In this document: one piece after another, positions 1 through 24,000 of the stretch
Position numbering within the stretch: the stretch's first letter is position 1
How the letters are laid out: every line of letters begins with the position of its first letter
NCBI GenBank assembly: GCA_019058275.1
Contig: JAHLVW010000045.1
Span: 81,664-105,663 of the forward strand
DNA length: 24,000 bases
DNA from: Candidatus Heimdallarchaeota archaeon
Lineage (GTDB): Archaea; Asgardarchaeota; Heimdallarchaeia; JABLTI01
Reading direction: 5' to 3'
Notes under the pieces: model-generated
What the model was told of the DNA's origin: nothing
The model's input: only the letters and a program-made list of their open reading frames with translations
Database searches by the model: none
Program-made: the position numbers and the translations under genes

Positions 1-2
1 AT

Positions 3-191
3 CTATTCCCATTTGTAGGACTAATATGGGGTATTGTCGAATTTGCACGTAATGCTGTAGAAACACTTAACTTAGGAATTGGAATAAGTGTTGTAGGTGG
101 GTTATTCATTATTGTGGCTATAATTTTCGCTCAAGTATTACTAGGAATGAACTGCAAACTTTTCATGTGGAATGAACGAAGTGACACCTGA
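3..191 (+). CDS. 3' end of a membrane-protein gene (partial; start lies outside the window)
   Basis: Frame 3 is open from the window edge to TGA at 189-191. The translation LFPFVGLIWGIVEFARNAVETLNLGIGISVVGGLFIIVAIIFAQVLLGMNCKLFMWNERSDT contains a long hydrophobic helix-like segment. No family recognised. Confidence 0.4.
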   Translation, partial: LFPFVGLIWGIVEFARNAVETLNLGIGISVVGGLFIIVAIIFAQVLLGMNCKLFMWNERSDT

Positions 192-349
192 AATAGCAGC
201 TAAATTTCTAGAAAAAAATCCAAAAATAAAGGAAGCATGGGAAAAAGCAGGTTGGAAACCACCAATTAATAATGAAGAAAGCTAGTAAATTCTTGATTCA
301 TTAATAAGATTTAAAAAAAGGTAAAGACAGCAATTGAAATACAAAAAAT

Positions 350-426
350 GCCACTGTGGCTCAGCCTGGTAGAGCGACAGACTTGTAATCTGTTGGTCAG
401 GGGTTCAAATCCCCTCAGTGGCTCCA
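350..426 (+). tRNA. tRNA-Thr, anticodon UGU, with genomically encoded CCA
   Basis: Hand-folded cloverleaf: acceptor GCCACTG/CAGTGGC, D arm GCTC-AGCCTGGTA-GAGC, anticodon stem ACAGA/TCTGT with loop CT-TGT-AA, T arm AGGGG-TTCAAAT-CCCCT, discriminator T, then CCA (424-426). A T5 run follows at 432-436. Confidence 0.93.
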
Positions 427-587
427 TTCAGTTTTTGTAACATCTTATAGAGTGTCATAATAAATAAGACCTATATTAATTCTTTTTATTGAGAAAAAAT
501 CAAATCATTTGTAGACTTATTTTGGTAATATAATCAAACAAGCATTTAGATAGATATTTTCAATGATAACAAGGAAGATGATTAAGA

Positions 588-1526
588 ATGAAAAAGATAG
601 GTCTTGGGAAAAGCTCTCTAAAAGTATCACGAATAGGTTTGGGTACACTTGCATTTGGACATAAAACTAAAGGTATTCAAAATAAAGAGGAAATCTATGA
701 TTGTCTAAATTATGCATTTGATAATGGTATTAATCTGATTGATACTGCTGAAGAATATTCTGGAGGATTAACAGAGAAGTATATTGGTGAAGTTGTTAAA
801 GATCGAGGAGATAGAGAAGATTTAGTAATAGTTACTAAAGTTTCCCCTATACACTTAAGTTATAAAAATGTTATAAAAGCAGCCAATAAAAGTTTAGAAC
901 GGTTACAAACTGAATACATTGATTTATTCTTAGTTCATTGGCCATGGCCTTATAGCCCAATTTCTGAAACAATGAAAGCTATGGATCAGCTTTTAGCAGA
1001 GGAAAAAATCAGATATGTTGGGGTTTCTAATTTTCGAAATGTTCTACTTCAAGAAGCAATTGATAATTTACAGAATGGTGAGATAATAGTTAATGAATTA
1101 GAATACAATCTTATTAATCGTATCATTGAGAAAGAAATGCTTCCATATCTGAGAAAACAAGAAATTCCAGTGTTTGCTTATAGTCCATTGTTGAGTGGAT
1201 TTCTTACTGCTAATTATGATGAGAATAGTATTTTTCCAGAAAATGATTTTAGAAATTATGATCCACTTTTTAGAAATAAAGAGAATTTCAGTAAATCTAA
1301 GGAGTTATTTGAATTGATGAGAGCAATTGCTGAAAAGCATGATGTTAGTCCAGCTGAAGTGACTATAAATTGGTTATTAAAAGATAATGATATAATCCCA
1401 ATTCCTGGAGCAAAAAAGAAAAATCATATTGAAAGCAACATCCATGCTACAAAATGGGAATTAACTAAAAGGGAATTAGATAAATTAACAAAAATAACTG
1501 ATGATATTGATTTAAATTGGTTTTAA
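588..1526 (+). CDS. Aldo/keto reductase family oxidoreductase
   Basis: 312-aa ORF with AKR hallmarks: GLGTLAFG near the N-terminus, IDTAEEYSGGLTEKYIG, LFLVHWP, VGVSNF, ELEYNL. ATG start, TAA stop. Confidence 0.88.
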   Translation: MKKIGLGKSSLKVSRIGLGTLAFGHKTKGIQNKEEIYDCLNYAFDNGINLIDTAEEYSGGLTEKYIGEVVKDRGDREDLVIVTKVSPIHLSYKNVIKAANKSLERLQTEYIDLFLVHWPWPYSPISETMKAMDQLLAEEKIRYVGVSNFRNVLLQEAIDNLQNGEIIVNELEYNLINRIIEKEMLPYLRKQEIPVFAYSPLLSGFLTANYDENSIFPENDFRNYDPLFRNKENFSKSKELFELMRAIAEKHDVSPAEVTINWLLKDNDIIPIPGAKKKNHIESNIHATKWELTKRELDKLTKITDDIDLNWF

Positions 1527-1561
1527 ATCTTATAAATTAAAAAAAGAATAGAATTGAGATA

Positions 1562-1834
1562 CTATTCAAGATTTTTATTTTCCTCGAAATTTATTATTTG
1601 TTTTTTATTAGGGAACATTAAATTATGCGTTCGATTATCAGATGAAAATACACTTGTCATTAATTGAATTGTATAGGGTTTATCTTTGCTGTTCTCTGAA
1701 TCCTTAATTTTACTTACTAAGTTATTTGGTATTACTTTTTTGAAATTATCAAATTGAGATAAATAGCTAATGATATTGTATGCTGAGACATAATTAACAT
1801 GACCTGCATGCATTTCAATTGGTGAAAAAATCAT
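1562..1834 (-). CDS. Hypothetical protein (90 aa)
   Basis: ATG at 1834 is preceded by a G-rich SD-like run (AAGGGGGGGA). No recognisable motifs. Lies inside the tRNA-Thr repeat-bounded segment. Confidence 0.45.
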   Translation of the reverse strand: MIFSPIEMHAGHVNYVSAYNIISYLSQFDNFKKVIPNNLVSKIKDSENSKDKPYTIQLMTSVFSSDNRTHNLMFPNKKQIINFEENKNLE

Positions 1835-1873
1835 TCCCCCCCTTAAGTAAGCTTAAAGATATGAATTTTTCAA

Positions 1874-1915
1874 AGCCAATTACCTCATTATTAATTACAT
1901 ATGAAGTAATTGGCT
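1874..1915. repeat. Imperfect 15-bp inverted repeat (hairpin or binding site)
   Basis: AGCCAATTACCTCAT (1874-1888) matches the reverse complement of ATGAAGTAATTGGCT (1901-1915) at 14 of 15 positions. The first 10 bp are perfect and the spacer is 12 nt. Confidence 0.5.
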
Positions 1916-2017
1916 CTGCAATTAATACATAAAATGGTATATTAAAATCATTCCCTTTCATAGAATTCTATTTATTAATTCTCTTCAATAATTTTCTTCT
2001 AAATAGTTGATGAAGTC

Positions 2018-2037
2018 CAAATCCCCTCAGTGGCTCC
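2018..2037 (+). repeat. Orphan copy of the tRNA-Thr 3' end (att-like direct repeat)
   Basis: Exact 20-nt match to 406-425. Similarity to the tRNA stops immediately upstream, so this is not a second tRNA. Confidence 0.85.
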
Positions 2038-2170
2038 GGTTTATCTGATTGACTTTATGAATATATGATATAGTTTTATATATTCTCAAAACTAGAAAGC
2101 TTAAAATAATTTCTTAGCTTAATTATAATTAACTACATTATTTAGTTAAGGGAATAGAAAATTGTTTATC

Positions 2171-2815
2171 ATGAAAAAAAGTACAAAATCAATTATATTA
2201 GTTTTCATTTTTATTAGTCTACCATTTCTAACTATTTACTTTACTGGAATCGAATTAACATTTTCCTATTATAATGATACTAATAGTTCATATGTAGTTA
2301 ATGGTATAGATCCCGCTAATTACCCTCAAGATATTTATGTAGCTTCTAATTTTGCTTTTATTGCATATGGCTATAAAGGCCTTCAAATATATGATATTAC
2401 AGCACCAGAAAAGAGAATATTAATTGGCAACTTTTCTGACGGTGGATGGGCTACTCATGTTTGGATTAAGGATAATTATGCTTTTGTTGCAGATCGAGAT
2501 GATGGATTAGAGATTCTTGATATTACAAACAAATCTAACATTCTAAAAATTGGTTGCTACGATAATTCATTTATTAATAAATTTATTTCAGATTTTTACT
2601 ACCATGATGATAAGGTTTTTCTTGTTGACTATCAAAATGGACTCCAGATAATAAATGTTTCAAATCCTGCTTTACCAGTAAAAATCAGTGAATTATATGT
2701 TAGTTCATATTCATATAGAGTATTCATTCATAATGACTATGCAGTTATCTCTTGTCTTTCAGATGGTTTATGTATAATTAATATATCCAATCCTTTTTCT
2801 ACCAATAACAATTAG
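2171..2815 (+). CDS. LVIVD-repeat surface protein, N-terminal fragment (frame 2), interrupted by a +1 frameshift
   Basis: N-terminal signal anchor MKKSTKSIILVFIFISLPFLTIYF. Repeated units of the type NYAFVADRDDGLEILDITN and GLQIINVSNPALPVKISELY. The frame ends at TAG 2813-2815, in the middle of a repeat unit. Confidence 0.8.
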   Translation: MKKSTKSIILVFIFISLPFLTIYFTGIELTFSYYNDTNSSYVVNGIDPANYPQDIYVASNFAFIAYGYKGLQIYDITAPEKRILIGNFSDGGWATHVWIKDNYAFVADRDDGLEILDITNKSNILKIGCYDNSFINKFISDFYYHDDKVFLVDYQNGLQIINVSNPALPVKISELYVSSYSYRVFIHNDYAVISCLSDGLCIINISNPFSTNNN

Positions 2816-3335
2816 TCAGTACTATAAAAATGGTAAAATATTCTCAGTAAGTGTTACTAATAATTATGCATTTGCTGTAAATTACAATGTTGAGTTAGAA
2901 ATTCTTGATATAGGTAATATTACTCAACCAGAATTACTTACTACTTTTCCAATAGATGGTAGTCCAACAGGAATTTTACTTATTAATAATACAGCATTCT
3001 GTTCAACTGCAATTGCAGGTTTACAGATATTCAGTATAAATAATCCATTATCTCCTCAAGGTTTGAGTCAAATAGCTGAAAATCCTGAATCAATTGTTGT
3101 AAAGAAAAATTACCTATATGTTATACCATCTTATGGTGTTACCATAGGGGATTTTAAGTTTAGAATTTATGATATAACTAATATTGAAAATCCCGAAGAG
3201 ATTATTTGGGAAGGGTTTAACAATAATCCTATAATATGGATTACTTTTGGTGTAATTAGTAGTTTATTATTAGTGGCTTTTGTGTTTATCATTGTAAATA
3301 TAATAATAGAAAAGAAGAATAGAAGGAAACATTGA
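2778..3335 (+). CDS. LVIVD-repeat surface protein, C-terminal fragment (frame 3) with a C-terminal TM anchor
   Basis: Frame 3 is open from 2778 and has no start codon before 3063. It continues the repeats (LPITISQYY..NNYAFAVNYNVELEILDIGNITQPELL..GLQIFSINNPLSP) and ends with a TM helix plus basic tail (IIWITFGVISSLLLVAFVFIIVNIIIEKKNRRKH). Confidence 0.78.
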   Translation, partial: LIYPILFLPITISQYYKNGKIFSVSVTNNYAFAVNYNVELEILDIGNITQPELLTTFPIDGSPTGILLINNTAFCSTAIAGLQIFSINNPLSPQGLSQIAENPESIVVKKNYLYVIPSYGVTIGDFKFRIYDITNIENPEEIIWEGFNNNPIIWITFGVISSLLLVAFVFIIVNIIIEKKNRRKH

Positions 3336-3354
3336 ATTCCTTCTTTTTCTTAAA

Positions 3355-3885
3355 TCAAAGAACTATTAGCTGAAAAATGTATGAAATTGGGAACCAATCA
3401 TATCGTCGCATTTCAAATCCAGAATGTCCCTCTTTAGCACATATAGCCTCATATGCATCTTCACAAACATCATCTAACCAAGATAGAACTCCATAACCAT
3501 TTTCAAGATATGTAAAGAATAAGTGAAACATTCCATGTACACCATCCTTATAATACCAATGCAAATCAACACCAAATTTCCCTTCAGCTTCGACAAAAGA
3601 TTCTGGGTAGAAACCCCATAATTGTAAGTGATTATTATGTTCATTTTTGTATTCAAAATATATACCTAAGTTCCAAGAATAGCATGGTAACGCCCAGAAA
3701 AAGACATAAGTATTATCATTATCAGCATCCTTACAAATTCTTATTGTCCAATCATGACATTCTGACCAATCTATAATATTTATCCATTCATCAAACCAAT
3801 ACGAATAATATGAATTGCCAACTAAAAAGAAATAAGAATAATTATCAAATTATAACAAAATGAAAAACAAAAAGTGATATTGCAT
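3355..3885 (-). pseudogene. Aromatic-rich hypothetical protein gene with an in-frame TAA at codon 12
   Basis: The minus-strand frame reads ATG(3885) MQYHFLFFILL-TAA(3852-3850)-FDNYSYFFLVGNSYYSYWFDEWINIIDWSECHDW...HWYYKDGVHGMF...QLIVL, with the stop codon at 3355-3357. That gives 164 stop-free codons after the TAA, but the first ATG/GTG/TTG in them is the TTG at 3564. Confidence 0.6.
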
Positions 3886-4008
3886 TTAGCAACAATCACC
3901 TTTGTTACATATATCTGGATTTTAATCCTTACTAATCTATAGTCAATCTTATGCTAAATTTCCTTCAATTTTCTAAAGGCTTTCATTTTGCTACTTCAAT
4001 TGCTGGTT

Positions 4009-5430
4009 CTAAGTACTTGTATGTATCTGTAGAGGCTTTTGTTCAGTGTCTTCAATTAAGATTTCAAAAGCTTCTTCTTCTTCTGTGTCTTTTTTATCCT
4101 TTATTCCATTAGCTTTTGCCATCACTTTTTGAATTACTGAATCTAATTGTCGAAGTGGTGTGAATAAGTAGATCAATCCAAAGACTACTGCAGTTAAAAT
4201 TCCAGATGCTATTAGTACAGCATTTATTCCTACAAATTCAGCAATAACTCCTGAGAGGAATTGTCCTAGTGGTCTCATTGCTGGGGAAATAGCCATTATT
4301 GTTGCAATAACTCGTCCAAGTTTTTCTTTTGGTACTAGTACTTGTATACTTGTTATGAAACTTACATCTATGATTGCGAATGGTAATGCATATAGGAATA
4401 GCACAGCTCCAATTGTCCAGAATCTTCCATTGAAATTCGATGGGATGAATGTGAGAGCTATTTGACAGAAAACTTGGAATGTGAGACTAAATAATAAGAA
4501 TATAATGGGTTTATTAGATCCCTTTATTAGGGACATTATGAGTCCTCCAACTACAATAGCTGCTTGAAGCATGCTTACAACTATTGCATAACTAACTTCT
4601 GTTCCACCATGAATTTTGTTTACGAATAAAGGTAGTAACCCCAGTAATGGTGACATGAGGAAATTAATTGCCATTGCTCCAAAAAGAAGCGCTAACATTC
4701 CCTTTGTACCTTTGAGTGCATTGTATCCTTCCATAAATTGGGCTACGAATGATTGTTGAACTTCTTCTGTTACTTGTTTTACAACCGAAGGTATTGTAAT
4801 TATTAGCAATGGAATTAATGCTATAACGAAGGTAATAACATCTGCCCATAATATCATACCAATGTTTATGCCAGGAATTGCTAGTAAAGAAGCTCCGATA
4901 ATTGGACCAATAATGTAAATCAATCCACCAAATAAATAACTAAGACCATTAATTCTGCTAAGATGTTTTTGAGGAACCATAGTGGGTGCTATGGACATTG
5001 AAATGGGTGCATGAAATGCTTGTGCTGTCCCTCTTATTCCTAGTATAACTAAAACTGCAGCAATTGAATTGTGGTTAGTTAAGAAGAGAATGGAGAGAGT
5101 TACAGTAACTACTGCTTGGAATGCATCAGTAATAATCAATAGTTTTTTCCTACTGAAACGATCAGCAAGAACCCCACTAATAGGTGCCACTAAAACATAA
5201 GGTCCTAAACTAACCAACGATGCAATCCCTAACATTAATTCACTTTGAGTTGTAATTGTGAGCCACCAAATTATCGCAAATGATACTATTGAAGAACCAA
5301 GCAACGATGCTTGTTGTCCAGAGAAGAAGTATAAGAAGTGTCTAAATCTTCTTTTTGAATCATCTATTATCTCTGAAACTTCTTTGCTCACATTTTCAGT
5401 TCCAGATAATTGTATATTTGATTCCGCCAT
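4009..5430 (-). CDS. MFS transporter (EntS/macrolide-efflux-like, DHA3-type)
   Basis: About 12 predicted hydrophobic helices. Has the loop 2-3 motif GVLADRFSRKKLLIITD typical of MFS exporters, and an acidic C-terminal tail. The ATG at 5430 is preferred over the TTG at 5433. Confidence 0.85.
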   Translation of the reverse strand: MAESNIQLSGTENVSKEVSEIIDDSKRRFRHFLYFFSGQQASLLGSSIVSFAIIWWLTITTQSELMLGIASLVSLGPYVLVAPISGVLADRFSRKKLLIITDAFQAVVTVTLSILFLTNHNSIAAVLVILGIRGTAQAFHAPISMSIAPTMVPQKHLSRINGLSYLFGGLIYIIGPIIGASLLAIPGINIGMILWADVITFVIALIPLLIITIPSVVKQVTEEVQQSFVAQFMEGYNALKGTKGMLALLFGAMAINFLMSPLLGLLPLFVNKIHGGTEVSYAIVVSMLQAAIVVGGLIMSLIKGSNKPIIFLLFSLTFQVFCQIALTFIPSNFNGRFWTIGAVLFLYALPFAIIDVSFITSIQVLVPKEKLGRVIATIMAISPAMRPLGQFLSGVIAEFVGINAVLIASGILTAVVFGLIYLFTPLRQLDSVIQKVMAKANGIKDKKDTEEEEAFEILIEDTEQKPLQIHTST

Positions 5431-5527
5431 CAATCATCACATCCTTTCTAATTTCCTCTGGAGTTCTGTTCTTCCAGATTTTTTCCAACATTTTTCTTCT
5501 GTTCATCTTTGTTTTTCCTCCAAATTT

Positions 5528-5569
5528 GAAATTATTCCAATATGGAATTATTTCCTATATGAAATTATA
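5528..5569. promoter_or_regulatory. Tandem 16-17 bp repeats with palindromic cores in the divergent MFS/regulator promoter (candidate operator)
   Basis: GAAATTATTCCAATAT (5528-5543), GGAATTATTTCCTATAT (5544-5560) and GAAATTATA (5561-5569). Contains the palindrome-like cores TTCCAATATGGAA and TTTCCTATATGAAA. Confidence 0.4.
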
Positions 5570-5667
5570 TACAAAGTGCTATATAAAGTTTTTCCAAAAT
5601 GAAATTAATTCTATAATAGAAGAATTTTTAAACATAGATTGATATAAATTAATACGAGGAGCCCAAA

Positions 5668-6450
5668 ATGAATCAAAAAGAAACTCAAGATAGTACAATT
5701 AAAAAGAAATATGAGAATATAATTTATGATGAAGTAAGTTTTGGCATAATTACATCTCTCAGATTCAATGAACCTCTAAATCTTAAGAATCTGGCTCAAC
5801 TAATTGGTAGACCAGAAACGACTACAATCCGTTATCTTAAGCAATTGCTTGAGGATAAATTGATTGACATTGATGCAGAAAAAACCGCTTCAAGTTGGGG
5901 GAAATTTTATCACTTATCGGATCCTGTAAAGAAAATTGTAGAACAAAATGAGAGAGAATCTCAACAACAAGAAAATCAAATTTTTTCAGAATTAGCAAAC
6001 TATAAAAACATGAGTGAAGAGAAATTACTCCAGATATTTCTTAGGGAAATCACAAGTAAAGAAATATCGGATGAGGTTAAAATGCGTTTAAAGGGAGAAA
6101 CAAATCTTAGCTATAATATTCAGAAAATGATAATTAATAGTTTTATAAATGCTTCAAACAGATTTAAGAAAGTCCAGGAAGAGAAAGGAGTTGATTATTT
6201 AAAGAAGAATTTCATAATGGATCCTGGTGACATTAATACAACTACAATTTTTGTAAAGTATTCTAAAGTTAAACATGTTTTAGCACTTATCGAGAAGTTC
6301 TTAGAATTTCATAAAGGAATAAAGGAATTGCAAAGTGAATTTAAACAAGAGATGGATAAAGAAGGAATTCCTGATGATGATAGAAAAACCCATTATATTG
6401 GTCTCTTCATGGGTACAACAGATTTTGATTTTAGATTAAAACAGGAATAA
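5668..6450 (+). CDS. wHTH transcriptional regulator (ArsR/MarR-like N-terminal domain plus coiled C-terminal region)
   Basis: HTH-like segment LNLKNLAQLIGRPETTTIRYLKQLLEDKLID. GAGGAG SD lies 6 nt upstream of the ATG. Divergently arranged with the MFS exporter. Confidence 0.65.
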   Translation: MNQKETQDSTIKKKYENIIYDEVSFGIITSLRFNEPLNLKNLAQLIGRPETTTIRYLKQLLEDKLIDIDAEKTASSWGKFYHLSDPVKKIVEQNERESQQQENQIFSELANYKNMSEEKLLQIFLREITSKEISDEVKMRLKGETNLSYNIQKMIINSFINASNRFKKVQEEKGVDYLKKNFIMDPGDINTTTIFVKYSKVKHVLALIEKFLEFHKGIKELQSEFKQEMDKEGIPDDDRKTHYIGLFMGTTDFDFRLKQE

Positions 6451-6519
6451 TTTATAGATTACTTGTTTTACTCATCTCCTTATTTAGTATTAATATGGAT
6501 TTCCTTTTTAAAAATCATA

Positions 6520-7413
6520 TTAGGATTGAGAATCAATCCATTTTCTCAATGATTGAATGTGATTAGGAGATGTCCCACAACAACCACCAACTATTTTTAC
6601 ACCTAGCTTAATAATAGAGGTAATATCGCGCACAAATACTTCAATAGGTTGATTATAGACTGTTTTAAAATCTTGTAAAGTAGGTTTGCCAGCATTAGGC
6701 TTCACTGATAAAGGATAATCCGTTAATTCTATTGCTTCTCTTACTAAATCAATAAATAAAGTTGAACCAGGATCGCAATTAGCACCTATAACATCAACTT
6801 CTTCCTTTTCAAGAAGTTGGATGCATTGTATAAGCGAATTTCCCATTAAAGTATAGAATCCTTTCTTACCTTTGTTTATAATAAAAGAAGCAATGATAGG
6901 TTTAGAAGAGACTTCTTTAATTGCAGATAACGCAGCATGCATTTCTTCAATATCAATAAATCCCATAGCATGCCAAAGATTAACACCTTCCCCATCATCA
7001 CCTTCTAGAATCTCTACTTGTTTAAGGAAACCTTCTCTCCATTTTTCAAAGGTACCAGATCCTAAAGGATCTCGAAACTCACTTGATGGACCAATTTCTC
7101 CAACAATTAGTTTTCCTTTAGGACACACTTCCTTGATATTCTGAAGAGCTAGTTTATTGATTTCCTTTAATTTATCAGCCATTTTATGCTTTCGAAGATT
7201 AAGATAATTTGCATTAAGTGTGATTGTTTGAACCATATCTGCTCCAGCTAAATAAAAGGATTTGAGTACTGATTTAACTGTTTCTGGATTTTGGATGTTT
7301 AATATATCTGGAGGTTTCCCAGATGTGAATCCCTTTTTTATTAATTCGGTTCCACTAGAACCATCACCTAATATTACTCTCGCTGGATCTTTCAACCATT
7401 TTATGAAGGACAT
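6520..7413 (-). CDS. Homocysteine S-methyltransferase-domain protein (Hcy-binding domain, MmuM / MetH N-terminal-like)
   Basis: 297 aa. Zn-ligand cysteines are in the family-typical contexts VIGANCDPG and VGGCCGTSPNHI. Confidence 0.8.
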   Translation of the reverse strand: MSFIKWLKDPARVILGDGSSGTELIKKGFTSGKPPDILNIQNPETVKSVLKSFYLAGADMVQTITLNANYLNLRKHKMADKLKEINKLALQNIKEVCPKGKLIVGEIGPSSEFRDPLGSGTFEKWREGFLKQVEILEGDDGEGVNLWHAMGFIDIEEMHAALSAIKEVSSKPIIASFIINKGKKGFYTLMGNSLIQCIQLLEKEEVDVIGANCDPGSTLFIDLVREAIELTDYPLSVKPNAGKPTLQDFKTVYNQPIEVFVRDITSIIKLGVKIVGGCCGTSPNHIQSLRKWIDSQS

Positions 7414-7580
7414 ATTCTAACATTCCAAGTTTAAAGATTTATTCAATTGATTTTAGGTAGGATATATTATATTTAATCATAATTCATAAAAATATTATGA
7501 GAGAGAATAAGCTATTTCATAAATCTAAAATTCAAGATTTTTCCAATAATTAATATTTATTTACTTGATTTGCTAGTATT

Positions 7581-8411
7581 ATGACGTATGTGGAGATATC
7601 AGAATCAGTAGTATTTGCACAGAATGAGTGGGGATCAAATTCTGTTTGCATTGCTTTAGAGGATGAGTTGATCTTTATTGATACAGGATTAAATACTTCA
7701 GATGCAAGAGCTTTTAGAGAATCTATGGAAGCAAAATACAATCGTAAAGCTAGTACTTTAATCCTTACTCATGGACATATTGATCATTTCTTCGGTATGG
7801 CTGCATATTCAGACCTACAAGTTGTTGCTGCTGAAATAGGAAAAGAAAGATTCAATAGAATAATTAGTGCAGAATATAATACTGAATTTGTTGAGAATAT
7901 GTCTAAATATTTCTTGGGTTTCAAGGAATCTGTTAAAGAAGCAAAGCCTTTCATGCCTACGATTTGGATCGATGAGAAAATAACTATTGGTATGAATAAA
8001 GAGCTGATCTTTGAGATTAAAGGTGGGCATTCAGGTTGTTCATCAGTAATTCATTATGTTCCAGAAAAAGTTGTCATTACCGGTGATCTTCTACAAGTGG
8101 ATGTTTATCCTTACTTTGGTGAACCAGATACAGATTTAGAGAAATGGATAAGTGCACTAAAGACCTGGGAAGGTATGGATATTAAAGCAGTTTTACCTGG
8201 TCATGGTAGACACGTTGAAAAATCCTATCTAACTGGAGTAAGAGTTTTCTTTGAGGAAATGTTAGCTACAGTAAAGCAATTGAAAGCTGATGGAATACAA
8301 ATAGAAGAAGTTGCTTACAATTCGAAAATTCCTGCTGGATATTGGCCAAAAGAAGCTGTTAGAAAACCTGCATATGATTTCAGTATAACTAATCTATACA
8401 GAAAACTCTGA
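7581..8411 (+). CDS. Metallo-beta-lactamase-fold hydrolase
   Basis: HxHxDH motif (LILTHGHIDHFFG), later GGHSGCS and PGHG metal-ligand motifs. 276 aa. Confidence 0.82.
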   Translation: MTYVEISESVVFAQNEWGSNSVCIALEDELIFIDTGLNTSDARAFRESMEAKYNRKASTLILTHGHIDHFFGMAAYSDLQVVAAEIGKERFNRIISAEYNTEFVENMSKYFLGFKESVKEAKPFMPTIWIDEKITIGMNKELIFEIKGGHSGCSSVIHYVPEKVVITGDLLQVDVYPYFGEPDTDLEKWISALKTWEGMDIKAVLPGHGRHVEKSYLTGVRVFFEEMLATVKQLKADGIQIEEVAYNSKIPAGYWPKEAVRKPAYDFSITNLYRKL

Positions 8412-8442
8412 TTACTATTTTTACCTTTTTAATTTATAATTT

Positions 8443-9663
8443 TTATTTTCTAAAAATAACAGAAGGAAATTGTTTATTTCCACATGATTGTATCATTTCA
8501 TCGAAATTTAAACCAACAAATTCCGCTGCGCGTTTTAACATTTCAATTTGACCATGACTGTAAGGAATTCCCTCTCTTTCTGAATACTCGGATGCTTTAA
8601 TTGAACGATCACCAGACCATCTTGTTTTTGGACCAAAATATTTTGATTCATAATCTTTCATTAATTCTCCTACTCGATTTTTTGCTTCTTCTTTTGTATA
8701 AAGACCATCAATAATCTGAGCTTGAAAAGCTAGTGAGACTCTTTTATACCTAGAACCCATTTCAGCTTTTTCAAGAGAACCACCTGCAATTGCTAGCTCA
8801 ATTTCAATCATCCTTAGTAGAGCATCTCCTTTATACCCAGAATGAGTCGATCCAAGTGGGAAGATACTTCCTTTCAAATATTGCTTACCATCTTTTATTC
8901 CAATGAATTCTTTGGGATCTAAAGTTGATTTATAATTCTTATCAGCTAAATATTCAGGTATTGTTAACATTTCTCCGGTTTTATATGCCTTGATACAATA
9001 ATTAGCAGCCATTTTTGTTAAAGCCATATCTACTGTAATTATTCCTTTATTATGTGGTACAGAGATAGCTATTGGATTGGTACCCATTCTTACCTCTTTT
9101 CCTGCACCTTTTGTATAGTCTAATCCTTCTGGATCATCTCCCATTGGTTTGACCAAAGCTGATGTTGTACAAGTAACAGTACCAATCAAGTCCATGCCAT
9201 TTGCTATCATTTCACTCCAAACTCCAGCAGCACCAAAATGGTTTGCTTCCTTCACAAAGACTTTTGCAATACCATATTTTCTTGCCAGTTTCTTTACTAA
9301 TTCAACAGCTATCATTGAACTAGTATGCCCTGGAGATGCATTACCGTTGATAATTGCAATTGCAGGATATTTTTGAGGTATTATTTCTGGTTTTGCATCT
9401 GGTATTACGGTTGTAAATAGTCCTGTTCTTTTTACTGCTTCTTCTAATCCTGTACCACCCGCAAGACCATGAGAGAAAATCCCTTTTTTATCAGCTTCTA
9501 TTAATACATGAGCAGTTACTTTTGCAGATTCTTCCGGATAACCGCTTTTTTTTAAAACCTCATATGCAAAATTGTAGATTTCCTCTACTTTGAAATGATT
9601 ACGTTTGTCTCTCAATTTGTGATTCACCTGTATAAGATTAACTTCTGAGTCTTTTCTAAGCAA
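8443..9663 (-). CDS. Ldh_2 family (malate / L-sulfolactate / L-lactate-type) dehydrogenase
   Basis: Family-typical motifs: GIFSHGL near the N-terminus, NHFGAAG in the centre, GYKGDAL. The start codon is uncertain (TTG at 9663; in-frame GTG and TTG follow a few codons later). Confidence 0.8.
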   Translation of the reverse strand: MLRKDSEVNLIQVNHKLRDKRNHFKVEEIYNFAYEVLKKSGYPEESAKVTAHVLIEADKKGIFSHGLAGGTGLEEAVKRTGLFTTVIPDAKPEIIPQKYPAIAIINGNASPGHTSSMIAVELVKKLARKYGIAKVFVKEANHFGAAGVWSEMIANGMDLIGTVTCTTSALVKPMGDDPEGLDYTKGAGKEVRMGTNPIAISVPHNKGIITVDMALTKMAANYCIKAYKTGEMLTIPEYLADKNYKSTLDPKEFIGIKDGKQYLKGSIFPLGSTHSGYKGDALLRMIEIELAIAGGSLEKAEMGSRYKRVSLAFQAQIIDGLYTKEEAKNRVGELMKDYESKYFGPKTRWSGDRSIKASEYSEREGIPYSHGQIEMLKRAAEFVGLNFDEMIQSCGNKQFPSVIFRK

Positions 9664-9679
9664 TCAATAATATCCTATA

Positions 9680-9741
9680 AATAAATCTAATAATTTTTTA
9701 CTTAAACAAACTTTTGGAATTTCTTTAATAAATCTAATAAT
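9680..9741 (+). promoter_or_regulatory. Perfect 15-nt direct repeat in the divergent Ldh_2/cupin intergenic region
   Basis: AATAAATCTAATAAT at 9680-9694 and again at 9727-9741. Confidence 0.35.
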
Positions 9742-9816
9742 CTATGTTCTAAAAACTACATTTTTTAAAGGAGCATTTTAAAGAGTTCAATTTTGTAATT
9801 TAAATTGATGAAATAA

Positions 9817-10170
9817 ATGATAATAAAAAAGACAGCTGAAGAACCACTTTATGAGAACCCACATGGAGTAGAAGGGAAAAATCTCTACAGTTATACAAAT
9901 GCAGTAATAATTCATCTAACAATTAAGCCAGGTGAGTCCTTAAGAAGGCATATAACTCATACAGATGTAGCATTTTATGTCCTAGAAGGTAAAGGAATAG
10001 TCTTAGTAGGGGACGAGAAAATGGAAATAGAAAAAGATACCTTGATAGAAAGTCCTGCAGATATTGTCCATTGTTGGTACAATGAGAGCAATGAAAATTT
10101 GAGAGTTTTAGTTATCAAAGCACCAAAACCAACCGAACCATCAACGTTTTTGGAAGAACGAAAACACTAA
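9817..10170 (+). CDS. Cupin-domain protein
   Basis: 117 aa with a cupin_2 pattern: RRHITHTDVAFYVLEGKG ... ESPADIVHCWYNESNENLRVLVI. Confidence 0.75.
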   Translation: MIIKKTAEEPLYENPHGVEGKNLYSYTNAVIIHLTIKPGESLRRHITHTDVAFYVLEGKGIVLVGDEKMEIEKDTLIESPADIVHCWYNESNENLRVLVIKAPKPTEPSTFLEERKH

Positions 10171-10184
10171 AACAAACCTTCATG

Positions 10185-10200
10185 TAACGAAAGATTCAAA
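10185..10200 (+). repeat. 16-nt direct repeat, copy 1 (TAACGAAAGATTCAAA), upstream of the methyltransferase
   Basis: Exact match to 11050-11065. The two copies bracket the methyltransferase gene. Confidence 0.6.
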
Positions 10201-10253
10201 GAAATTAGCTCACTTTGTAATAATAGTGAACATACTTGTCAAGAAATAAATTT

Positions 10254-10829
10254 ATGTCCAATACAGAATATGATAAAAGCTTCACCCATTTTTGGGGCAT
10301 TAGGAGAAAAATAGCCCAATCACTTATTCCCCATGGTTTAAAGTCAGGTTTAAAGATCCTTGATGTTTTAGCAGGTCATGGATTTTATTCATATGAAATA
10401 ACCAAGATTATTAAAAAAGGGAAAATAATATCAATAGGTTTGCAAAATGATGTAGAAAGCTTTCAAAGATTCAAGTTGTCAATGAAAAAGAGAAAGCAAC
10501 AAAAATCGTTAGGATTAATAGATTATAGATTGATGGATATCACAAAGATTGATTTTCCTGAAAATACTTTTGATTTTGTTATTAATTTTCTAGGCCTAGA
10601 AGATGTAAATATGACTAAAGGAACTAAGGGAGTAAAAGACGCATTAAAGGAATGTTGTCGAGTGTTGAAACCAACAGGAACATTACAATTGACATTATGT
10701 TTAGAGGGAGATGAACCAGATCAGATCATTGCAAAAGAAATAACAGAAGCAATAGGACATCAAGCAATTTTCCATCCGAAAGAATTCTATATTGATGAAT
10801 TAAAGAGAAACAATAATAGAGGTAATTAA
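10254..10829 (+). CDS. Class I SAM-dependent methyltransferase (5' part; the 3' end appears disrupted)
   Basis: Motif I ILDVLAGHG. Post-I and motif III-like segments FDFVINFLGLEDV and LKPTGTLQL. The ATG at 10254 is preferred over the TTG at 10236. The frame ends at TAA 10827-10829, before a normal C-terminus. Confidence 0.8.
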   Translation: MSNTEYDKSFTHFWGIRRKIAQSLIPHGLKSGLKILDVLAGHGFYSYEITKIIKKGKIISIGLQNDVESFQRFKLSMKKRKQQKSLGLIDYRLMDITKIDFPENTFDFVINFLGLEDVNMTKGTKGVKDALKECCRVLKPTGTLQLTLCLEGDEPDQIIAKEITEAIGHQAIFHPKEFYIDELKRNNNRGN

Positions 10830-11040
10830 TGAAAAATGGTTCTACACAAAAAGGAAAATGACTTATGACCAAGCAAAAGAGGAATAGTCTTTTGCTTGTA
10901 ATGAAACACCAAAATATTTCAAAAACTTTGAGATCAAAACCATTCCTTTTGAGAAATTGTGGAACAAATATAGTAAAAGGATAAAGAAGTATGGTATGGC
11001 CTTTTATTCGCAATTGTTAGTATTAATAGGTAAAAAGTAA
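10804..11040 (+). pseudogene. Displaced 3' portion of the methyltransferase gene (frame 1, with in-frame TAG at 10885-10887)
   Basis: Frame 1 reads RETIIEVINEKWFYTKRKMTYDQAKEE-TAG-SFACNETPKYFKNFEIKTIPFEKLWNKYSKRIKKYGMAFYSQLLVLIGKK-TAA. That is 78 codons with one internal stop and no plausible start of its own. Confidence 0.5.
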
Positions 11041-11049
11041 ACTCTCAAC

Positions 11050-11065
11050 TAACGAAAGATTCAAA
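11050..11065 (+). repeat. 16-nt direct repeat, copy 2 (TAACGAAAGATTCAAA), downstream of the methyltransferase remnant
   Basis: Exact match to 10185-10200. Lies 10 nt after the TAA at 11038-11040 and 45 nt before tRNA-Pro. Confidence 0.6.
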
Positions 11066-11109
11066 AATCCGAAAAGAACAAAAAAGACTACCAAACGAGC
11101 GAAATAAAC

Positions 11110-11186
11110 GGCCGGGTAGTCTAGCACGGTATGATACTTGCTTTGGGAGTAAGTGGTCGCGGATTCAAATTCCGCCCCGGCCACCA
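11110..11186 (+). tRNA. tRNA-Pro, anticodon UGG, with encoded CCA
   Basis: Acceptor GGCCGGG/CCCGGCC, anticodon stem CTTGC/GTAAG with loop TT-TGG-GA, T arm GCGGA-TTCAAAT-TCCGC, discriminator A, CCA at 11184-11186. Confidence 0.9.
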
Positions 11187-11190
11187 TTAC

Positions 11191-11202
11191 TTTTGTTTTT
11201 TT
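11191..11202 (+). terminator. Oligo-T tract after tRNA-Pro
   Basis: TTTTGTTTTTTT lies immediately downstream of the tRNA 3' end. This is the archaeal-style oligo-T termination signal. Confidence 0.45.
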
Positions 11203-11261
11203 CTTATTCTTTTGTCATTTTAGTTATTATATCCTTAGTAATTATTTTTCCCTTCATTCAT

Positions 11262-11882
11262 TCATCTTTTCATTTTTATTGGATCATTTCTCTCTTCATC
11301 ATCTATTATTATAAACACTCCAACATTTCTTTTGATATATTCCTCTGTCCATTCTTTCTTAATCCTCCATCCCCCTGTTGCAAACACACCATTATCCATA
11401 TCGTAGAATGGTACATGTGTGTGGCTGATGATTAGTTTGTCTGTTGTCAATATCATTGGCAAGAAGTCAGAGCCTTTGTTTACTAATCGATTTTTTAGTG
11501 CATTTGCTGCTTGCCCCCATGTTTCATCTGCTCTTTTCACTAAACCGATATTATGTCCATGACAAACAATAATTCGCCCTTCCTTTGTGTTTAATATTGC
11601 CCATGGTAATACTTGAATGGTTGGGCAATCGAATAATATATTTCCTTCATGCCCCATCCCACCTGTTATGAAAATTATTTTTTCTTTCCATTTTTTATTG
11701 TCTATCCATTTTAAGAATCTCTTTAGCGCATTTTTTCCTTTTTCATCATAAGCATCTATAAAGTCGCCATTTAATATTATGAGATCTACTTTACTTGCAA
11801 CACTTTCTATTGCTTCTTTAAACTCCTCCTCTAAGCAACCATCTGCTCCTAAATGCGTATCACTAAATATCCCTGTCATCAT
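11262..11882 (-). CDS. Calcineurin-like metallophosphoesterase (MPE; candidate nuclease/phosphodiesterase)
   Basis: All five MPE motifs appear in order: SDTHLG (DxH), NGDFID (GDxxD), GGMGHEG (GNHE-like variant), VCHGHN (GH), ISHTHVP (GHxH-like). The start overlaps the helicase stop by 17-20 nt. AAGGAAAG SD. Confidence 0.82.
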   Translation of the reverse strand: MMTGIFSDTHLGADGCLEEEFKEAIESVASKVDLIILNGDFIDAYDEKGKNALKRFLKWIDNKKWKEKIIFITGGMGHEGNILFDCPTIQVLPWAILNTKEGRIIVCHGHNIGLVKRADETWGQAANALKNRLVNKGSDFLPMILTTDKLIISHTHVPFYDMDNGVFATGGWRIKKEWTEEYIKRNVGVFIIIDDEERNDPIKMKR

Positions 11883-14220
11883 CTTTCCTTATCATCTCCT
11901 CAAGCATTTTTCTTGTGCTGTCTTTTACTTTTTCTGAAGTATTACTCGTTATTTGACTTATTTCCTCATCTGCACTCTCTTGCAATAAGTCATGCATTGC
12001 TCTTAACACTCGCTTTATTCTTGTAAAAACCGCTTCAGCATTTCCTAACTCCCCTCCTCGATCATAAAGGGCAATCTTGTTTTCATAATAATTTGTGTAT
12101 GTACGAAATGATGACTCTGAGATATGAAGCTCTAATTCAATGCTTTTCATCAGCAATTCCTTTAACAATCTTATTGCTTGTTTCTTTTGTTCTTTTGAAA
12201 GAGCGTTTGTAAGACTTGCTACCTCAATAAGCATTCCACTTGTTTTTTCATCCCAAATGTGATTTTGTAGTTCATTTTCTCTTTTTTCCCTATTAATTAC
12301 TAATGGCGTTTCATTTTGAGTTGGACTCGTTGATTGGCTCTCAAGTAACTTCCCATCTTTTGAGTATCTCATTATTTCACTTGTTTCCCAACGAATGATC
12401 ATCTCACCAAATCGTATTGTTAGCTTCTCAAGTTCCTGCACTCTTGATTGCCCGTCAATGATAAAAAGAGGTGGTTTCATCCTGTTTCGTTCAACTGCTG
12501 TTTTGTTTATGTTAAGTTTATCAACAATTACTTTTTCGTTAGCTAACCTTTTTACTCTGTAAACTTTACCTTTACTTCCTAGATGTAATAGGTTCCCTGG
12601 TAGGGCTGAAAAGATTATGCGGCGCTCATCTATCGAAGCAATTTTCTCACTCTGATTTTCGTTAGTATTGTCTATTATCTCCCATCGTGGTTCTATCGAG
12701 CGGATTCGATGTTTCCTGATAAAAGCATTGACCCCATTTCTATTGGCAATAATCAAAGTCCTTTCAATAAAGGGCAAGTGATTGTTTTCAGTTGAAAGTA
12801 AACCTTTTGCAAACAATAATGCTATAGCTGTTCGTGTAATACTAGAATCTAATTCCTCTTTGCAAAAAGATAAAATATCATCAATCTTAGTTATGCCCAA
12901 AACCACCCTCAAGAGTACGAATGCTTGTGTTCTTTGCAGAGCTTTTGAGTCAAAGAGTATTCGTTCTGTTTTATTTTCTGTTAGAATCTCTTCTATTTTT
13001 TTGGGGTGATTCAAATAACAATTATCAATTGCTTTTTCATTATTGAATACTAATGAAAAATTCTTTTTCTTAGAAATATCTGAAAACCTTAATCTTCCCA
13101 ATCGTTGTAATAGACCATTTACTCCTGTAATTGGCCATGAAATATTTACTATATGAACGATATTTGGTATATCCATACCCAGCTCTAGTAATGATGTCGT
13201 AAAAACAAACCTTATTGTGCCATTATAAATTCCCTTCAGAATGTCTGTTTTTTCTTGACCAGTTAATTGACTATTAATACAAGCAAATGGCGAATGCCTT
13301 TGTAGGATTTCATCAGGTATGTTTGTTTTTTTCTTAAATAGCTCATTACATTTTGCTACCAACTCACCTACCTTTTGGATATCATCAACAAAGATCACGC
13401 AAGCCCCTTTTACTCTTCGCAAGTAAGGGTCTAACTTCTCTAATAGCAAATCTTCAATTGATTCTGGTTGAAGAATCATTACTCGAATAGTTCCTCTTGT
13501 TGCATTTCCGGTTATTATTTGAGCAGTTGGAAGGAATTTATCACGAAAGGTTTCTACTTCTTTTACTGTTGCAGAAGCTAGAACTACTCTTACTCTTGAA
13601 TTTATCTTTTTCAAGATCGCAATCATTTCTCTAATATGTGCTAGGTACCCTCCTGAACCTGCATGTATCTCATCAACAACAAAGACCCCAACATTAAGGA
13701 GCCAACTAAGAAAATCCTCATTGCCTTCTTTAAAAAAGCGATAGAACAATTTGTCTATGGTTGCTAGGAGGATTTTAGGTTTCTTCTTCTCTATTACTTC
13801 AATTTCTTTTCGAGTTAAATCTCCATTATATCTGCTATATGTTATCTTTTTTCCAGTTACTTCAAAGATCTTATTGCAATATTTTGCAATACGTTGTTCT
13901 TGATCCTCAGCAAGCTGTTTTGTTGGGTAGATTATAACAGCACAGTCTATTCTATTATTAGCAATGTCCTCAAAAATTGGAAATAAAAATGATTCAGATT
14001 TTCCTGAACCTGTTCCAACTGCGAGAAAACAATCATTTCTTTTGAGAATTGTGCTAATCGCTTCTAATTGATATTTATAGAGTTTATATGGCAATAATTC
14101 TTGGACACTTTTACCAATTATTTTCAAACCAACATCATCATCACCTACATAATAATCAGACACCTCACAATTTGATGGTGGTAGATCAAACACTGATTTC
14201 ACAGGAATTCCTTTTGACAT
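11863..14220 (-). CDS. SF2 DExH-box helicase with winged-helix and cysteine-less DUF1998-like C-terminal region (YprA/MrfA/Hrq1/DrmA-B-like)
   Basis: Motif I VGTGSGKS, Ia YPTKQLAEDQ, II VVDEIH, III ASAT, V TTSLLELGMDIP, VI QRLGRLRF. C-terminal IALYDRGGELGNAE resembles the LYD..PGG.G signature of DUF1998. The ATG at 14220 is chosen (GGAGGGATAAAG-ATG) rather than the upstream extension to 14262. Confidence 0.85.
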   Translation of the reverse strand: MSKGIPVKSVFDLPPSNCEVSDYYVGDDDVGLKIIGKSVQELLPYKLYKYQLEAISTILKRNDCFLAVGTGSGKSESFLFPIFEDIANNRIDCAVIIYPTKQLAEDQEQRIAKYCNKIFEVTGKKITYSRYNGDLTRKEIEVIEKKKPKILLATIDKLFYRFFKEGNEDFLSWLLNVGVFVVDEIHAGSGGYLAHIREMIAILKKINSRVRVVLASATVKEVETFRDKFLPTAQIITGNATRGTIRVMILQPESIEDLLLEKLDPYLRRVKGACVIFVDDIQKVGELVAKCNELFKKKTNIPDEILQRHSPFACINSQLTGQEKTDILKGIYNGTIRFVFTTSLLELGMDIPNIVHIVNISWPITGVNGLLQRLGRLRFSDISKKKNFSLVFNNEKAIDNCYLNHPKKIEEILTENKTERILFDSKALQRTQAFVLLRVVLGITKIDDILSFCKEELDSSITRTAIALLFAKGLLSTENNHLPFIERTLIIANRNGVNAFIRKHRIRSIEPRWEIIDNTNENQSEKIASIDERRIIFSALPGNLLHLGSKGKVYRVKRLANEKVIVDKLNINKTAVERNRMKPPLFIIDGQSRVQELEKLTIRFGEMIIRWETSEIMRYSKDGKLLESQSTSPTQNETPLVINREKRENELQNHIWDEKTSGMLIEVASLTNALSKEQKKQAIRLLKELLMKSIELELHISESSFRTYTNYYENKIALYDRGGELGNAEAVFTRIKRVLRAMHDLLQESADEEISQITSNTSEKVKDSTRKMLEEMIRKDDDRDI

Positions 14221-14222
14221 CT

Positions 14223-14774
14223 TTATCCCTCCACCAATCTTGCGCTGATAATGAACTCCCAAATTAACTCAACTTTATTTTTCAGAAATTTTTTGAATCC
14301 ATCATCGAAACCTTCCGGTGAGTATGCTTCAACTATTTCATCAACAGCTAAATCAATCATATCAATTTGATTATCTTCTTCTATAAATTCCACTTGACTA
14401 AGCATTTCTTTGATTCCCTGTTGAAGGAGTTCTTCCTGCTTCCTCATAGCAAAATTTCTTTCTTGCCTTTCTGCTATTTCATCAAGTCTTTGATATTCAA
14501 TTAACATTTCAGGTGGTAACTCTTTTCCAGTGGTCAAGCATAGATATAGCTTATTTAATTGAACCAATTTATCTTCCTTGAGCCAATATCTGTAAAGATT
14601 TCTACTTCCAACACGCTTGATCAAGCCATCTTGTTGTAATACCTCGAGAGTAAGATAGGTCTCACTGAGTGGTAAATTTACTTCAATAGAAATCTCTTTG
14701 GCACTCTTAGGATAATTGATACCATGTTTATTGTATTCCTCAAGCAAAAAGAGCATTACTCCAAGTTTATCCAT
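14223..14774 (-). CDS. wHTH DNA-binding protein with acidic/coiled C-terminal half
   Basis: wHTH-like N-terminus: YPKSAKEISIEVNLPLSETYLTLEVLQQDGLIKRVGSRNLYRYWL. The stop TAA at 14223-14225 lies 2 nt before the helicase ATG. An alternative ATG at 14756 shares one base with the upstream stop (TAATG). Confidence 0.7.
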   Translation of the reverse strand: MDKLGVMLFLLEEYNKHGINYPKSAKEISIEVNLPLSETYLTLEVLQQDGLIKRVGSRNLYRYWLKEDKLVQLNKLYLCLTTGKELPPEMLIEYQRLDEIAERQERNFAMRKQEELLQQGIKEMLSQVEFIEEDNQIDMIDLAVDEIVEAYSPEGFDDGFKKFLKNKVELIWEFIISARLVEG

Positions 14775-16252
14775 GATACAGGCAACTCCAACATTGTTTC
14801 ACGAAATTCATTAGTAATTGGTGATAATTGGCCAATTGTTCTACCATGCTTTTGATGATGTTTTTCTTCTCTATCAGGAAAGAGGAAAGCTAACTTTTCA
14901 AAATTAGTAATTTCATGATTCACTCTTTGTTCTATGTTTTTTGATCTCATCCAAACTAATGGTTGAAAATCTAATTTTTGTGTCTCCTCTTGGCAGATTT
15001 GGAAAATATTATCATTCAAATTCTCCCTAATCCCAGTTGGCAAACATTCCCACTCTAATACTAATCGCCACAATTTAACTGCTAAATTATCCCCGAAAAT
15101 TGAGTTTTTTATGGATAGGTGCTCCTCCTCTAACCTATTGCCTACATTTGTCAAGAGAAGATCAAATCTGTCGATTTCTTCCCTACAAGCATCTCTAAAA
15201 GAAGAATACTGTTTTCCTCGATAATAACAAGGGTTTTCGAAGAGTTCTTCCTTCTTTTCAAAAAGGATTTCGTATCCGTATCGTGTTACAGCGTAAGTTC
15301 TCCCCCCTTTGAACGCTGTTAACCGCTTAATTTCATCATGAGTAATTTCTTCAGCTAAGATGGCATCAACTAGCATGTAGTGACCTGCTTTCTTCAGTGA
15401 ATCACCAAAATCTAATGGTAACCCCATCCAAGAGAGATCAGAATAATAACTAAAGTGAGAGAAACCACCAACACCTAAATAGTTAATGCCTTTCTCTTCC
15501 AGAAGAGTCCATATTTCTTCTTCACAGAATTGATATTCTGTATTAAACAATACATCAGTAGGTGTTTGAGCCATACTGTTGAAGTTTCCAATCATGCGCT
15601 TGTGTCTGTAGAGACGGTCAGAAACTCTATGGCTTATTCCAAAATCATGTGGAGCTATTAGTTCATTCGTGAACTTCCAGAGAACCTCAGCAGCAAAACC
15701 TTCTGCAGAATTGCATAACTTGTTTGTATGACTATGATAACCAAAGAGATAAGCGTCACCGATTTTATCAATATGTTTCTTTAATGCTCTCTGATCAGGT
15801 AACATTTCTTGCAAAGTAAAAATAAGACTAAGATCACTCTTCATAGCTGTTTTCATGTAAAGATTATTGAAACCATTTCCTAATCTTATGGCATCAACAT
15901 AGCCTGCTCTCTTTGGTTCAATTCGTTCAACATTAAACCAACCGCAGAGGTTTGTTTTCCGCTCGTAATAGCAACCATGATCAAGTAATCGTTGCTTAAT
16001 CTCATCATCTATACCAGCATAATCAAAGATGTACTTGATATCTTGTAGCTTATATCTTACATCTCCAATATACAAATCATCATTGATTATTCGCACATCA
16101 TATCCTTGATAAATTGGAATTCCTAGTTTTGTTTTTACTTGCTTAATTTCATCTGCTTCCAAACCAGTTAATTTGTATATTTGATCATATAGTATATTGT
16201 TGCTATCTTTCACACATCGTATATACTGTTTTGTTTTATTTCTATTAGTCAT
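14756..16252 (-). CDS. Hypothetical protein (498 aa), no family recognised; His-rich motifs
   Basis: ATG at 16252 (MTNRNKTKQY), preceded by a purine-rich GAGAGATAAAA, 22 nt after the upstream stop. Contains GYHSHTNK, APHDFGISHR and GVGGFSHFSYY. The upstream extension to 16366 overlaps the preceding gene and is rejected. Confidence 0.7.
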   Translation of the reverse strand: MTNRNKTKQYIRCVKDSNNILYDQIYKLTGLEADEIKQVKTKLGIPIYQGYDVRIINDDLYIGDVRYKLQDIKYIFDYAGIDDEIKQRLLDHGCYYERKTNLCGWFNVERIEPKRAGYVDAIRLGNGFNNLYMKTAMKSDLSLIFTLQEMLPDQRALKKHIDKIGDAYLFGYHSHTNKLCNSAEGFAAEVLWKFTNELIAPHDFGISHRVSDRLYRHKRMIGNFNSMAQTPTDVLFNTEYQFCEEEIWTLLEEKGINYLGVGGFSHFSYYSDLSWMGLPLDFGDSLKKAGHYMLVDAILAEEITHDEIKRLTAFKGGRTYAVTRYGYEILFEKKEELFENPCYYRGKQYSSFRDACREEIDRFDLLLTNVGNRLEEEHLSIKNSIFGDNLAVKLWRLVLEWECLPTGIRENLNDNIFQICQEETQKLDFQPLVWMRSKNIEQRVNHEITNFEKLAFLFPDREEKHHQKHGRTIGQLSPITNEFRETMLELPVSWINLE

Positions 16253-16274
16253 TTTTATCTCTCTTTTTTTCCAA

Positions 16275-18350
16275 TCAATTTCTTTCTTGAATGAGCTTAA
16301 ATGATGAACCGCACCTTGGACACCTTGTTGGTGTTGAACCTTGTTGCGGAAAGGGTGCTGTACCAAATGCTTCTAAGGGGATCATTTCACCTCGCTCATC
16401 ATAACAGAATCGGCAAAAATGGGTATATTCTTCCTCGCCCTCTTCTGTTTGTCCATCAAATCTCTTTGGATTTGATCTATAGAATTCATCAATGGAAAAT
16501 TGCATTTCTATTGTTTCCTCTTCTAGGAATGCTTCGCACGCAATAGTATCTTTTCTGAGCATCGAGGTTGTAATATAATCCATTTTTTCTTTTGGTACTT
16601 TTCGTTCTGCTGTTTCTCTTACATCCCGCCAAAAATTACAATGATTTTTTTCATAATAATAGCAGTCTCCACATTTCTTATAGAAATACTCAGGAATCTC
16701 TTTTGTTGAATAATATGTTATTCTTTTCCCTTTTGGTGGTTTACCTGTAACAGTTTTTAGTGATAATAAATCGTTTTTCTCAAGACTAACTAATGCTCGT
16801 TCAACATCTGAACTTAATAATGAAAGGTTTAAAGCAATCAGAGTAAGTGTCATTGGAATTGTTGCATATTCTAGCTCTTCTTTGACAGCTTGTTCGATTG
16901 CTAACCGGTCTTTCTTTCCTATTAAAGGTACATCCATTAAGTCAAGGTTTTGTCCTATTGCTTTGCTGATAAGGCCAAAATTCTTTTTTGCTTCGGGTGT
17001 CATGTGCTCTTGAAGACTTGCCAATAATATTGATACTTTGAAAATAGTAAAGCTATCTTGTGTTCTTGAAAGAATTTTAGCAATAACCTCATCTTCATCA
17101 TTACCTTTAGTTTTCAACCTTCCAAGTACCATTTGTAAATCATCATAAGCTAATTTTCCATCAGTAAAATTATGGAAGATTTCCGAGATACAATTCCAAT
17201 CCAAAGTATCATTTTGTGTTCTATTTTTAATATTCAATAAAACGCCCATGGGATCTTCTCGTATTTCTTTGAAATATGTTGAAGCTATAAGGAACTTCTT
17301 GCCAAATGGCGTAAGAGTGTATATCCCTGAATTTTCTCTTACTTTAGAAATTAACGCAAAGTCACCTAGTGATTTTTGATATTTATCAAATAGACCTTCA
17401 GAGAAATTCCTTGGTTTAAACAATATTTCAATTAACATTTTTTGAAGAAAATCATGACTAGCTTCTAATTTGGATATATTTTGGAGTAATCGACAAATGA
17501 GTGAGTTTTGAATTCGTTGAATCATTTTGCTTTTTGATGGTTGTCCAGAATAGAGTCTTAACAACATTAAATATGGGAGAACAGATTGAAATTCTTCTTT
17601 AAGGACCTCTGGATTCAAATCTGAATTAAAGTAAAATTCGTGATCTCCTGAAATTTTAACCGCTGTTGTTACTATTAACATGTTCTTTTGTTCATCTAAA
17701 GGAACTAAACCTGGAGAGATGTAATGCATTCTGATGTTTTGGTTATTCGCTTTTCTCTTGAAAAACAAAATGCCATCTATATCAAAAGTAGTGAAGCTTT
17801 TTCTGGTTCTTCTTAGCGAGTCATTTTCTCTTAAAGGATCAACAAAAATATATGCGTTTGTATGTGGGAGATTAATTCTGTTCTTTAATTTAACATCAGA
17901 ACTTTTCCGATAAAGTAAGTTTCGAAGCAGACAATCATAGCTTGTAATTATCACACAATCATTTGCTGATGGGTAGCTGTTCCCTTTGAATTTTGAAAAA
18001 GTGGACGCAACTCGAATGGCATATTTATTTGATAAGGGATAAAAACCTTCATTGGATAAATTCTCAGTGGAAAAATTAGTTTCTTGATGAAGATTGAGCA
18101 TAGTGAATATCTTTCTTGCTTCATCAGCTGTTCGCACAACGATTATAGAAGATGAGTTGGCGAATCGCGAATTTAGAAGAGCTGAAGTAACAGCAATTTG
18201 TAATTGTTCATCAAGATCTGGTGTCACAAATAGCATATCTTCATCACAGCTTACTGCTTTCCGAATAGTAGCATTATCAACACCTCTTGGGAAGGGATAA
18301 TCTCGAAGAACTGTAGTAATGGCTTTTGGTAAAGCATTCACAAATCTCAT
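16275..18350 (-). CDS. Large multidomain protein (691 aa): degenerate SF2-helicase-like N-domain, wHTH, and two C-terminal Cys clusters (zinc-ribbon-like)
   Basis: ATG at 18350 (GGAGATTAAT-ATG) lies 1 nt after the upstream TAA. The N-terminus follows SF2 RecA1 spacing, but the Walker A position reads VTPDLDEQ and the DExH position reads FVDPLRE. wHTH-like LSSDVERALVSLEKNDLLSLKTV. Cys clusters: CGDC-x7-HC and CRFC-x28-CPRC. Confidence 0.72.
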   Translation of the reverse strand: MRFVNALPKAITTVLRDYPFPRGVDNATIRKAVSCDEDMLFVTPDLDEQLQIAVTSALLNSRFANSSSIIVVRTADEARKIFTMLNLHQETNFSTENLSNEGFYPLSNKYAIRVASTFSKFKGNSYPSANDCVIITSYDCLLRNLLYRKSSDVKLKNRINLPHTNAYIFVDPLRENDSLRRTRKSFTTFDIDGILFFKRKANNQNIRMHYISPGLVPLDEQKNMLIVTTAVKISGDHEFYFNSDLNPEVLKEEFQSVLPYLMLLRLYSGQPSKSKMIQRIQNSLICRLLQNISKLEASHDFLQKMLIEILFKPRNFSEGLFDKYQKSLGDFALISKVRENSGIYTLTPFGKKFLIASTYFKEIREDPMGVLLNIKNRTQNDTLDWNCISEIFHNFTDGKLAYDDLQMVLGRLKTKGNDEDEVIAKILSRTQDSFTIFKVSILLASLQEHMTPEAKKNFGLISKAIGQNLDLMDVPLIGKKDRLAIEQAVKEELEYATIPMTLTLIALNLSLLSSDVERALVSLEKNDLLSLKTVTGKPPKGKRITYYSTKEIPEYFYKKCGDCYYYEKNHCNFWRDVRETAERKVPKEKMDYITTSMLRKDTIACEAFLEEETIEMQFSIDEFYRSNPKRFDGQTEEGEEEYTHFCRFCYDERGEMIPLEAFGTAPFPQQGSTPTRCPRCGSSFKLIQERN

Positions 18351-18351
18351 A

Positions 18352-18954
18352 TTAATCTCCCTTTTCTTTTTGTGTTGAATAGTTACCAATTGCTGTGCTC
18401 CCACAATATTCCTTGATAATTGCTCTTAAATTTTCTTTTAATTCATCTTGTGACAAATGACTATTTTCTACTAAACTGTTCAAAAGTGTCTCAATAAGTT
18501 CTGATAAGTACCCCTTGTCTGTTTCTAATTGATTTAGAATATATGCTAACTCCTCTCTGTTCTTTTGTAATTGCTTAATTCCTCTCATAGAAGGTTTCAT
18601 CTGTTTTATTGTAATAGCAATTTGGAGATCAGGATAGTAAATATTTAGAATAAAACGGAATAATGGATTATTGATATTAACTTGATAAGCTTGTGTTTTT
18701 GAACGCTGAAGTTTGGTTAAAATATTGTTTTTCACTAGAAAGCTAACTAAATTATCTATTGTCCTTGAAGATAAGGATAGTTTTTCATCTATTTTGAATG
18801 CTTTTAATGAAGGATAATAATATACACCCTGATTTAATGCCTTATCAATCAAATATTTGCAGAAGATAGCTACTGAGTTTGTTACTTTTATTTTTGAACT
18901 GAATAATCCCTCATGAAAATATTGCTCTTGTACAACTGATATTTCAGAAGGCAT
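18352..18954 (-). CDS. wHTH DNA-binding protein (200 aa), first gene of the operon
   Basis: HTH-like LSLSSRTIDNLVSFLVKNNILTKLQRSK, with a helical C-terminal half. ATG at 18954. Confidence 0.65.
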   Translation of the reverse strand: MPSEISVVQEQYFHEGLFSSKIKVTNSVAIFCKYLIDKALNQGVYYYPSLKAFKIDEKLSLSSRTIDNLVSFLVKNNILTKLQRSKTQAYQVNINNPLFRFILNIYYPDLQIAITIKQMKPSMRGIKQLQKNREELAYILNQLETDKGYLSELIETLLNSLVENSHLSQDELKENLRAIIKEYCGSTAIGNYSTQKEKGD

Positions 18955-18981
18955 AATTATCAGTCTAATACTGCTAGATTT

Positions 18982-18989
18982 TATTTAAA
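18982..18989 (-). promoter_or_regulatory. Archaeal-type TATA box (TTTAAATA on the minus strand) for the six-gene operon
   Basis: Centred about 31 nt upstream of the ATG at 18954. This would give a very short or absent 5' leader. Confidence 0.4.
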
Positions 18990-18993
18990 AATC

Positions 18994-19060
18994 AATAAAT
19001 TCGCTAAAAAACAGAAAGCAAAGCAAAATCAAAAAAATAAATCGCGGAAAAACAGAAACG
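18994..19060. promoter_or_regulatory. Pair of about 25-nt direct repeats upstream of the operon promoter (candidate operator)
   Basis: AATAAATTCGCTAAAAAACAGAAAG (18994-19018) and AATAAATCGCGGAAAAACAGAAACG (19036-19060). About 21 identities with one 1-nt indel; offset is 41-42 bp. Confidence 0.45.
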
Positions 19061-19270
19061 GGAATTCATGTTATAGTTAGAAATCGTAATAATCCAGAAA
19101 AGCTCAATTTCACATCTGAAAAGAAGCCTTCTCCTACCTTATTTTTCGAAACGAGAGATTTCTTTAAGTCCCTTTAAAATTTCTAAAATTGTGTTTTTTT
19201 CTTTTTTTTTCAAATTAAAAGTGAAACTCACAAGAAATCATCTTCTAAATTCCTCTCAGAAGCTTGTGTC

Positions 19271-19337
19271 GGAACGACGACCGTAAAAGGGGCCCCCCAC
19301 GAAGTGGGGGAAATAGGTCGCACGAGGGGAGCGTTCA
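19271..19337. ncRNA. GC-rich nested-hairpin element (candidate structured RNA; strand unresolved)
   Basis: Three nested helices: GAACG (19272-76) with CGTTC (19332-36); CGACC (19278-82) with GGTCG (19316-20); CCCCCAC (19294-19300) with GTGGGGG (19304-10), closing a GAA loop. About 60% GC in a roughly 30% GC intergenic region. A T8 run lies on the plus strand about 30 nt downstream. Confidence 0.4.
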
Positions 19338-19424
19338 GCAACAGAGAAAGATATTATTGAAACTAGTTTTTTTTCTTCCGAATTTGTGAATTATTCTTTA
19401 CAGTCTTTCTCCACTGATAATTTC

Positions 19425-19445
19425 GGAATTACTCAAAAAAATTCC
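19425..19445 (-). terminator. Hairpin with T7 run downstream of the LAGLIDADG-HTH gene
   Basis: The minus strand reads GGAATT-TTTTTGAGT-AATTCC, starting 13 nt after the stop at 19458. Confidence 0.35.
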
Positions 19446-19457
19446 TTATAGGTAAAA

Positions 19458-21056
19458 TCAGTTTTTTGTTTGGAAGAATGTTTTAAGGTAAAGTTTTAGA
19501 ACAGAATTTAGTATCTTATTATTAGTAACTTTTATACCAAAATAGTCGCTTATATTTTTGTAAAGGATTTCTTTATTTTCAGATGTAGACAGGATAAGAA
19601 GATATCTATTCCGAAGTGATAAATTTCTTACAAGAGAGAGTAATTTTTCATTAGGTTGTAAGTCTAACCTTGCTTGTGTTTTACGAGAATGAAATAAATC
19701 AAGCTTATACTTATGTAAAAAAGGCATCAAATTTATTGGTGTACTAGAAATCATTAGTAATAGTTTTTCCAAAAGGGGTATTGGGAGACTATCACTATAT
19801 TCATATGAAGCTAATTTTCCTTTGGAAATCCCAAGGTATTCAGCTAAGTCTTGTTGTGTCCAAGAAAAATTATTCCGAACATTTCGTAAGAAAATAGTAC
19901 ATCCTACGACATGAAGAGTAGTAAGAAGGGAAAAGTTGAAGTAGTTTTCACCTTGTAATGAGAGAATCATTTTTGGATTAAAATCATAGATCAAAAAGTC
20001 TGTTGAGTGGTTTACTAGATTATACCTTTGTCGAGTTAGATATTCGTTAAAGTCTATCTTTTTAATCGGATGCCTTGGATGTAATACATTACTAAGGATG
20101 TCTTTTGAAATAGCTTTAATATTAACGGTGTACCCTGTTCCTAAATCTACTTCTCTTTCAGTTAATGAATATTTAATTTTATTTACATCTAAAACTCTTG
20201 CGAATTCATAAGCAAAAAATTTAGAGGAAGAGCTGAAACTAACATTGTCTTTATAACTGCCGTCTGCATCTAGTGCTCCAGACCAAAACTCCCAACGAAG
20301 ATCCTCGTCTGAAACAAAAATAAGTGGTTCTCTTAAAGCATGATACTTTTTACCGGTAATAGGTTGATCAGTTAAAAAATTGACTAATCGCACAAGCCAC
20401 TTATTATTTAGATGAAGTAACCAGACTTTTTTCTCACCGGTAACAGGCCCTTCAAATCCAAAAAGAGTTTTAGCTAGTGTTTGCATCATTTCCATGTGTT
20501 CTTTTGAAAAATCAACTATCACCACATTATGATAATTTAGATGCCCATCACCAATAACTGAGCCAAGAAAATAAGCTAAATCTCTACTTATTCTTGTAGG
20601 CATGTGAAAGTGTTCTCCCCGAGCAGATTGGAATGGAACATAATCTTGTGTTAGGAATTCTTGCCAGTGATCACTTAACCTGAATAGTGGAAAAGGTAAG
20701 CGTTTCTGATTCTCAGTGTAATCAATGATCTTTTGCTGCCACTTCTTAATGGAATAATCAATAGCTGTATCTTGAAAATAATGATGACTTCTCTCAGCTA
20801 ATGTTAATGATCGCTTACGTAATTTGCTCGCTAAATCTACTGTTAAAGAAATGTATGGTAATCTTTGAATCAGCCGTTCTCCTGCAAGAAAGTCGTGCTT
20901 GCGGATCATTATAGAGTAAAGGTTAAGTTTTCCTTGTTCTAGAAATATTTTCTCTTGCTTTTTTTGTTCTATTAACTTGTTCGCTGTTAACCATTCATTC
21001 TTTGGTGTTGGTTCCGTGTCTATCAGTAATGGATCATTTCGCCAGTTAAGCGTCAT
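19458..21056 (-). CDS. Free-standing double-motif LAGLIDADG endonuclease-like protein fused to an XRE-type HTH
   Basis: Motif 1 LAYFLGSVIGDGHL and motif 2 RWEFWSGALDADGSY lie about 95 aa apart, and both keep the acidic residue. HTH: FSWTQQDLAEYLGISKGKLASYE. The ATG at 21056 is preferred to the TTG at 21059. Confidence 0.75.
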   Translation of the reverse strand: MTLNWRNDPLLIDTEPTPKNEWLTANKLIEQKKQEKIFLEQGKLNLYSIMIRKHDFLAGERLIQRLPYISLTVDLASKLRKRSLTLAERSHHYFQDTAIDYSIKKWQQKIIDYTENQKRLPFPLFRLSDHWQEFLTQDYVPFQSARGEHFHMPTRISRDLAYFLGSVIGDGHLNYHNVVIVDFSKEHMEMMQTLAKTLFGFEGPVTGEKKVWLLHLNNKWLVRLVNFLTDQPITGKKYHALREPLIFVSDEDLRWEFWSGALDADGSYKDNVSFSSSSKFFAYEFARVLDVNKIKYSLTEREVDLGTGYTVNIKAISKDILSNVLHPRHPIKKIDFNEYLTRQRYNLVNHSTDFLIYDFNPKMILSLQGENYFNFSLLTTLHVVGCTIFLRNVRNNFSWTQQDLAEYLGISKGKLASYEYSDSLPIPLLEKLLLMISSTPINLMPFLHKYKLDLFHSRKTQARLDLQPNEKLLSLVRNLSLRNRYLLILSTSENKEILYKNISDYFGIKVTNNKILNSVLKLYLKTFFQTKN

Positions 21057-21104
21057 CAAGAATCATTCTCCAATAGCTTTGGTACGATCATACAATAAAA
21101 AGTC

Positions 21105-21314
21105 CTATTCTTCTACATACCATATCTGTGTTGGATTCTTGGTTACTCGAACCTTTTTCTTTGACTGAATTAAAGCTATCATCTCAATATATTCATTTAC
21201 AGTTCGCCAATTTAATCCTGTTTTTTTAGCGATCTTTCCCACACTTTGTGGTTCATCTGTTACCGTAGCCAATATCTGCTTGAAAATTTCCTCAGATTTC
21301 CTTCTAGAATCCAT
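21105..21314 (-). CDS. Small wHTH protein (69 aa)
   Basis: EEIFKQILATVTDEPQSVGKIAKKTGLNWRTVNEYIEMIALIQ is a typical wHTH recognition unit. It lies 45-48 nt upstream of, and co-oriented with, the LAGLIDADG-HTH gene. Confidence 0.6.
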   Translation of the reverse strand: MDSRRKSEEIFKQILATVTDEPQSVGKIAKKTGLNWRTVNEYIEMIALIQSKKKVRVTKNPTQIWYVEE

Positions 21315-21439
21315 ACTGAAACCCTCGCTATTGTATTCTTATTAAATATTGCATACTTATTTTATATAAACGCTAGCTTTATAAATATACGAAAGTATAT
21401 TATTATACAATATCATTGTAAAATAACACGGTGACACTC

Positions 21440-23599
21440 ATGTCTAACAAACGATCAAAAAACAAGCAAGTGGTTTATTCAAGTAATAAACCGGGGAGAG
21501 GAGTGAAATTCTCTGTTTATACTAACGGAGAAATTGTAATAGAAGGAGTAGGCTCTCAATATGGGTTAAACATTCCTGCTCAGTTAAAACAATGGTTAAA
21601 TCTTCCAGAAAGAAATGACTCTTTCAATTGGAAACTGAAAGCTGATCTTGAAATTATTTACGAGGATAAAAAGCATTTCTTGAAAGATATTTCAGTAACC
21701 ATTCTATTTAAATCGAAGAAATGGTTCATTAGTCCAAGTAATGTTCTTATCGAAGGAAAAAATCTTCGCAGCATACTTTCTGAGAGATCTGAATTGATCT
21801 GTTCTTTAATTTTACCTAGAAAATATTGGAGTAAAAAATATCTCCAAAGTATAAATATATTCAATTCTTTTAACTACAGCGAAAAATCAAATTTCAAAAC
21901 AATAGCTATTGGTGGAAAAGCAACAGGATTTTATGAAGTAATTCAAGACAACAAAAAACAATTTTTTATTAAATTAGAAACAAGTATGAGTGAATCAGGA
22001 GCTATACAGTTTCCAGCAGAATTAGCTCAGGTATTTAAGAATTGGACTAGCAACAAAGAATTATTCCTTTGTTTGTTTGAAGATGGACAGAAGCAAATAG
22101 TTGAAGCATCATTTGTTAAAGATAAAAGTAGACCTGAACGCATTCGAAAAGTATTGAATTTTTCTTATAATGGTGAAAGAAAAAATGTTTCCGTAATTTG
22201 TCACTCAAGTAATTTAGAATTATCATCTAAGATGAAGCAAGATGTTGAACTTAAACAAATATTAGTAAAGTTTGGTTTTCAATTAAAATCACTCAAATCA
22301 AACGTTTTTCCATTGGGAAGTCATAAAAACAAAAGATTTGAAGAAAAAGTAAGATTACTTTTTACTAATGCTTTCAATAAAACTGATGCGATAGTCAGAG
22401 ATGAGGTGGCTTTATCACCTAATTATTTAAAATCTCTCCCAATTGAAAGCCAGTATACTTTTGATTTGCTAGTATTTTATAAAAACAAGCAATTACCAAC
22501 ACCATCAAAACTTCTACTTCTAATTGAGATAAAATCATCCTTAGGTAAGAGCAAAACCAAAGTAATTAATGATAGTATAGCTAACTTGAAACATTATCAA
22601 ACGCATTTAGGAGAGGAAAATGTTCTACCAATTTTTGTTATGAATGCTGTATTCAATAAAAGAAAAAAAGAAATTATTGATATGTATAGTATTAAAAACG
22701 GTATTTTGATTCTTGACAATGATAAATTATGTTTATTCCGAGATCAACCTGAATTGTTAATTGAAACTATTCTTTCATTTAAACAAAAAATATCTCTACT
22801 GCAAAATAATCCTTTAGTTACATATCATCCACAAACTAAAGAAATTGTCAGTATAGAGAAGCTAAGAAATGAAGCATTAACATTACTTATCAATAAATCG
22901 AAGGGGGAGTTAGTTGACCGAAAAACTTTGAATTCTTATTGCATGTTAATGAATATTCGTAAAGCAGATTTCAATCGGTTATACCATTACTATGAGTCAG
23001 CTGTTAATGAAAATCATTCGATGACATCTTCATTAACTCCTCCTATTTATAAAAATAAAAGTACAATTATTTACAAAGCCATACACAATCATTTGTGTGA
23101 AAACGGTTCTGTTTCCATGATTCAAAAAATACCACAACAATGCTTTAATCGATCAAACTCTGAATTAAGACTGCATTCTCAACAAATCTATGATTTTCTA
23201 CCAAAAGAAATGCATGTTGTGGGTTTGAAAGAATATAACCATCAAGGTAAAACCTATGAAAAAATCATTCAAAAAGAACTAGAATCAAAAAAATATGAAG
23301 TAATACCTAACATCTTATTCTATTTTGCATTTCGATTAATTGAAATTGATTTATTTGCATTGAGAGAAAAGGAGCTTCTTCTTACCAGCTGCAAAAATAT
23401 GAGTAGTTTTGTTGACTTCCCACAAACTACAGTGGCGATTAAAAGAGCTGTTAAATTATTATCTTATAGAAAACAATTATTGAATGCAGATAAAGGTTTA
23501 GTATGTGTTAGAGTAAATAAACAATTTAGAGATAAATTCAAAAAGAAATTCAATAATAAAGTGTTTGCTAAGGATATTGAAGTAAAGATTACTGATTAG
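21440..23599 (+). CDS. Large protein (719 aa) with a central PD-(D/E)xK nuclease signature and a second degenerate one at the C-terminus
   Basis: FEEKVRLLF ... YTFDLLVFYKNKQLPTPSKLLLLIEIKSS gives an E...D...ExK pattern. The C-terminus has YEKIIQKELESKKYEVIP ... LIEIDLFALREKELLLTSCK (D...SxK). Two N-terminal segments look like AbrB/SpoVT units (GLNIPAQLKQWLNLP and AIQFPAELAQVFKNW). The ATG at 21440 is preferred to the GTG at 21431. TAG stop. Confidence 0.7.
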   Translation: MSNKRSKNKQVVYSSNKPGRGVKFSVYTNGEIVIEGVGSQYGLNIPAQLKQWLNLPERNDSFNWKLKADLEIIYEDKKHFLKDISVTILFKSKKWFISPSNVLIEGKNLRSILSERSELICSLILPRKYWSKKYLQSINIFNSFNYSEKSNFKTIAIGGKATGFYEVIQDNKKQFFIKLETSMSESGAIQFPAELAQVFKNWTSNKELFLCLFEDGQKQIVEASFVKDKSRPERIRKVLNFSYNGERKNVSVICHSSNLELSSKMKQDVELKQILVKFGFQLKSLKSNVFPLGSHKNKRFEEKVRLLFTNAFNKTDAIVRDEVALSPNYLKSLPIESQYTFDLLVFYKNKQLPTPSKLLLLIEIKSSLGKSKTKVINDSIANLKHYQTHLGEENVLPIFVMNAVFNKRKKEIIDMYSIKNGILILDNDKLCLFRDQPELLIETILSFKQKISLLQNNPLVTYHPQTKEIVSIEKLRNEALTLLINKSKGELVDRKTLNSYCMLMNIRKADFNRLYHYYESAVNENHSMTSSLTPPIYKNKSTIIYKAIHNHLCENGSVSMIQKIPQQCFNRSNSELRLHSQQIYDFLPKEMHVVGLKEYNHQGKTYEKIIQKELESKKYEVIPNILFYFAFRLIEIDLFALREKELLLTSCKNMSSFVDFPQTTVAIKRAVKLLSYRKQLLNADKGLVCVRVNKQFRDKFKKKFNNKVFAKDIEVKITD

Positions 23600-23611
23600 G
23601 ACTGCATTAAA

Positions 23612-24000
23612 ATGTTCATTGATAAAATTACTAGTAATTCATTACCTCCTCCAGGTGTTGGAATGACAATTAGTTTTCTTTCACTTGGAAAAGAAACAGA
23701 TACAAGTGTTGTAGTTAAGCATATCAAATCGGTTAAAAAAGCAAGTCGAAGACTTTATTGTTTATTATATGTCCATGAATACCAAGAATTAACAATTATC
23801 CAAAAAAGGGAAATTTTCAAACCTTTTATTGATGAAGAATTTGAATCTTTAAAGTATCACATGGTACTTTTTTCAGGATTATATCATATTACTGAAAATA
23901 TATCAAAATTACAAGATCTTGGAATGAATCATCCTAATGAACTTGTCCGTTGTGCTGCTATTTGGTCTCGAGCAAAATTAGGTGACCATAAGGATTTATT
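23612..24000 (+). CDS. Hypothetical protein with a HEAT/PBS-lyase-like repeat (partial; continues beyond the window)
   Basis: The ATG at 23612 is 12 nt after the upstream TAG. The frame is open to the window end. HPNELVRCAAIWSRAKLGDHKDL resembles a HEAT-like repeat (VR.AA..aLg.lGd). Confidence 0.55.
   Translation, partial: MFIDKITSNSLPPPGVGMTISFLSLGKETDTSVVVKHIKSVKKASRRLYCLLYVHEYQELTIIQKREIFKPFIDEEFESLKYHMVLFSGLYHITENISKLQDLGMNHPNELVRCAAIWSRAKLGDHKDL

Follow-up and report, generated by a model that had tools for sequence, protein, structure and literature searches.

The DNA that follows the tRNA-Pro(UGG) gene in a 24,000-nt stretch from a Candidatus Heimdallarchaeota archaeon (the window) raises the question of whether it was inserted there, where it ends, and what could have inserted it. 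A preliminary description had noted an abrupt switch of gene content at this tRNA, and the annotation agreed with it. The ten ORFs on the left encode an aldo/keto reductase, an LVIVD-repeat protein, an MFS transporter, a homocysteine S-methyltransferase, an MBL hydrolase, an Ldh_2 dehydrogenase, a cupin, a methyltransferase, a 90-aa product without a Pfam match and a winged-helix (wHTH) protein (5668-6450). The last two mean that the earlier statement that every gene on this side is metabolic or transport-related was slightly overstated. The right side, hereafter the island, encodes a metallophosphoesterase, a DEAD/DEAH helicase, three wHTH proteins, a protein with LAGLIDADG and HTH_3 domains, and three large orphans. 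The GC3 value was 0.25 in the island versus 0.21 on the left, a permutation test of codon usage between them gave p=0.02, and the two sides differ less from each other in tetranucleotide composition (distance 0.176) than each half does internally (0.20-0.22). The composition gives no foreign signature for the island, and the k-mer and codon comparison, suggested earlier as a check, was uninformative.

The island had been proposed to be anchored at the tRNA, with its right end outside the window, and this was supported. In agreement with the preliminary description, no second tRNA-Pro 3′ end was found inside the window when at most 3 mismatches were allowed in 20 nt, or at most 6 errors in 34 nt. 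A public Logan contig (L002), which is 100% identical to positions 17249-24000 and extends 1.4 kb past the window end, allowed the search to be continued, and it contains a degenerate copy of the tRNA tail. The boundary features are as follows, with extended coordinates counted along this contig beyond 24,000.

11110-11186, + strand: tRNA-Pro(UGG) with encoded CCA (ARAGORN; Rfam tRNA, 60.3 bits)
11157-11215, + strand: proximal copy of the flanking direct repeat, att site or target-site duplication (TSD) (blastn, direct reading, gapped local alignment)
25383-25436, extended coordinates beyond the window, same orientation: distal, degenerate copy of the repeat (L002 56-3, minus strand)

The target of integration is the tRNA-Pro(UGG) gene, whose last 30 nt belong to the proximal repeat copy; this copy spans the T-arm, the acceptor 3′ strand, the CCA and some 29 nt of trailer. 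The two copies share 33 nt with 3 mismatches (blastn, E=2e-6), and a gapped local alignment extends this to 59 versus 54 nt. Because the distal copy lies 14.2 kb downstream of the tRNA-Pro 3′ end, and 1.38 kb beyond the window, it defines a bounded insert of 14.2 kb; no intact tRNA was detected at this copy by ARAGORN with or without introns. The same junction was present in an independent MAG (CSMAG_1263, contig L009) with 73% nucleotide identity, where a tRNA-tail copy and a CBS gene come, in this order, after the gene of a 228-aa protein, and the boundaries of the distal copy agree with those of at least 10 other tRNA-tail copies in relatives. A target-site duplication accounts for the length of 33-59 nt and the imperfect match no better than attL/attR sites of a site-specific recombinase would. 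Terminal inverted repeats were not significant at the ends of the window element (shuffle p=0.19) or of a related element on contig L023 (p=0.125), which is flanked by direct repeats of about 50 nt; the best inverted match covers 13 of 14 nt, with TTAGTAATTA as its core.

The tRNA-Pro site was compared in relatives, which are distant, with flank proteins 56-66% identical. Orthologous tRNA-Pro genes, some with introns of 37-48 nt, are present on L008, L010-L013, L015 and L017. In favour of an insertion, and by a check named in the preliminary description, related genomes do not carry the island genes at this place, and the tRNA is followed instead by CBS on L011 and L013, DegV on L017, an ABC permease on L015, or PmbA/TldD on L008. 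The relatives often hold arrays of cassettes, each closed by the same tRNA-tail copy, in the order tRNA, PmbA/TldD, copy, DegV, copy on L008, and DegV, copy, a 296-aa protein gene, copy, CBS, copy on L007. The distal copies are more degenerate, as judged in these two arrays, and the cassettes contain ordinary genes and no genes of the island. Hence, the DNA 3′ of tRNA-Pro is a real inserted element of about 14 kb with a boundary beyond chance, because an att-like copy lies just outside the window and relatives have different genes after the same tRNA.

The genes of the element are listed below.

11262-11882, − strand: Calcineurin-like metallophosphoesterase, 206 aa (Pfam Metallophos, 1e-06; PHROG DNA repair exonuclease)
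11863-14262, − strand: SF2 DEAD/DEAH helicase, maximal ORF 799 aa (Pfam DEAD, 4e-29, and Helicase_C)
14223-14774, − strand: TrmB/Csa3-like winged-helix protein, 183 aa (Pfam TrmB, 4.5e-4; PADLOC Csa3, 2e-4), kept in every copy
14756-16252, − strand: putative divergent Cas1-family protein, 498 aa, candidate integrase (mechanical ORF to 16366; all homologues start at 16252)
16275-18404, − strand: 709-aa orphan (AF2 pLDDT 58; weak Foldseek matches)
18352-18954, − strand: winged-helix protein, 200 aa (weak HTH matches), in all copies with 32-81% identity
19250-19345, − strand: candidate ncRNA, a GC-rich structured element of ~95 nt between the LAGLIDADG gene and the operon
19458-21059, − strand: LAGLIDADG protein with C-terminal XRE-type HTH, 533 aa (Pfam LAGLIDADG_3, 7e-6, and HTH_3)
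21105-21314, − strand: HTH_45/Sso10a-like winged-helix protein, 69 aa (Pfam HTH_45, 1e-6; NCBIfam Sso10a, 6e-6)
21431-23599, + strand: 722-aa orphan, whose homologues have a C-terminal NERD (PD-(D/E)xK-type) nuclease domain
23612-24000, + strand: HEAT-like protein, 228 aa, first 129 codons in the window (ends at extended 24298; full gene at L002 1141-1827)
24453-25325, extended coordinates: TPR gene (Pfam), followed by the distal repeat copy

These genes are intact, conserved and tightly packed, hence the island is not decayed, in contrast to one of the alternatives in the preliminary description. Almost no non-coding room is left in the window part of the island for a tyrosine or serine integrase gene. 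The C-terminus of the metallophosphoesterase is 8-16 aa shorter than in other copies, as seen in a C-terminal alignment, which places the junction at its stop codon. The SF2 helicase resembles MrfA/YprA, Lhr and Cas3 (best PDB sequence match YprA 6znp, 5e-14). Its 24 full-length orthologues, of about 780 aa, are 48-91% identical to it, while the next relatives reach only 24-28%; the latter all carry the DUF1998 zinc domain (PF09369), which is absent from the window helicase and its 24 orthologues. The gene of the 200-aa winged-helix protein opens a six-gene operon. The 709-aa orphan, from a family of only 18 members, is predicted to have an N-terminal helicase-like RecA domain, winged helices and C-terminal cysteine clusters resembling zinc ribbons (invariant Cys 578, 581, 589, 623, 664, 667, 695 and 698). 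Its Foldseek matches to the RecA domains of Mtr4, Hel308, MrfA and Brr2 were weak (E ~1e-3), and no Walker A motif was found when the sequence was read by eye. The candidate ncRNA, also pointed out in the preliminary description, had no Rfam match, but it is conserved on five contigs of relatives (L004, L006, L018, L020 and L023) with 22 pairs predicted by RNAalifold, two of them with compensatory changes. The 533-aa protein, found in every copy with 47-68% identity, contains two LAGLIDADG motifs, GDG near aa 180 and ADG near aa 265, with the acidic residue in both when the translation is read directly; in NCBIfam it matches the V-ATPase A subunit, in the intein part. The 69-aa winged-helix gene is replaced by a small AbrB/MazE-type gene on L003, L022 and L023. 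The 722-aa orphan itself had no family match, but its homologues on L003 (741 aa), L022 (729 aa) and L023 (710 aa), which are 25-27% identical over the full length, match Pfam NERD, and it shares 64% identity with the L009 homologue. Homologues of the 228-aa protein are present on L009 (68%), L022 (29%, HEAT_2) and L023.

A module of 9-10 of these genes was found about 20 times, only in Heimdallarchaeota wherever the source names the organism, and in at least five different chromosomal contexts. It comprises the genes of the NERD-type 722-aa protein, the 228-aa HEAT-like protein, a small wHTH or AbrB protein, the LAGLIDADG-HTH protein, the 200-aa wHTH protein, the 709-aa helicase-like zinc-ribbon protein, the 498-aa protein, the 183-aa wHTH protein, the SF2 helicase and the metallophosphoesterase. 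Three paralogues of the module are located on one 1.55-Mb contig, and two of them border a tRNA gene at its 3′ end, tRNA-Ala in one case and tRNA-Lys in the other, with the same polarity as at tRNA-Pro, the terminal phosphoesterase gene being proximal to the tRNA. On L023 the CCA end of tRNA-Ala(UGC) is 7 nt from the phosphoesterase stop, and partial copies of the tRNA-Ala 3′ ~34 nt occur at distances of 13.9 kb and 14.5 kb. On L022 and L026, 1-2 nt separate this stop from the CCA end of a tRNA-Lys(CUU) with two introns, and an inverted copy of the tRNA-Lys 5′ half lies at the far end. The phosphoesterase stop is thus 1-75 nt from the tRNA CCA end in three paralogous clades and at three different tRNAs, and with this fixed end the module itself behaves as the element. 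The L003 element is located upstream of a co-directional tRNA-Thr; it is 86.0% identical to the window element over 7962 nt, versus 69.8% for the MFS flank (MFS protein, 65%). No tRNA was found near the copies on L004, L020 and L006, of which those on L004 and L020 are syntenic and stably placed, and degraded copies of the module adjoin TnpB. The PHROGs matches were restricted to helicase, exonuclease and HTH proteins, and no capsid, packaging or replication-initiator hallmarks of a provirus or plasmid were found.

The preliminary description had seen no recombinase, and this was upheld by domain searches of the window proteins with Pfam, NCBIfam and PADLOC. Tyrosine or serine recombinases were also not found in the 1.4-kb extension, where a tyrosine or SSV-type integrase was to be sought, or on L003, L004, L006, L018, L020, L022, L023 and L026. 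The statement has to be modified with regard to the 498-aa orphan. Its AF2 model is of moderate confidence (pLDDT 66, pTM 0.65, input of only 19 sequences), and the best 26 matches of this model in the PDB by Foldseek are all Cas1 or casposase, with E down to 2.9e-6. Relatives found by profile search match the PADLOC Cas1 models in the homologous region (transitive E 1e-7 to 5e-4), and residues E184, H266, D281 and D284 align with E141, H208, D218 and D221 of E. coli Cas1 (hhalign E=0.0012, probability 19.5%). The window protein itself had no direct HMMER match to the Pfam and PADLOC Cas1 models, so the support for Cas1 is of remote-homology grade. At that grade, the predicted fold, the bridging homologues and the E/H/D/D alignment suggest that the 498-aa orphan is a divergent Cas1-family protein, and it is the candidate integrase of the element.

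These data are best explained if the DNA from 11187 to about 25382 (extended) is one integrated copy of a family of ~14-kb mobile elements, inserted in a casposase-like manner by its own 498-aa protein, to which we give a probability of roughly 60%. The family, so far seen only in Heimdallarchaeota (Asgard) where the organism is named, appears to carry a cryptic relative of Cas1. The 498-aa protein would catalyse the insertion, with the tRNA T-arm region possibly recognised as a "leader", by analogy with family 2 casposons, and staggered attacks on both strands would leave a duplicated target. The intact tRNA-proximal copy could be used again and again, with older insertions pushed outward, which would explain the arrays of tRNA-tail-delimited cassettes in relatives. 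The helicase, the phosphoesterase, the LAGLIDADG and NERD nucleases and the DNA-binding proteins may serve in excision, end processing, replication, regulation or conflict with the host.

A less probable, though still plausible, explanation is a classical att-flanked island that owes its insertion to a tyrosine (SSV/pNOB8-type) or serine integrase, an enzyme that would now be either lost or supplied in trans, as in a CIME or in a decayed tycheposon. In that case the helicase/nuclease module would be cargo, for example a defence system, and the Cas1-like protein would not be an integrase. The 33-59-nt imperfect copy of the tRNA 3′ end looks exactly like attL/attR, arrays of DegV, CBS and PmbA/TldD delimited by tRNA tails exist without any gene of the element, and no significant terminal inverted repeats, which casposases normally recognise, were found. 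The same accretion pattern with partial tRNAs is known from tycheposons (10.1101/2020.12.28.424599). On the other hand, about 12 loci contained no integrase gene or remnant, the window island could hardly accommodate one, and searches of IMG/VR with the att pattern and with the 709-aa and 722-aa proteins gave no att-bearing or related contig. The closeness of the phosphoesterase stop to the CCA end in three clades also argues against passive cargo, which would keep neither a fixed end nor a polarity.

The native composition, the restriction of the family to one lineage, with genes under purifying selection, and the stable placement of some copies (L004 and L020) would also be expected of a vertically inherited chromosomal repair or defence system of Heimdallarchaeia moved by rearrangement, with the tRNA-tail copies as scars that older, unrelated events left at a hot spot of recombination; a single inversion of an 11-kb block from tRNA-Thr to tRNA-Pro relates the L003 and window arrangements. 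We regard this as improbable, as the element is 86% identical between the window and L003 but the flanks only 70%, the repeat encloses precisely the module and one TPR gene, another copy, at tRNA-Ala, is bracketed as well, and there are three paralogues per genome and degraded copies beside TnpB. It is very improbable that the distal copy matches by chance or arose in the assembly, in which case there would be no bounded island. The copy does lie 23 nt from the end of a short-read contig, but against this stand its E-value, the same junction in the independent MAG and the agreement of its boundaries with those of the other copies, and its three differences from the tRNA mean that it is not a collapsed repeat.

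Among known systems, the family 2 casposons of Aciduliprofundum boonei and Methanosarcina mazei share with the element a Cas1-family protein, flanking direct repeats, 3′-distal tRNA insertion including tRNA-Pro, a T-arm adjoining the duplicated segment, site reuse, tandem arrays, helicases, nucleases and HTH proteins (PMC5137440, PMC4779613). Casposons target tRNA 3′ ends, and the A. boonei target is a tRNA-Pro whose T-psi-C loop is required (PMC5137440); they form tandem arrays with shared TSDs of 14-35 nt (PMC4779613). Such 3′-distal tRNA insertion was seen here at tRNA-Pro in the window, at tRNA-Ala on L023 and at tRNA-Lys on L022 and L026. In contrast to casposons, the element has no significant terminal inverted repeats, its repeat is 33-59 nt and imperfect versus 14-15 nt (rarely 35 nt), its Cas1 homologue is too divergent for direct Pfam or PADLOC Cas1 matches, and a family B DNA polymerase is absent from the ten island proteins (Pfam, NCBIfam, PADLOC, PHROGs). 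The gene set is otherwise unique in its LAGLIDADG-HTH, NERD, helicase-like zinc-ribbon and metallophosphoesterase proteins.

Islander-type islands, Prochlorococcus tycheposons, SSV/pNOB8-type elements and CIMEs likewise combine an intact tRNA with a displaced 3′ fragment at the far end, and tyrosine-integrase tRNA islands show different occupants in relatives, accretion arrays and progressively degenerate partial tRNAs (10.1101/2020.12.28.424599). Integrase-less tRNA islands exist as CIMEs and remnants (10.1101/2020.12.28.424599; PMC4383910). The element differs from the tyrosine-integrase islands in that a tyrosine or serine recombinase was found neither in the island nor in related copies, and in the phosphoesterase stop as a constant tRNA-side end in three paralogous clades. 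The likeness to CRISPR adaptation by Cas1-Cas2 at the leader-repeat junction lies in the predicted Cas1-family core, in which the four acidic and His residues all align, the CRISPR-repeat-sized duplicated segment with a palindrome (the T-arm), and the polarised arrays with the least degenerate copies nearest to the "leader" (tRNA) on L007 and L008. Unlike in CRISPR adaptation, the inserts are kilobases long and gene-bearing, and no Cas2, effector genes or CRISPR/tandem repeat array were found in the window. As in the MrfAB and Lhr-MPE clusters, an SF2 helicase closest to YprA/MrfA is followed by an overlapping metallophosphoesterase gene, but it scores 85.8 bits versus the 850-bit family cut-off, the DUF1998 domain is absent, and the pair stands in a larger, mobile context of 8 genes. 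Among known defence systems (PADLOC-DB 2.0), no full signature set was matched, only generic helicase cores (BrxH, SngC, Cas3, DruE) and weak wHTH models, and the 498-, 709- and 722-aa proteins had no match. The element is best read as casposon-like and targeted to tRNA genes, although it lacks PolB and shows no clear terminal inverted repeats. As cited in two later papers (PMC8730458, PMC9939771), Makarova et al. 2020 (CRISPR J) reported divergent Cas1 homologues that are specific to Asgard archaea, lie outside CRISPR loci and are suspected to belong to new mobile elements ("possibly associated with novel MGE"), and the element family may already figure in that Asgard Cas1 survey.

At the tRNA-Pro gene of the window the gene content changes. 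The DNA to the right of it is an intact island with defined boundaries, which belongs to a family of Heimdallarchaeial elements and encodes a cryptic Cas1-like protein as its candidate integrase. Two tRNA genes were detected by both ARAGORN and Rfam:

350-426: tRNA-Thr(UGU)
11110-11186, plus strand: tRNA-Pro(UGG), CCA encoded

The annotation of ORFs between these tRNAs identified an aldo/keto reductase, an LVIVD-repeat protein, an MFS transporter, one winged-helix (wHTH) protein, a homocysteine S-methyltransferase, an MBL hydrolase, an Ldh_2 dehydrogenase, a cupin and a methyltransferase, as well as a 90-aa ORF with no match in Pfam. To the right of tRNA-Pro, six overlapping minus-strand genes form an operon, which encodes, in this order, the winged-helix protein wHTH-200, a 709-aa orphan, a 498-aa orphan (14756-16252), the winged-helix protein wHTH-183, a DEAD/DEAH helicase and a metallophosphoesterase. 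Beyond the operon are a LAGLIDADG+HTH protein, a 69-aa wHTH protein, a 722-aa orphan encoded on the plus strand, and the start of one more gene. The preliminary description had proposed an accessory island beginning directly after tRNA-Pro, and the comparison of gene content on the left and on the right shows that it placed this switch correctly. A repeat scan confirmed its statement that there is no second copy of the tRNA tail inside the window, and its remark that no recombinase is visible holds for domain searches of the window proteins. Composition and codon usage, which it had suggested as a check, gave no useful signal and did not set the region apart. A query with the Ldh_2 flank protein against the genome contigs returned no match.

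The interpretation of this region as a tRNA-anchored island was supported by the DNA beyond the window, where a copy of the tRNA tail marks its right end. The gene for the 69-aa protein recurs on a Logan contig of the source sample, L002, which is identical to window positions 17249-24000 (100%) and continues for a further 1438 nt. With the window numbering extended onto this contig, two genes were completed or added:

extended 23612-24298: 228-aa gene, its remainder read on L002
extended 24453-25325: TPR gene, read on L002

The TPR gene is followed on L002 by TCGCGGATTCGAATTCCGCCCCAGCTACCATTA, which is a direct repeat of tRNA-Pro positions 48-77 and the trailer, with three mismatches in 33 nt, and which can be aligned with gaps over 59 versus 54 nt. 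The DNA immediately upstream of this distal copy is AT-rich, unlike the 5′ half of the tRNA, and ARAGORN found no tRNA there, whether introns were allowed or not. The tail copy on L002, which has no tRNA of its own, therefore defines an insert of about 14.2 kb (11187-25382). In the independent metagenome-assembled genome CSMAG_1263 (L009), at 73% nucleotide identity, a tRNA-tail copy and then a CBS-domain gene come after the 228-aa gene as well; therefore, the right junction is not an assembly artefact.

Exact searches with the proteins of the window gave only two short Logan contigs, L001 and L002, both from the source sample (SRR14803106), and both terminate at or near the repeat. L001 ends exactly 30 nt into the tRNA tail (window 11157-11186), while L002 ends at extended 25438, which is 23 nt beyond the 33-nt ungapped match and 2 nt beyond its gapped extension to 25436. 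These contig ends fit assembly-graph branching at the att copies, so the site is possibly heterogeneous in the sample. Near both element ends (window 11231-11244 and extended 25365-25378) there is a short inverted match whose core is TTAGTAATTA, and a similar TTAATTAGTAA precedes the copy in L009 (~2325-2340). Terminal inverted repeats were not significant, with p=0.19 by shuffling for the TTAGTAATTA-core match, which could be a weak terminal motif.

The island genes recur as a module in related genomes. The helicase has 24 full-length orthologues with 48-91% identity, after which the identity of the next relatives falls sharply to 24-28%, and every orthologue with a named organism comes from Heimdallarchaeota. 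The families of the 709-aa and 498-aa proteins have 18 and 20 members, respectively. The gene order of the module was the same in every context looked up, in at least five unrelated neighbourhoods, and a single 1.55-Mb contig contains three paralogous copies (L004, L022 and L023). The full module additionally includes the 722-aa protein, the 228-aa protein, and a small wHTH or AbrB gene, and it therefore spans essentially the entire island. The similarity of the TPR gene between copies is that of generic TPR alone, so this gene is probably cargo and not part of the module. The 709-aa gene is fragmented into two or three ORFs in L004 and L020, while L004, L006 and L018 have no 722/228-aa gene pair and carry a TnpB gene next to the LAGLIDADG gene; such copies look like decaying ones. 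These TnpB genes (OrfB_IS605/Cas12f-like) are at L004 1310-2476, L006 183-1376 and L018 4668-6281. No tRNA was found at the element in L004, L020 and L006.

Other copies of the module adjoin other tRNA genes. In L023 a convergent tRNA-Ala(UGC) has its CCA end 7 nt from the phosphoesterase stop codon, and partial copies of the last ~34 nt of this tRNA are present on the opposite side of the module, at distances of 13.9 and 14.5 kb. The orthologous copies L022 and L026 have their phosphoesterase stop 1-2 nt from the CCA end of a tRNA-Lys(CUU); at their far end are the remains of another phosphoesterase gene and a copy, in inverted orientation, of the 5′ half of tRNA-Lys. This apparent tRNA-Lys (minus strand, L022 ~15041-15190 and L026 ~15034-15183) was missed by ARAGORN and Rfam, and inspection by eye suggested that it contains an intron after the anticodon loop and another in the T-loop region. 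Its 5′ half and upstream region have a second copy 3.4 kb away (L022 18525-18731). The alignment of phosphoesterase C termini showed that they vary between copies exactly at the junction. In the closest relative, L003, the element is 86.0% identical in nucleotide sequence to that of the window over 7962 nt, as compared to 69.8% for the shared host flank and 65% for the MFS protein, which argues for transfer later than the divergence of the hosts. The recurring module, its anchoring at tRNA-Ala and tRNA-Lys, the junction-variable C terminus and this difference in divergence make it unlikely that the genes are passive cargo. The element of L003 is located directly upstream of, and co-directional with, a tRNA-Thr (L003 12345-13150 versus window 293-428 and 11262), which is the orthologue of the window tRNA-Thr located 11 kb left of tRNA-Pro. 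It looks as if the two orders could be related by one inversion of the 11-kb tRNA-Thr-tRNA-Pro block; this model agrees with the gene order, and L003 stops before any tRNA-Pro. The genes right after tRNA-Thr differ between the window and L003.

The tRNA-Pro site was also compared among relatives, using 11 loci that were recovered when GTDB genomes and JGI metagenomes were scanned with a pattern for the tRNA tail; four of these loci are titled Heimdallarchaeota or Promethearchaeati. The site was differently occupied in five of the contigs, which answers the comparison with related genomes proposed in the preliminary description, and an array was present in a further one:

L008, after tRNA-Pro: PmbA/TldD and DegV
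L017, after tRNA-Pro: DegV
L011 and L013, after tRNA-Pro: CBS
L015, after tRNA-Pro: ABC permease
L007, array: DegV, copy, 296-aa gene, copy, CBS, copy, membrane gene

Further tail copies of ~40 nt separate many genes downstream of tRNA-Pro in these relatives, which are distant, with flank proteins 56-66% identical to those of the window. All tail copies start at (A)AGTGGTCGCGG and finish at CCACCA followed by a T-rich trailer, and in the arrays of L007 and L008 the distal copies are more degenerate than the proximal ones. Beyond the last copy, L007, L008 and L009 have a CBS gene or a gene for a 203-aa membrane protein. The different occupants and the tail-delimited arrays thus define tRNA-Pro as a repeatedly used insertion site. 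The single-gene cassettes (DegV, 296-aa membrane protein, CBS, PmbA/TldD), each followed by a ~40-nt tRNA-Pro tail copy, are at L007 1-1830, L008 200-4570 and L014 500-2050. The tRNA-Thr and tRNA-Pro of the window have no introns, while their orthologues in related genomes (L003 13045-13150, L008 207-320, L010 154-267 and L012 1205-1329) contain introns of 29-48 nt at position 38/39, the presence of which differs among close lineages.

The candidate for the integrase is the 498-aa protein. Its AlphaFold2 model, built from 19 homologues (pLDDT 66, pTM 0.65), was compared with the PDB. The best 26 matches were all Cas1 or casposase structures, including 4n06 (E 2.9e-6) and 6opm (E 4.9e-6), with probability 1.0 for the best 21 of the 26 and about 360 aligned columns, while the first match outside this group had an E value of 0.2. 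When 1.84 billion representative proteins were searched with a profile, 25 relatives were found. The distant ones are larger, and their homologous region matches PADLOC Cas1 models with E values from 9e-8 to 5e-4. Two relatives, P0096, which is among the Cas1-matching ones, and P0097, contain a Cas4-like PD-(D/E)xK domain upstream of the Cas1-like region; with their 1300-1600 aa, their layout recalls Cas4-Cas1 fusions. The broadened profile matched E. coli Cas1 with E=0.0012 and a probability of 19.5%, and the alignment placed E184, H266, D281 and D284 on E141, H208, D218 and D221, with E184, H266 and D281 invariant across the 498-aa family. On the other hand, direct tests by HMMER, Pfam, PDB sequences and narrow hhalign against E. 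coli Cas1 were all negative. Therefore, the predicted fold, the bridging relatives and the residue alignment provide good support for a Cas1 assignment at the level of remote homology, and we infer that this protein serves as the integrase of the element. The 364-aa gene adjoining the distal copy in L023 was also considered for this role and rejected, as it has no supporting domain.

Among the remaining components, the helicase is nearest to YprA/MrfA and does not contain DUF1998. A RecA domain resembling that of helicases and conserved Cys clusters are present in the 709-aa protein, and no Walker A motif was seen in its sequence by eye. The LAGLIDADG protein retains both catalytic acidic residues, and homologues of the 722-aa protein contain a NERD nuclease domain. 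One further feature of this genome, which has 31% GC, is conserved across two clades of the element:

19250-19345, minus strand: GC-rich element of ~95 nt (other copies: L004 ~4830-4930, L006 ~3300-3400, L018 ~8165-8265, L023 ~6995-7095)

It had no match in Rfam, RNAalifold predicted helices, two of them with compensatory changes, and it is probably the candidate ncRNA of the preliminary description. Upstream of the six-gene operon, a TCTAAAGGGACTTAAAGTAACCT motif (window ~19150-19175, minus strand; alignment columns 294-320) is found in all copies of all three clades, also in those that do not have the GC-rich element, and is likely a promoter or operator.

The main rival explanation is that the element originated as a tyrosine-integrase island or a tycheposon. 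Its long imperfect repeat is equally typical of the attL/attR of such islands; at the same time, no tyrosine or serine recombinase and no DDE transposase was found in any element copy. A provirus or plasmid was rejected, because there were no viral hallmarks and no IMG/VR relatives. The idea of a Tn7-like element, which came from a preprint on Asgard Tn7, was rejected as well, because TnsA/B/C/TniQ domains were not found and the duplication is that of a tRNA tail, not a 5-bp target site duplication (TSD). The PADLOC matches were only generic, which does not indicate a known defence system, and the island contains neither a CRISPR array nor a known RNA family.

A bolder and, in our view, unlikely reading is that a Cas1-family enzyme inserts kilobase gene cassettes beside a tRNA "leader", duplicating a CRISPR-repeat-sized, palindrome-containing tail and so building polarised arrays. 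The order would then be tRNA, newest insert, copy, older insert, copy, and so on. If this were true, the archaeal lineage closest to eukaryotes would contain a living intermediate between the transposition of casposons and the growth of CRISPR arrays, and a structured RNA may be associated with the array-building system.

As a bounded mobile element with a testable candidate integrase, the formerly orphan-rich region is one identified vehicle of gene flow in Heimdallarchaeia, where tRNA genes are hot spots of gene capture and which are, of all groups, the most discussed as kin of the eukaryote ancestor. If the Cas1-like protein is the integrase, the family, which may have been described before, would form a new branch of Cas1-driven elements, with neither a polymerase nor clear inverted repeats, whose insertions leave long duplications derived from the tRNA. 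Such a branch bears directly on the evolution of casposon integration into CRISPR spacer acquisition, and a site-specific, possibly single-protein integrase targeting a conserved tRNA segment could be of interest to biotechnology.

Among known systems, the casposons of family 2 use tRNA 3′ ends as insertion sites, and the A. boonei casposase requires the T-psi-C region of tRNA-Pro beside a 15-bp TSD (PMC5137440, PMC4779613). Casposons also occur in tandem arrays with shared TSDs, which are 14 to 35 nt long (PMC5137440, PMC4779613). The element described here differs from casposons, for which PolB and terminal inverted repeats are defining, in that no PolB was detected in it and no such repeats were significant, while it has in common with them a Cas1 homologue, a tRNA target, flanking repeats and reuse of the insertion site.

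Follow-up and report, generated by a model that had tools for sequence, protein, structure and literature searches.

The question raised by this locus is to which kind of system a compact operon of six co-oriented genes adjoining a tRNA gene belongs. The window, i.e. the whole stretch of DNA that was analysed, comprises 24,000 nt from Candidatus Heimdallarchaeota archaeon (assembly GCA_019058275.1, contig JAHLVW010000045.1, positions 81,664-105,663 of the forward strand). A first-pass annotation had matched the operon to no named system, and indeed none of the PADLOC, Pfam and NCBIfam models assigns the cassette to one. It had suggested a defence or MGE-maintenance module with the metallophosphoesterase (MPE) as effector; the MGE option is favoured here because the cassettes occur at different, tRNA-linked, variable positions, whereas no support was obtained for the MPE as effector of any defence system. 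The leading, still tentative reading is that the operon forms the conserved core of integrative elements of ~14-16 kb in Heimdallarchaeia, inserted at the 3' ends of tRNA genes.

Organization and distribution of the operon

Six ORFs (g1 to g6) occupy positions 11262-18954 of the window, all on the minus strand and with coupled junctions, as determined by ORF calling and reading of the sequence. The g1 stop codon TAA (18352-18354) is followed after 1 nt by the g2 ATG (18348-18350); 22 nt lie between the g2 stop codon (16275-16277) and the g3 ATG (16250-16252); g3 and g4 overlap in TAATG (14754-14758), g4 having a second possible ATG at 14774; g4 and g5 are joined by TAA-AG-ATG (14218-14225); and g5 and g6 overlap at 11863-11882. 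Every junction of the operon was found as originally described. GGAG/GAGG-type motifs precede g2, g4, g5 and g6, and a putative TATA-box-like sequence (TTTTTAAATAA / TTTTTAAATAAAATC; 18977-18991, minus strand) lies ~25-35 nt upstream of the g1 ATG, so that the SD-type motifs and the promoter candidate of the first-pass annotation were both seen again.

The genes were also found together outside the source genome: the gene order recurs in at least ten Heimdallarchaeota loci with 38-81% identity. It is kept in L001-L010 and L075 in spite of protein identities as low as ~27-45%, and is therefore not a chance arrangement. One MAG contains three divergent copies of the cassette and another MAG two; flanking genes vary from locus to locus, and the cassettes lie at differing tRNA-linked sites and not at one syntenic core locus. 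In the distant lineages L108, L109 and L111 the shared core consists of a Cas1-like protein, an MZB helicase and an MPE. The cassette was absent from IMG/VR viral contigs.

The Cas1-like protein and its partner

The 498-aa product of g3 (14756..16252, minus strand), formerly labelled an orphan, turned out to be the Cas1/casposase-like key enzyme of the operon. Its helical catalytic domain is preceded by an N-terminal beta domain and followed by an additional domain at the C-terminus. When its AF2 model (pLDDT 68.7) was compared with the PDB using Foldseek, the top 21 matches were all Cas1 or casposase structures (best match 6opm, 5.4e-7). HMMER yielded no Cas1 match for the g3 family itself; the g3 profile extends to P0054 and P0051, which both match Pfam Cas_Cas1 (P0054 with 24.0 bits at a gathering score of 22.3), and hhalign related g3 to P0051 with 96% probability. 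Cas_Cas1 was matched by six of the 16 members of alignment A8, in which no second family recurred. In this alignment H266 (15455-15469), D281 and N237 are invariant and E184 (15677-15706) is retained in at least 90% of the members; D281 and D284 (15401-15421; all minus strand) complete the catalytic-type residues, with a Cas1-like H-x(n)-D-x2-D spacing. In remote relatives the Cas1-like domain is fused to a PD-(D/E)xK nuclease. Judged from alignment and model, g3 is a highly diverged Cas1/casposase homologue that has kept the E-H-D-D residues.

According to alignment A1, AF2 and Foldseek, g2 (16275..18350, minus strand) encodes a 691-aa inactivated Hel308/Ski2-like helicase with wHTH domains and two C-terminal Zn-ribbons. 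Walker A is absent and 'FVDP' is found where DExH is expected (alignment A1); Cys clusters are located at 16638-16673, 16404-16415 and 16311-16322 (minus strand). Foldseek matched the AF2 model (pLDDT 68) to Hel308, PolQ-helicase and Brr2 at E 2e-5 with low TM (~0.25); together with alignment A1 this upholds the earlier call of a pseudo-helicase with Zn-ribbon. In P0041, g2 and g3 are joined in one protein of 1215 aa (hhalign 99.8%), and in L109_998 the C-terminal half of g2 is fused to g3. Homologues of g2 and g3 amount to about 20 among 5.8 billion proteins.

Helicase, metallophosphoesterase and accessory genes

The 785-aa g5 protein (11863..14220, minus strand) belongs to the SftH/MrfA (YprA) type of SF2 DExH helicases; its motifs are intact (GTGSGKS, DEIH, SAT, QRLGRLR), and it has Pfam matches to DEAD (4e-29) and Helicase_C (2e-12), and YprA/MrfA 6znp as best PDB sequence match (4.9e-14). 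Its tail is MZB-like without Cys, the weak Pfam match to MZB (E 0.022) being below the cut-off; helicases of related cassettes show clear MZB matches. An assignment of g5 to Lhr was rejected (85.9 bits against TIGR04121, cut-off 850), MrfA/SftH being nearest. The 206-aa g6 protein (11262..11882, minus strand) is a binuclear MPE (Pfam Metallophos 1e-6, Metallophos_2 1.9e-6; PHROG 'DNA repair exonuclease', 5e-5) with the motifs DTH (11847-11864), GD (11754-11771), GHEGN (11640-11663), HGH (11550-11564) and HTH (11412-11426), all on the minus strand.

The first operon gene, g1 (18352..18954, minus strand), encodes a fast-evolving putative wHTH protein of 200 aa with weak Pfam HTH matches only; it is present in every Heimdall cassette with 26-61% identity. 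The product of g4 (14223..14774, minus strand), 177-183 aa long and ending in an acidic helical tail, is a putative wHTH protein resembling TrmB and Csa3 (PADLOC Csa3 2.2e-4; Pfam TrmB 4.5e-4, below cut-off); it is kept in all Heimdall cassettes and absent from L108, L109 and L111. Among the initial domain calls the helicase and the MPE were thus borne out by Pfam, whereas the DUF1998/MZB tail and both wHTH calls stayed below threshold (TrmB 4.5e-4; HTH_Mga 0.008).

Upstream of the operon, a 532-aa LAGLIDADG-HTH protein (19458..21056, minus strand; Pfam LAGLIDADG_3 26.7 bits, above cut-off, and HTH_3/HTH_19) contains two LAGLIDADG motifs with acidic residues kept (20538-20567 and 20256-20285) and an HTH_3 domain (19800-19847, all minus strand). 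The gene stands beside the cassette in all nine loci of sufficient length; its homologues (n=63) are nearly all from Heimdallarchaeota, and its phylogeny is incongruent with that of g1-g6. It is followed in the window by a gene for a 69-aa wHTH protein (21105..21314, minus strand; called on L112/L115; Pfam HTH_45 1.1e-6) and by a divergently oriented gene for a protein of 719-722 aa (21440..23599, plus strand). The latter had no match in Pfam or PHROG, and its D...E-I-K strings, which are PD-(D/E)xK-like, suggest a putative nuclease; homologues with 24-29% identity lie beside the cassettes of L001, L006 and L010. The start of a 228-aa HEAT-repeat-like gene (23612..24000, plus strand; L112 gene calls, Pfam) runs past the window end, and on L112 a TPR gene comes next and then the attR-like tRNA-Pro fragment described below.

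Insertion at tRNA genes

The operon adjoins a tRNA-Pro(TGG) gene (11110..11186, plus strand; ARAGORN, Rfam). The last 30 nt of this gene plus 3 nt form an attL-like repeat (11157-11189), of which a 30/33-nt copy in the same orientation, attR-like, is found on the 100%-identical contig L112 at the window-equivalent positions 25382-25414. The two repeats thus enclose an element of ~14.2 kb, with tRNA-Pro on one side and the copied tRNA 3' end on the other, and the actual unit is not the six genes initially delimited but a ~14 kb att-flanked element that includes the LAGLIDADG-HTH gene, a structured non-coding element and further genes. At the tRNA-Ala gene of L010, two cassettes stand in head-to-tail tandem; between them lies a 36-nt repeat of the 3' end of that tRNA (35/36 identical), and the cargo of the second includes an MmeI-type R-M gene. 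Of the seven cassettes whose 3' flank is readable, four have their MPE end directly against the 3' end of a tRNA or tRNA-like sequence, involving three different tRNAs; in L002, L003 and L009 the tRNA is absent at this end. Cassette-end fragments are present around L001, and contigs frequently end at cassette boundaries.

Between the flanking repeats, Pfam, PHROG and gene annotation revealed neither PolB nor a recombinase of the tyrosine or serine type; g3 is the only integrase-type enzyme inside the element. Search and inspection of the element ends yielded no terminal inverted repeats, and neither a CRISPR array nor an excised circle or empty target site was observed. A repeat length of 33-36 nt would also be usual for the att sites of a tyrosine recombinase, so that a recombinase acting in trans is possible.

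Structured non-coding element

A GC-rich core of ~125 nt (19223..19349, minus strand), which from conservation and covariance model R1 is a probable ncRNA, lies inside a conserved non-coding region of ~330 nt. Its fold has a closing helix and invariant GUCGC/GCGAC-type helices; the apical hairpin (19294-19310) is variable, with five different stem sequences, and compensatory changes occur in the outer helix. The element retains ~82% DNA identity across clades whose g1 proteins share ~30%, and indels of 1-2 nt exclude a coding function. Model R1 detected a single copy per cassette (98-150 bits) and none in the L001 cassette, L108, L109 and L111; Rfam gave no match.

Conserved block 2 (TTYTAAAGGGACWTAAAGWAAYCT) leads into a terminator-like hairpin and U-run (19119..19179, minus strand; alignments A3, A7); in the window the centre of the hairpin region (AGGAGAAGGC vs GCCTTCTCCT) is inverted relative to the other loci (blastn). 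An upstream hairpin, UUCCGAA ... UUCGGAA (19376..19428, minus strand; alignment A7), has the pair UCCGA/UCGGA, which varies to UCUGA/UCAGA (L007), UCUG/CGGA with a G-U wobble (L008) and UCCGUA/UACGGA (L005); the wobble is consistent with transcription of the operon strand. L006 and L010 share the apical-hairpin variant and the tRNA-Ala target, yet their g1-g6 genes belong to different clades; in these two tRNA-Ala cases the target tracks the module of LAGLIDADG gene, RNA and 722-aa gene, not the Cas1 clade.

Comparison with known systems

Like casposons, especially those of family 2 (Aciduliprofundum boonei, Methanosarcina mazei), the element has a Cas1-family protein as its only integrase-like enzyme. 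Both are inserted at tRNA 3' ends including tRNA-Pro, with involvement of the T-arm region, and both show head-to-tail tandems, helicases, nucleases, HTH proteins and variable cargo. For family-2 casposons, insertion at tRNA 3' ends (tRNA-Pro in A. boonei), T-loop recognition and tandem occurrence have been described (PMC9939771). Unlike casposons, the element lacks a family-B DNA polymerase and detectable TIRs, and its flanking repeats measure 33-36 nt instead of the 14-15 bp of casposon target-site duplications. Its Cas1-like protein escapes Pfam/HMMER and has a dead Hel308-like Zn-ribbon protein as partner or fusion domain, and the SftH helicase, MPE, LAGLIDADG-HTH gene and structured non-coding element are additional.

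Casposons are thought to be the source of CRISPR adaptation. With CRISPR adaptation modules (Cas1-Cas2, Cas4-Cas1 fusions, Cas1-Cas2/3) the element shares the Cas1 catalytic domain with E-H-D-D, the association of Cas1 with a DExH helicase plus nuclease (as in Cas2/3), the PD-(D/E)xK (Cas4-like) fusions of remote relatives, a weak Csa3-like wHTH match and a duplicated target within the size range of CRISPR repeats; however, it has no Cas2, CRISPR array or effector genes, and its nuclease is an MPE, not HD or Cas4.

The DExH core and MZB-type tail of g5, operonic with a nuclease, recall MrfA/MrfB (YprA/YprB) and SftH (COG1205), but here the partner is an MPE instead of a DnaQ-like exonuclease, the context is a mobile cassette, and the Cys-less MZB tail falls below the Pfam threshold. 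An SF2 DExH helicase adjoining a small binuclear MPE is also known from Lhr-Core/MPE repair clusters (PMC8301817), a precedent that had been invoked from the outset; the juxtaposition holds, but since g5 is closest to MrfA/SftH and not to Lhr it is an analogy only, and the operon lacks ligase or exonuclease partners.

Interpretation

A casposon-like, tRNA-targeting integrative element, in which the SftH/MrfA-type helicase and the MPE process DNA for a Cas1-like integrase complex, is the explanation we prefer, although we hold it with slightly less than even confidence. We infer that the Cas1-like protein integrates the element, acting only when complexed with g2, which through its winged helices and Zn-ribbons may provide a DNA-binding scaffold or ruler in a Cas2-like structural role. 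The g5 and g6 proteins would unwind and trim DNA ends or gaps in excision, integration or replication of the element, and g1, g4 and the 69-aa wHTH protein could serve regulation or site recognition. Against this explanation count the medium confidence of both AF2 models, the missing TIRs, the tRNA-less L002, L003 and L009, the L109 flank and the absence from IMG/VR; helicase-nuclease pairs, moreover, are equally typical of repair and defence.

Less probable, though a serious competitor, is the reading as cargo of tRNA-linked islands that provides innate, non-CRISPR defence: the wHTH, pseudo-helicase and Zn-ribbon parts would sense foreign DNA, SftH would translocate, and the Cas1-like protein and MPE would destroy DNA. 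The Cas1 catalytic set is of integrase/nuclease type and therefore fits both readings alike. The best PADLOC matches of g5 are defence helicases (BrxHI, SngC, Cas3, DruE), but no PADLOC system model fits any partner protein. The family is patchy and rare, sensor-like genes such as g1 evolve fast, several divergent paralogues occur in a genome, nuclease-Cas1 fusions exist, and neighbours include MmeI-type R-M, TnpB and MazE-like genes and N6/N4 methyltransferases; yet the whole element core is conserved, with the classical defence gene (MmeI) as variable cargo beside it, and the att-bounded elements hold no other candidate to explain integration. Some Asgard Cas1-containing derivatives have been predicted by Koonin and Makarova to be non-programmable defence systems (PMC8730458), which speaks for defence, and the Cas1 family of g3 may already be among the diverged Asgard Cas1 homologues of Makarova et al. 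2020 (CRISPR J), a paper to which PMC8730458 refers.

An RNA-dependent system, in which the structured RNA, together with the LAGLIDADG protein and/or the Cas1-like complex, would act as guide, bridge, template or scaffold and programme the site of DNA cutting or insertion, appears improbable. The core's conservation, far above that of neighbouring g1, its compensatory changes, its single occurrence per cassette and the hairpin and target shared by L006 and L010 agree with it, but RNA-att complementarity is limited to A/T runs, cognate pairs are no better than non-cognate ones, four loci have no such element, the target correlation comes from two loci, and the candidate may alternatively act as a DNA site, as a cis-regulatory leader or as 3' UTR of the mRNA for the LAGLIDADG protein. 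Least probable of all is a chromosomal repair operon of the MrfA/MrfB or Lhr-Core/MPE kind (helicase and MPE clearing lesions or stalled forks, the Cas1-like protein as branched-DNA nuclease, wHTH proteins as regulators): in spite of MrfA/YprA as nearest solved relative of g5, a ligase-associated DEXH helicase as best NCBIfam match (far below cut-off), the housekeeping genes upstream of L109 and the conserved placement of MPE genes beside the Lhr helicases of bacteria and some of those of archaea (PMC8301817), the extremely sparse distribution, several divergent copies in each genome, non-syntenic locations, att-like tRNA repeats, tandem copies and remnants are unlike a housekeeping repair pathway.

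For the integrative element, the LAGLIDADG-HTH protein and the structured non-coding element would form a separately shuffling module, which may set target choice or regulation. Because of its conserved operon, the Cas1-type g3 and the insertion at a tRNA-Pro gene, the element resembles a polymerase-less relative of casposons.

Operon organization and distribution

The six genes g1 to g6 are all co-oriented on the minus strand of the window, from 18954 to 11262, in a sequence with a GC content of ~32%. An ORF listing and direct reading of the sequence reproduced the coupled arrangement reported in the first-pass annotation at every junction: TAA, 1 nt and ATG between g1 and g2, a gap of 22 nt between g2 and g3, a TAATG overlap between g3 and g4, TAA-AG-ATG between g4 and g5, and an overlap of 17-20 nt between g5 and g6. 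GGAG-like motifs lie 5' of most of the starts, and a TTTTTAAATAA box is present at 18977-18991, upstream of g1.

Among 5.8 billion proteins, only 18 homologues of g2 and 20 of g3 were found, and those bearing a source name are from Heimdallarchaeota. The order g1-g2-g3-g4-g5-g6 is kept at every recovered locus (L001-L010 and L075). The Heimdall cassettes, i.e., the loci carrying g1 to g6, form three clades, A (window, L003 and L006), B (L001) and C (L002, L008, L009 and L010), between which the identity is ~40% for g2 and ~30% for g1. One metagenome-assembled genome holds three copies (HZR80_02600, _04530 and _07020) and another one two. Split or frameshifted genes were seen for g2 in L003/L004 (567+131 aa, 10001-12074) and in L006 (at residue ~520, 10001-12071), for g4 in L006 (13578-14125) and L010, and for g5 in L009 (14065-16358), which suggests either that some copies are decaying or that their assembly is faulty. 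LVIVD-repeat protein genes are located ~10-15 kb or less from the cassette in the window (2162-2815) and in L001 (1490-2056), probably by coincidence. TnpB/Cas12f-like (OrfB_IS605) genes occur beside several cassettes, in L002 (1658-3503), L113 (8336-9832) and L110 (643-2496), and MazE-like antitoxin genes in L001 and L002.

The Cas1-like protein g3 and its probable partner g2

The 498-aa protein g3 yielded no match in the domain search, neither g3 nor its close family matched Pfam Cas_Cas1 (PF01867), and HMMER profiles of the g3 family (alignment A2) and of the widened family (A8) found nothing among the PDB sequences; the link to Cas1 therefore required a fold search and bridging relatives. 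An AlphaFold2 model of g3, computed with 19 homologues (pLDDT 68.7, pTM 0.68), has strands at residues 45-98 (N-terminal beta domain) and helices at residues 113-300 (helical catalytic domain). The best 21 Foldseek matches of this model in the PDB were all Cas1 or casposase chains, the first being the M. mazei casposase 6opm (E 5.4e-7, target-normalised TM about 0.5), and model and matches together place the two-domain Cas1 fold in g3. A g3 profile search of 1.84 billion representatives returned 25 relatives. Regarding the remote relatives P0054 and P0051, the scores against Cas_Cas1 were 24.0 and 21.8 bits, respectively, at a gathering score of 22.3; this family was matched by six of the 16 members of A8, and no other family was recurrent. 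The g3 family aligned with P0051 at 96% probability in hhalign, which paired E184 (AEGFAAxxxW), H266 (GGFSH) and D281/D284 (LPLDxxD) of g3 with the Glu, His and Asp-x2-Asp of P0051. In A8, H266, D281 and N237 are invariant, E184 is present in at least 90% of the members, and position 284 is D, E or N. Because of the fold matches, the bridging relatives and the aligned and conserved E-H-D-D residues, g3, initially labelled an orphan, is filed as a very divergent Cas1/casposase homologue with an intact catalytic set and predicted DNA integrase/nuclease activity. In other g3 relatives a PD-(D/E)xK nuclease (Cas4/AddB-like, PF12705) is fused ahead of the Cas1-like domain. A viral origin was rejected, as no g3 relative was found in the IMG/VR viral contigs.

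No domain-search match was obtained for g2 (691 aa). Walker A (GKT) and DExH are absent from a 16-sequence g2 alignment, in which an invariant FxDP stands at the place of DExH and three to four Cys pairs in the C-terminal part are invariant. The top Foldseek matches of the g2 model (pLDDT 68) were Hel308, the PolQ helicase domain and Brr2 (E 2e-5, probability 1.0, TM only ~0.25). Its description as a pseudo-helicase with a Zn-ribbon is supported. The remote relative P0041 (1215 aa) is one polypeptide, residues 38-724 of which match g2 (hhalign 99.8%) and residues 722-1197 g3, and in L109 the C-terminal half of g2 is fused to g3. The occurrence of such single-polypeptide fusions in another lineage argues for a physical complex of g2 and g3.

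Helicase, metallophosphoesterase and putative wHTH proteins

The 785-aa protein g5 is an SF2 DExH helicase (Pfam DEAD 4e-29, Helicase_C 2e-12), in which GTGSGKS, DEIH, SAT and QRLGRLR are all present and the ATPase motifs are intact. Of its assignment as a DExH-DUF1998-like helicase the DExH core is supported; the MZB/DUF1998 tail gave a weak match only (E 0.022, 15.9 bits at a cut-off of 24.2); residues 687-747 contain no cysteines, an MZB domain having four that bind Zn. Clear MZB matches were obtained for the orthologous helicases of L109 and L111. By sequence, MrfA/YprA is the closest solved relative of g5 in the PDB; this helicase family is named SftH/COG1205 in archaea (PMC8301817). With the SftH/MrfA helicases (COG1205; DEAD, Helicase_C and MZB/DUF1998) g5 shares the DExH core with intact motifs. 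The metallophosphoesterase (MPE) call for the 206-aa protein g6 was reproduced by a domain match at 1e-6. All wHTH matches of g1 and g4 were sub-threshold, and these two calls are retained as provisional.

Putative integration sites

In the window, 75 nt separate the MPE stop codon from the 3' end of a tRNA-Pro(TGG) (11110-11186), which is on the opposite strand. L006 and L010 have a tRNA-Ala(TGC) with an intron at the same position past the MPE gene, and in L001 (17101-17350) a tRNA-like sequence with several apparent insertions, for which ARAGORN made no call, begins 2 nt after the MPE stop. Of the seven cassettes whose 3' flank could be read, four thus have a tRNA or tRNA-like sequence at the MPE end, three different tRNAs being involved. 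The 8.2 kb Logan contig L112, which is 100% identical to window positions 17249-24000 and reaches window-equivalent position 25438, carries TCGCGGATTCGAATTCCGCCCCAGCTACCATTA at window-equivalent 25382-25414; 30 of its 33 positions are identical to the T-arm-to-CCA part of the tRNA-Pro plus 3 nt (11157-11189). Since this sequence copies the tRNA-Pro 3' end in the same orientation, the window element is ~14.2 kb long and bracketed by attL/attR-like direct repeats.

L010 contains two cassettes head to tail, the upstream one ending in only the 3' 36 nt of the tRNA-Ala (35/36 identical) and the downstream one in the complete tRNA. The final ~205 nt of both ends are ~95% identical, the remaining MPE gene sequence being much more divergent. 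The second element of L010, ~16.4 kb long, carries as cargo a type IIG restriction-modification gene of the MmeI family. Remnants around L001 comprise 107 nt copied from the 3' end of the MPE gene, 210 nt copied in inverted orientation from the 3' end of the LAGLIDADG gene described below, and a duplicate of the tRNA-like segment 3.4 kb off (191 nt at 82%, 17160-17350 vs 20584-20774, with a 132-nt core at 93%). Between the two tRNA-like copies lie a gene of 427 aa and a LAGLIDADG gene fragment.

Among all ORFs that the att repeats enclose in the window element and in L010, none was found to encode a DNA polymerase or a recombinase of the tyrosine or serine type. Terminal inverted repeats were rejected for the window, as a repeat search of 10800-24000 gave only chance-like AT-rich matches and a by-eye comparison of both ends none; the repeat search detected no CRISPR-like array from 10800 onwards. 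Elsewhere in the window, the last 20 nt of a tRNA-Thr(TGT) at 350-426 (tRNA positions 57-76, window 406-425) are exactly repeated in the same orientation at 2018-2037. This att-like pair brackets ~1.6 kb with an aldo/keto reductase gene (588-1526), a 90-aa ORF and no integrase, and is possibly the scar of another tRNA-targeted insertion.

Upstream module

The unit is larger than the six genes originally delimited, as it also includes a LAGLIDADG-HTH gene, a non-coding element and further genes. The LAGLIDADG-HTH gene (532 aa, 19458-21056) is present upstream of g1 in all Heimdall loci that reach far enough (9/9). Its product scores 26.7 bits against Pfam LAGLIDADG_3 (cut-off 22.5), has two LAGLIDADG motifs (VIGDGHL and LDADGS) with the acidic residues retained, and is a predicted endonuclease. 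Frequently found with this gene are those for three other proteins, of 722 aa (family unknown), 228 aa (HEAT-like) and 69 aa (wHTH). Directly upstream of the LAGLIDADG gene of L002 is a tRNA-Arg(TCT) with an intron.

The GC-rich non-coding element lies between the LAGLIDADG gene and g1 and is ~82% identical in DNA across clades whose g1 proteins are ~30% identical. A covariance model found a single copy in each cassette of clades A and C (window copy 19223-19349) and none in L001, L108, L109 and L111. In L007 a TPR gene is located between the LAGLIDADG gene and the element, which remains beside g1. A coding function is ruled out by 1-2-nt indels, and identity with a known RNA was rejected, the element being without a match in Rfam at gathering or E-value thresholds. 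Several features indicate a structured element: the apical hairpin has five different stem sequences at the same position, pairs in the closing helix change from CG to UA and from AU to UA, and 89% of cells are paired vs 25-52% with the partners slid; the remaining helices are invariant, and nested and three-hairpin folds are for that reason indistinguishable. A further hairpin ~50-100 nt upstream (19376-19428) shows UCCGA/UCGGA to UCUGA/UCAGA covariation with a G-U intermediate, which fits a putative transcript read on the operon strand. The element is followed by a conserved block and then by a hairpin with a U-run (19119-19179). The centre of this terminator-like region (window 19119-19140) is inverted relative to L002, L003, L006, L009 and L010, with AGGAGAAGGC in the window and GCCTTCTCCT in the other loci, the flanking stem context being unmoved.

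A metagenome scan with a 19-nt pattern of the RNA core gave 97 matches, mostly chance matches in GC-rich soil contigs, with only seven true copies. An unrelated multi-copy repeat family, with the sequence TTGTCG[CT]GCCTCGCTCCGCTCGTGACGACCTACA ... TGTAGGTTGACCTGAACGAAGTGAAGCTCAAC, has the ~20-nt core in common with the element (L020, L023, L031, L033, L036, L039, L048, L054-L056, L070, L080, L082, L100, L102 and L105). It was seen in metagenome contigs (Ga0209081_*, Ga0209826_* and others) of 34-45% GC, beside simple triplet repeats, at up to three copies per kb with a spacing of 176 to 657 bp. Its hairpin logic is the same (GUCGCG/CGUGAC, GCUCCNCU loop), and the likeness is due to either homology or convergence.

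The grouping of loci by LAGLIDADG gene, by 722-aa gene and by RNA hairpin variant differs from the clades of g1 to g6. Between L006 of clade A and L010 of clade C, the LAGLIDADG (66%) and 722-aa (47%) proteins are closest to each other, and the RNA variant and the tRNA-Ala target are the same; the L003 (clade A) LAGLIDADG protein has its closest counterpart in L008 (clade C; 78%). As these variants cross the clades, the upstream module is, to judge from the sequences, exchanged between cassettes; the target tRNA tracks it in the sole two comparable cases (L006 and L010).

Related neighbourhoods outside clades A to C

Relatives at three further loci have similar neighbours: L108 encodes a g2-g3 fusion, an MZB helicase and an MPE; L109 a 190-aa protein, a wHTH-Zn-Cas1-like protein, an MZB helicase and an MPE; and L111 an MZB helicase and an MPE, followed by a 1166-aa protein with a Pfam-recognisable Cas1 domain. 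The invariant core of the system is therefore a Cas1-like protein, an SftH/MrfA helicase and an MPE. Distant LAGLIDADG-HTH members (34-36% identity) in L113 (15213-21626) and L114 (12933-16532) adjoin giant proteins of 1355 and 1199 aa with a TrmB-like wHTH, followed in L113 by an MZB helicase of 1050 aa or more. These giants (1199-1355 aa) escape detection by the g2 and g3 profiles and may represent the same system in a still more divergent form. A DUF1295/TrkA-PhoU/MgtE flank is common to L113 and L003, its order being rearranged in L113.

Comparison with known systems and interpretation

Casposons are self-synthesising by means of a family-B DNA polymerase, whereas the window element and L010 have no PolB. 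Terminal inverted repeats, which like PolB define casposons, were not found in the window. Casposons have a 14-15 bp target-site duplication at a specific site such as a tRNA 3' end; here the direct repeats of the tRNA 3' end measure 33 nt (30/33) and 36 nt (35/36), a length which is that of CRISPR repeats and also typical of tyrosine-integrase att sites. In family-2 casposons a Cas1-family protein is the sole integrase, tRNA 3' ends including that of tRNA-Pro are targeted with a T-loop segment as recognition determinant, and tandem occurrence is known (PMC9939771); the present element parallels them in its Cas1-family protein, its tRNA 3'-end target including tRNA-Pro, and its tandem copies. 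CRISPR-Cas adaptation modules have Cas2 and an adjacent array, whereas no Cas2, no other Cas-specific match beyond generic Cas3-helicase similarity and, from 10800 onwards, no repeat array was found in the window.

The reading preferred here, tentatively and with somewhat less than even confidence, is a family of tRNA-targeting integrative elements. The Cas1-like g3 would act as integrase in a complex with the dead helicase/Zn-ribbon protein g2, and the SftH helicase g5 and the MPE g6 would process DNA.

A non-CRISPR defence system carried in tRNA-linked islands is a rather unlikely reading, and one that is not mutually exclusive with an integrative element.

As first proposed, the cassette matches no named system: PADLOC and NCBIfam searches placed the generic helicase core only (BrxHI, SngC, DruE), on which ground DISARM, Druantia, BREX, Shango and Dpd were rejected, and PADLOC found no DrmB/C plus methylase, DruA-D, PglZ/PglX or SngA/B partner among the other five proteins. 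The Lhr-Core/MPE clusters, previously cited as a precedent, do not include it either, as g5 reached 85.9 bits at the TIGR04121 cut-off of 850 (COG1201) and is not an Lhr.

It is improbable that the element stands between casposons and CRISPR adaptation as a living intermediate, in which g3 with g2 as a 'ruler' would insert the whole 14-16 kb at a tRNA 3' end, duplicating 33-36 bp (the length of a CRISPR repeat), at a target programmed by the exchangeable module of LAGLIDADG-HTH protein and structured RNA. If true, Cas1 would here carry out site-specific integration in a new way, one possibly assisted by RNA. An RNA-dependent system is very improbable; the RNA element had no base complementarity to the att regions beyond A/T runs, and a role as a guide complementary to the att site was rejected for want of specific complementarity. 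The least probable reading is a repair operon, for which a syntenic housekeeping position would be expected; the genes flanking the cassette vary from locus to locus, so that no such position is apparent.

Regarding novelty, literature searches, beyond whose reach Makarova et al. 2020 (CRISPR J 3:156) lay, found no description of the cassette; the Cas1 family of g3 may already be listed there. The paper on circularised Heimdallarchaeum genomes, work from which L003 and L009 (NCBI accessions) as well as L004 and L112 (sequencing runs) may derive, makes no mention of Cas1, LAGLIDADG or metallophosphoesterase. The finding is rated as belonging among Cas1-encoding mobile elements, a known kind; most likely to be new are the partnership of g2 with g3, the core of helicase and MPE, the att structure, the shuffling of modules and the structured non-coding element.

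To our knowledge, Cas1 integrases are known in two settings only, CRISPR adaptation and casposons. The latter underlies the leading hypothesis for the origin of CRISPR immunity. A third setting, without polymerase or array, with a helicase-nuclease pair and an inactivated helicase partner, directed at tRNA genes and confined to the archaeal lineage nearest to eukaryotes, would broaden the known roles of Cas1 enzymes. It would also offer a concrete system for testing what determines the distance between the two integration cuts, a role that would here fall to the g2-g3 complex. Both this complex and the compact pair of helicase and MPE lend themselves to biochemistry and may be of use as DNA-insertion tools; the Asgard mobilome, so far poorly known, would gain a candidate new class of structured RNA and a new family of mobile elements.

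Follow-up and report, generated by a model that had tools for sequence, protein, structure and literature searches.

A conserved pseudo-helicase as candidate partner of a Cas1-like protein on tRNA-adjacent islands of Heimdallarchaeota

Introduction

A 691-residue protein encoded in a Candidatus Heimdallarchaeota genome, here called protein B, begins with a region that runs through the motifs of an SF2 helicase in the proper order, with other residues in the places of the Walker A lysine and of the DExH motif. What would such a protein be used for, and with which of its neighbours does it work? Gene B lies in an operon, genes A to F, within the stretch of 24,000 nucleotides that was analysed and that we call the window (Table 1). 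The original prediction, made from the letters of the window, was of an inactivated SF2 helicase core fused to a winged helix-turn-helix (wHTH) and two zinc-ribbon-like cysteine clusters, acting as scaffold or sensor for the intact helicase of gene E. Here protein B, its homologues and the gene cluster that carries them are analysed by sequence comparison and structure prediction. Cas1 integrases, one diverged relative of which is probably encoded by the adjacent gene C, lie at the root of CRISPR memory and, to our knowledge, the only other known role of Cas1 is in casposon transposition.

Results

Domain organisation of protein B

The open reading frame of gene B, its length and the four N-terminal stretches quoted in the original prediction were all recovered in the translation, with DEDMLFVTPDLDEQLQIAVTSAL at residues 36-58, IIVVRTADEARKIF at 69-82, CVIITSYDCLLRNL at 132-145 and AYIFVDPLRE at 166-175. 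The start codon is taken to be the ATG at position 18350, in line with where the homologues begin and preceded by GGGAG at a distance of 8 nt; the mechanical list of open reading frames gives a longer gene, up to a GTG at 18404.

Table 1. Features of the operon, of protein B and of the surrounding island in the window
Feature	Position	Strand	Size or residues	Assignment and basis
tRNA-Pro (TGG)	11110..11186	+		ARAGORN; Rfam 60 bits
Gene F	11262..11882	-	206 aa	calcineurin-like metallophosphoesterase, YfcE-like; Metallophos 1e-6, YfcE subfamily
Gene E	11863..14220	-	785 aa	intact DExH helicase, MrfA/YprA type; DEAD 4.4e-29, Helicase_C 2.4e-12
Gene D	14223..14774	-	183 aa	TrmB/Csa3-like wHTH; TrmB E 4.5e-4, Csa3 wHTH E 2.2e-4
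Gene C	14756..16252	-	498 aa	predicted highly diverged Cas1 homologue; Foldseek
Gene B (pseudo-helicase)	16275..18350	-	691 aa	putatively SF2-derived, two winged helices and two Cys4 modules; ORF and translation, 18 homologues, AlphaFold
B, RecA1-like alpha/beta lobe	17646..18350	-	1-235	7 strands; secondary structure, Foldseek, conservation
B, first winged helix	17283..17618	-	245-356	helices and beta-hairpin (model); wing in GIYTLTPFGKKFLIASTYF
B, all-helical region	16935..17270	-	361-472	model
B, second winged helix-turn-helix	16707..16910	-	481-548	H-H-H-strand-strand (model)
B, first Cys4 cluster	16536..16673	-	560-605	CxxC-x7-C-x33-C; putative metal site, zinc or Fe-S; model confidence low there
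B, zinc-ribbon-like module	16278..16508	-	615-691	CxxC-x27-CxxC; ends in conserved FKLIQ
Gene A	18352..18954	-	200 aa	small, wHTH-like, first gene of the operon; weak HTH_Mga and Penicillinase_R matches
LAGLIDADG-type protein	19458..21056	-	532 aa	motifs IGDGH and LDADGS, HTH_3; LAGLIDADG_3 6.9e-6, HTH_3 3.5e-4
PD-(D/E)xK-motif protein	21440..23599	+	719 aa	E607, D637, K652 (alignment)
Small gene, start	23612..24000	+		runs off the window; ~150-230 aa elsewhere, after the 719-aa gene

When the AlphaFold model of protein B (pLDDT 68, pTM 0.62) was compared with the PDB by Foldseek, no matches came up other than SF2 helicases and the related motor ATPases with a RecA fold, Mfd and SecA, which bears out the RecA-like, SF2-type fold proposed for the N-terminus. 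The best match was Hel308 (2p6r, E 1e-5, probability 1.0), and PolQ, Brr2, Hef, eIF4AIII, UAP56 (256 columns, rmsd 5.9) and ASCC3 were also found, Brr2 and ASCC3 being proteins that contain inactive cassettes; in the viral library the matches were again helicases, over about 200-240 columns with rmsd 6-8. Over about 700 aligned columns Hel308, PolQ and Brr2 outrank the DEAD-box proteins. The global TM-scores are low (about 0.26), which we attribute to differing domain orientations. Since strands and helices alternate in the model along residues 1-235 and Foldseek gives only SF2 and RecA-fold motors, the motif pattern is more than chance. The four stretches sit on the corresponding strands and helices, as the predicted motif order requires; the one named motif Ib fits motif Ic better. 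ISPG occupies the position of motif III (SAT), and a loop with ASTFSKFKGN is strongly conserved in the lobe.

A second RecA-like lobe, with motifs IV to VI, was not found in the model, where residues 236-556 form, at moderate confidence, helices and two beta-hairpins without a second parallel sheet; "helicase core" is thus an overstatement for the single lobe that is visible. The lobe is followed by a winged helix, with weak HTH_45 and Sso10a matches at residues 314-362 and with L346, G350, L354, A356, T358 and Y359 invariant in the alignment, and then by the all-helical region, an order that may be that of Hel308, PolQ and Brr2, which rank first among the matches. The counterpart of the helical region in Ski2-like helicases may be their ratchet, or helical bundle. 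The wHTH of the original prediction is present, and the model shows two winged helices instead of one. The second gives weak matches to PF0610-like_N in 6 of 18 family members and to ScpB in 2 of 18, and it recurs in three other proteins (P0024, P0025 and P0027, described below).

Both C-terminal cysteine clusters exist, with spacings somewhat different from those first given: the first reads CGDC-x6-HC (that is, CxxC-x7-C, not x7-HC) and the second CRFC-x27-CPRC (not x28). H570 varies among the homologues, and it is C605 that completes the first cluster as its fourth ligand. The eight cysteines (C560, C563, C571 and C605; C646, C649, C677 and C680) are invariant in 18 sequences and, together with the model, define two Cys4 modules, the second of them zinc-ribbon-like, built of beta strands at a pLDDT of about 80 and with weak Zn_ribbon_5 matches in 7 of 18 members. 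All Pfam matches of family members lie below the family thresholds.

Conservation of the degenerate motifs

Eighteen homologues of protein B were collected, the named ones from Heimdallarchaeota. They are 38-81% identical over the full length, fall into three subfamilies and share the same degenerate motifs throughout. None of the 18 has a Walker A motif (GxGK[ST]) at the expected position, where protein B has TPDLDEQ in the place of the P-loop, and none has a DExH or DExx motif II, for which protein B has FVDPLRE and the distant relative P0024 FYQPLNH. The replacing residues are themselves conserved (D38, Q49, D171 and P172), and throughout the alignment, down to a relative at 22% identity, the motifs are kept as degenerate. 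The uniform absence of both motifs implies that protein B has been inactive since ancient times and was not recently mutated; sequence comparison supports its reading as a long-standing pseudo-enzyme. Relatives with intact motifs were absent from the database searched, also when a broader profile containing the distant fusion protein was used, and that profile added no new family members.

Searches of Pfam, NCBIfam, PADLOC and PDB sequences, with single proteins and with family profiles, gave no significant match for protein B or for the product of gene C. At the sequence level protein B resembles no helicase, the hhalign probability against the family of the neighbouring helicase being 0.5%, and the case for helicase homology hence depends on the AlphaFold model, whose confidence is moderate (pLDDT 68). 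An origin by recent duplication of the neighbouring helicase finds no support in this null comparison of the two families, nor does a viral origin, as zero relatives occur in phage genomes or IMG/VR contigs.

Gene C encodes a Cas1-like protein

The model of the gene C product has low confidence (pLDDT 58, below 50 around the proposed active site) and consists of an N-terminal beta domain (strands at 45-98) followed by a helical domain. In a Foldseek search of the PDB, Cas1 and casposase structures take every one of the first 19 places (among them 4n06, E 6e-5, and 6opm, E 1.6e-4), the casposase structure 6opm being third-best; the matches include 9p1d, which we take to be linked with type I-F Cas2-Cas3/Cas1 systems. 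The candidate catalytic residues are E184, H266, D281 and D284, of which the first three are invariant in the family and the fourth is D or E. With hhalign, the best local match to E. coli Cas1 pairs the GFsH...LDxxD motif and places H266, D281 and D284 on H208, D218 and D221 of that enzyme, a match that is not significant (E 0.23), and the sequence profile of gene C found no Cas1 in the PDB. Judged by its modelled fold, the gene C product is a very divergent Cas1 homologue. The protein P0025, described below, gives a weak Pfam Cas_Cas1 match (E 0.0046).

Partners of protein B

At each of the approximately 12 loci gene B has gene C as its immediate neighbour, and their order does not change. 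In a distant relative they are fused into one protein of 1215 aa (P0024), to which the gene C product is related with a BLASTP E of 9e-26 and which is directly followed by the helicase and phosphoesterase genes (locus L009). Moreover, in P0025 the wHTH and cysteine module alone is joined to a Cas1-like segment, and in P0027 the same module stands by itself. Fusion, together with adjacency at every locus, points to the Cas1-like integrase as the closest partner of protein B.

The partner first proposed was the helicase of gene E. In this model protein B, as a scaffold or sensor derived from a helicase, would regulate gene E's product in the way that Brr2's inactive cassette modulates its active one, and would lend a zinc module to the MZB-like tail, which has lost its own. 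Gene E (motifs GTGSGKS and VVDEIH) has YprA (6znp, E 7e-20) as its nearest solved structure, and its tail matches MZB/DUF1998 weakly, below the cut-off (E 0.023). The tails of six orthologues contain no cysteines, and the four that bind zinc in MZB are missing, so this part of the original prediction was correct. The helicase accompanies protein B at every locus, directly after the B-C fusion in L009, and Brr2 and ASCC3 are among the fold matches of protein B. Against this partnership, no fusion or adjacency ties protein B to the helicase specifically, since genes C and D intervene, and the strongest evidence favours the Cas1-like neighbour, which had been overlooked. The supply of a zinc module in trans finds no support: the C-terminus of protein B has no detectable similarity to MZB, and its wHTH and cysteine module occurs on a Cas1-like segment and alone, without any helicase. 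We regard regulation of the helicase as a rather unlikely main role; it is compatible with a role beside the integrase, the two not being mutually exclusive.

The island and its tRNA boundary

The cluster of up to nine genes, which lies on an island of some 14 kb, was found only in Heimdallarchaeota MAGs, in up to three copies per genome. The stop codon of gene A abuts the start of gene B and the position of gene A is conserved in all loci; gene D is also conserved, but in L009 no gene D separates the B-C fusion from the helicase gene. Gene F is the last and most conserved gene of the operon (62-79% identity). The 532-aa LAGLIDADG-type gene always accompanies the operon (47-68% identity across loci), and the 719-aa gene, inverted in the window relative to most other loci, has a weak Hjc match (E 0.24) and, in its L017 orthologue, a faint NERD match. 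The small gene at the edge of the window has homologues at L001 8411, L004 6775 and L008 6843, the first with a HEAT_2 match.

In six of the approximately 11 loci with sequence beyond the end of the cluster, this end abuts a tRNA gene or tRNA-like sequence. The gene F end adjoins the 3' end of tRNA-Pro in the window, 76 nt away and facing it, and of tRNA-Ala in L004, L008 and L021, the distances ranging from 7 to 110 nt; in L001 and L017 gene F is followed by a tRNA-like sequence with apparent introns that reaches only 17 bits in Rfam and is tentative. About five loci have no tRNA there (L002, L014, L016 and L020; L007 is degenerate). The tRNA-Pro of the window is likely to be the integration target of the element. 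In L004, L008 and L021 the last 23-35 nt of the tRNA are repeated directly at the far side of the island. The window has no second copy of the tRNA-Pro 3' end, and the far boundary is not visible within it. L004 and L008 have flanks of 82-92% nucleotide identity around clusters that are only 40-50% identical at the protein level, and L008 holds tandem copies of the cluster.

Repeats of tRNA ends of this kind are the classic pattern of tyrosine-recombinase att sites. The 23-35 nt repeats match that pattern and differ from the 14-15 bp target duplications of casposons, which counts against integration by the Cas1-like protein; a duplication of about 35 nt also falls in the range of CRISPR repeats. 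No tyrosine or serine recombinase was detected within the tRNA and repeat boundaries of L004, L008 and L021. The genes at the end of the island in L021 (364 aa), L017 (367 aa) and L004 (209 aa), considered as recombinases, proved not to be recombinase-like and to be mutually unrelated. Searches for terminal inverted repeats gave nothing convincing, only a 17-nt A/G-rich inverted match in L004, the window holds no tandem CRISPR array, domain and PADLOC searches matched no operon gene to Cas2 or another Cas family, and a polymerase domain, whether of family B (PolB) or another, was detected in no cluster gene.

The same cluster might instead be a chromosomal, non-mobile defence system without an array, derived from CRISPR adaptation genes, with protein B as the DNA sensor that recruits the Cas1-like nuclease, helicase, phosphoesterase and PD-(D/E)xK protein to foreign DNA. 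In favour of this, nuclease genes lie together with that of a helicase, the helicase has PADLOC matches to Cas3, BrxH and DruE, an MmeI-like restriction-modification gene, MazE-like genes and TnpB occur nearby, and one site can hold differing variants, as is seen with defence islands. Cas1-containing CRISPR derivatives with a predicted defence role have been reported in Asgard genomes (PMC8730458), which also speaks for defence. However, no PADLOC model matches protein B or the gene C product, and the repeats of tRNA ends on both sides of the cluster suggest that it was integrated as a whole unit. A non-mobile defence system is in our opinion improbable, although a defence island can itself be mobile cargo, and to that extent defence overlaps with the explanation preferred below.

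Discussion

The explanation that we favour, with a probability only slightly above one half (about 0.55), is that protein B is a conserved, non-catalytic descendant of an SF2 helicase that serves as the dedicated DNA-positioning partner of a Cas1-like integrase on a tRNA-adjacent island. The protein would have kept one RecA1-like lobe, without the motifs for ATP binding and hydrolysis, and would carry behind it the two winged helices, the helical region and the pair of Cys4 modules. Its most likely action would be to bind DNA and to position or bridge the Cas1-like integrase on its substrates, be they the ends of the element, the tRNA gene that is its target, or both. We infer here DNA binding, a physical complex of the two proteins and integration of the island by the Cas1-like one. 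Both would belong to a four-gene core with the MrfA/YprA-like helicase and the small metallophosphoesterase, carried on an island of about 13-16 kb beside tRNA genes of Heimdallarchaeota, so that protein B could be described as the DNA-binding architectural subunit of a Cas1-like integrase within a casposon-like integrative element. By analogy, its role would resemble that of Cas2 or Cas2-3 for the Cas1 of CRISPR systems, or that of the built-in HTH domain of casposases.

The proteins most similar to protein B over the whole length are those of the Ski2-like/Hel308 group (Hjm, the helicase domain of PolQ, Brr2), with which it may share the succession of RecA1-type lobe, winged helix and helical region. 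Protein B differs from them in lacking the Walker A and DExH motifs, a discernible RecA2 lobe and any sequence similarity, and in having an additional second winged helix and the two Cys4 modules. A precedent for a non-catalytic SF2 unit is the inactive C-terminal cassette of Brr2, which retains both lobes, whereas protein B shows one. Cas2, Cas2-Cas3 and the casposase HTH domain are, as protein B would be, non-integrase partners beside or fused to an integrase of the Cas1 family and expected to hold DNA; type I-F systems have an SF2 helicase, Cas3, that forms a single polypeptide with Cas2 and binds Cas1. In contrast with Cas2 and Cas2-Cas3, protein B lacks the Cas2 fold and has a helicase part that is single-lobed and dead, there is no CRISPR array, and the complex is a predicted one.

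With casposons, especially those of family 2, the cluster shares a Cas1-family integrase without CRISPR, insertion by tRNA 3' ends and, in one locus, tandem copies. A known family 2 casposase targets the 3' end of tRNA-Pro (PMC9939771). The cluster differs from casposons in having neither a family B DNA polymerase nor terminal inverted repeats that could be found, in flanking repeats that come from within the tRNA (23-35 nt), where those of casposons are 14-15 bp lying beyond it, and in an integrase whose pseudo-helicase partner is a protein of its own and whose gene is accompanied by those of a helicase and a phosphoesterase. As for MrfA/YprA with its MZB (DUF1998) domain, the resemblance is to the gene E helicase (6znp, weak MZB-like tail without the four zinc cysteines) and not to protein B. 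The partner of MrfA is the exonuclease MrfB, and the gene E helicase is paired instead with a calcineurin-type phosphoesterase.

A bolder proposal, which we put forward as speculative and consider doubtful, is that the cluster represents either a Cas1-dependent integrative element of a class not characterised before or a Cas1 system without CRISPR. In it a dead single-lobe helicase with zinc modules would replace Cas2 as partner of the integrase, and about 35 nt of the tRNA gene would be duplicated on integration. If true, the cluster would be a living link from the transposition of casposons to the integration of CRISPR spacers, in the archaea that are nearest to eukaryotes. Makarova et al. 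(2020, CRISPR J 3:156) reportedly described diverged Cas1 homologues from Asgard archaea; the present cluster may be among them, in which case part of it is already published.

The favoured reading would give Cas1 a third context, with an obligatory-looking pseudo-helicase partner, a helicase-phosphoesterase pair in place of the polymerase, and targeting of tRNA genes. Its confirmation would extend the known ways in which a Cas1 integrase is deployed and offer a testable system for the choice of target and the length of duplication. Protein B would also show clearly how an SF2 helicase can be pared down to a single lobe within a non-catalytic module that presumably binds DNA. For annotation, several "hypothetical proteins" of Heimdallarchaeota receive an assignment at the level of fold or function.

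Could protein B mainly regulate transcription of the operon, with TFE- or PF0610-like winged helices and a zinc ribbon, the RecA-like lobe serving for ligand binding or oligomerisation? The two modelled winged helices and the weak PF0610-like_N and Zn_ribbon_5 matches would suit such a regulator, but those matches are among the sub-threshold ones, the operon already encodes two small wHTH proteins (A and D), and fusion to an integrase is not expected of a regulator; we hold this role to be very improbable. Finally, gene B is frameshifted in L004 and split into three open reading frames in L020, and genes C to F are intact in both, so gene B may be dispensable, or these copies may be decaying. 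To read gene B in general as a recently mutated, decaying helicase gene has next to no likelihood, being refuted by the full-length conservation, the shared degenerate motifs and the eight invariant cysteines of the alignment, with no homologue that has intact motifs in the database searched.

RecA-like fold and degenerate motifs of protein B

Protein B of the minus-strand operon A-F was originally predicted to be an inactivated SF2 helicase, and the four stretches quoted in that prediction are found at residues 36-58, 69-82, 132-145 and 166-175. The protein is not recognised by Pfam, NCBIfam, PADLOC or PDB sequence searches, and its homologues number 18 among 5.8 billion proteins; the named ones are all Candidatus Heimdallarchaeota, as are the MAGs holding the genome loci (6/6). 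An AlphaFold2 model built from 16 sequences (pLDDT 68, pTM 0.62) matched in the PDB, by Foldseek, only SF2 helicases and the related RecA-fold motor ATPases Mfd and SecA. Hel308 (2p6r, E 1e-5) came first, followed by Hjm, the PolQ helicase domain, Brr2, ASCC3, Hef, MDA5/LGP2, eIF4AIII and UAP56 (256 columns, rmsd 5.9). A viral structure library agrees, and some of its matches (204-239 columns, rmsd 6-8) are consistent with a single lobe. Global TM-scores are low (~0.26) because domain orientations differ. The model has no second parallel-sheet lobe, and hhalign gave no match between B and the family of the neighbouring helicase E.

In the model, the P-loop position is occupied by a strand (39-42) followed by TPDLDEQ, motif Ia by strand 68-72 and helix 75-85, motif Ic by strand 133-137 and helix 138-149, motif II by strand 166-170 with DPLRE, and motif III by strand 207-212 with ISPG. 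These positions are kept degenerate in all 18 sequences, including a relative at 22% identity, and GK[ST] or DExx occurs in none of the homologues. Hence, with a RecA-like fold and no homologue with an intact GKT/DExH, the pseudo-helicase prediction stands and the inactivation is ancient. The strongly conserved loop ASTFSKFKGN sits at the position that touches nucleic acid in SF2 helicases, which suggests that B retains contact with DNA or RNA. Eight cysteines, invariant in the 18 sequences, lie within the C-terminal 132 residues (560-691) as CxxC-x7-C-x33-C and CxxC-x27-CxxC; both clusters had been anticipated, each with a spacing wrong by one.

Features of protein B (residues, AlphaFold2 model), of the window and of loci L001-L021, which carry the cluster or its relatives
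Feature	Location	Strand	Remark
B, alpha/beta region	1-235		seven strands
B, winged helix	245-356		helices and hairpin
B, helical region	361-472		
B, second winged helix	481-548		
B, first Cys cluster	558-614		poorly modelled
B, beta-rich ribbon	615-691		second Cys cluster
Gene A	18954-18352	-	
Gene B	18350-16275	-	691 aa, ATG at 18350
Gene C	16252-14756	-	
Gene D	14774-14223	-	
Gene E	14220-11863	-	
Gene F	11882-11262	-	
20-nt direct repeats	18998-19017, 19039-19058		AATTCGCTAAAAAACAGAAA, AAATCGCGGAAAAACAGAAA
LAGLIDADG gene	19458-21056	-	
PD-(D/E)xK-like gene	21440-23599	+	719 aa
Small gene	23612-24000	+	
tRNA-Thr (TGT)	350-426	+	
tRNA-end repeats	L004 3396-3440; L008 748-782; L021 1150-1184, 478-512		L008, 34/35 identical
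F-end/tRNA-like remnants	L001 17463-17497, 2554-2589; L017 2295-2363, 2469-2510		
Copy of tRNA-like sequence	L001 20613-20684		72 nt, direct
tRNA-Arg (TCT)	L002 3398-3503; L014 3398-3503		intron-containing
MmeI-like gene	L008 1037-3955; L004 626-3322		972 aa; 898 aa
P0027	L011 659-1396		245 aa
Frameshifted/fragmented genes	L004 10001-12074, 13578-14131; L007 14158-16370; L020 7902-9974		
TnpB/OrfB_IS605 genes	L002 1658-3286; L003 4668-6281; L016 183-1376; L020 3343-4509		
Small genes beside the cluster	L001 5915-6085; L002 1363-1581; L017 5399-5554; L021 2312-2488		

Gene C and its association with B

B adjoins C in every locus, and in one lineage the two are fused. An exhaustive search returned P0024, a distant relative of 1215 amino acids whose first 719 residues are B-like and whose residues 720-1215 match C (BLASTP E 9e-26); on its contig, genes for a helicase resembling E and a phosphoesterase resembling F come directly after the fusion gene. 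A second relative, P0025, joins the wHTH plus Cys module alone to a C-like segment that weakly matches Pfam Cas_Cas1 (E 0.0046). The best 19 PDB matches of an AlphaFold model of C (pLDDT 58) are all Cas1 or casposase, among them A. fulgidus Cas1 (E 6e-5) and casposase 6opm (E 1.6e-4), and beyond these families the PDB structure search gave no significant match. The best local hhalign match to E. coli Cas1, non-significant alone, pairs GFSH...LDFGD with GFVH...YDIAD and sets H266, D281 and D284 of C on H208, D218 and D221. The structural matches and the aligned motif therefore make C a strongly diverged member of the Cas1 family, with an active site that is probably retained.

E is an intact DExH helicase, with YprA/MrfA as nearest structure (6znp, E 7e-20) and an MZB-like tail devoid of cysteines; F is a YfcE-like metallophosphoesterase. 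The proposed pairing of B with E is possible but secondary to the Cas1-like partner, and the idea that B lends E a zinc module in trans found no support. The stand-alone protein P0027, encoded beside a gene for an MtmB methyltransferase, consists only of the wHTH and two Cys clusters, which shows that the module is not confined to the Cas1 setting.

tRNA genes, flanking repeats and casposons

Several loci carry an oppositely oriented tRNA gene beyond F, its 3' end 7-110 nt from the end of F: the window has tRNA-Pro (TGG), and L004, L008 and L021 have tRNA-Ala (TGC). In L001 and L017, F is followed by what is tentatively a tRNA-like sequence with apparent introns, and four or five loci have no tRNA at this end. 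L004, L008 and L021 also carry, across the cluster from the tRNA gene, direct repeats of its final 23-35 nt, which bracket units of ~13.7-16.4 kb. Upstream in L008 a second F gene precedes a tRNA fragment, an arrangement resembling a tandem insertion. Between L004 and L008 the flanking DNA is 82-92% identical, and the clusters it encloses belong to different subfamilies (B 40%, C 44% identical). Searches of the cluster for a recombinase (tyrosine or serine), a polymerase, inverted terminal repeats and a CRISPR array were all negative.

The best reading of B is as an architectural, DNA-binding protein that partners a Cas1-like integrase within an integrative island resembling casposons, in which helicase E and phosphoesterase F complete a four-gene core with B and C. 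Known casposases aim at the tRNA-Pro 3' end via T-arm sequence (PMC9939771), which makes the analogy concrete: the site at a tRNA 3' end is shared, whereas the cluster differs by the absence of PolB and of inverted repeats and by longer, tRNA-internal repeats. A defence-island reading, which overlaps with the integrative one, is less likely. Reviews (PMC8730458) credit Makarova et al. 2020 with reporting that Asgard archaea hold highly diverse homologues of Cas1, some of them possibly borne by new mobile elements, so that the existence of such homologues was already known. As far as checked, neither the pseudo-helicase fold of B nor its fusion to C has been described, and the same holds for the core of four genes and for the evidence from tRNA repeats.

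An MmeI-like type IIL restriction-modification enzyme adjoins the cluster in L008 and L004; in L008 its gene lies between a tRNA-Ala 3' fragment and the cluster, this tRNA locus being therefore a hotspot with several islets. L001 and L017 hold remnants of further F-gene 3' ends and a 42-nt inverted copy of the 5' half of the tRNA-like sequence, which resemble the remains of older insertions that have been rearranged. L002 and L014, two loci that appear to be the same sequence, have their tRNA-Arg immediately before the LAGLIDADG gene on its upstream side, at the cluster end opposite to the usual tRNA position. The tRNA-Thr close to the window's left end, beside an aldo/keto reductase gene, is unrelated to the cluster.

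Organisation and variation of the cluster

The window is low in G+C (~31%) and has ordinary metabolic genes in its flanks. The six genes of the operon are tightly packed: B and C are 22 nt apart, and all other neighbours touch or share up to 20 nt. Their order is constant in all loci long enough. Three diverged copies occur in one genome (L001, L020, L021) and two in another MAG (L003, L006). The direct repeats in the 500-nt gap upstream of A, 41 nt apart, may be an operator for one of the wHTH proteins.

The cluster always comes with a LAGLIDADG-HTH protein, and usually also with a small gene and a ~720-aa protein that bears a PD-(D/E)xK-like motif. The LAGLIDADG protein, 47-68% identical across all loci, is free-standing in the window, has two motifs with both acidic residues retained (IGDGH, LDADGS) and ends in HTH_3; possibly it is active as a homing endonuclease and gives the island another way to spread. 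The PD-(D/E)xK-like and small genes of the window are inverted relative to L004, L008 and L021, and L001 and L017 have an inverted LAGLIDADG gene instead; evidently the island undergoes internal inversions. Four loci that lack the ~720-aa gene have a TnpB/OrfB_IS605 gene immediately upstream of the one for the LAGLIDADG protein. Another small gene beside the cluster in four loci matches MazE_antitoxin in three (weakly in L001), the 51-aa product in L017 having no Pfam match, and no obvious toxin gene adjoins. Genes are frameshifted or fragmented in L004 (B and D), L020 (B) and L007 (E), reflecting either decay of non-essential copies or MAG assembly errors.

What the first reader, a model, noticed from the sequence alone, without database searches (positions are those of the whole stretch)
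19458..21314. Free-standing LAGLIDADG-XRE-HTH fusion preceded by its own small wHTH gene
Seen: two LAGLIDADG motifs (FLGSVIGDGHL, FWSGALDADGSY) lie about 95 aa apart and both retain the catalytic-position Asp. About 165 aa of N-terminal sequence of unknown type precede them. An XRE-type HTH and about 100 further residues follow. Established: archaeal LAGLIDADG enzymes are normally encoded inside inteins or rRNA/tRNA introns. Here there is no host gene, no Cys/Ser/Thr plus HN splice junctions, and no intron context. Inference: this is either a domesticated homing endonuclease working as a site-specific nuclease or regulator of the island, or a selfish free-standing homing gene.
Basis: partly seen in the sequence, partly recalled or inferred. 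Interest (0 to 1): 0.65.

Follow-up and report, generated by a model that had tools for sequence, protein, structure and literature searches.

The report
Free-standing LAGLIDADG-HTH nuclease on Cas1-like island
The gene is a real, probably active stand-alone homing-type DNA endonuclease fused to a repressor-type DNA-binding domain, and in Heimdall (Asgard) archaea its family almost always sits at the head of operons encoding an extremely diverged Cas1-like integrase, here on a 14-kb island inserted in a tRNA-Pro gene.

Summary
Window 19458-21059(-) encodes a 533-aa protein with a unique N-domain (aa 1-155), a two-motif LAGLIDADG core, an XRE-type HTH (aa ~385-450) and an ~85-aa C-domain. A 69-aa winged-helix gene lies 45 nt upstream. 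It is not an intein or intron ORF. Both catalytic-position acidic residues are conserved across the family down to about 20% identity, and dN/dS is about 0.13.

New context:
- The "six-gene operon" contains a Cas1/casposase-fold protein that is invisible to sequence profiles.
- In 25 of 29 Heimdallarchaeial loci, a homologue of this gene heads one of four operon types, all sharing that Cas1-like unit.
- The window's island is about 14.2 kb and is bounded by tRNA-Pro and a 30-nt copy of its 3' end. A sister strain with 98.6% identical flanks carries a different island of the same family at the same site.
- The gene and about 260-370 nt of conserved 3' non-coding DNA, including a GC-rich hairpin element, have a different history from the operon.

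Best reading (about 0.4): an active sequence-specific endonuclease that is a constant backbone gene of these islands, drives homing-like replacement between related islands, and probably regulates itself through its HTH. Cas1 diversity in Asgard archaea is published; I could not check whether this partner protein was.

The parts
19458..21059 (-). LAGLIDADG-XRE-HTH protein ('c0'), 533 aa
   Evidence: ORF; Pfam; homologues; model and Foldseek
20595..21059 (-). N-terminal domain (aa 1-155), family-specific, strongly conserved (FQSARGE, RLPFPLFR); fold not identified
   Evidence: Alignment A1; no hits; mixed alpha/beta
20538..20570 (-). LAGLIDADG motif 1, FLGSVIGDGHL (G170-D171-G172 invariant)
20253..20288 (-). 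LAGLIDADG motif 2, FWSGALDADGSY (D264 invariant; D266 acidic in all, Glu in two distant members)
19710..19907 (-). XRE-type helix-turn-helix (aa ~385-450)
19461..19709 (-). C-terminal alpha/beta domain (aa ~451-533), unidentified
21105..21314 (-). 69-aa winged-helix gene ('c22'), probably co-transcribed with c0
   Evidence: Pfam HTH_45; sequence; 70% identical copy in L007
21315..21430 (.). Divergent control region between c6 and c22-c0, with perfect palindromes TACAAT-GAT-ATTGTA (21406-21420) and ATATAC-TTTC-GTATAT (21385-21400) and TATA-like runs
19248..19347 (-). Conserved GC-rich structured element 3' of c0: four nested helices, with central hairpin CCCCCAC-UUC-GUGGGGG at 19293-19310
19360..19430 (-). 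Covarying inverted repeat AATTCCGAAATT/AAATTCGGAAG and palindrome AAACTAGTTT, between the c0 stop and the GC-rich element
18979..19176 (-). Operon control region: block TAAAGGGACTTAAAG (19162-19176), hairpin plus T-run (19119-19140), two TTTCTGTTTTT repeats (19048-19058, 19007-19017), TATA-like TTTTTAAATAAAA (18979-18991). Kept in loci L045/L067, where c0 is not adjacent
18352..18954 (-). First operon gene c9 (200 aa, weak wHTH)
16275..18404 (-). c4 (709 aa). Its C-terminal ~190 aa (wHTH plus Zn ribbons) corresponds to the N-terminus of the fused Cas1-like proteins of the other operon types
14756..16252 (-). Cas1/casposase-fold protein c12 (498 aa from M39; candidate triad E184, H266, D281 with D/E284)
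14223..14774 (-). c13, 183-aa TrmB/Csa3-like wHTH
11863..14262 (-). SF2 helicase of Lhr/Cas3 type (799 aa)
11262..11882 (-). Metallophosphoesterase (206 aa)
21431..23599 (+). c6, 722-aa unknown protein, divergent partner of c22-c0
11110..11186 (+). tRNA-Pro(UGG): proximal island boundary. Homology with the sister strain breaks at about tRNA position 38
   Evidence: distal 30-nt copy in L043

Best explanation
Shown:
- The ORF encodes a stand-alone, monomeric two-motif LAGLIDADG endonuclease. It carries a family-specific N-domain, an XRE helix-turn-helix and a small C-domain.
- It is a constant backbone gene of a family of Heimdallarchaeial genomic islands. The other constant part of these islands is an extremely diverged Cas1-like integrase unit.
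- Here the island is about 14.2 kb and sits in tRNA-Pro.
- Across the wider family the protein keeps the features needed for catalysis.
- Together with about 260-370 nt of conserved 3' non-coding DNA, the gene recombines independently of the operon it heads.

Inferred mechanism:
- The LAGLIDADG saddle plus the HTH read a long, specific DNA site.
- On related islands, or on the same locus in other cells, that carry a cleavable version of the site, the enzyme makes a staggered double-strand break.
- Repair copies the enzyme gene and variable lengths of flanking island DNA. This would explain the mosaic pattern and the replacement of whole islands at one tRNA site.
- At home, where the site is uncleavable, the protein binds the palindromic or repeated sites around its own gene and the operon promoter and acts as a regulator. 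I-TevI is a precedent.
For: Fold, motifs and HTH:
- GDG is invariant in motif 1. The motif-2 catalytic position is acidic in all 23 sequences aligned, down to 19% identity.
- c0 is under purifying selection, dN/dS 0.12-0.15.

Distribution:
- There are several copies per genome, at least 9 contigs in one MAG.
- Relatives occur in unrelated contexts: next to topA, ABCE1 and alaS in DPANN-like contigs. That spread is typical of mobile endonuclease genes.
- 25 of 29 Heimdall loci have a Cas1-like unit within 5 kb downstream.

Separate histories of c0 and the operon:
- L001 and L010 share c0 at 78% aa identity, while their operon proteins are 27-53% identical.
- L002 and L011 operon proteins are mostly 88-93% identical (c13 67%), but their c0 is only 70%.
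- dS for c0 is 1.38 against 0.11-0.20 for c9, c4, c12 and c5 in L002/L011. It is 0.89 against at least 1.7 for the operon in L001/L010.
- Identity breaks sharply about 25 nt before the c0 start and about 260-370 nt after its stop.

Island replacement:
- Flanks are 98.6% identical to a sister strain, but the island differs.
- The island is bounded by direct repeats of the tRNA-Pro 3' end.

Candidate binding sites:
- Type-specific direct repeats and palindromes lie in the control regions.
Against: - No cleavage assay exists and no target site has been identified.
- Each of the three islands retrieved through the Cas1-like protein rather than through c0 (L044, L045, L067) still carries a c0. In two of them it is inverted together with c6. 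So no c0-less island has been seen. That fits an indispensable island component better than a purely selfish gene.
- In the L002/L011 pair, the neighbours c6 and c11 diverge along with c0. The mosaic can therefore also be ordinary module shuffling between mobile elements.
- GDG/DxDG motifs also have a structural role.
- Covariation in the 3' element is weak within type A, and the element is absent where c0 is not adjacent.
Confidence: 0.4

Rival explanations
1. Domesticated accessory nuclease of the Cas1-like machinery. c0 makes the specific breaks (3'-OH, 4-nt 3' overhangs) at the island ends or at the target. The Cas1-like integrase then joins them, in an island that lacks the PolB of classical casposons.
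For: - c0 is linked to the Cas1-like unit in 25 of 29 loci, across four operon types.
- c0 is present in all three islands retrieved through the Cas1-like protein.
- The catalytic residues are kept.
- The island contains no PolB and no recognisable tyrosine or serine recombinase.
- The island sits in a tRNA-Pro 3' end, a known casposon target (PMC9939771).
Against: - c0 similarity follows neither the integration target nor the Cas1-like protein. WIN and L007 share tRNA-Pro but their c0 is 34% identical. WIN and L002 have 60% identical c0 but use tRNA-Pro and tRNA-Ala.
- c0 and Cas1-like histories are incongruent.
- Relatives in DPANN-like contigs lack any Cas1 neighbour.
- No terminal inverted repeats were found.
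Confidence: 0.25
2. WhiA-like transcription factor. The LAGLIDADG scaffold and the HTH only bind DNA, and the protein represses or activates the island's operon and its own gene without cutting.
For: - The LAGLIDADG-plus-C-terminal-HTH architecture matches WhiA, and Foldseek aligns 323 columns to WhiA 3hyi.
- The XRE HTH resembles repressors of mobile elements.
- Conserved palindromes and type-specific direct repeats lie upstream of the operon and in the divergent promoter.
- c0 always lies upstream of the operon with a 260-600 nt control gap.
Against: - WhiA lost its catalytic acidic residues, whereas this family keeps both across very deep divergence.
- The islands encode several other wHTH proteins (c22, c9, c13 and the wHTH of c4) that could bind those repeats.
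- The independent history of c0 is not expected of a dedicated operon regulator.
Confidence: 0.17
3. Effector or sensor nuclease of an array-less, CRISPR-derived defence system (ARAMP-like). c0 cuts invader DNA, or triggers the helicase/nuclease operon.
For: - Some homologous loci carry RAMP genes next to c0 (PF03787 8e-6; loci L027, L030, L031, L033, L036).
- The operons contain a Cas3/Lhr-like helicase, a metallophosphoesterase or a Cas4-like PD-(D/E)xK nuclease.
- The locus is hypervariable between strains.
- ARAMP systems with a distinct Cas1 are described for Asgard archaea (PMC8730458).
Against: - The window has no RAMP genes, and PADLOC gives no system-level match.
- LAGLIDADG enzymes recognise one long site, which suits general defence poorly.
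- The island has att-like tRNA repeats, as an integrated element does.
Confidence: 0.08
4. Intein or intron remnant, or a decaying pseudogene.
For: The closest sequence matches of the LAGLIDADG core are intein endonucleases: TliVMA at 1e-4 with the single sequence and 1e-9 with the profile.
Against: - There is no Hint domain, no splice-junction residues and no host gene. The N-domain is alpha/beta, not a Hint fold.
- The full-length architecture is conserved in more than 70 proteins under purifying selection.
- There is no group I or BHB intron context.
Confidence: 0.01

Closest known systems
I-DmoI / I-Tsp061I type monomeric archaeal LAGLIDADG homing endonucleases
   Same: - Two-motif pseudo-dimeric alpha-beta-beta-alpha-beta-beta-alpha core: TM ~0.72 normalised by I-DmoI length, rmsd ~2.9 A.
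- An acidic residue at the end of each LAGLIDADG helix.
   Different: - Those enzymes are about 180-220 aa and are encoded in rRNA introns.
- This protein is 533 aa, free-standing, and adds an N-domain, an XRE HTH and a C-domain.
- Cleavage is untested.
WhiA (bacterial LAGLIDADG-derived transcription factor)
   Same: LAGLIDADG scaffold followed by a C-terminal helix-turn-helix, with a chromosomal or stand-alone gene. Foldseek aligns 323 columns to 3hyi.
   Different: - WhiA lacks the catalytic acids (own knowledge of Kaiser et al. 2009) and has a sigma-r4-like HTH.
- This family keeps the acids and has an XRE HTH.
- The WhiA Pfam models do not match the window protein. One distant relative scores 21.8 bits, below the cut-off of 23.2.
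HO endonuclease and I-TevI (homing enzymes with an added DNA-binding domain or a second role)
   Same: A nuclease core extended by a separate DNA-binding module. HO is free-standing and drives cassette replacement by gene conversion. I-TevI uses its HTH and also represses its own promoter (own knowledge).
   Different: - HO keeps a Hint-like domain and uses zinc fingers.
- I-TevI is a GIY-YIG enzyme.
- Neither is linked to a Cas1-like integrase.
Casposons and the diverged Cas1 homologues / ARAMP loci of Asgard archaea (Makarova et al. 2020, CRISPR J; summarised in PMC8730458)
   Same: The neighbouring operon encodes a Cas1/casposase-fold protein. The island sits at a tRNA-Pro 3' end, like the Aciduliprofundum casposon. 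Some sister loci carry RAMP and Cas4-like genes.
   Different: - No PolB, no terminal inverted repeats and 30-nt rather than 14-15-nt flanking repeats.
- The Cas1-like protein is undetectable by sequence profiles.
- I could not read the 2020 paper, so I cannot say whether it records the LAGLIDADG-HTH partner.

Membership tests
LAGLIDADG homing endonucleases (two-motif, monomeric) | Two alpha-beta-beta-alpha-beta-beta-alpha domains packed through the LAGLIDADG helices | tested here: met
   AlphaFold model pLDDT 92. Foldseek to I-DmoI, I-Tsp061I, PI-PfuI and PI-SceI. Pfam LAGLIDADG_3 26.7 bits against a cut-off of 22.5.
LAGLIDADG homing endonucleases (two-motif, monomeric) | Acidic metal-binding residue at the C-terminal end of each motif | tested here: met
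   D171 is invariant. D266 is at least 90% Asp and Glu in the rest, in alignments reaching 19% identity.
LAGLIDADG homing endonucleases (two-motif, monomeric) | Site-specific double-strand cleavage of a long target | not testable with these tools
   No assay is available and no target site was identified.
LAGLIDADG homing endonucleases (two-motif, monomeric) | Mobility of the gene by homing: presence/absence alleles and co-conversion tracts | tested here: inconclusive
   The history of c0 is incongruent with its neighbours and has sharp mosaic borders. No island lacking c0 was found, and module shuffling explains part of the pattern.
Inteins | Hint splicing domain, Cys/Ser/Thr at +1 and the N-terminus, a C-terminal His-Asn, and a host extein | tested here: not met
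   No Intein_splicing/Hint match. The N-domain is alpha/beta. The ORF starts M(M)TLNW and ends QTKN-stop. It is flanked by intergenic DNA.
WhiA | Matches to the WhiA_N, LAGLIDADG_WhiA and HTH_WhiA models; loss of the catalytic acids | tested here: not met
   No WhiA model matches the window protein. The catalytic acids are retained. Only the general architecture and a Foldseek hit at 3.5e-4 are shared.
XRE / Cro-CI family HTH | Five-helix HTH_3 domain | tested here: met
   The family profile hits HipB at 7.7e-8, and also SinR and C.Esp1396I, at aa 385-450. The window protein alone scores HTH_3 at 21.0 bits, under the cut-off of 23. PF01381 is precomputed on many homologues.
Casposons | Cas1-family integrase | tested here: met
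   The top 38 Foldseek hits of the c12 model are all Cas1 or casposase; the best is 2.8e-8. The model pLDDT is only 69, and there is no sequence-level match.
Casposons | Family B DNA polymerase in the element | tested here: not met
   No island ORF in the window of at least 90 aa has a polymerase domain, nor do the three ORFs between 183 and 536 aa tested separately. The TPR and c11 genes lying just beyond the window in L043 were scanned against PHROGs only.
Casposons | Terminal inverted repeats and short target-site duplication | tested here: not met
   No TIRs between the island ends. The flanking direct repeats are about 30 nt of the tRNA-Pro 3' end, matching at 27 of 30 positions.
ARAMP (Asgard array-less RAMP systems) | Diverged Cas5/Cas7 (RAMP) genes in the locus | tested here: not met
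   No RAMP gene was detected among the window island's genes. They are present next to c0 homologues in L027, L030, L031, L033 and L036.

The most novel reading that the evidence does not exclude
The LAGLIDADG-HTH enzyme and the diverged Cas1-like integrase form a two-enzyme mobility system. It would be a PolB-less relative of casposons. In it, a homing-type endonuclease supplies specific staggered breaks with 3'-OH ends at island ends or at rival islands, and the Cas1-like protein joins them at tRNA 3' ends. The conserved structured element 3' of the endonuclease gene would act as a cofactor or control RNA.
Probability: 0.15. Interest if true: 0.85.

Novelty: new variant of a known kind. Interest (0 to 1): 0.6.

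Why it matters
- LAGLIDADG enzymes are known from introns and inteins, plus a few domesticated cases such as HO and WhiA. This is a large archaeal family of free-standing ones with a built-in repressor-type HTH. Its catalytic residues are conserved.
- If the nuclease drives island replacement, or feeds the Cas1-like integrase, it would show how CRISPR-adaptation-type integrases work outside CRISPR and casposons. It would also explain how whole islands are swapped at one tRNA site.
- The proteins could be a source of long-site nucleases with a modular extra DNA-binding domain.

Tried and rejected
- **Intein or intron origin.** No Hint domain, no splice residues and no intron model. Rejected.
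- **Known RNA family for the 3' element.** No Rfam match at the gathering threshold, and only chance-level hits at E<10.
- **Known defence system.** PADLOC gives only generic helicase hits.
- **Viral origin.** PHROGs gives only HTH and generic hits. No relatives in IMG/VR. Foldseek against BFVD returns only LAGLIDADG domains.
- **Identity of the N- and C-terminal domains.** Nothing from Pfam, NCBIfam, PDB profile searches or whole-model Foldseek. I could not crop the model.
- **Sequence-level proof of Cas1.** Pfam and PDB profile searches fail. Only the fold search succeeds.
- **Terminal inverted repeats of the island.** None found.
- **c0 as chooser of the tRNA target.** Rejected because c0 similarity does not follow the tRNA used.
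- **CRISPR-like mini-array reading of the 46-48-nt-period repeats upstream of the operons.** No turnover between close relatives L005 and L041. More likely protein-binding sites.
- **A simple 'empty site' for homing.** L045 and L067 lack c0 at the usual place but carry it inverted with c6 elsewhere in the island. They are rearrangements, not c0-less alleles.
- **Bacterial promoter/terminator scan.** Uninformative for an archaeon.
- **c6 (722 aa).** No match anywhere.
- **Literature.** The key paper, Makarova et al. 2020 (CRISPR J), and the HRAMP paper are not held.
Full report
**1. Observation.**
The minus strand of window 19458-21059 carries an ORF of 533 aa. Its TTG start is at 21059, and the database call starts one codon later, at ATG 21056.

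- Pfam LAGLIDADG_3 matches above its cut-off, 26.7 against 22.5 bits.
- A profile of 32 homologues hits intein and intron LAGLIDADG enzymes at positions 152-348. It hits XRE-type HTH proteins (HipB 7.7e-8, SinR, the ICEBs1 regulator, R-M controller proteins) at positions 385-450.
- An AlphaFold model built on that alignment is confident, with mean pLDDT 92.
- Foldseek matches the model to I-DmoI (TM ~0.72 normalised by I-DmoI length, rmsd ~2.9 A over ~186 columns), I-Tsp061I, archaeal intein endonucleases and, more weakly, WhiA.
- The first ~155 residues form a mixed alpha/beta domain and the last ~85 a small alpha/beta domain. Neither matches anything.
- There is no Hint domain, no splice-junction residues, no host gene and no intron model.
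- The 69-aa ORF at 21105-21314 is a winged-helix protein (HTH_45, 29 bits against a cut-off of 25.5). It ends 45 nt before the large ORF, which has a GGAG-type ribosome-binding site.

**2. The family.**
A search of the clustered protein collection gave 71 relatives of 520-560 aa covering the full length, at 31-68% identity. Those that carry a source name are nearly all labelled Heimdallarchaeota, and several occur per genome.

- One representative genome set gave 34 loci, with at least nine contigs from a single MAG.
- An exhaustive profile search found 82 clusters at 50% identity with E<1e-30.
- In 32 Heimdall sequences, G170-D171-G172 and D264, D266 and G267 are invariant. The N-domain is the most conserved part.
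- In an alignment that adds distant members at 19-28% identity, GDG stays invariant. The second catalytic position is Asp in at least 90% of sequences and Glu in the rest.
- dN/dS between type-A copies is 0.12-0.15.

WhiA, the known LAGLIDADG-plus-HTH transcription factor, has lost these acids (own knowledge). This family has not.

**3. What the gene sits next to.**
I clustered the ORFs of 42 loci. Here c0 is the LAGLIDADG-HTH protein. It nearly always lies upstream of, and on the same strand as, one of four operon types, separated by a gap of roughly 260-600 nt.

| Type | Operon content | Loci |
|---|---|---|
| A | c9, c4, c12, c13, SF2 helicase, metallophosphoesterase | window, L001, L002, L009-L012, L044 |
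| B | a 1,380-aa protein and a DEAD/MZB helicase | several |
| C | c8, c2, c7 and a Cas4-like PD-(D/E)xK nuclease | several |
| D | the same nuclease inverted, then c16, c2, c15 | several |

- Profile comparisons show that c12 is homologous to residues ~200-654 of c2 (hhalign probability 97.7%). They also show that the C-terminus of c4 equals the wHTH/Zn-ribbon N-terminus of c2, and that the type-B giant contains both.
- I noticed a G-x-x-H...(L/F)-D-x-x-(D/E) motif in all of them. I therefore modelled the window's c12 (498 aa from M39; pLDDT 69).
- The top 38 Foldseek hits are all Cas1 or casposase, with a best E of 2.8e-8.
- No sequence profile detects this relationship.
- Conserved candidates for the Cas1 triad are E184, H266 and D281 (with D/E284) in c12, and E432, H515, D525 and E528 in c2.
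- Of 29 Heimdall loci with at least 4 kb downstream of c0, 25 have this Cas1-like unit within 5 kb.
- Some loci also carry RAMP-family genes next to c0.
- In about 16 loci a TnpB-type gene lies immediately upstream of c0.

**4. The island.**
The window's right-hand neighbours (methyltransferase, cupin, Ldh_2, metallo-beta-lactamase, homocysteine methyltransferase) are 97-100% identical in protein to those beside locus L007 of a public Heimdallarchaeote genome. The DNA there is 98.6% identical. The region between the flanks differs completely: c0 is 34% identical, c6 35%, c22 70%, and the operon is type A against type C.

- Homology breaks inside tRNA-Pro at about position 38.
- A contig from the window's own population (L043) extends the window. 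It shows TPR, c11, c6, c22 and c0, and beyond the TPR gene a 30-nt imperfect copy of the tRNA-Pro 3' end.
- The DNA outside that copy is 100% identical to the sister genome again.
- The island is therefore about 14.2 kb and is bounded by direct repeats of the tRNA 3' end.
- The sister strain has an 11-kb island of the same family, plus further tRNA-fragment repeats.
- Another type-A island abuts tRNA-Ala.
- No polymerase or known recombinase domain was found in any island ORF inside the window. The TPR and c11 genes in L043 were only scanned against PHROGs.
- The island ends have no inverted repeats.

The Cas1-like protein is the only visible candidate integrase. A tRNA-Pro 3' end is the known target of the Aciduliprofundum casposon (PMC9939771).

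**5. The gene has its own history.**
Operon proteins split type A into three groups that are only 27-69% identical to each other: 27-58% for c9, c4, c12, c13 and the helicase, and 59-69% for the metallophosphoesterase. The groups are WIN/L001/L012/L044, L002/L009/L010/L011, and L045 alone. c0 does not follow this split.

- L001 and L010 share c0 at 78% across the groups.
- L002 and L011 have operon proteins that are mostly 88-93% identical (c13 67%), but their c0 is only 70%.
- For L002/L011, synonymous divergence of c0 is 1.38 against 0.11-0.20 for c9, c4, c12 and the helicase. For L001/L010 it is 0.89 against at least 1.7 for the operon.
- Sliding identity shows sharp borders about 25 nt before the c0 start and about 260-370 nt after its stop.
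- The conserved 3' non-coding stretch contains several features:
  - a covarying inverted repeat;
  - the palindrome AAACTAGTTT;
  - a GC-rich element at window 19248-19347, 83% mean column identity across the seven aligned type-A loci, whose central hairpin shows compensatory changes (CCCCCAC/GUGGGGG, CUCCAC/GUGGAG, CUCCAUC/GAUGGAG; related hairpins occur in types B, C and D).
- Variants of this element group with c0, not with the operon.
- A covariance model finds the element after c0 in eight of the nine type-A loci, the exception being L045. It finds it weakly in one type-C locus and one type-D locus, and not in L045 or L067.
- Within type A the helices are 87% paired, against 27-46% in slid controls, but covariation is not significant.
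- Downstream of the element lies the operon's own control region: the block TAAAGGGAC..., a hairpin with a T-run, two to four type-specific direct repeats with a period of about 46-48 nt, and a TATA-like box. This region is kept in L045 and L067.

**6. Limits of the homing reading.**
Three islands were retrieved through the Cas1-like protein rather than through c0. All three contain a c0. In L045 and L067 the divergent pair c6 / small gene-c0 is inverted as a block relative to the operon. So I saw rearranged alleles but no c0-less island. In the L002/L011 pair the neighbours c6 and c11 diverge together with c0, so ordinary module shuffling between islands explains part of the mosaic. Against a role as chooser of the integration site, c0 similarity does not follow the tRNA used.

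**7. Wider relatives.**
Distant full-length or N-domain-plus-core relatives occur in DPANN-like contigs; one is labelled Diapherotrites. They have no Cas1 neighbour. They lie convergent with topA in five contigs, overlapping the start of ABCE1/RLI in at least three, or next to alaS. The architecture therefore predates the Cas1 association. Positions beside highly conserved essential genes are what free-standing homing endonuclease genes show in phages (own knowledge). A conserved housekeeping role in those lineages cannot be excluded.

**8. Interpretation.**
The best-supported reading, at about 0.4, is an active, free-standing LAGLIDADG endonuclease with extra DNA-binding modules. It is a constant backbone gene of Cas1-like, tRNA-integrating islands. 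It promotes homing-like gene conversion or replacement between related islands, and its XRE HTH probably also regulates its own unit and the operon.

| Rival reading | Confidence |
|---|---|
| Accessory nuclease of the Cas1-like integrase | 0.25 |
| Non-cleaving WhiA-like regulator | 0.17 |
| Defence effector of an ARAMP-like system | 0.08 |
| Intein remnant | 0.01 |

The steps that are shown are the fold, motif conservation, purifying selection, the Cas1-fold neighbour, the island borders, and the incongruent history of c0. Cleavage, the target site, regulation and any interplay with the Cas1-like protein are inferred.

**9. Novelty.**
Extremely diverged Cas1 homologues and array-less ARAMP loci in Asgard archaea were reported by Makarova et al. 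2020. That work is summarised in PMC8730458 and PMC12669027, which mention HNH and PD-(D/E)xK nucleases. I could not read the 2020 paper. No held paper links LAGLIDADG proteins to these systems. I therefore rate this a new variant of a known kind, with the caveat that the partner protein may already be noted there.

Noticed in passing
window 14756-16252 (-): This 'hypothetical' 498-aa protein of the operon has a Cas1/casposase fold: its top 38 Foldseek hits are all Cas1 or casposase. It is invisible to Pfam, NCBIfam, PADLOC and PDB sequence profiles. Homologous units are fused to wHTH and Zn-ribbon domains in three other operon types.
   Followed up: yes
window 11110-11186, and beyond window position 24000 (L043 27-56): The region from tRNA-Pro to about 1.4 kb past the window end is a 14.2-kb island flanked by 30-nt direct repeats of the tRNA-Pro 3' end. 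A strain with 98.6% identical flanks (L007) carries a different 11-kb island of the same family there, plus extra tRNA-fragment repeats.
   Followed up: yes
L007 16179-16305: The sister strain's tRNA-Pro(UGG) has a ~48-nt insert at the canonical 37/38 intron position and a compensatory C31-G39 to G31-C39 change. ARAGORN without intron search misses it. The window's copy has no intron.
   Followed up: partly
window 19248-19347 (-), extended to 19213-19430: A conserved GC-rich structured element lies directly 3' of the endonuclease gene in an AT-rich genome. It has no Rfam match. Its variants follow the endonuclease gene rather than the operon, and it is absent where the endonuclease gene is not adjacent (L045, L067).
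   Followed up: partly
window 19119-19140 (-): The terminator-like hairpin AAGG-TAGGAGA-AGGCTTCTTTT has its loop in the opposite orientation in the window, L015 and L045 compared with L001, L002 and L009-L012 (GAAGCC-TTCTCCT-GCCTTC). It looks like a small palindrome-mediated inversion.
   Followed up: no
L001, L003, L009, L012, L016-L020, L022, L024, L026, L029, L032, L038, L039, L044 (just upstream of c0): A TnpB-type gene (OrfB_IS605 plus Cas12f1-like TNB) lies immediately upstream of the endonuclease gene in about 16 loci, usually divergent. This is far more often than chance insertion would suggest.
   Followed up: no
L016 9801-9888 and L026 9800-9887: A tRNA-Leu(UAG) gene sits about 110 nt upstream of the endonuclease gene, at the same spacing, in two loci of different operon types and different genomes.
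   Followed up: no
L046, L048-L053, L056, L062: Distant relatives of the protein in DPANN-like contigs lie next to essential genes rather than Cas1-like operons: convergent with topA, overlapping the start of ABCE1/RLI, or next to alaS. The topA of L048 itself contains an intein.
   Followed up: partly
L045 1117-5321 and L067 2688-6894: The divergent pair c6 / small gene-c0 is inverted as a block relative to the operon, compared with the window's arrangement. The small gene there is MazE/AbrB-like instead of the window's wHTH.
   Followed up: partly
window 18979-19060; L037 and L005/L007 gaps: Each operon type has its own two to four direct repeats with a period of about 46-48 nt just upstream of a TATA-like box: type A TTTCTGTTTTT, type C GGAtTTTtTTACCAG, type D GAAAGTCCGAtTTTTT. 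All types share a motif resembling AGAGGGAnGTATTTCC further upstream.
   Followed up: partly
L002/L011, gene c13 (window equivalent 14223-14774): Within an otherwise nearly identical operon pair (dS 0.1-0.2), the small wHTH gene c13 has dS 0.69 and only 67% aa identity. This is a second mosaic patch.
   Followed up: no
L001 12720-14826 and L044 6902-8974: The c4 gene of this type-A copy is broken into two or three ORFs in two genomes that share the same chromosomal context. This suggests decay of that island copy while its endonuclease gene stays intact.
   Followed up: no
L033 6595-11572: Two paralogous endonuclease genes lie in tandem, separated by a Zn-finger gene pair, upstream of one type-C operon with RAMP genes nearby.
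   Followed up: no
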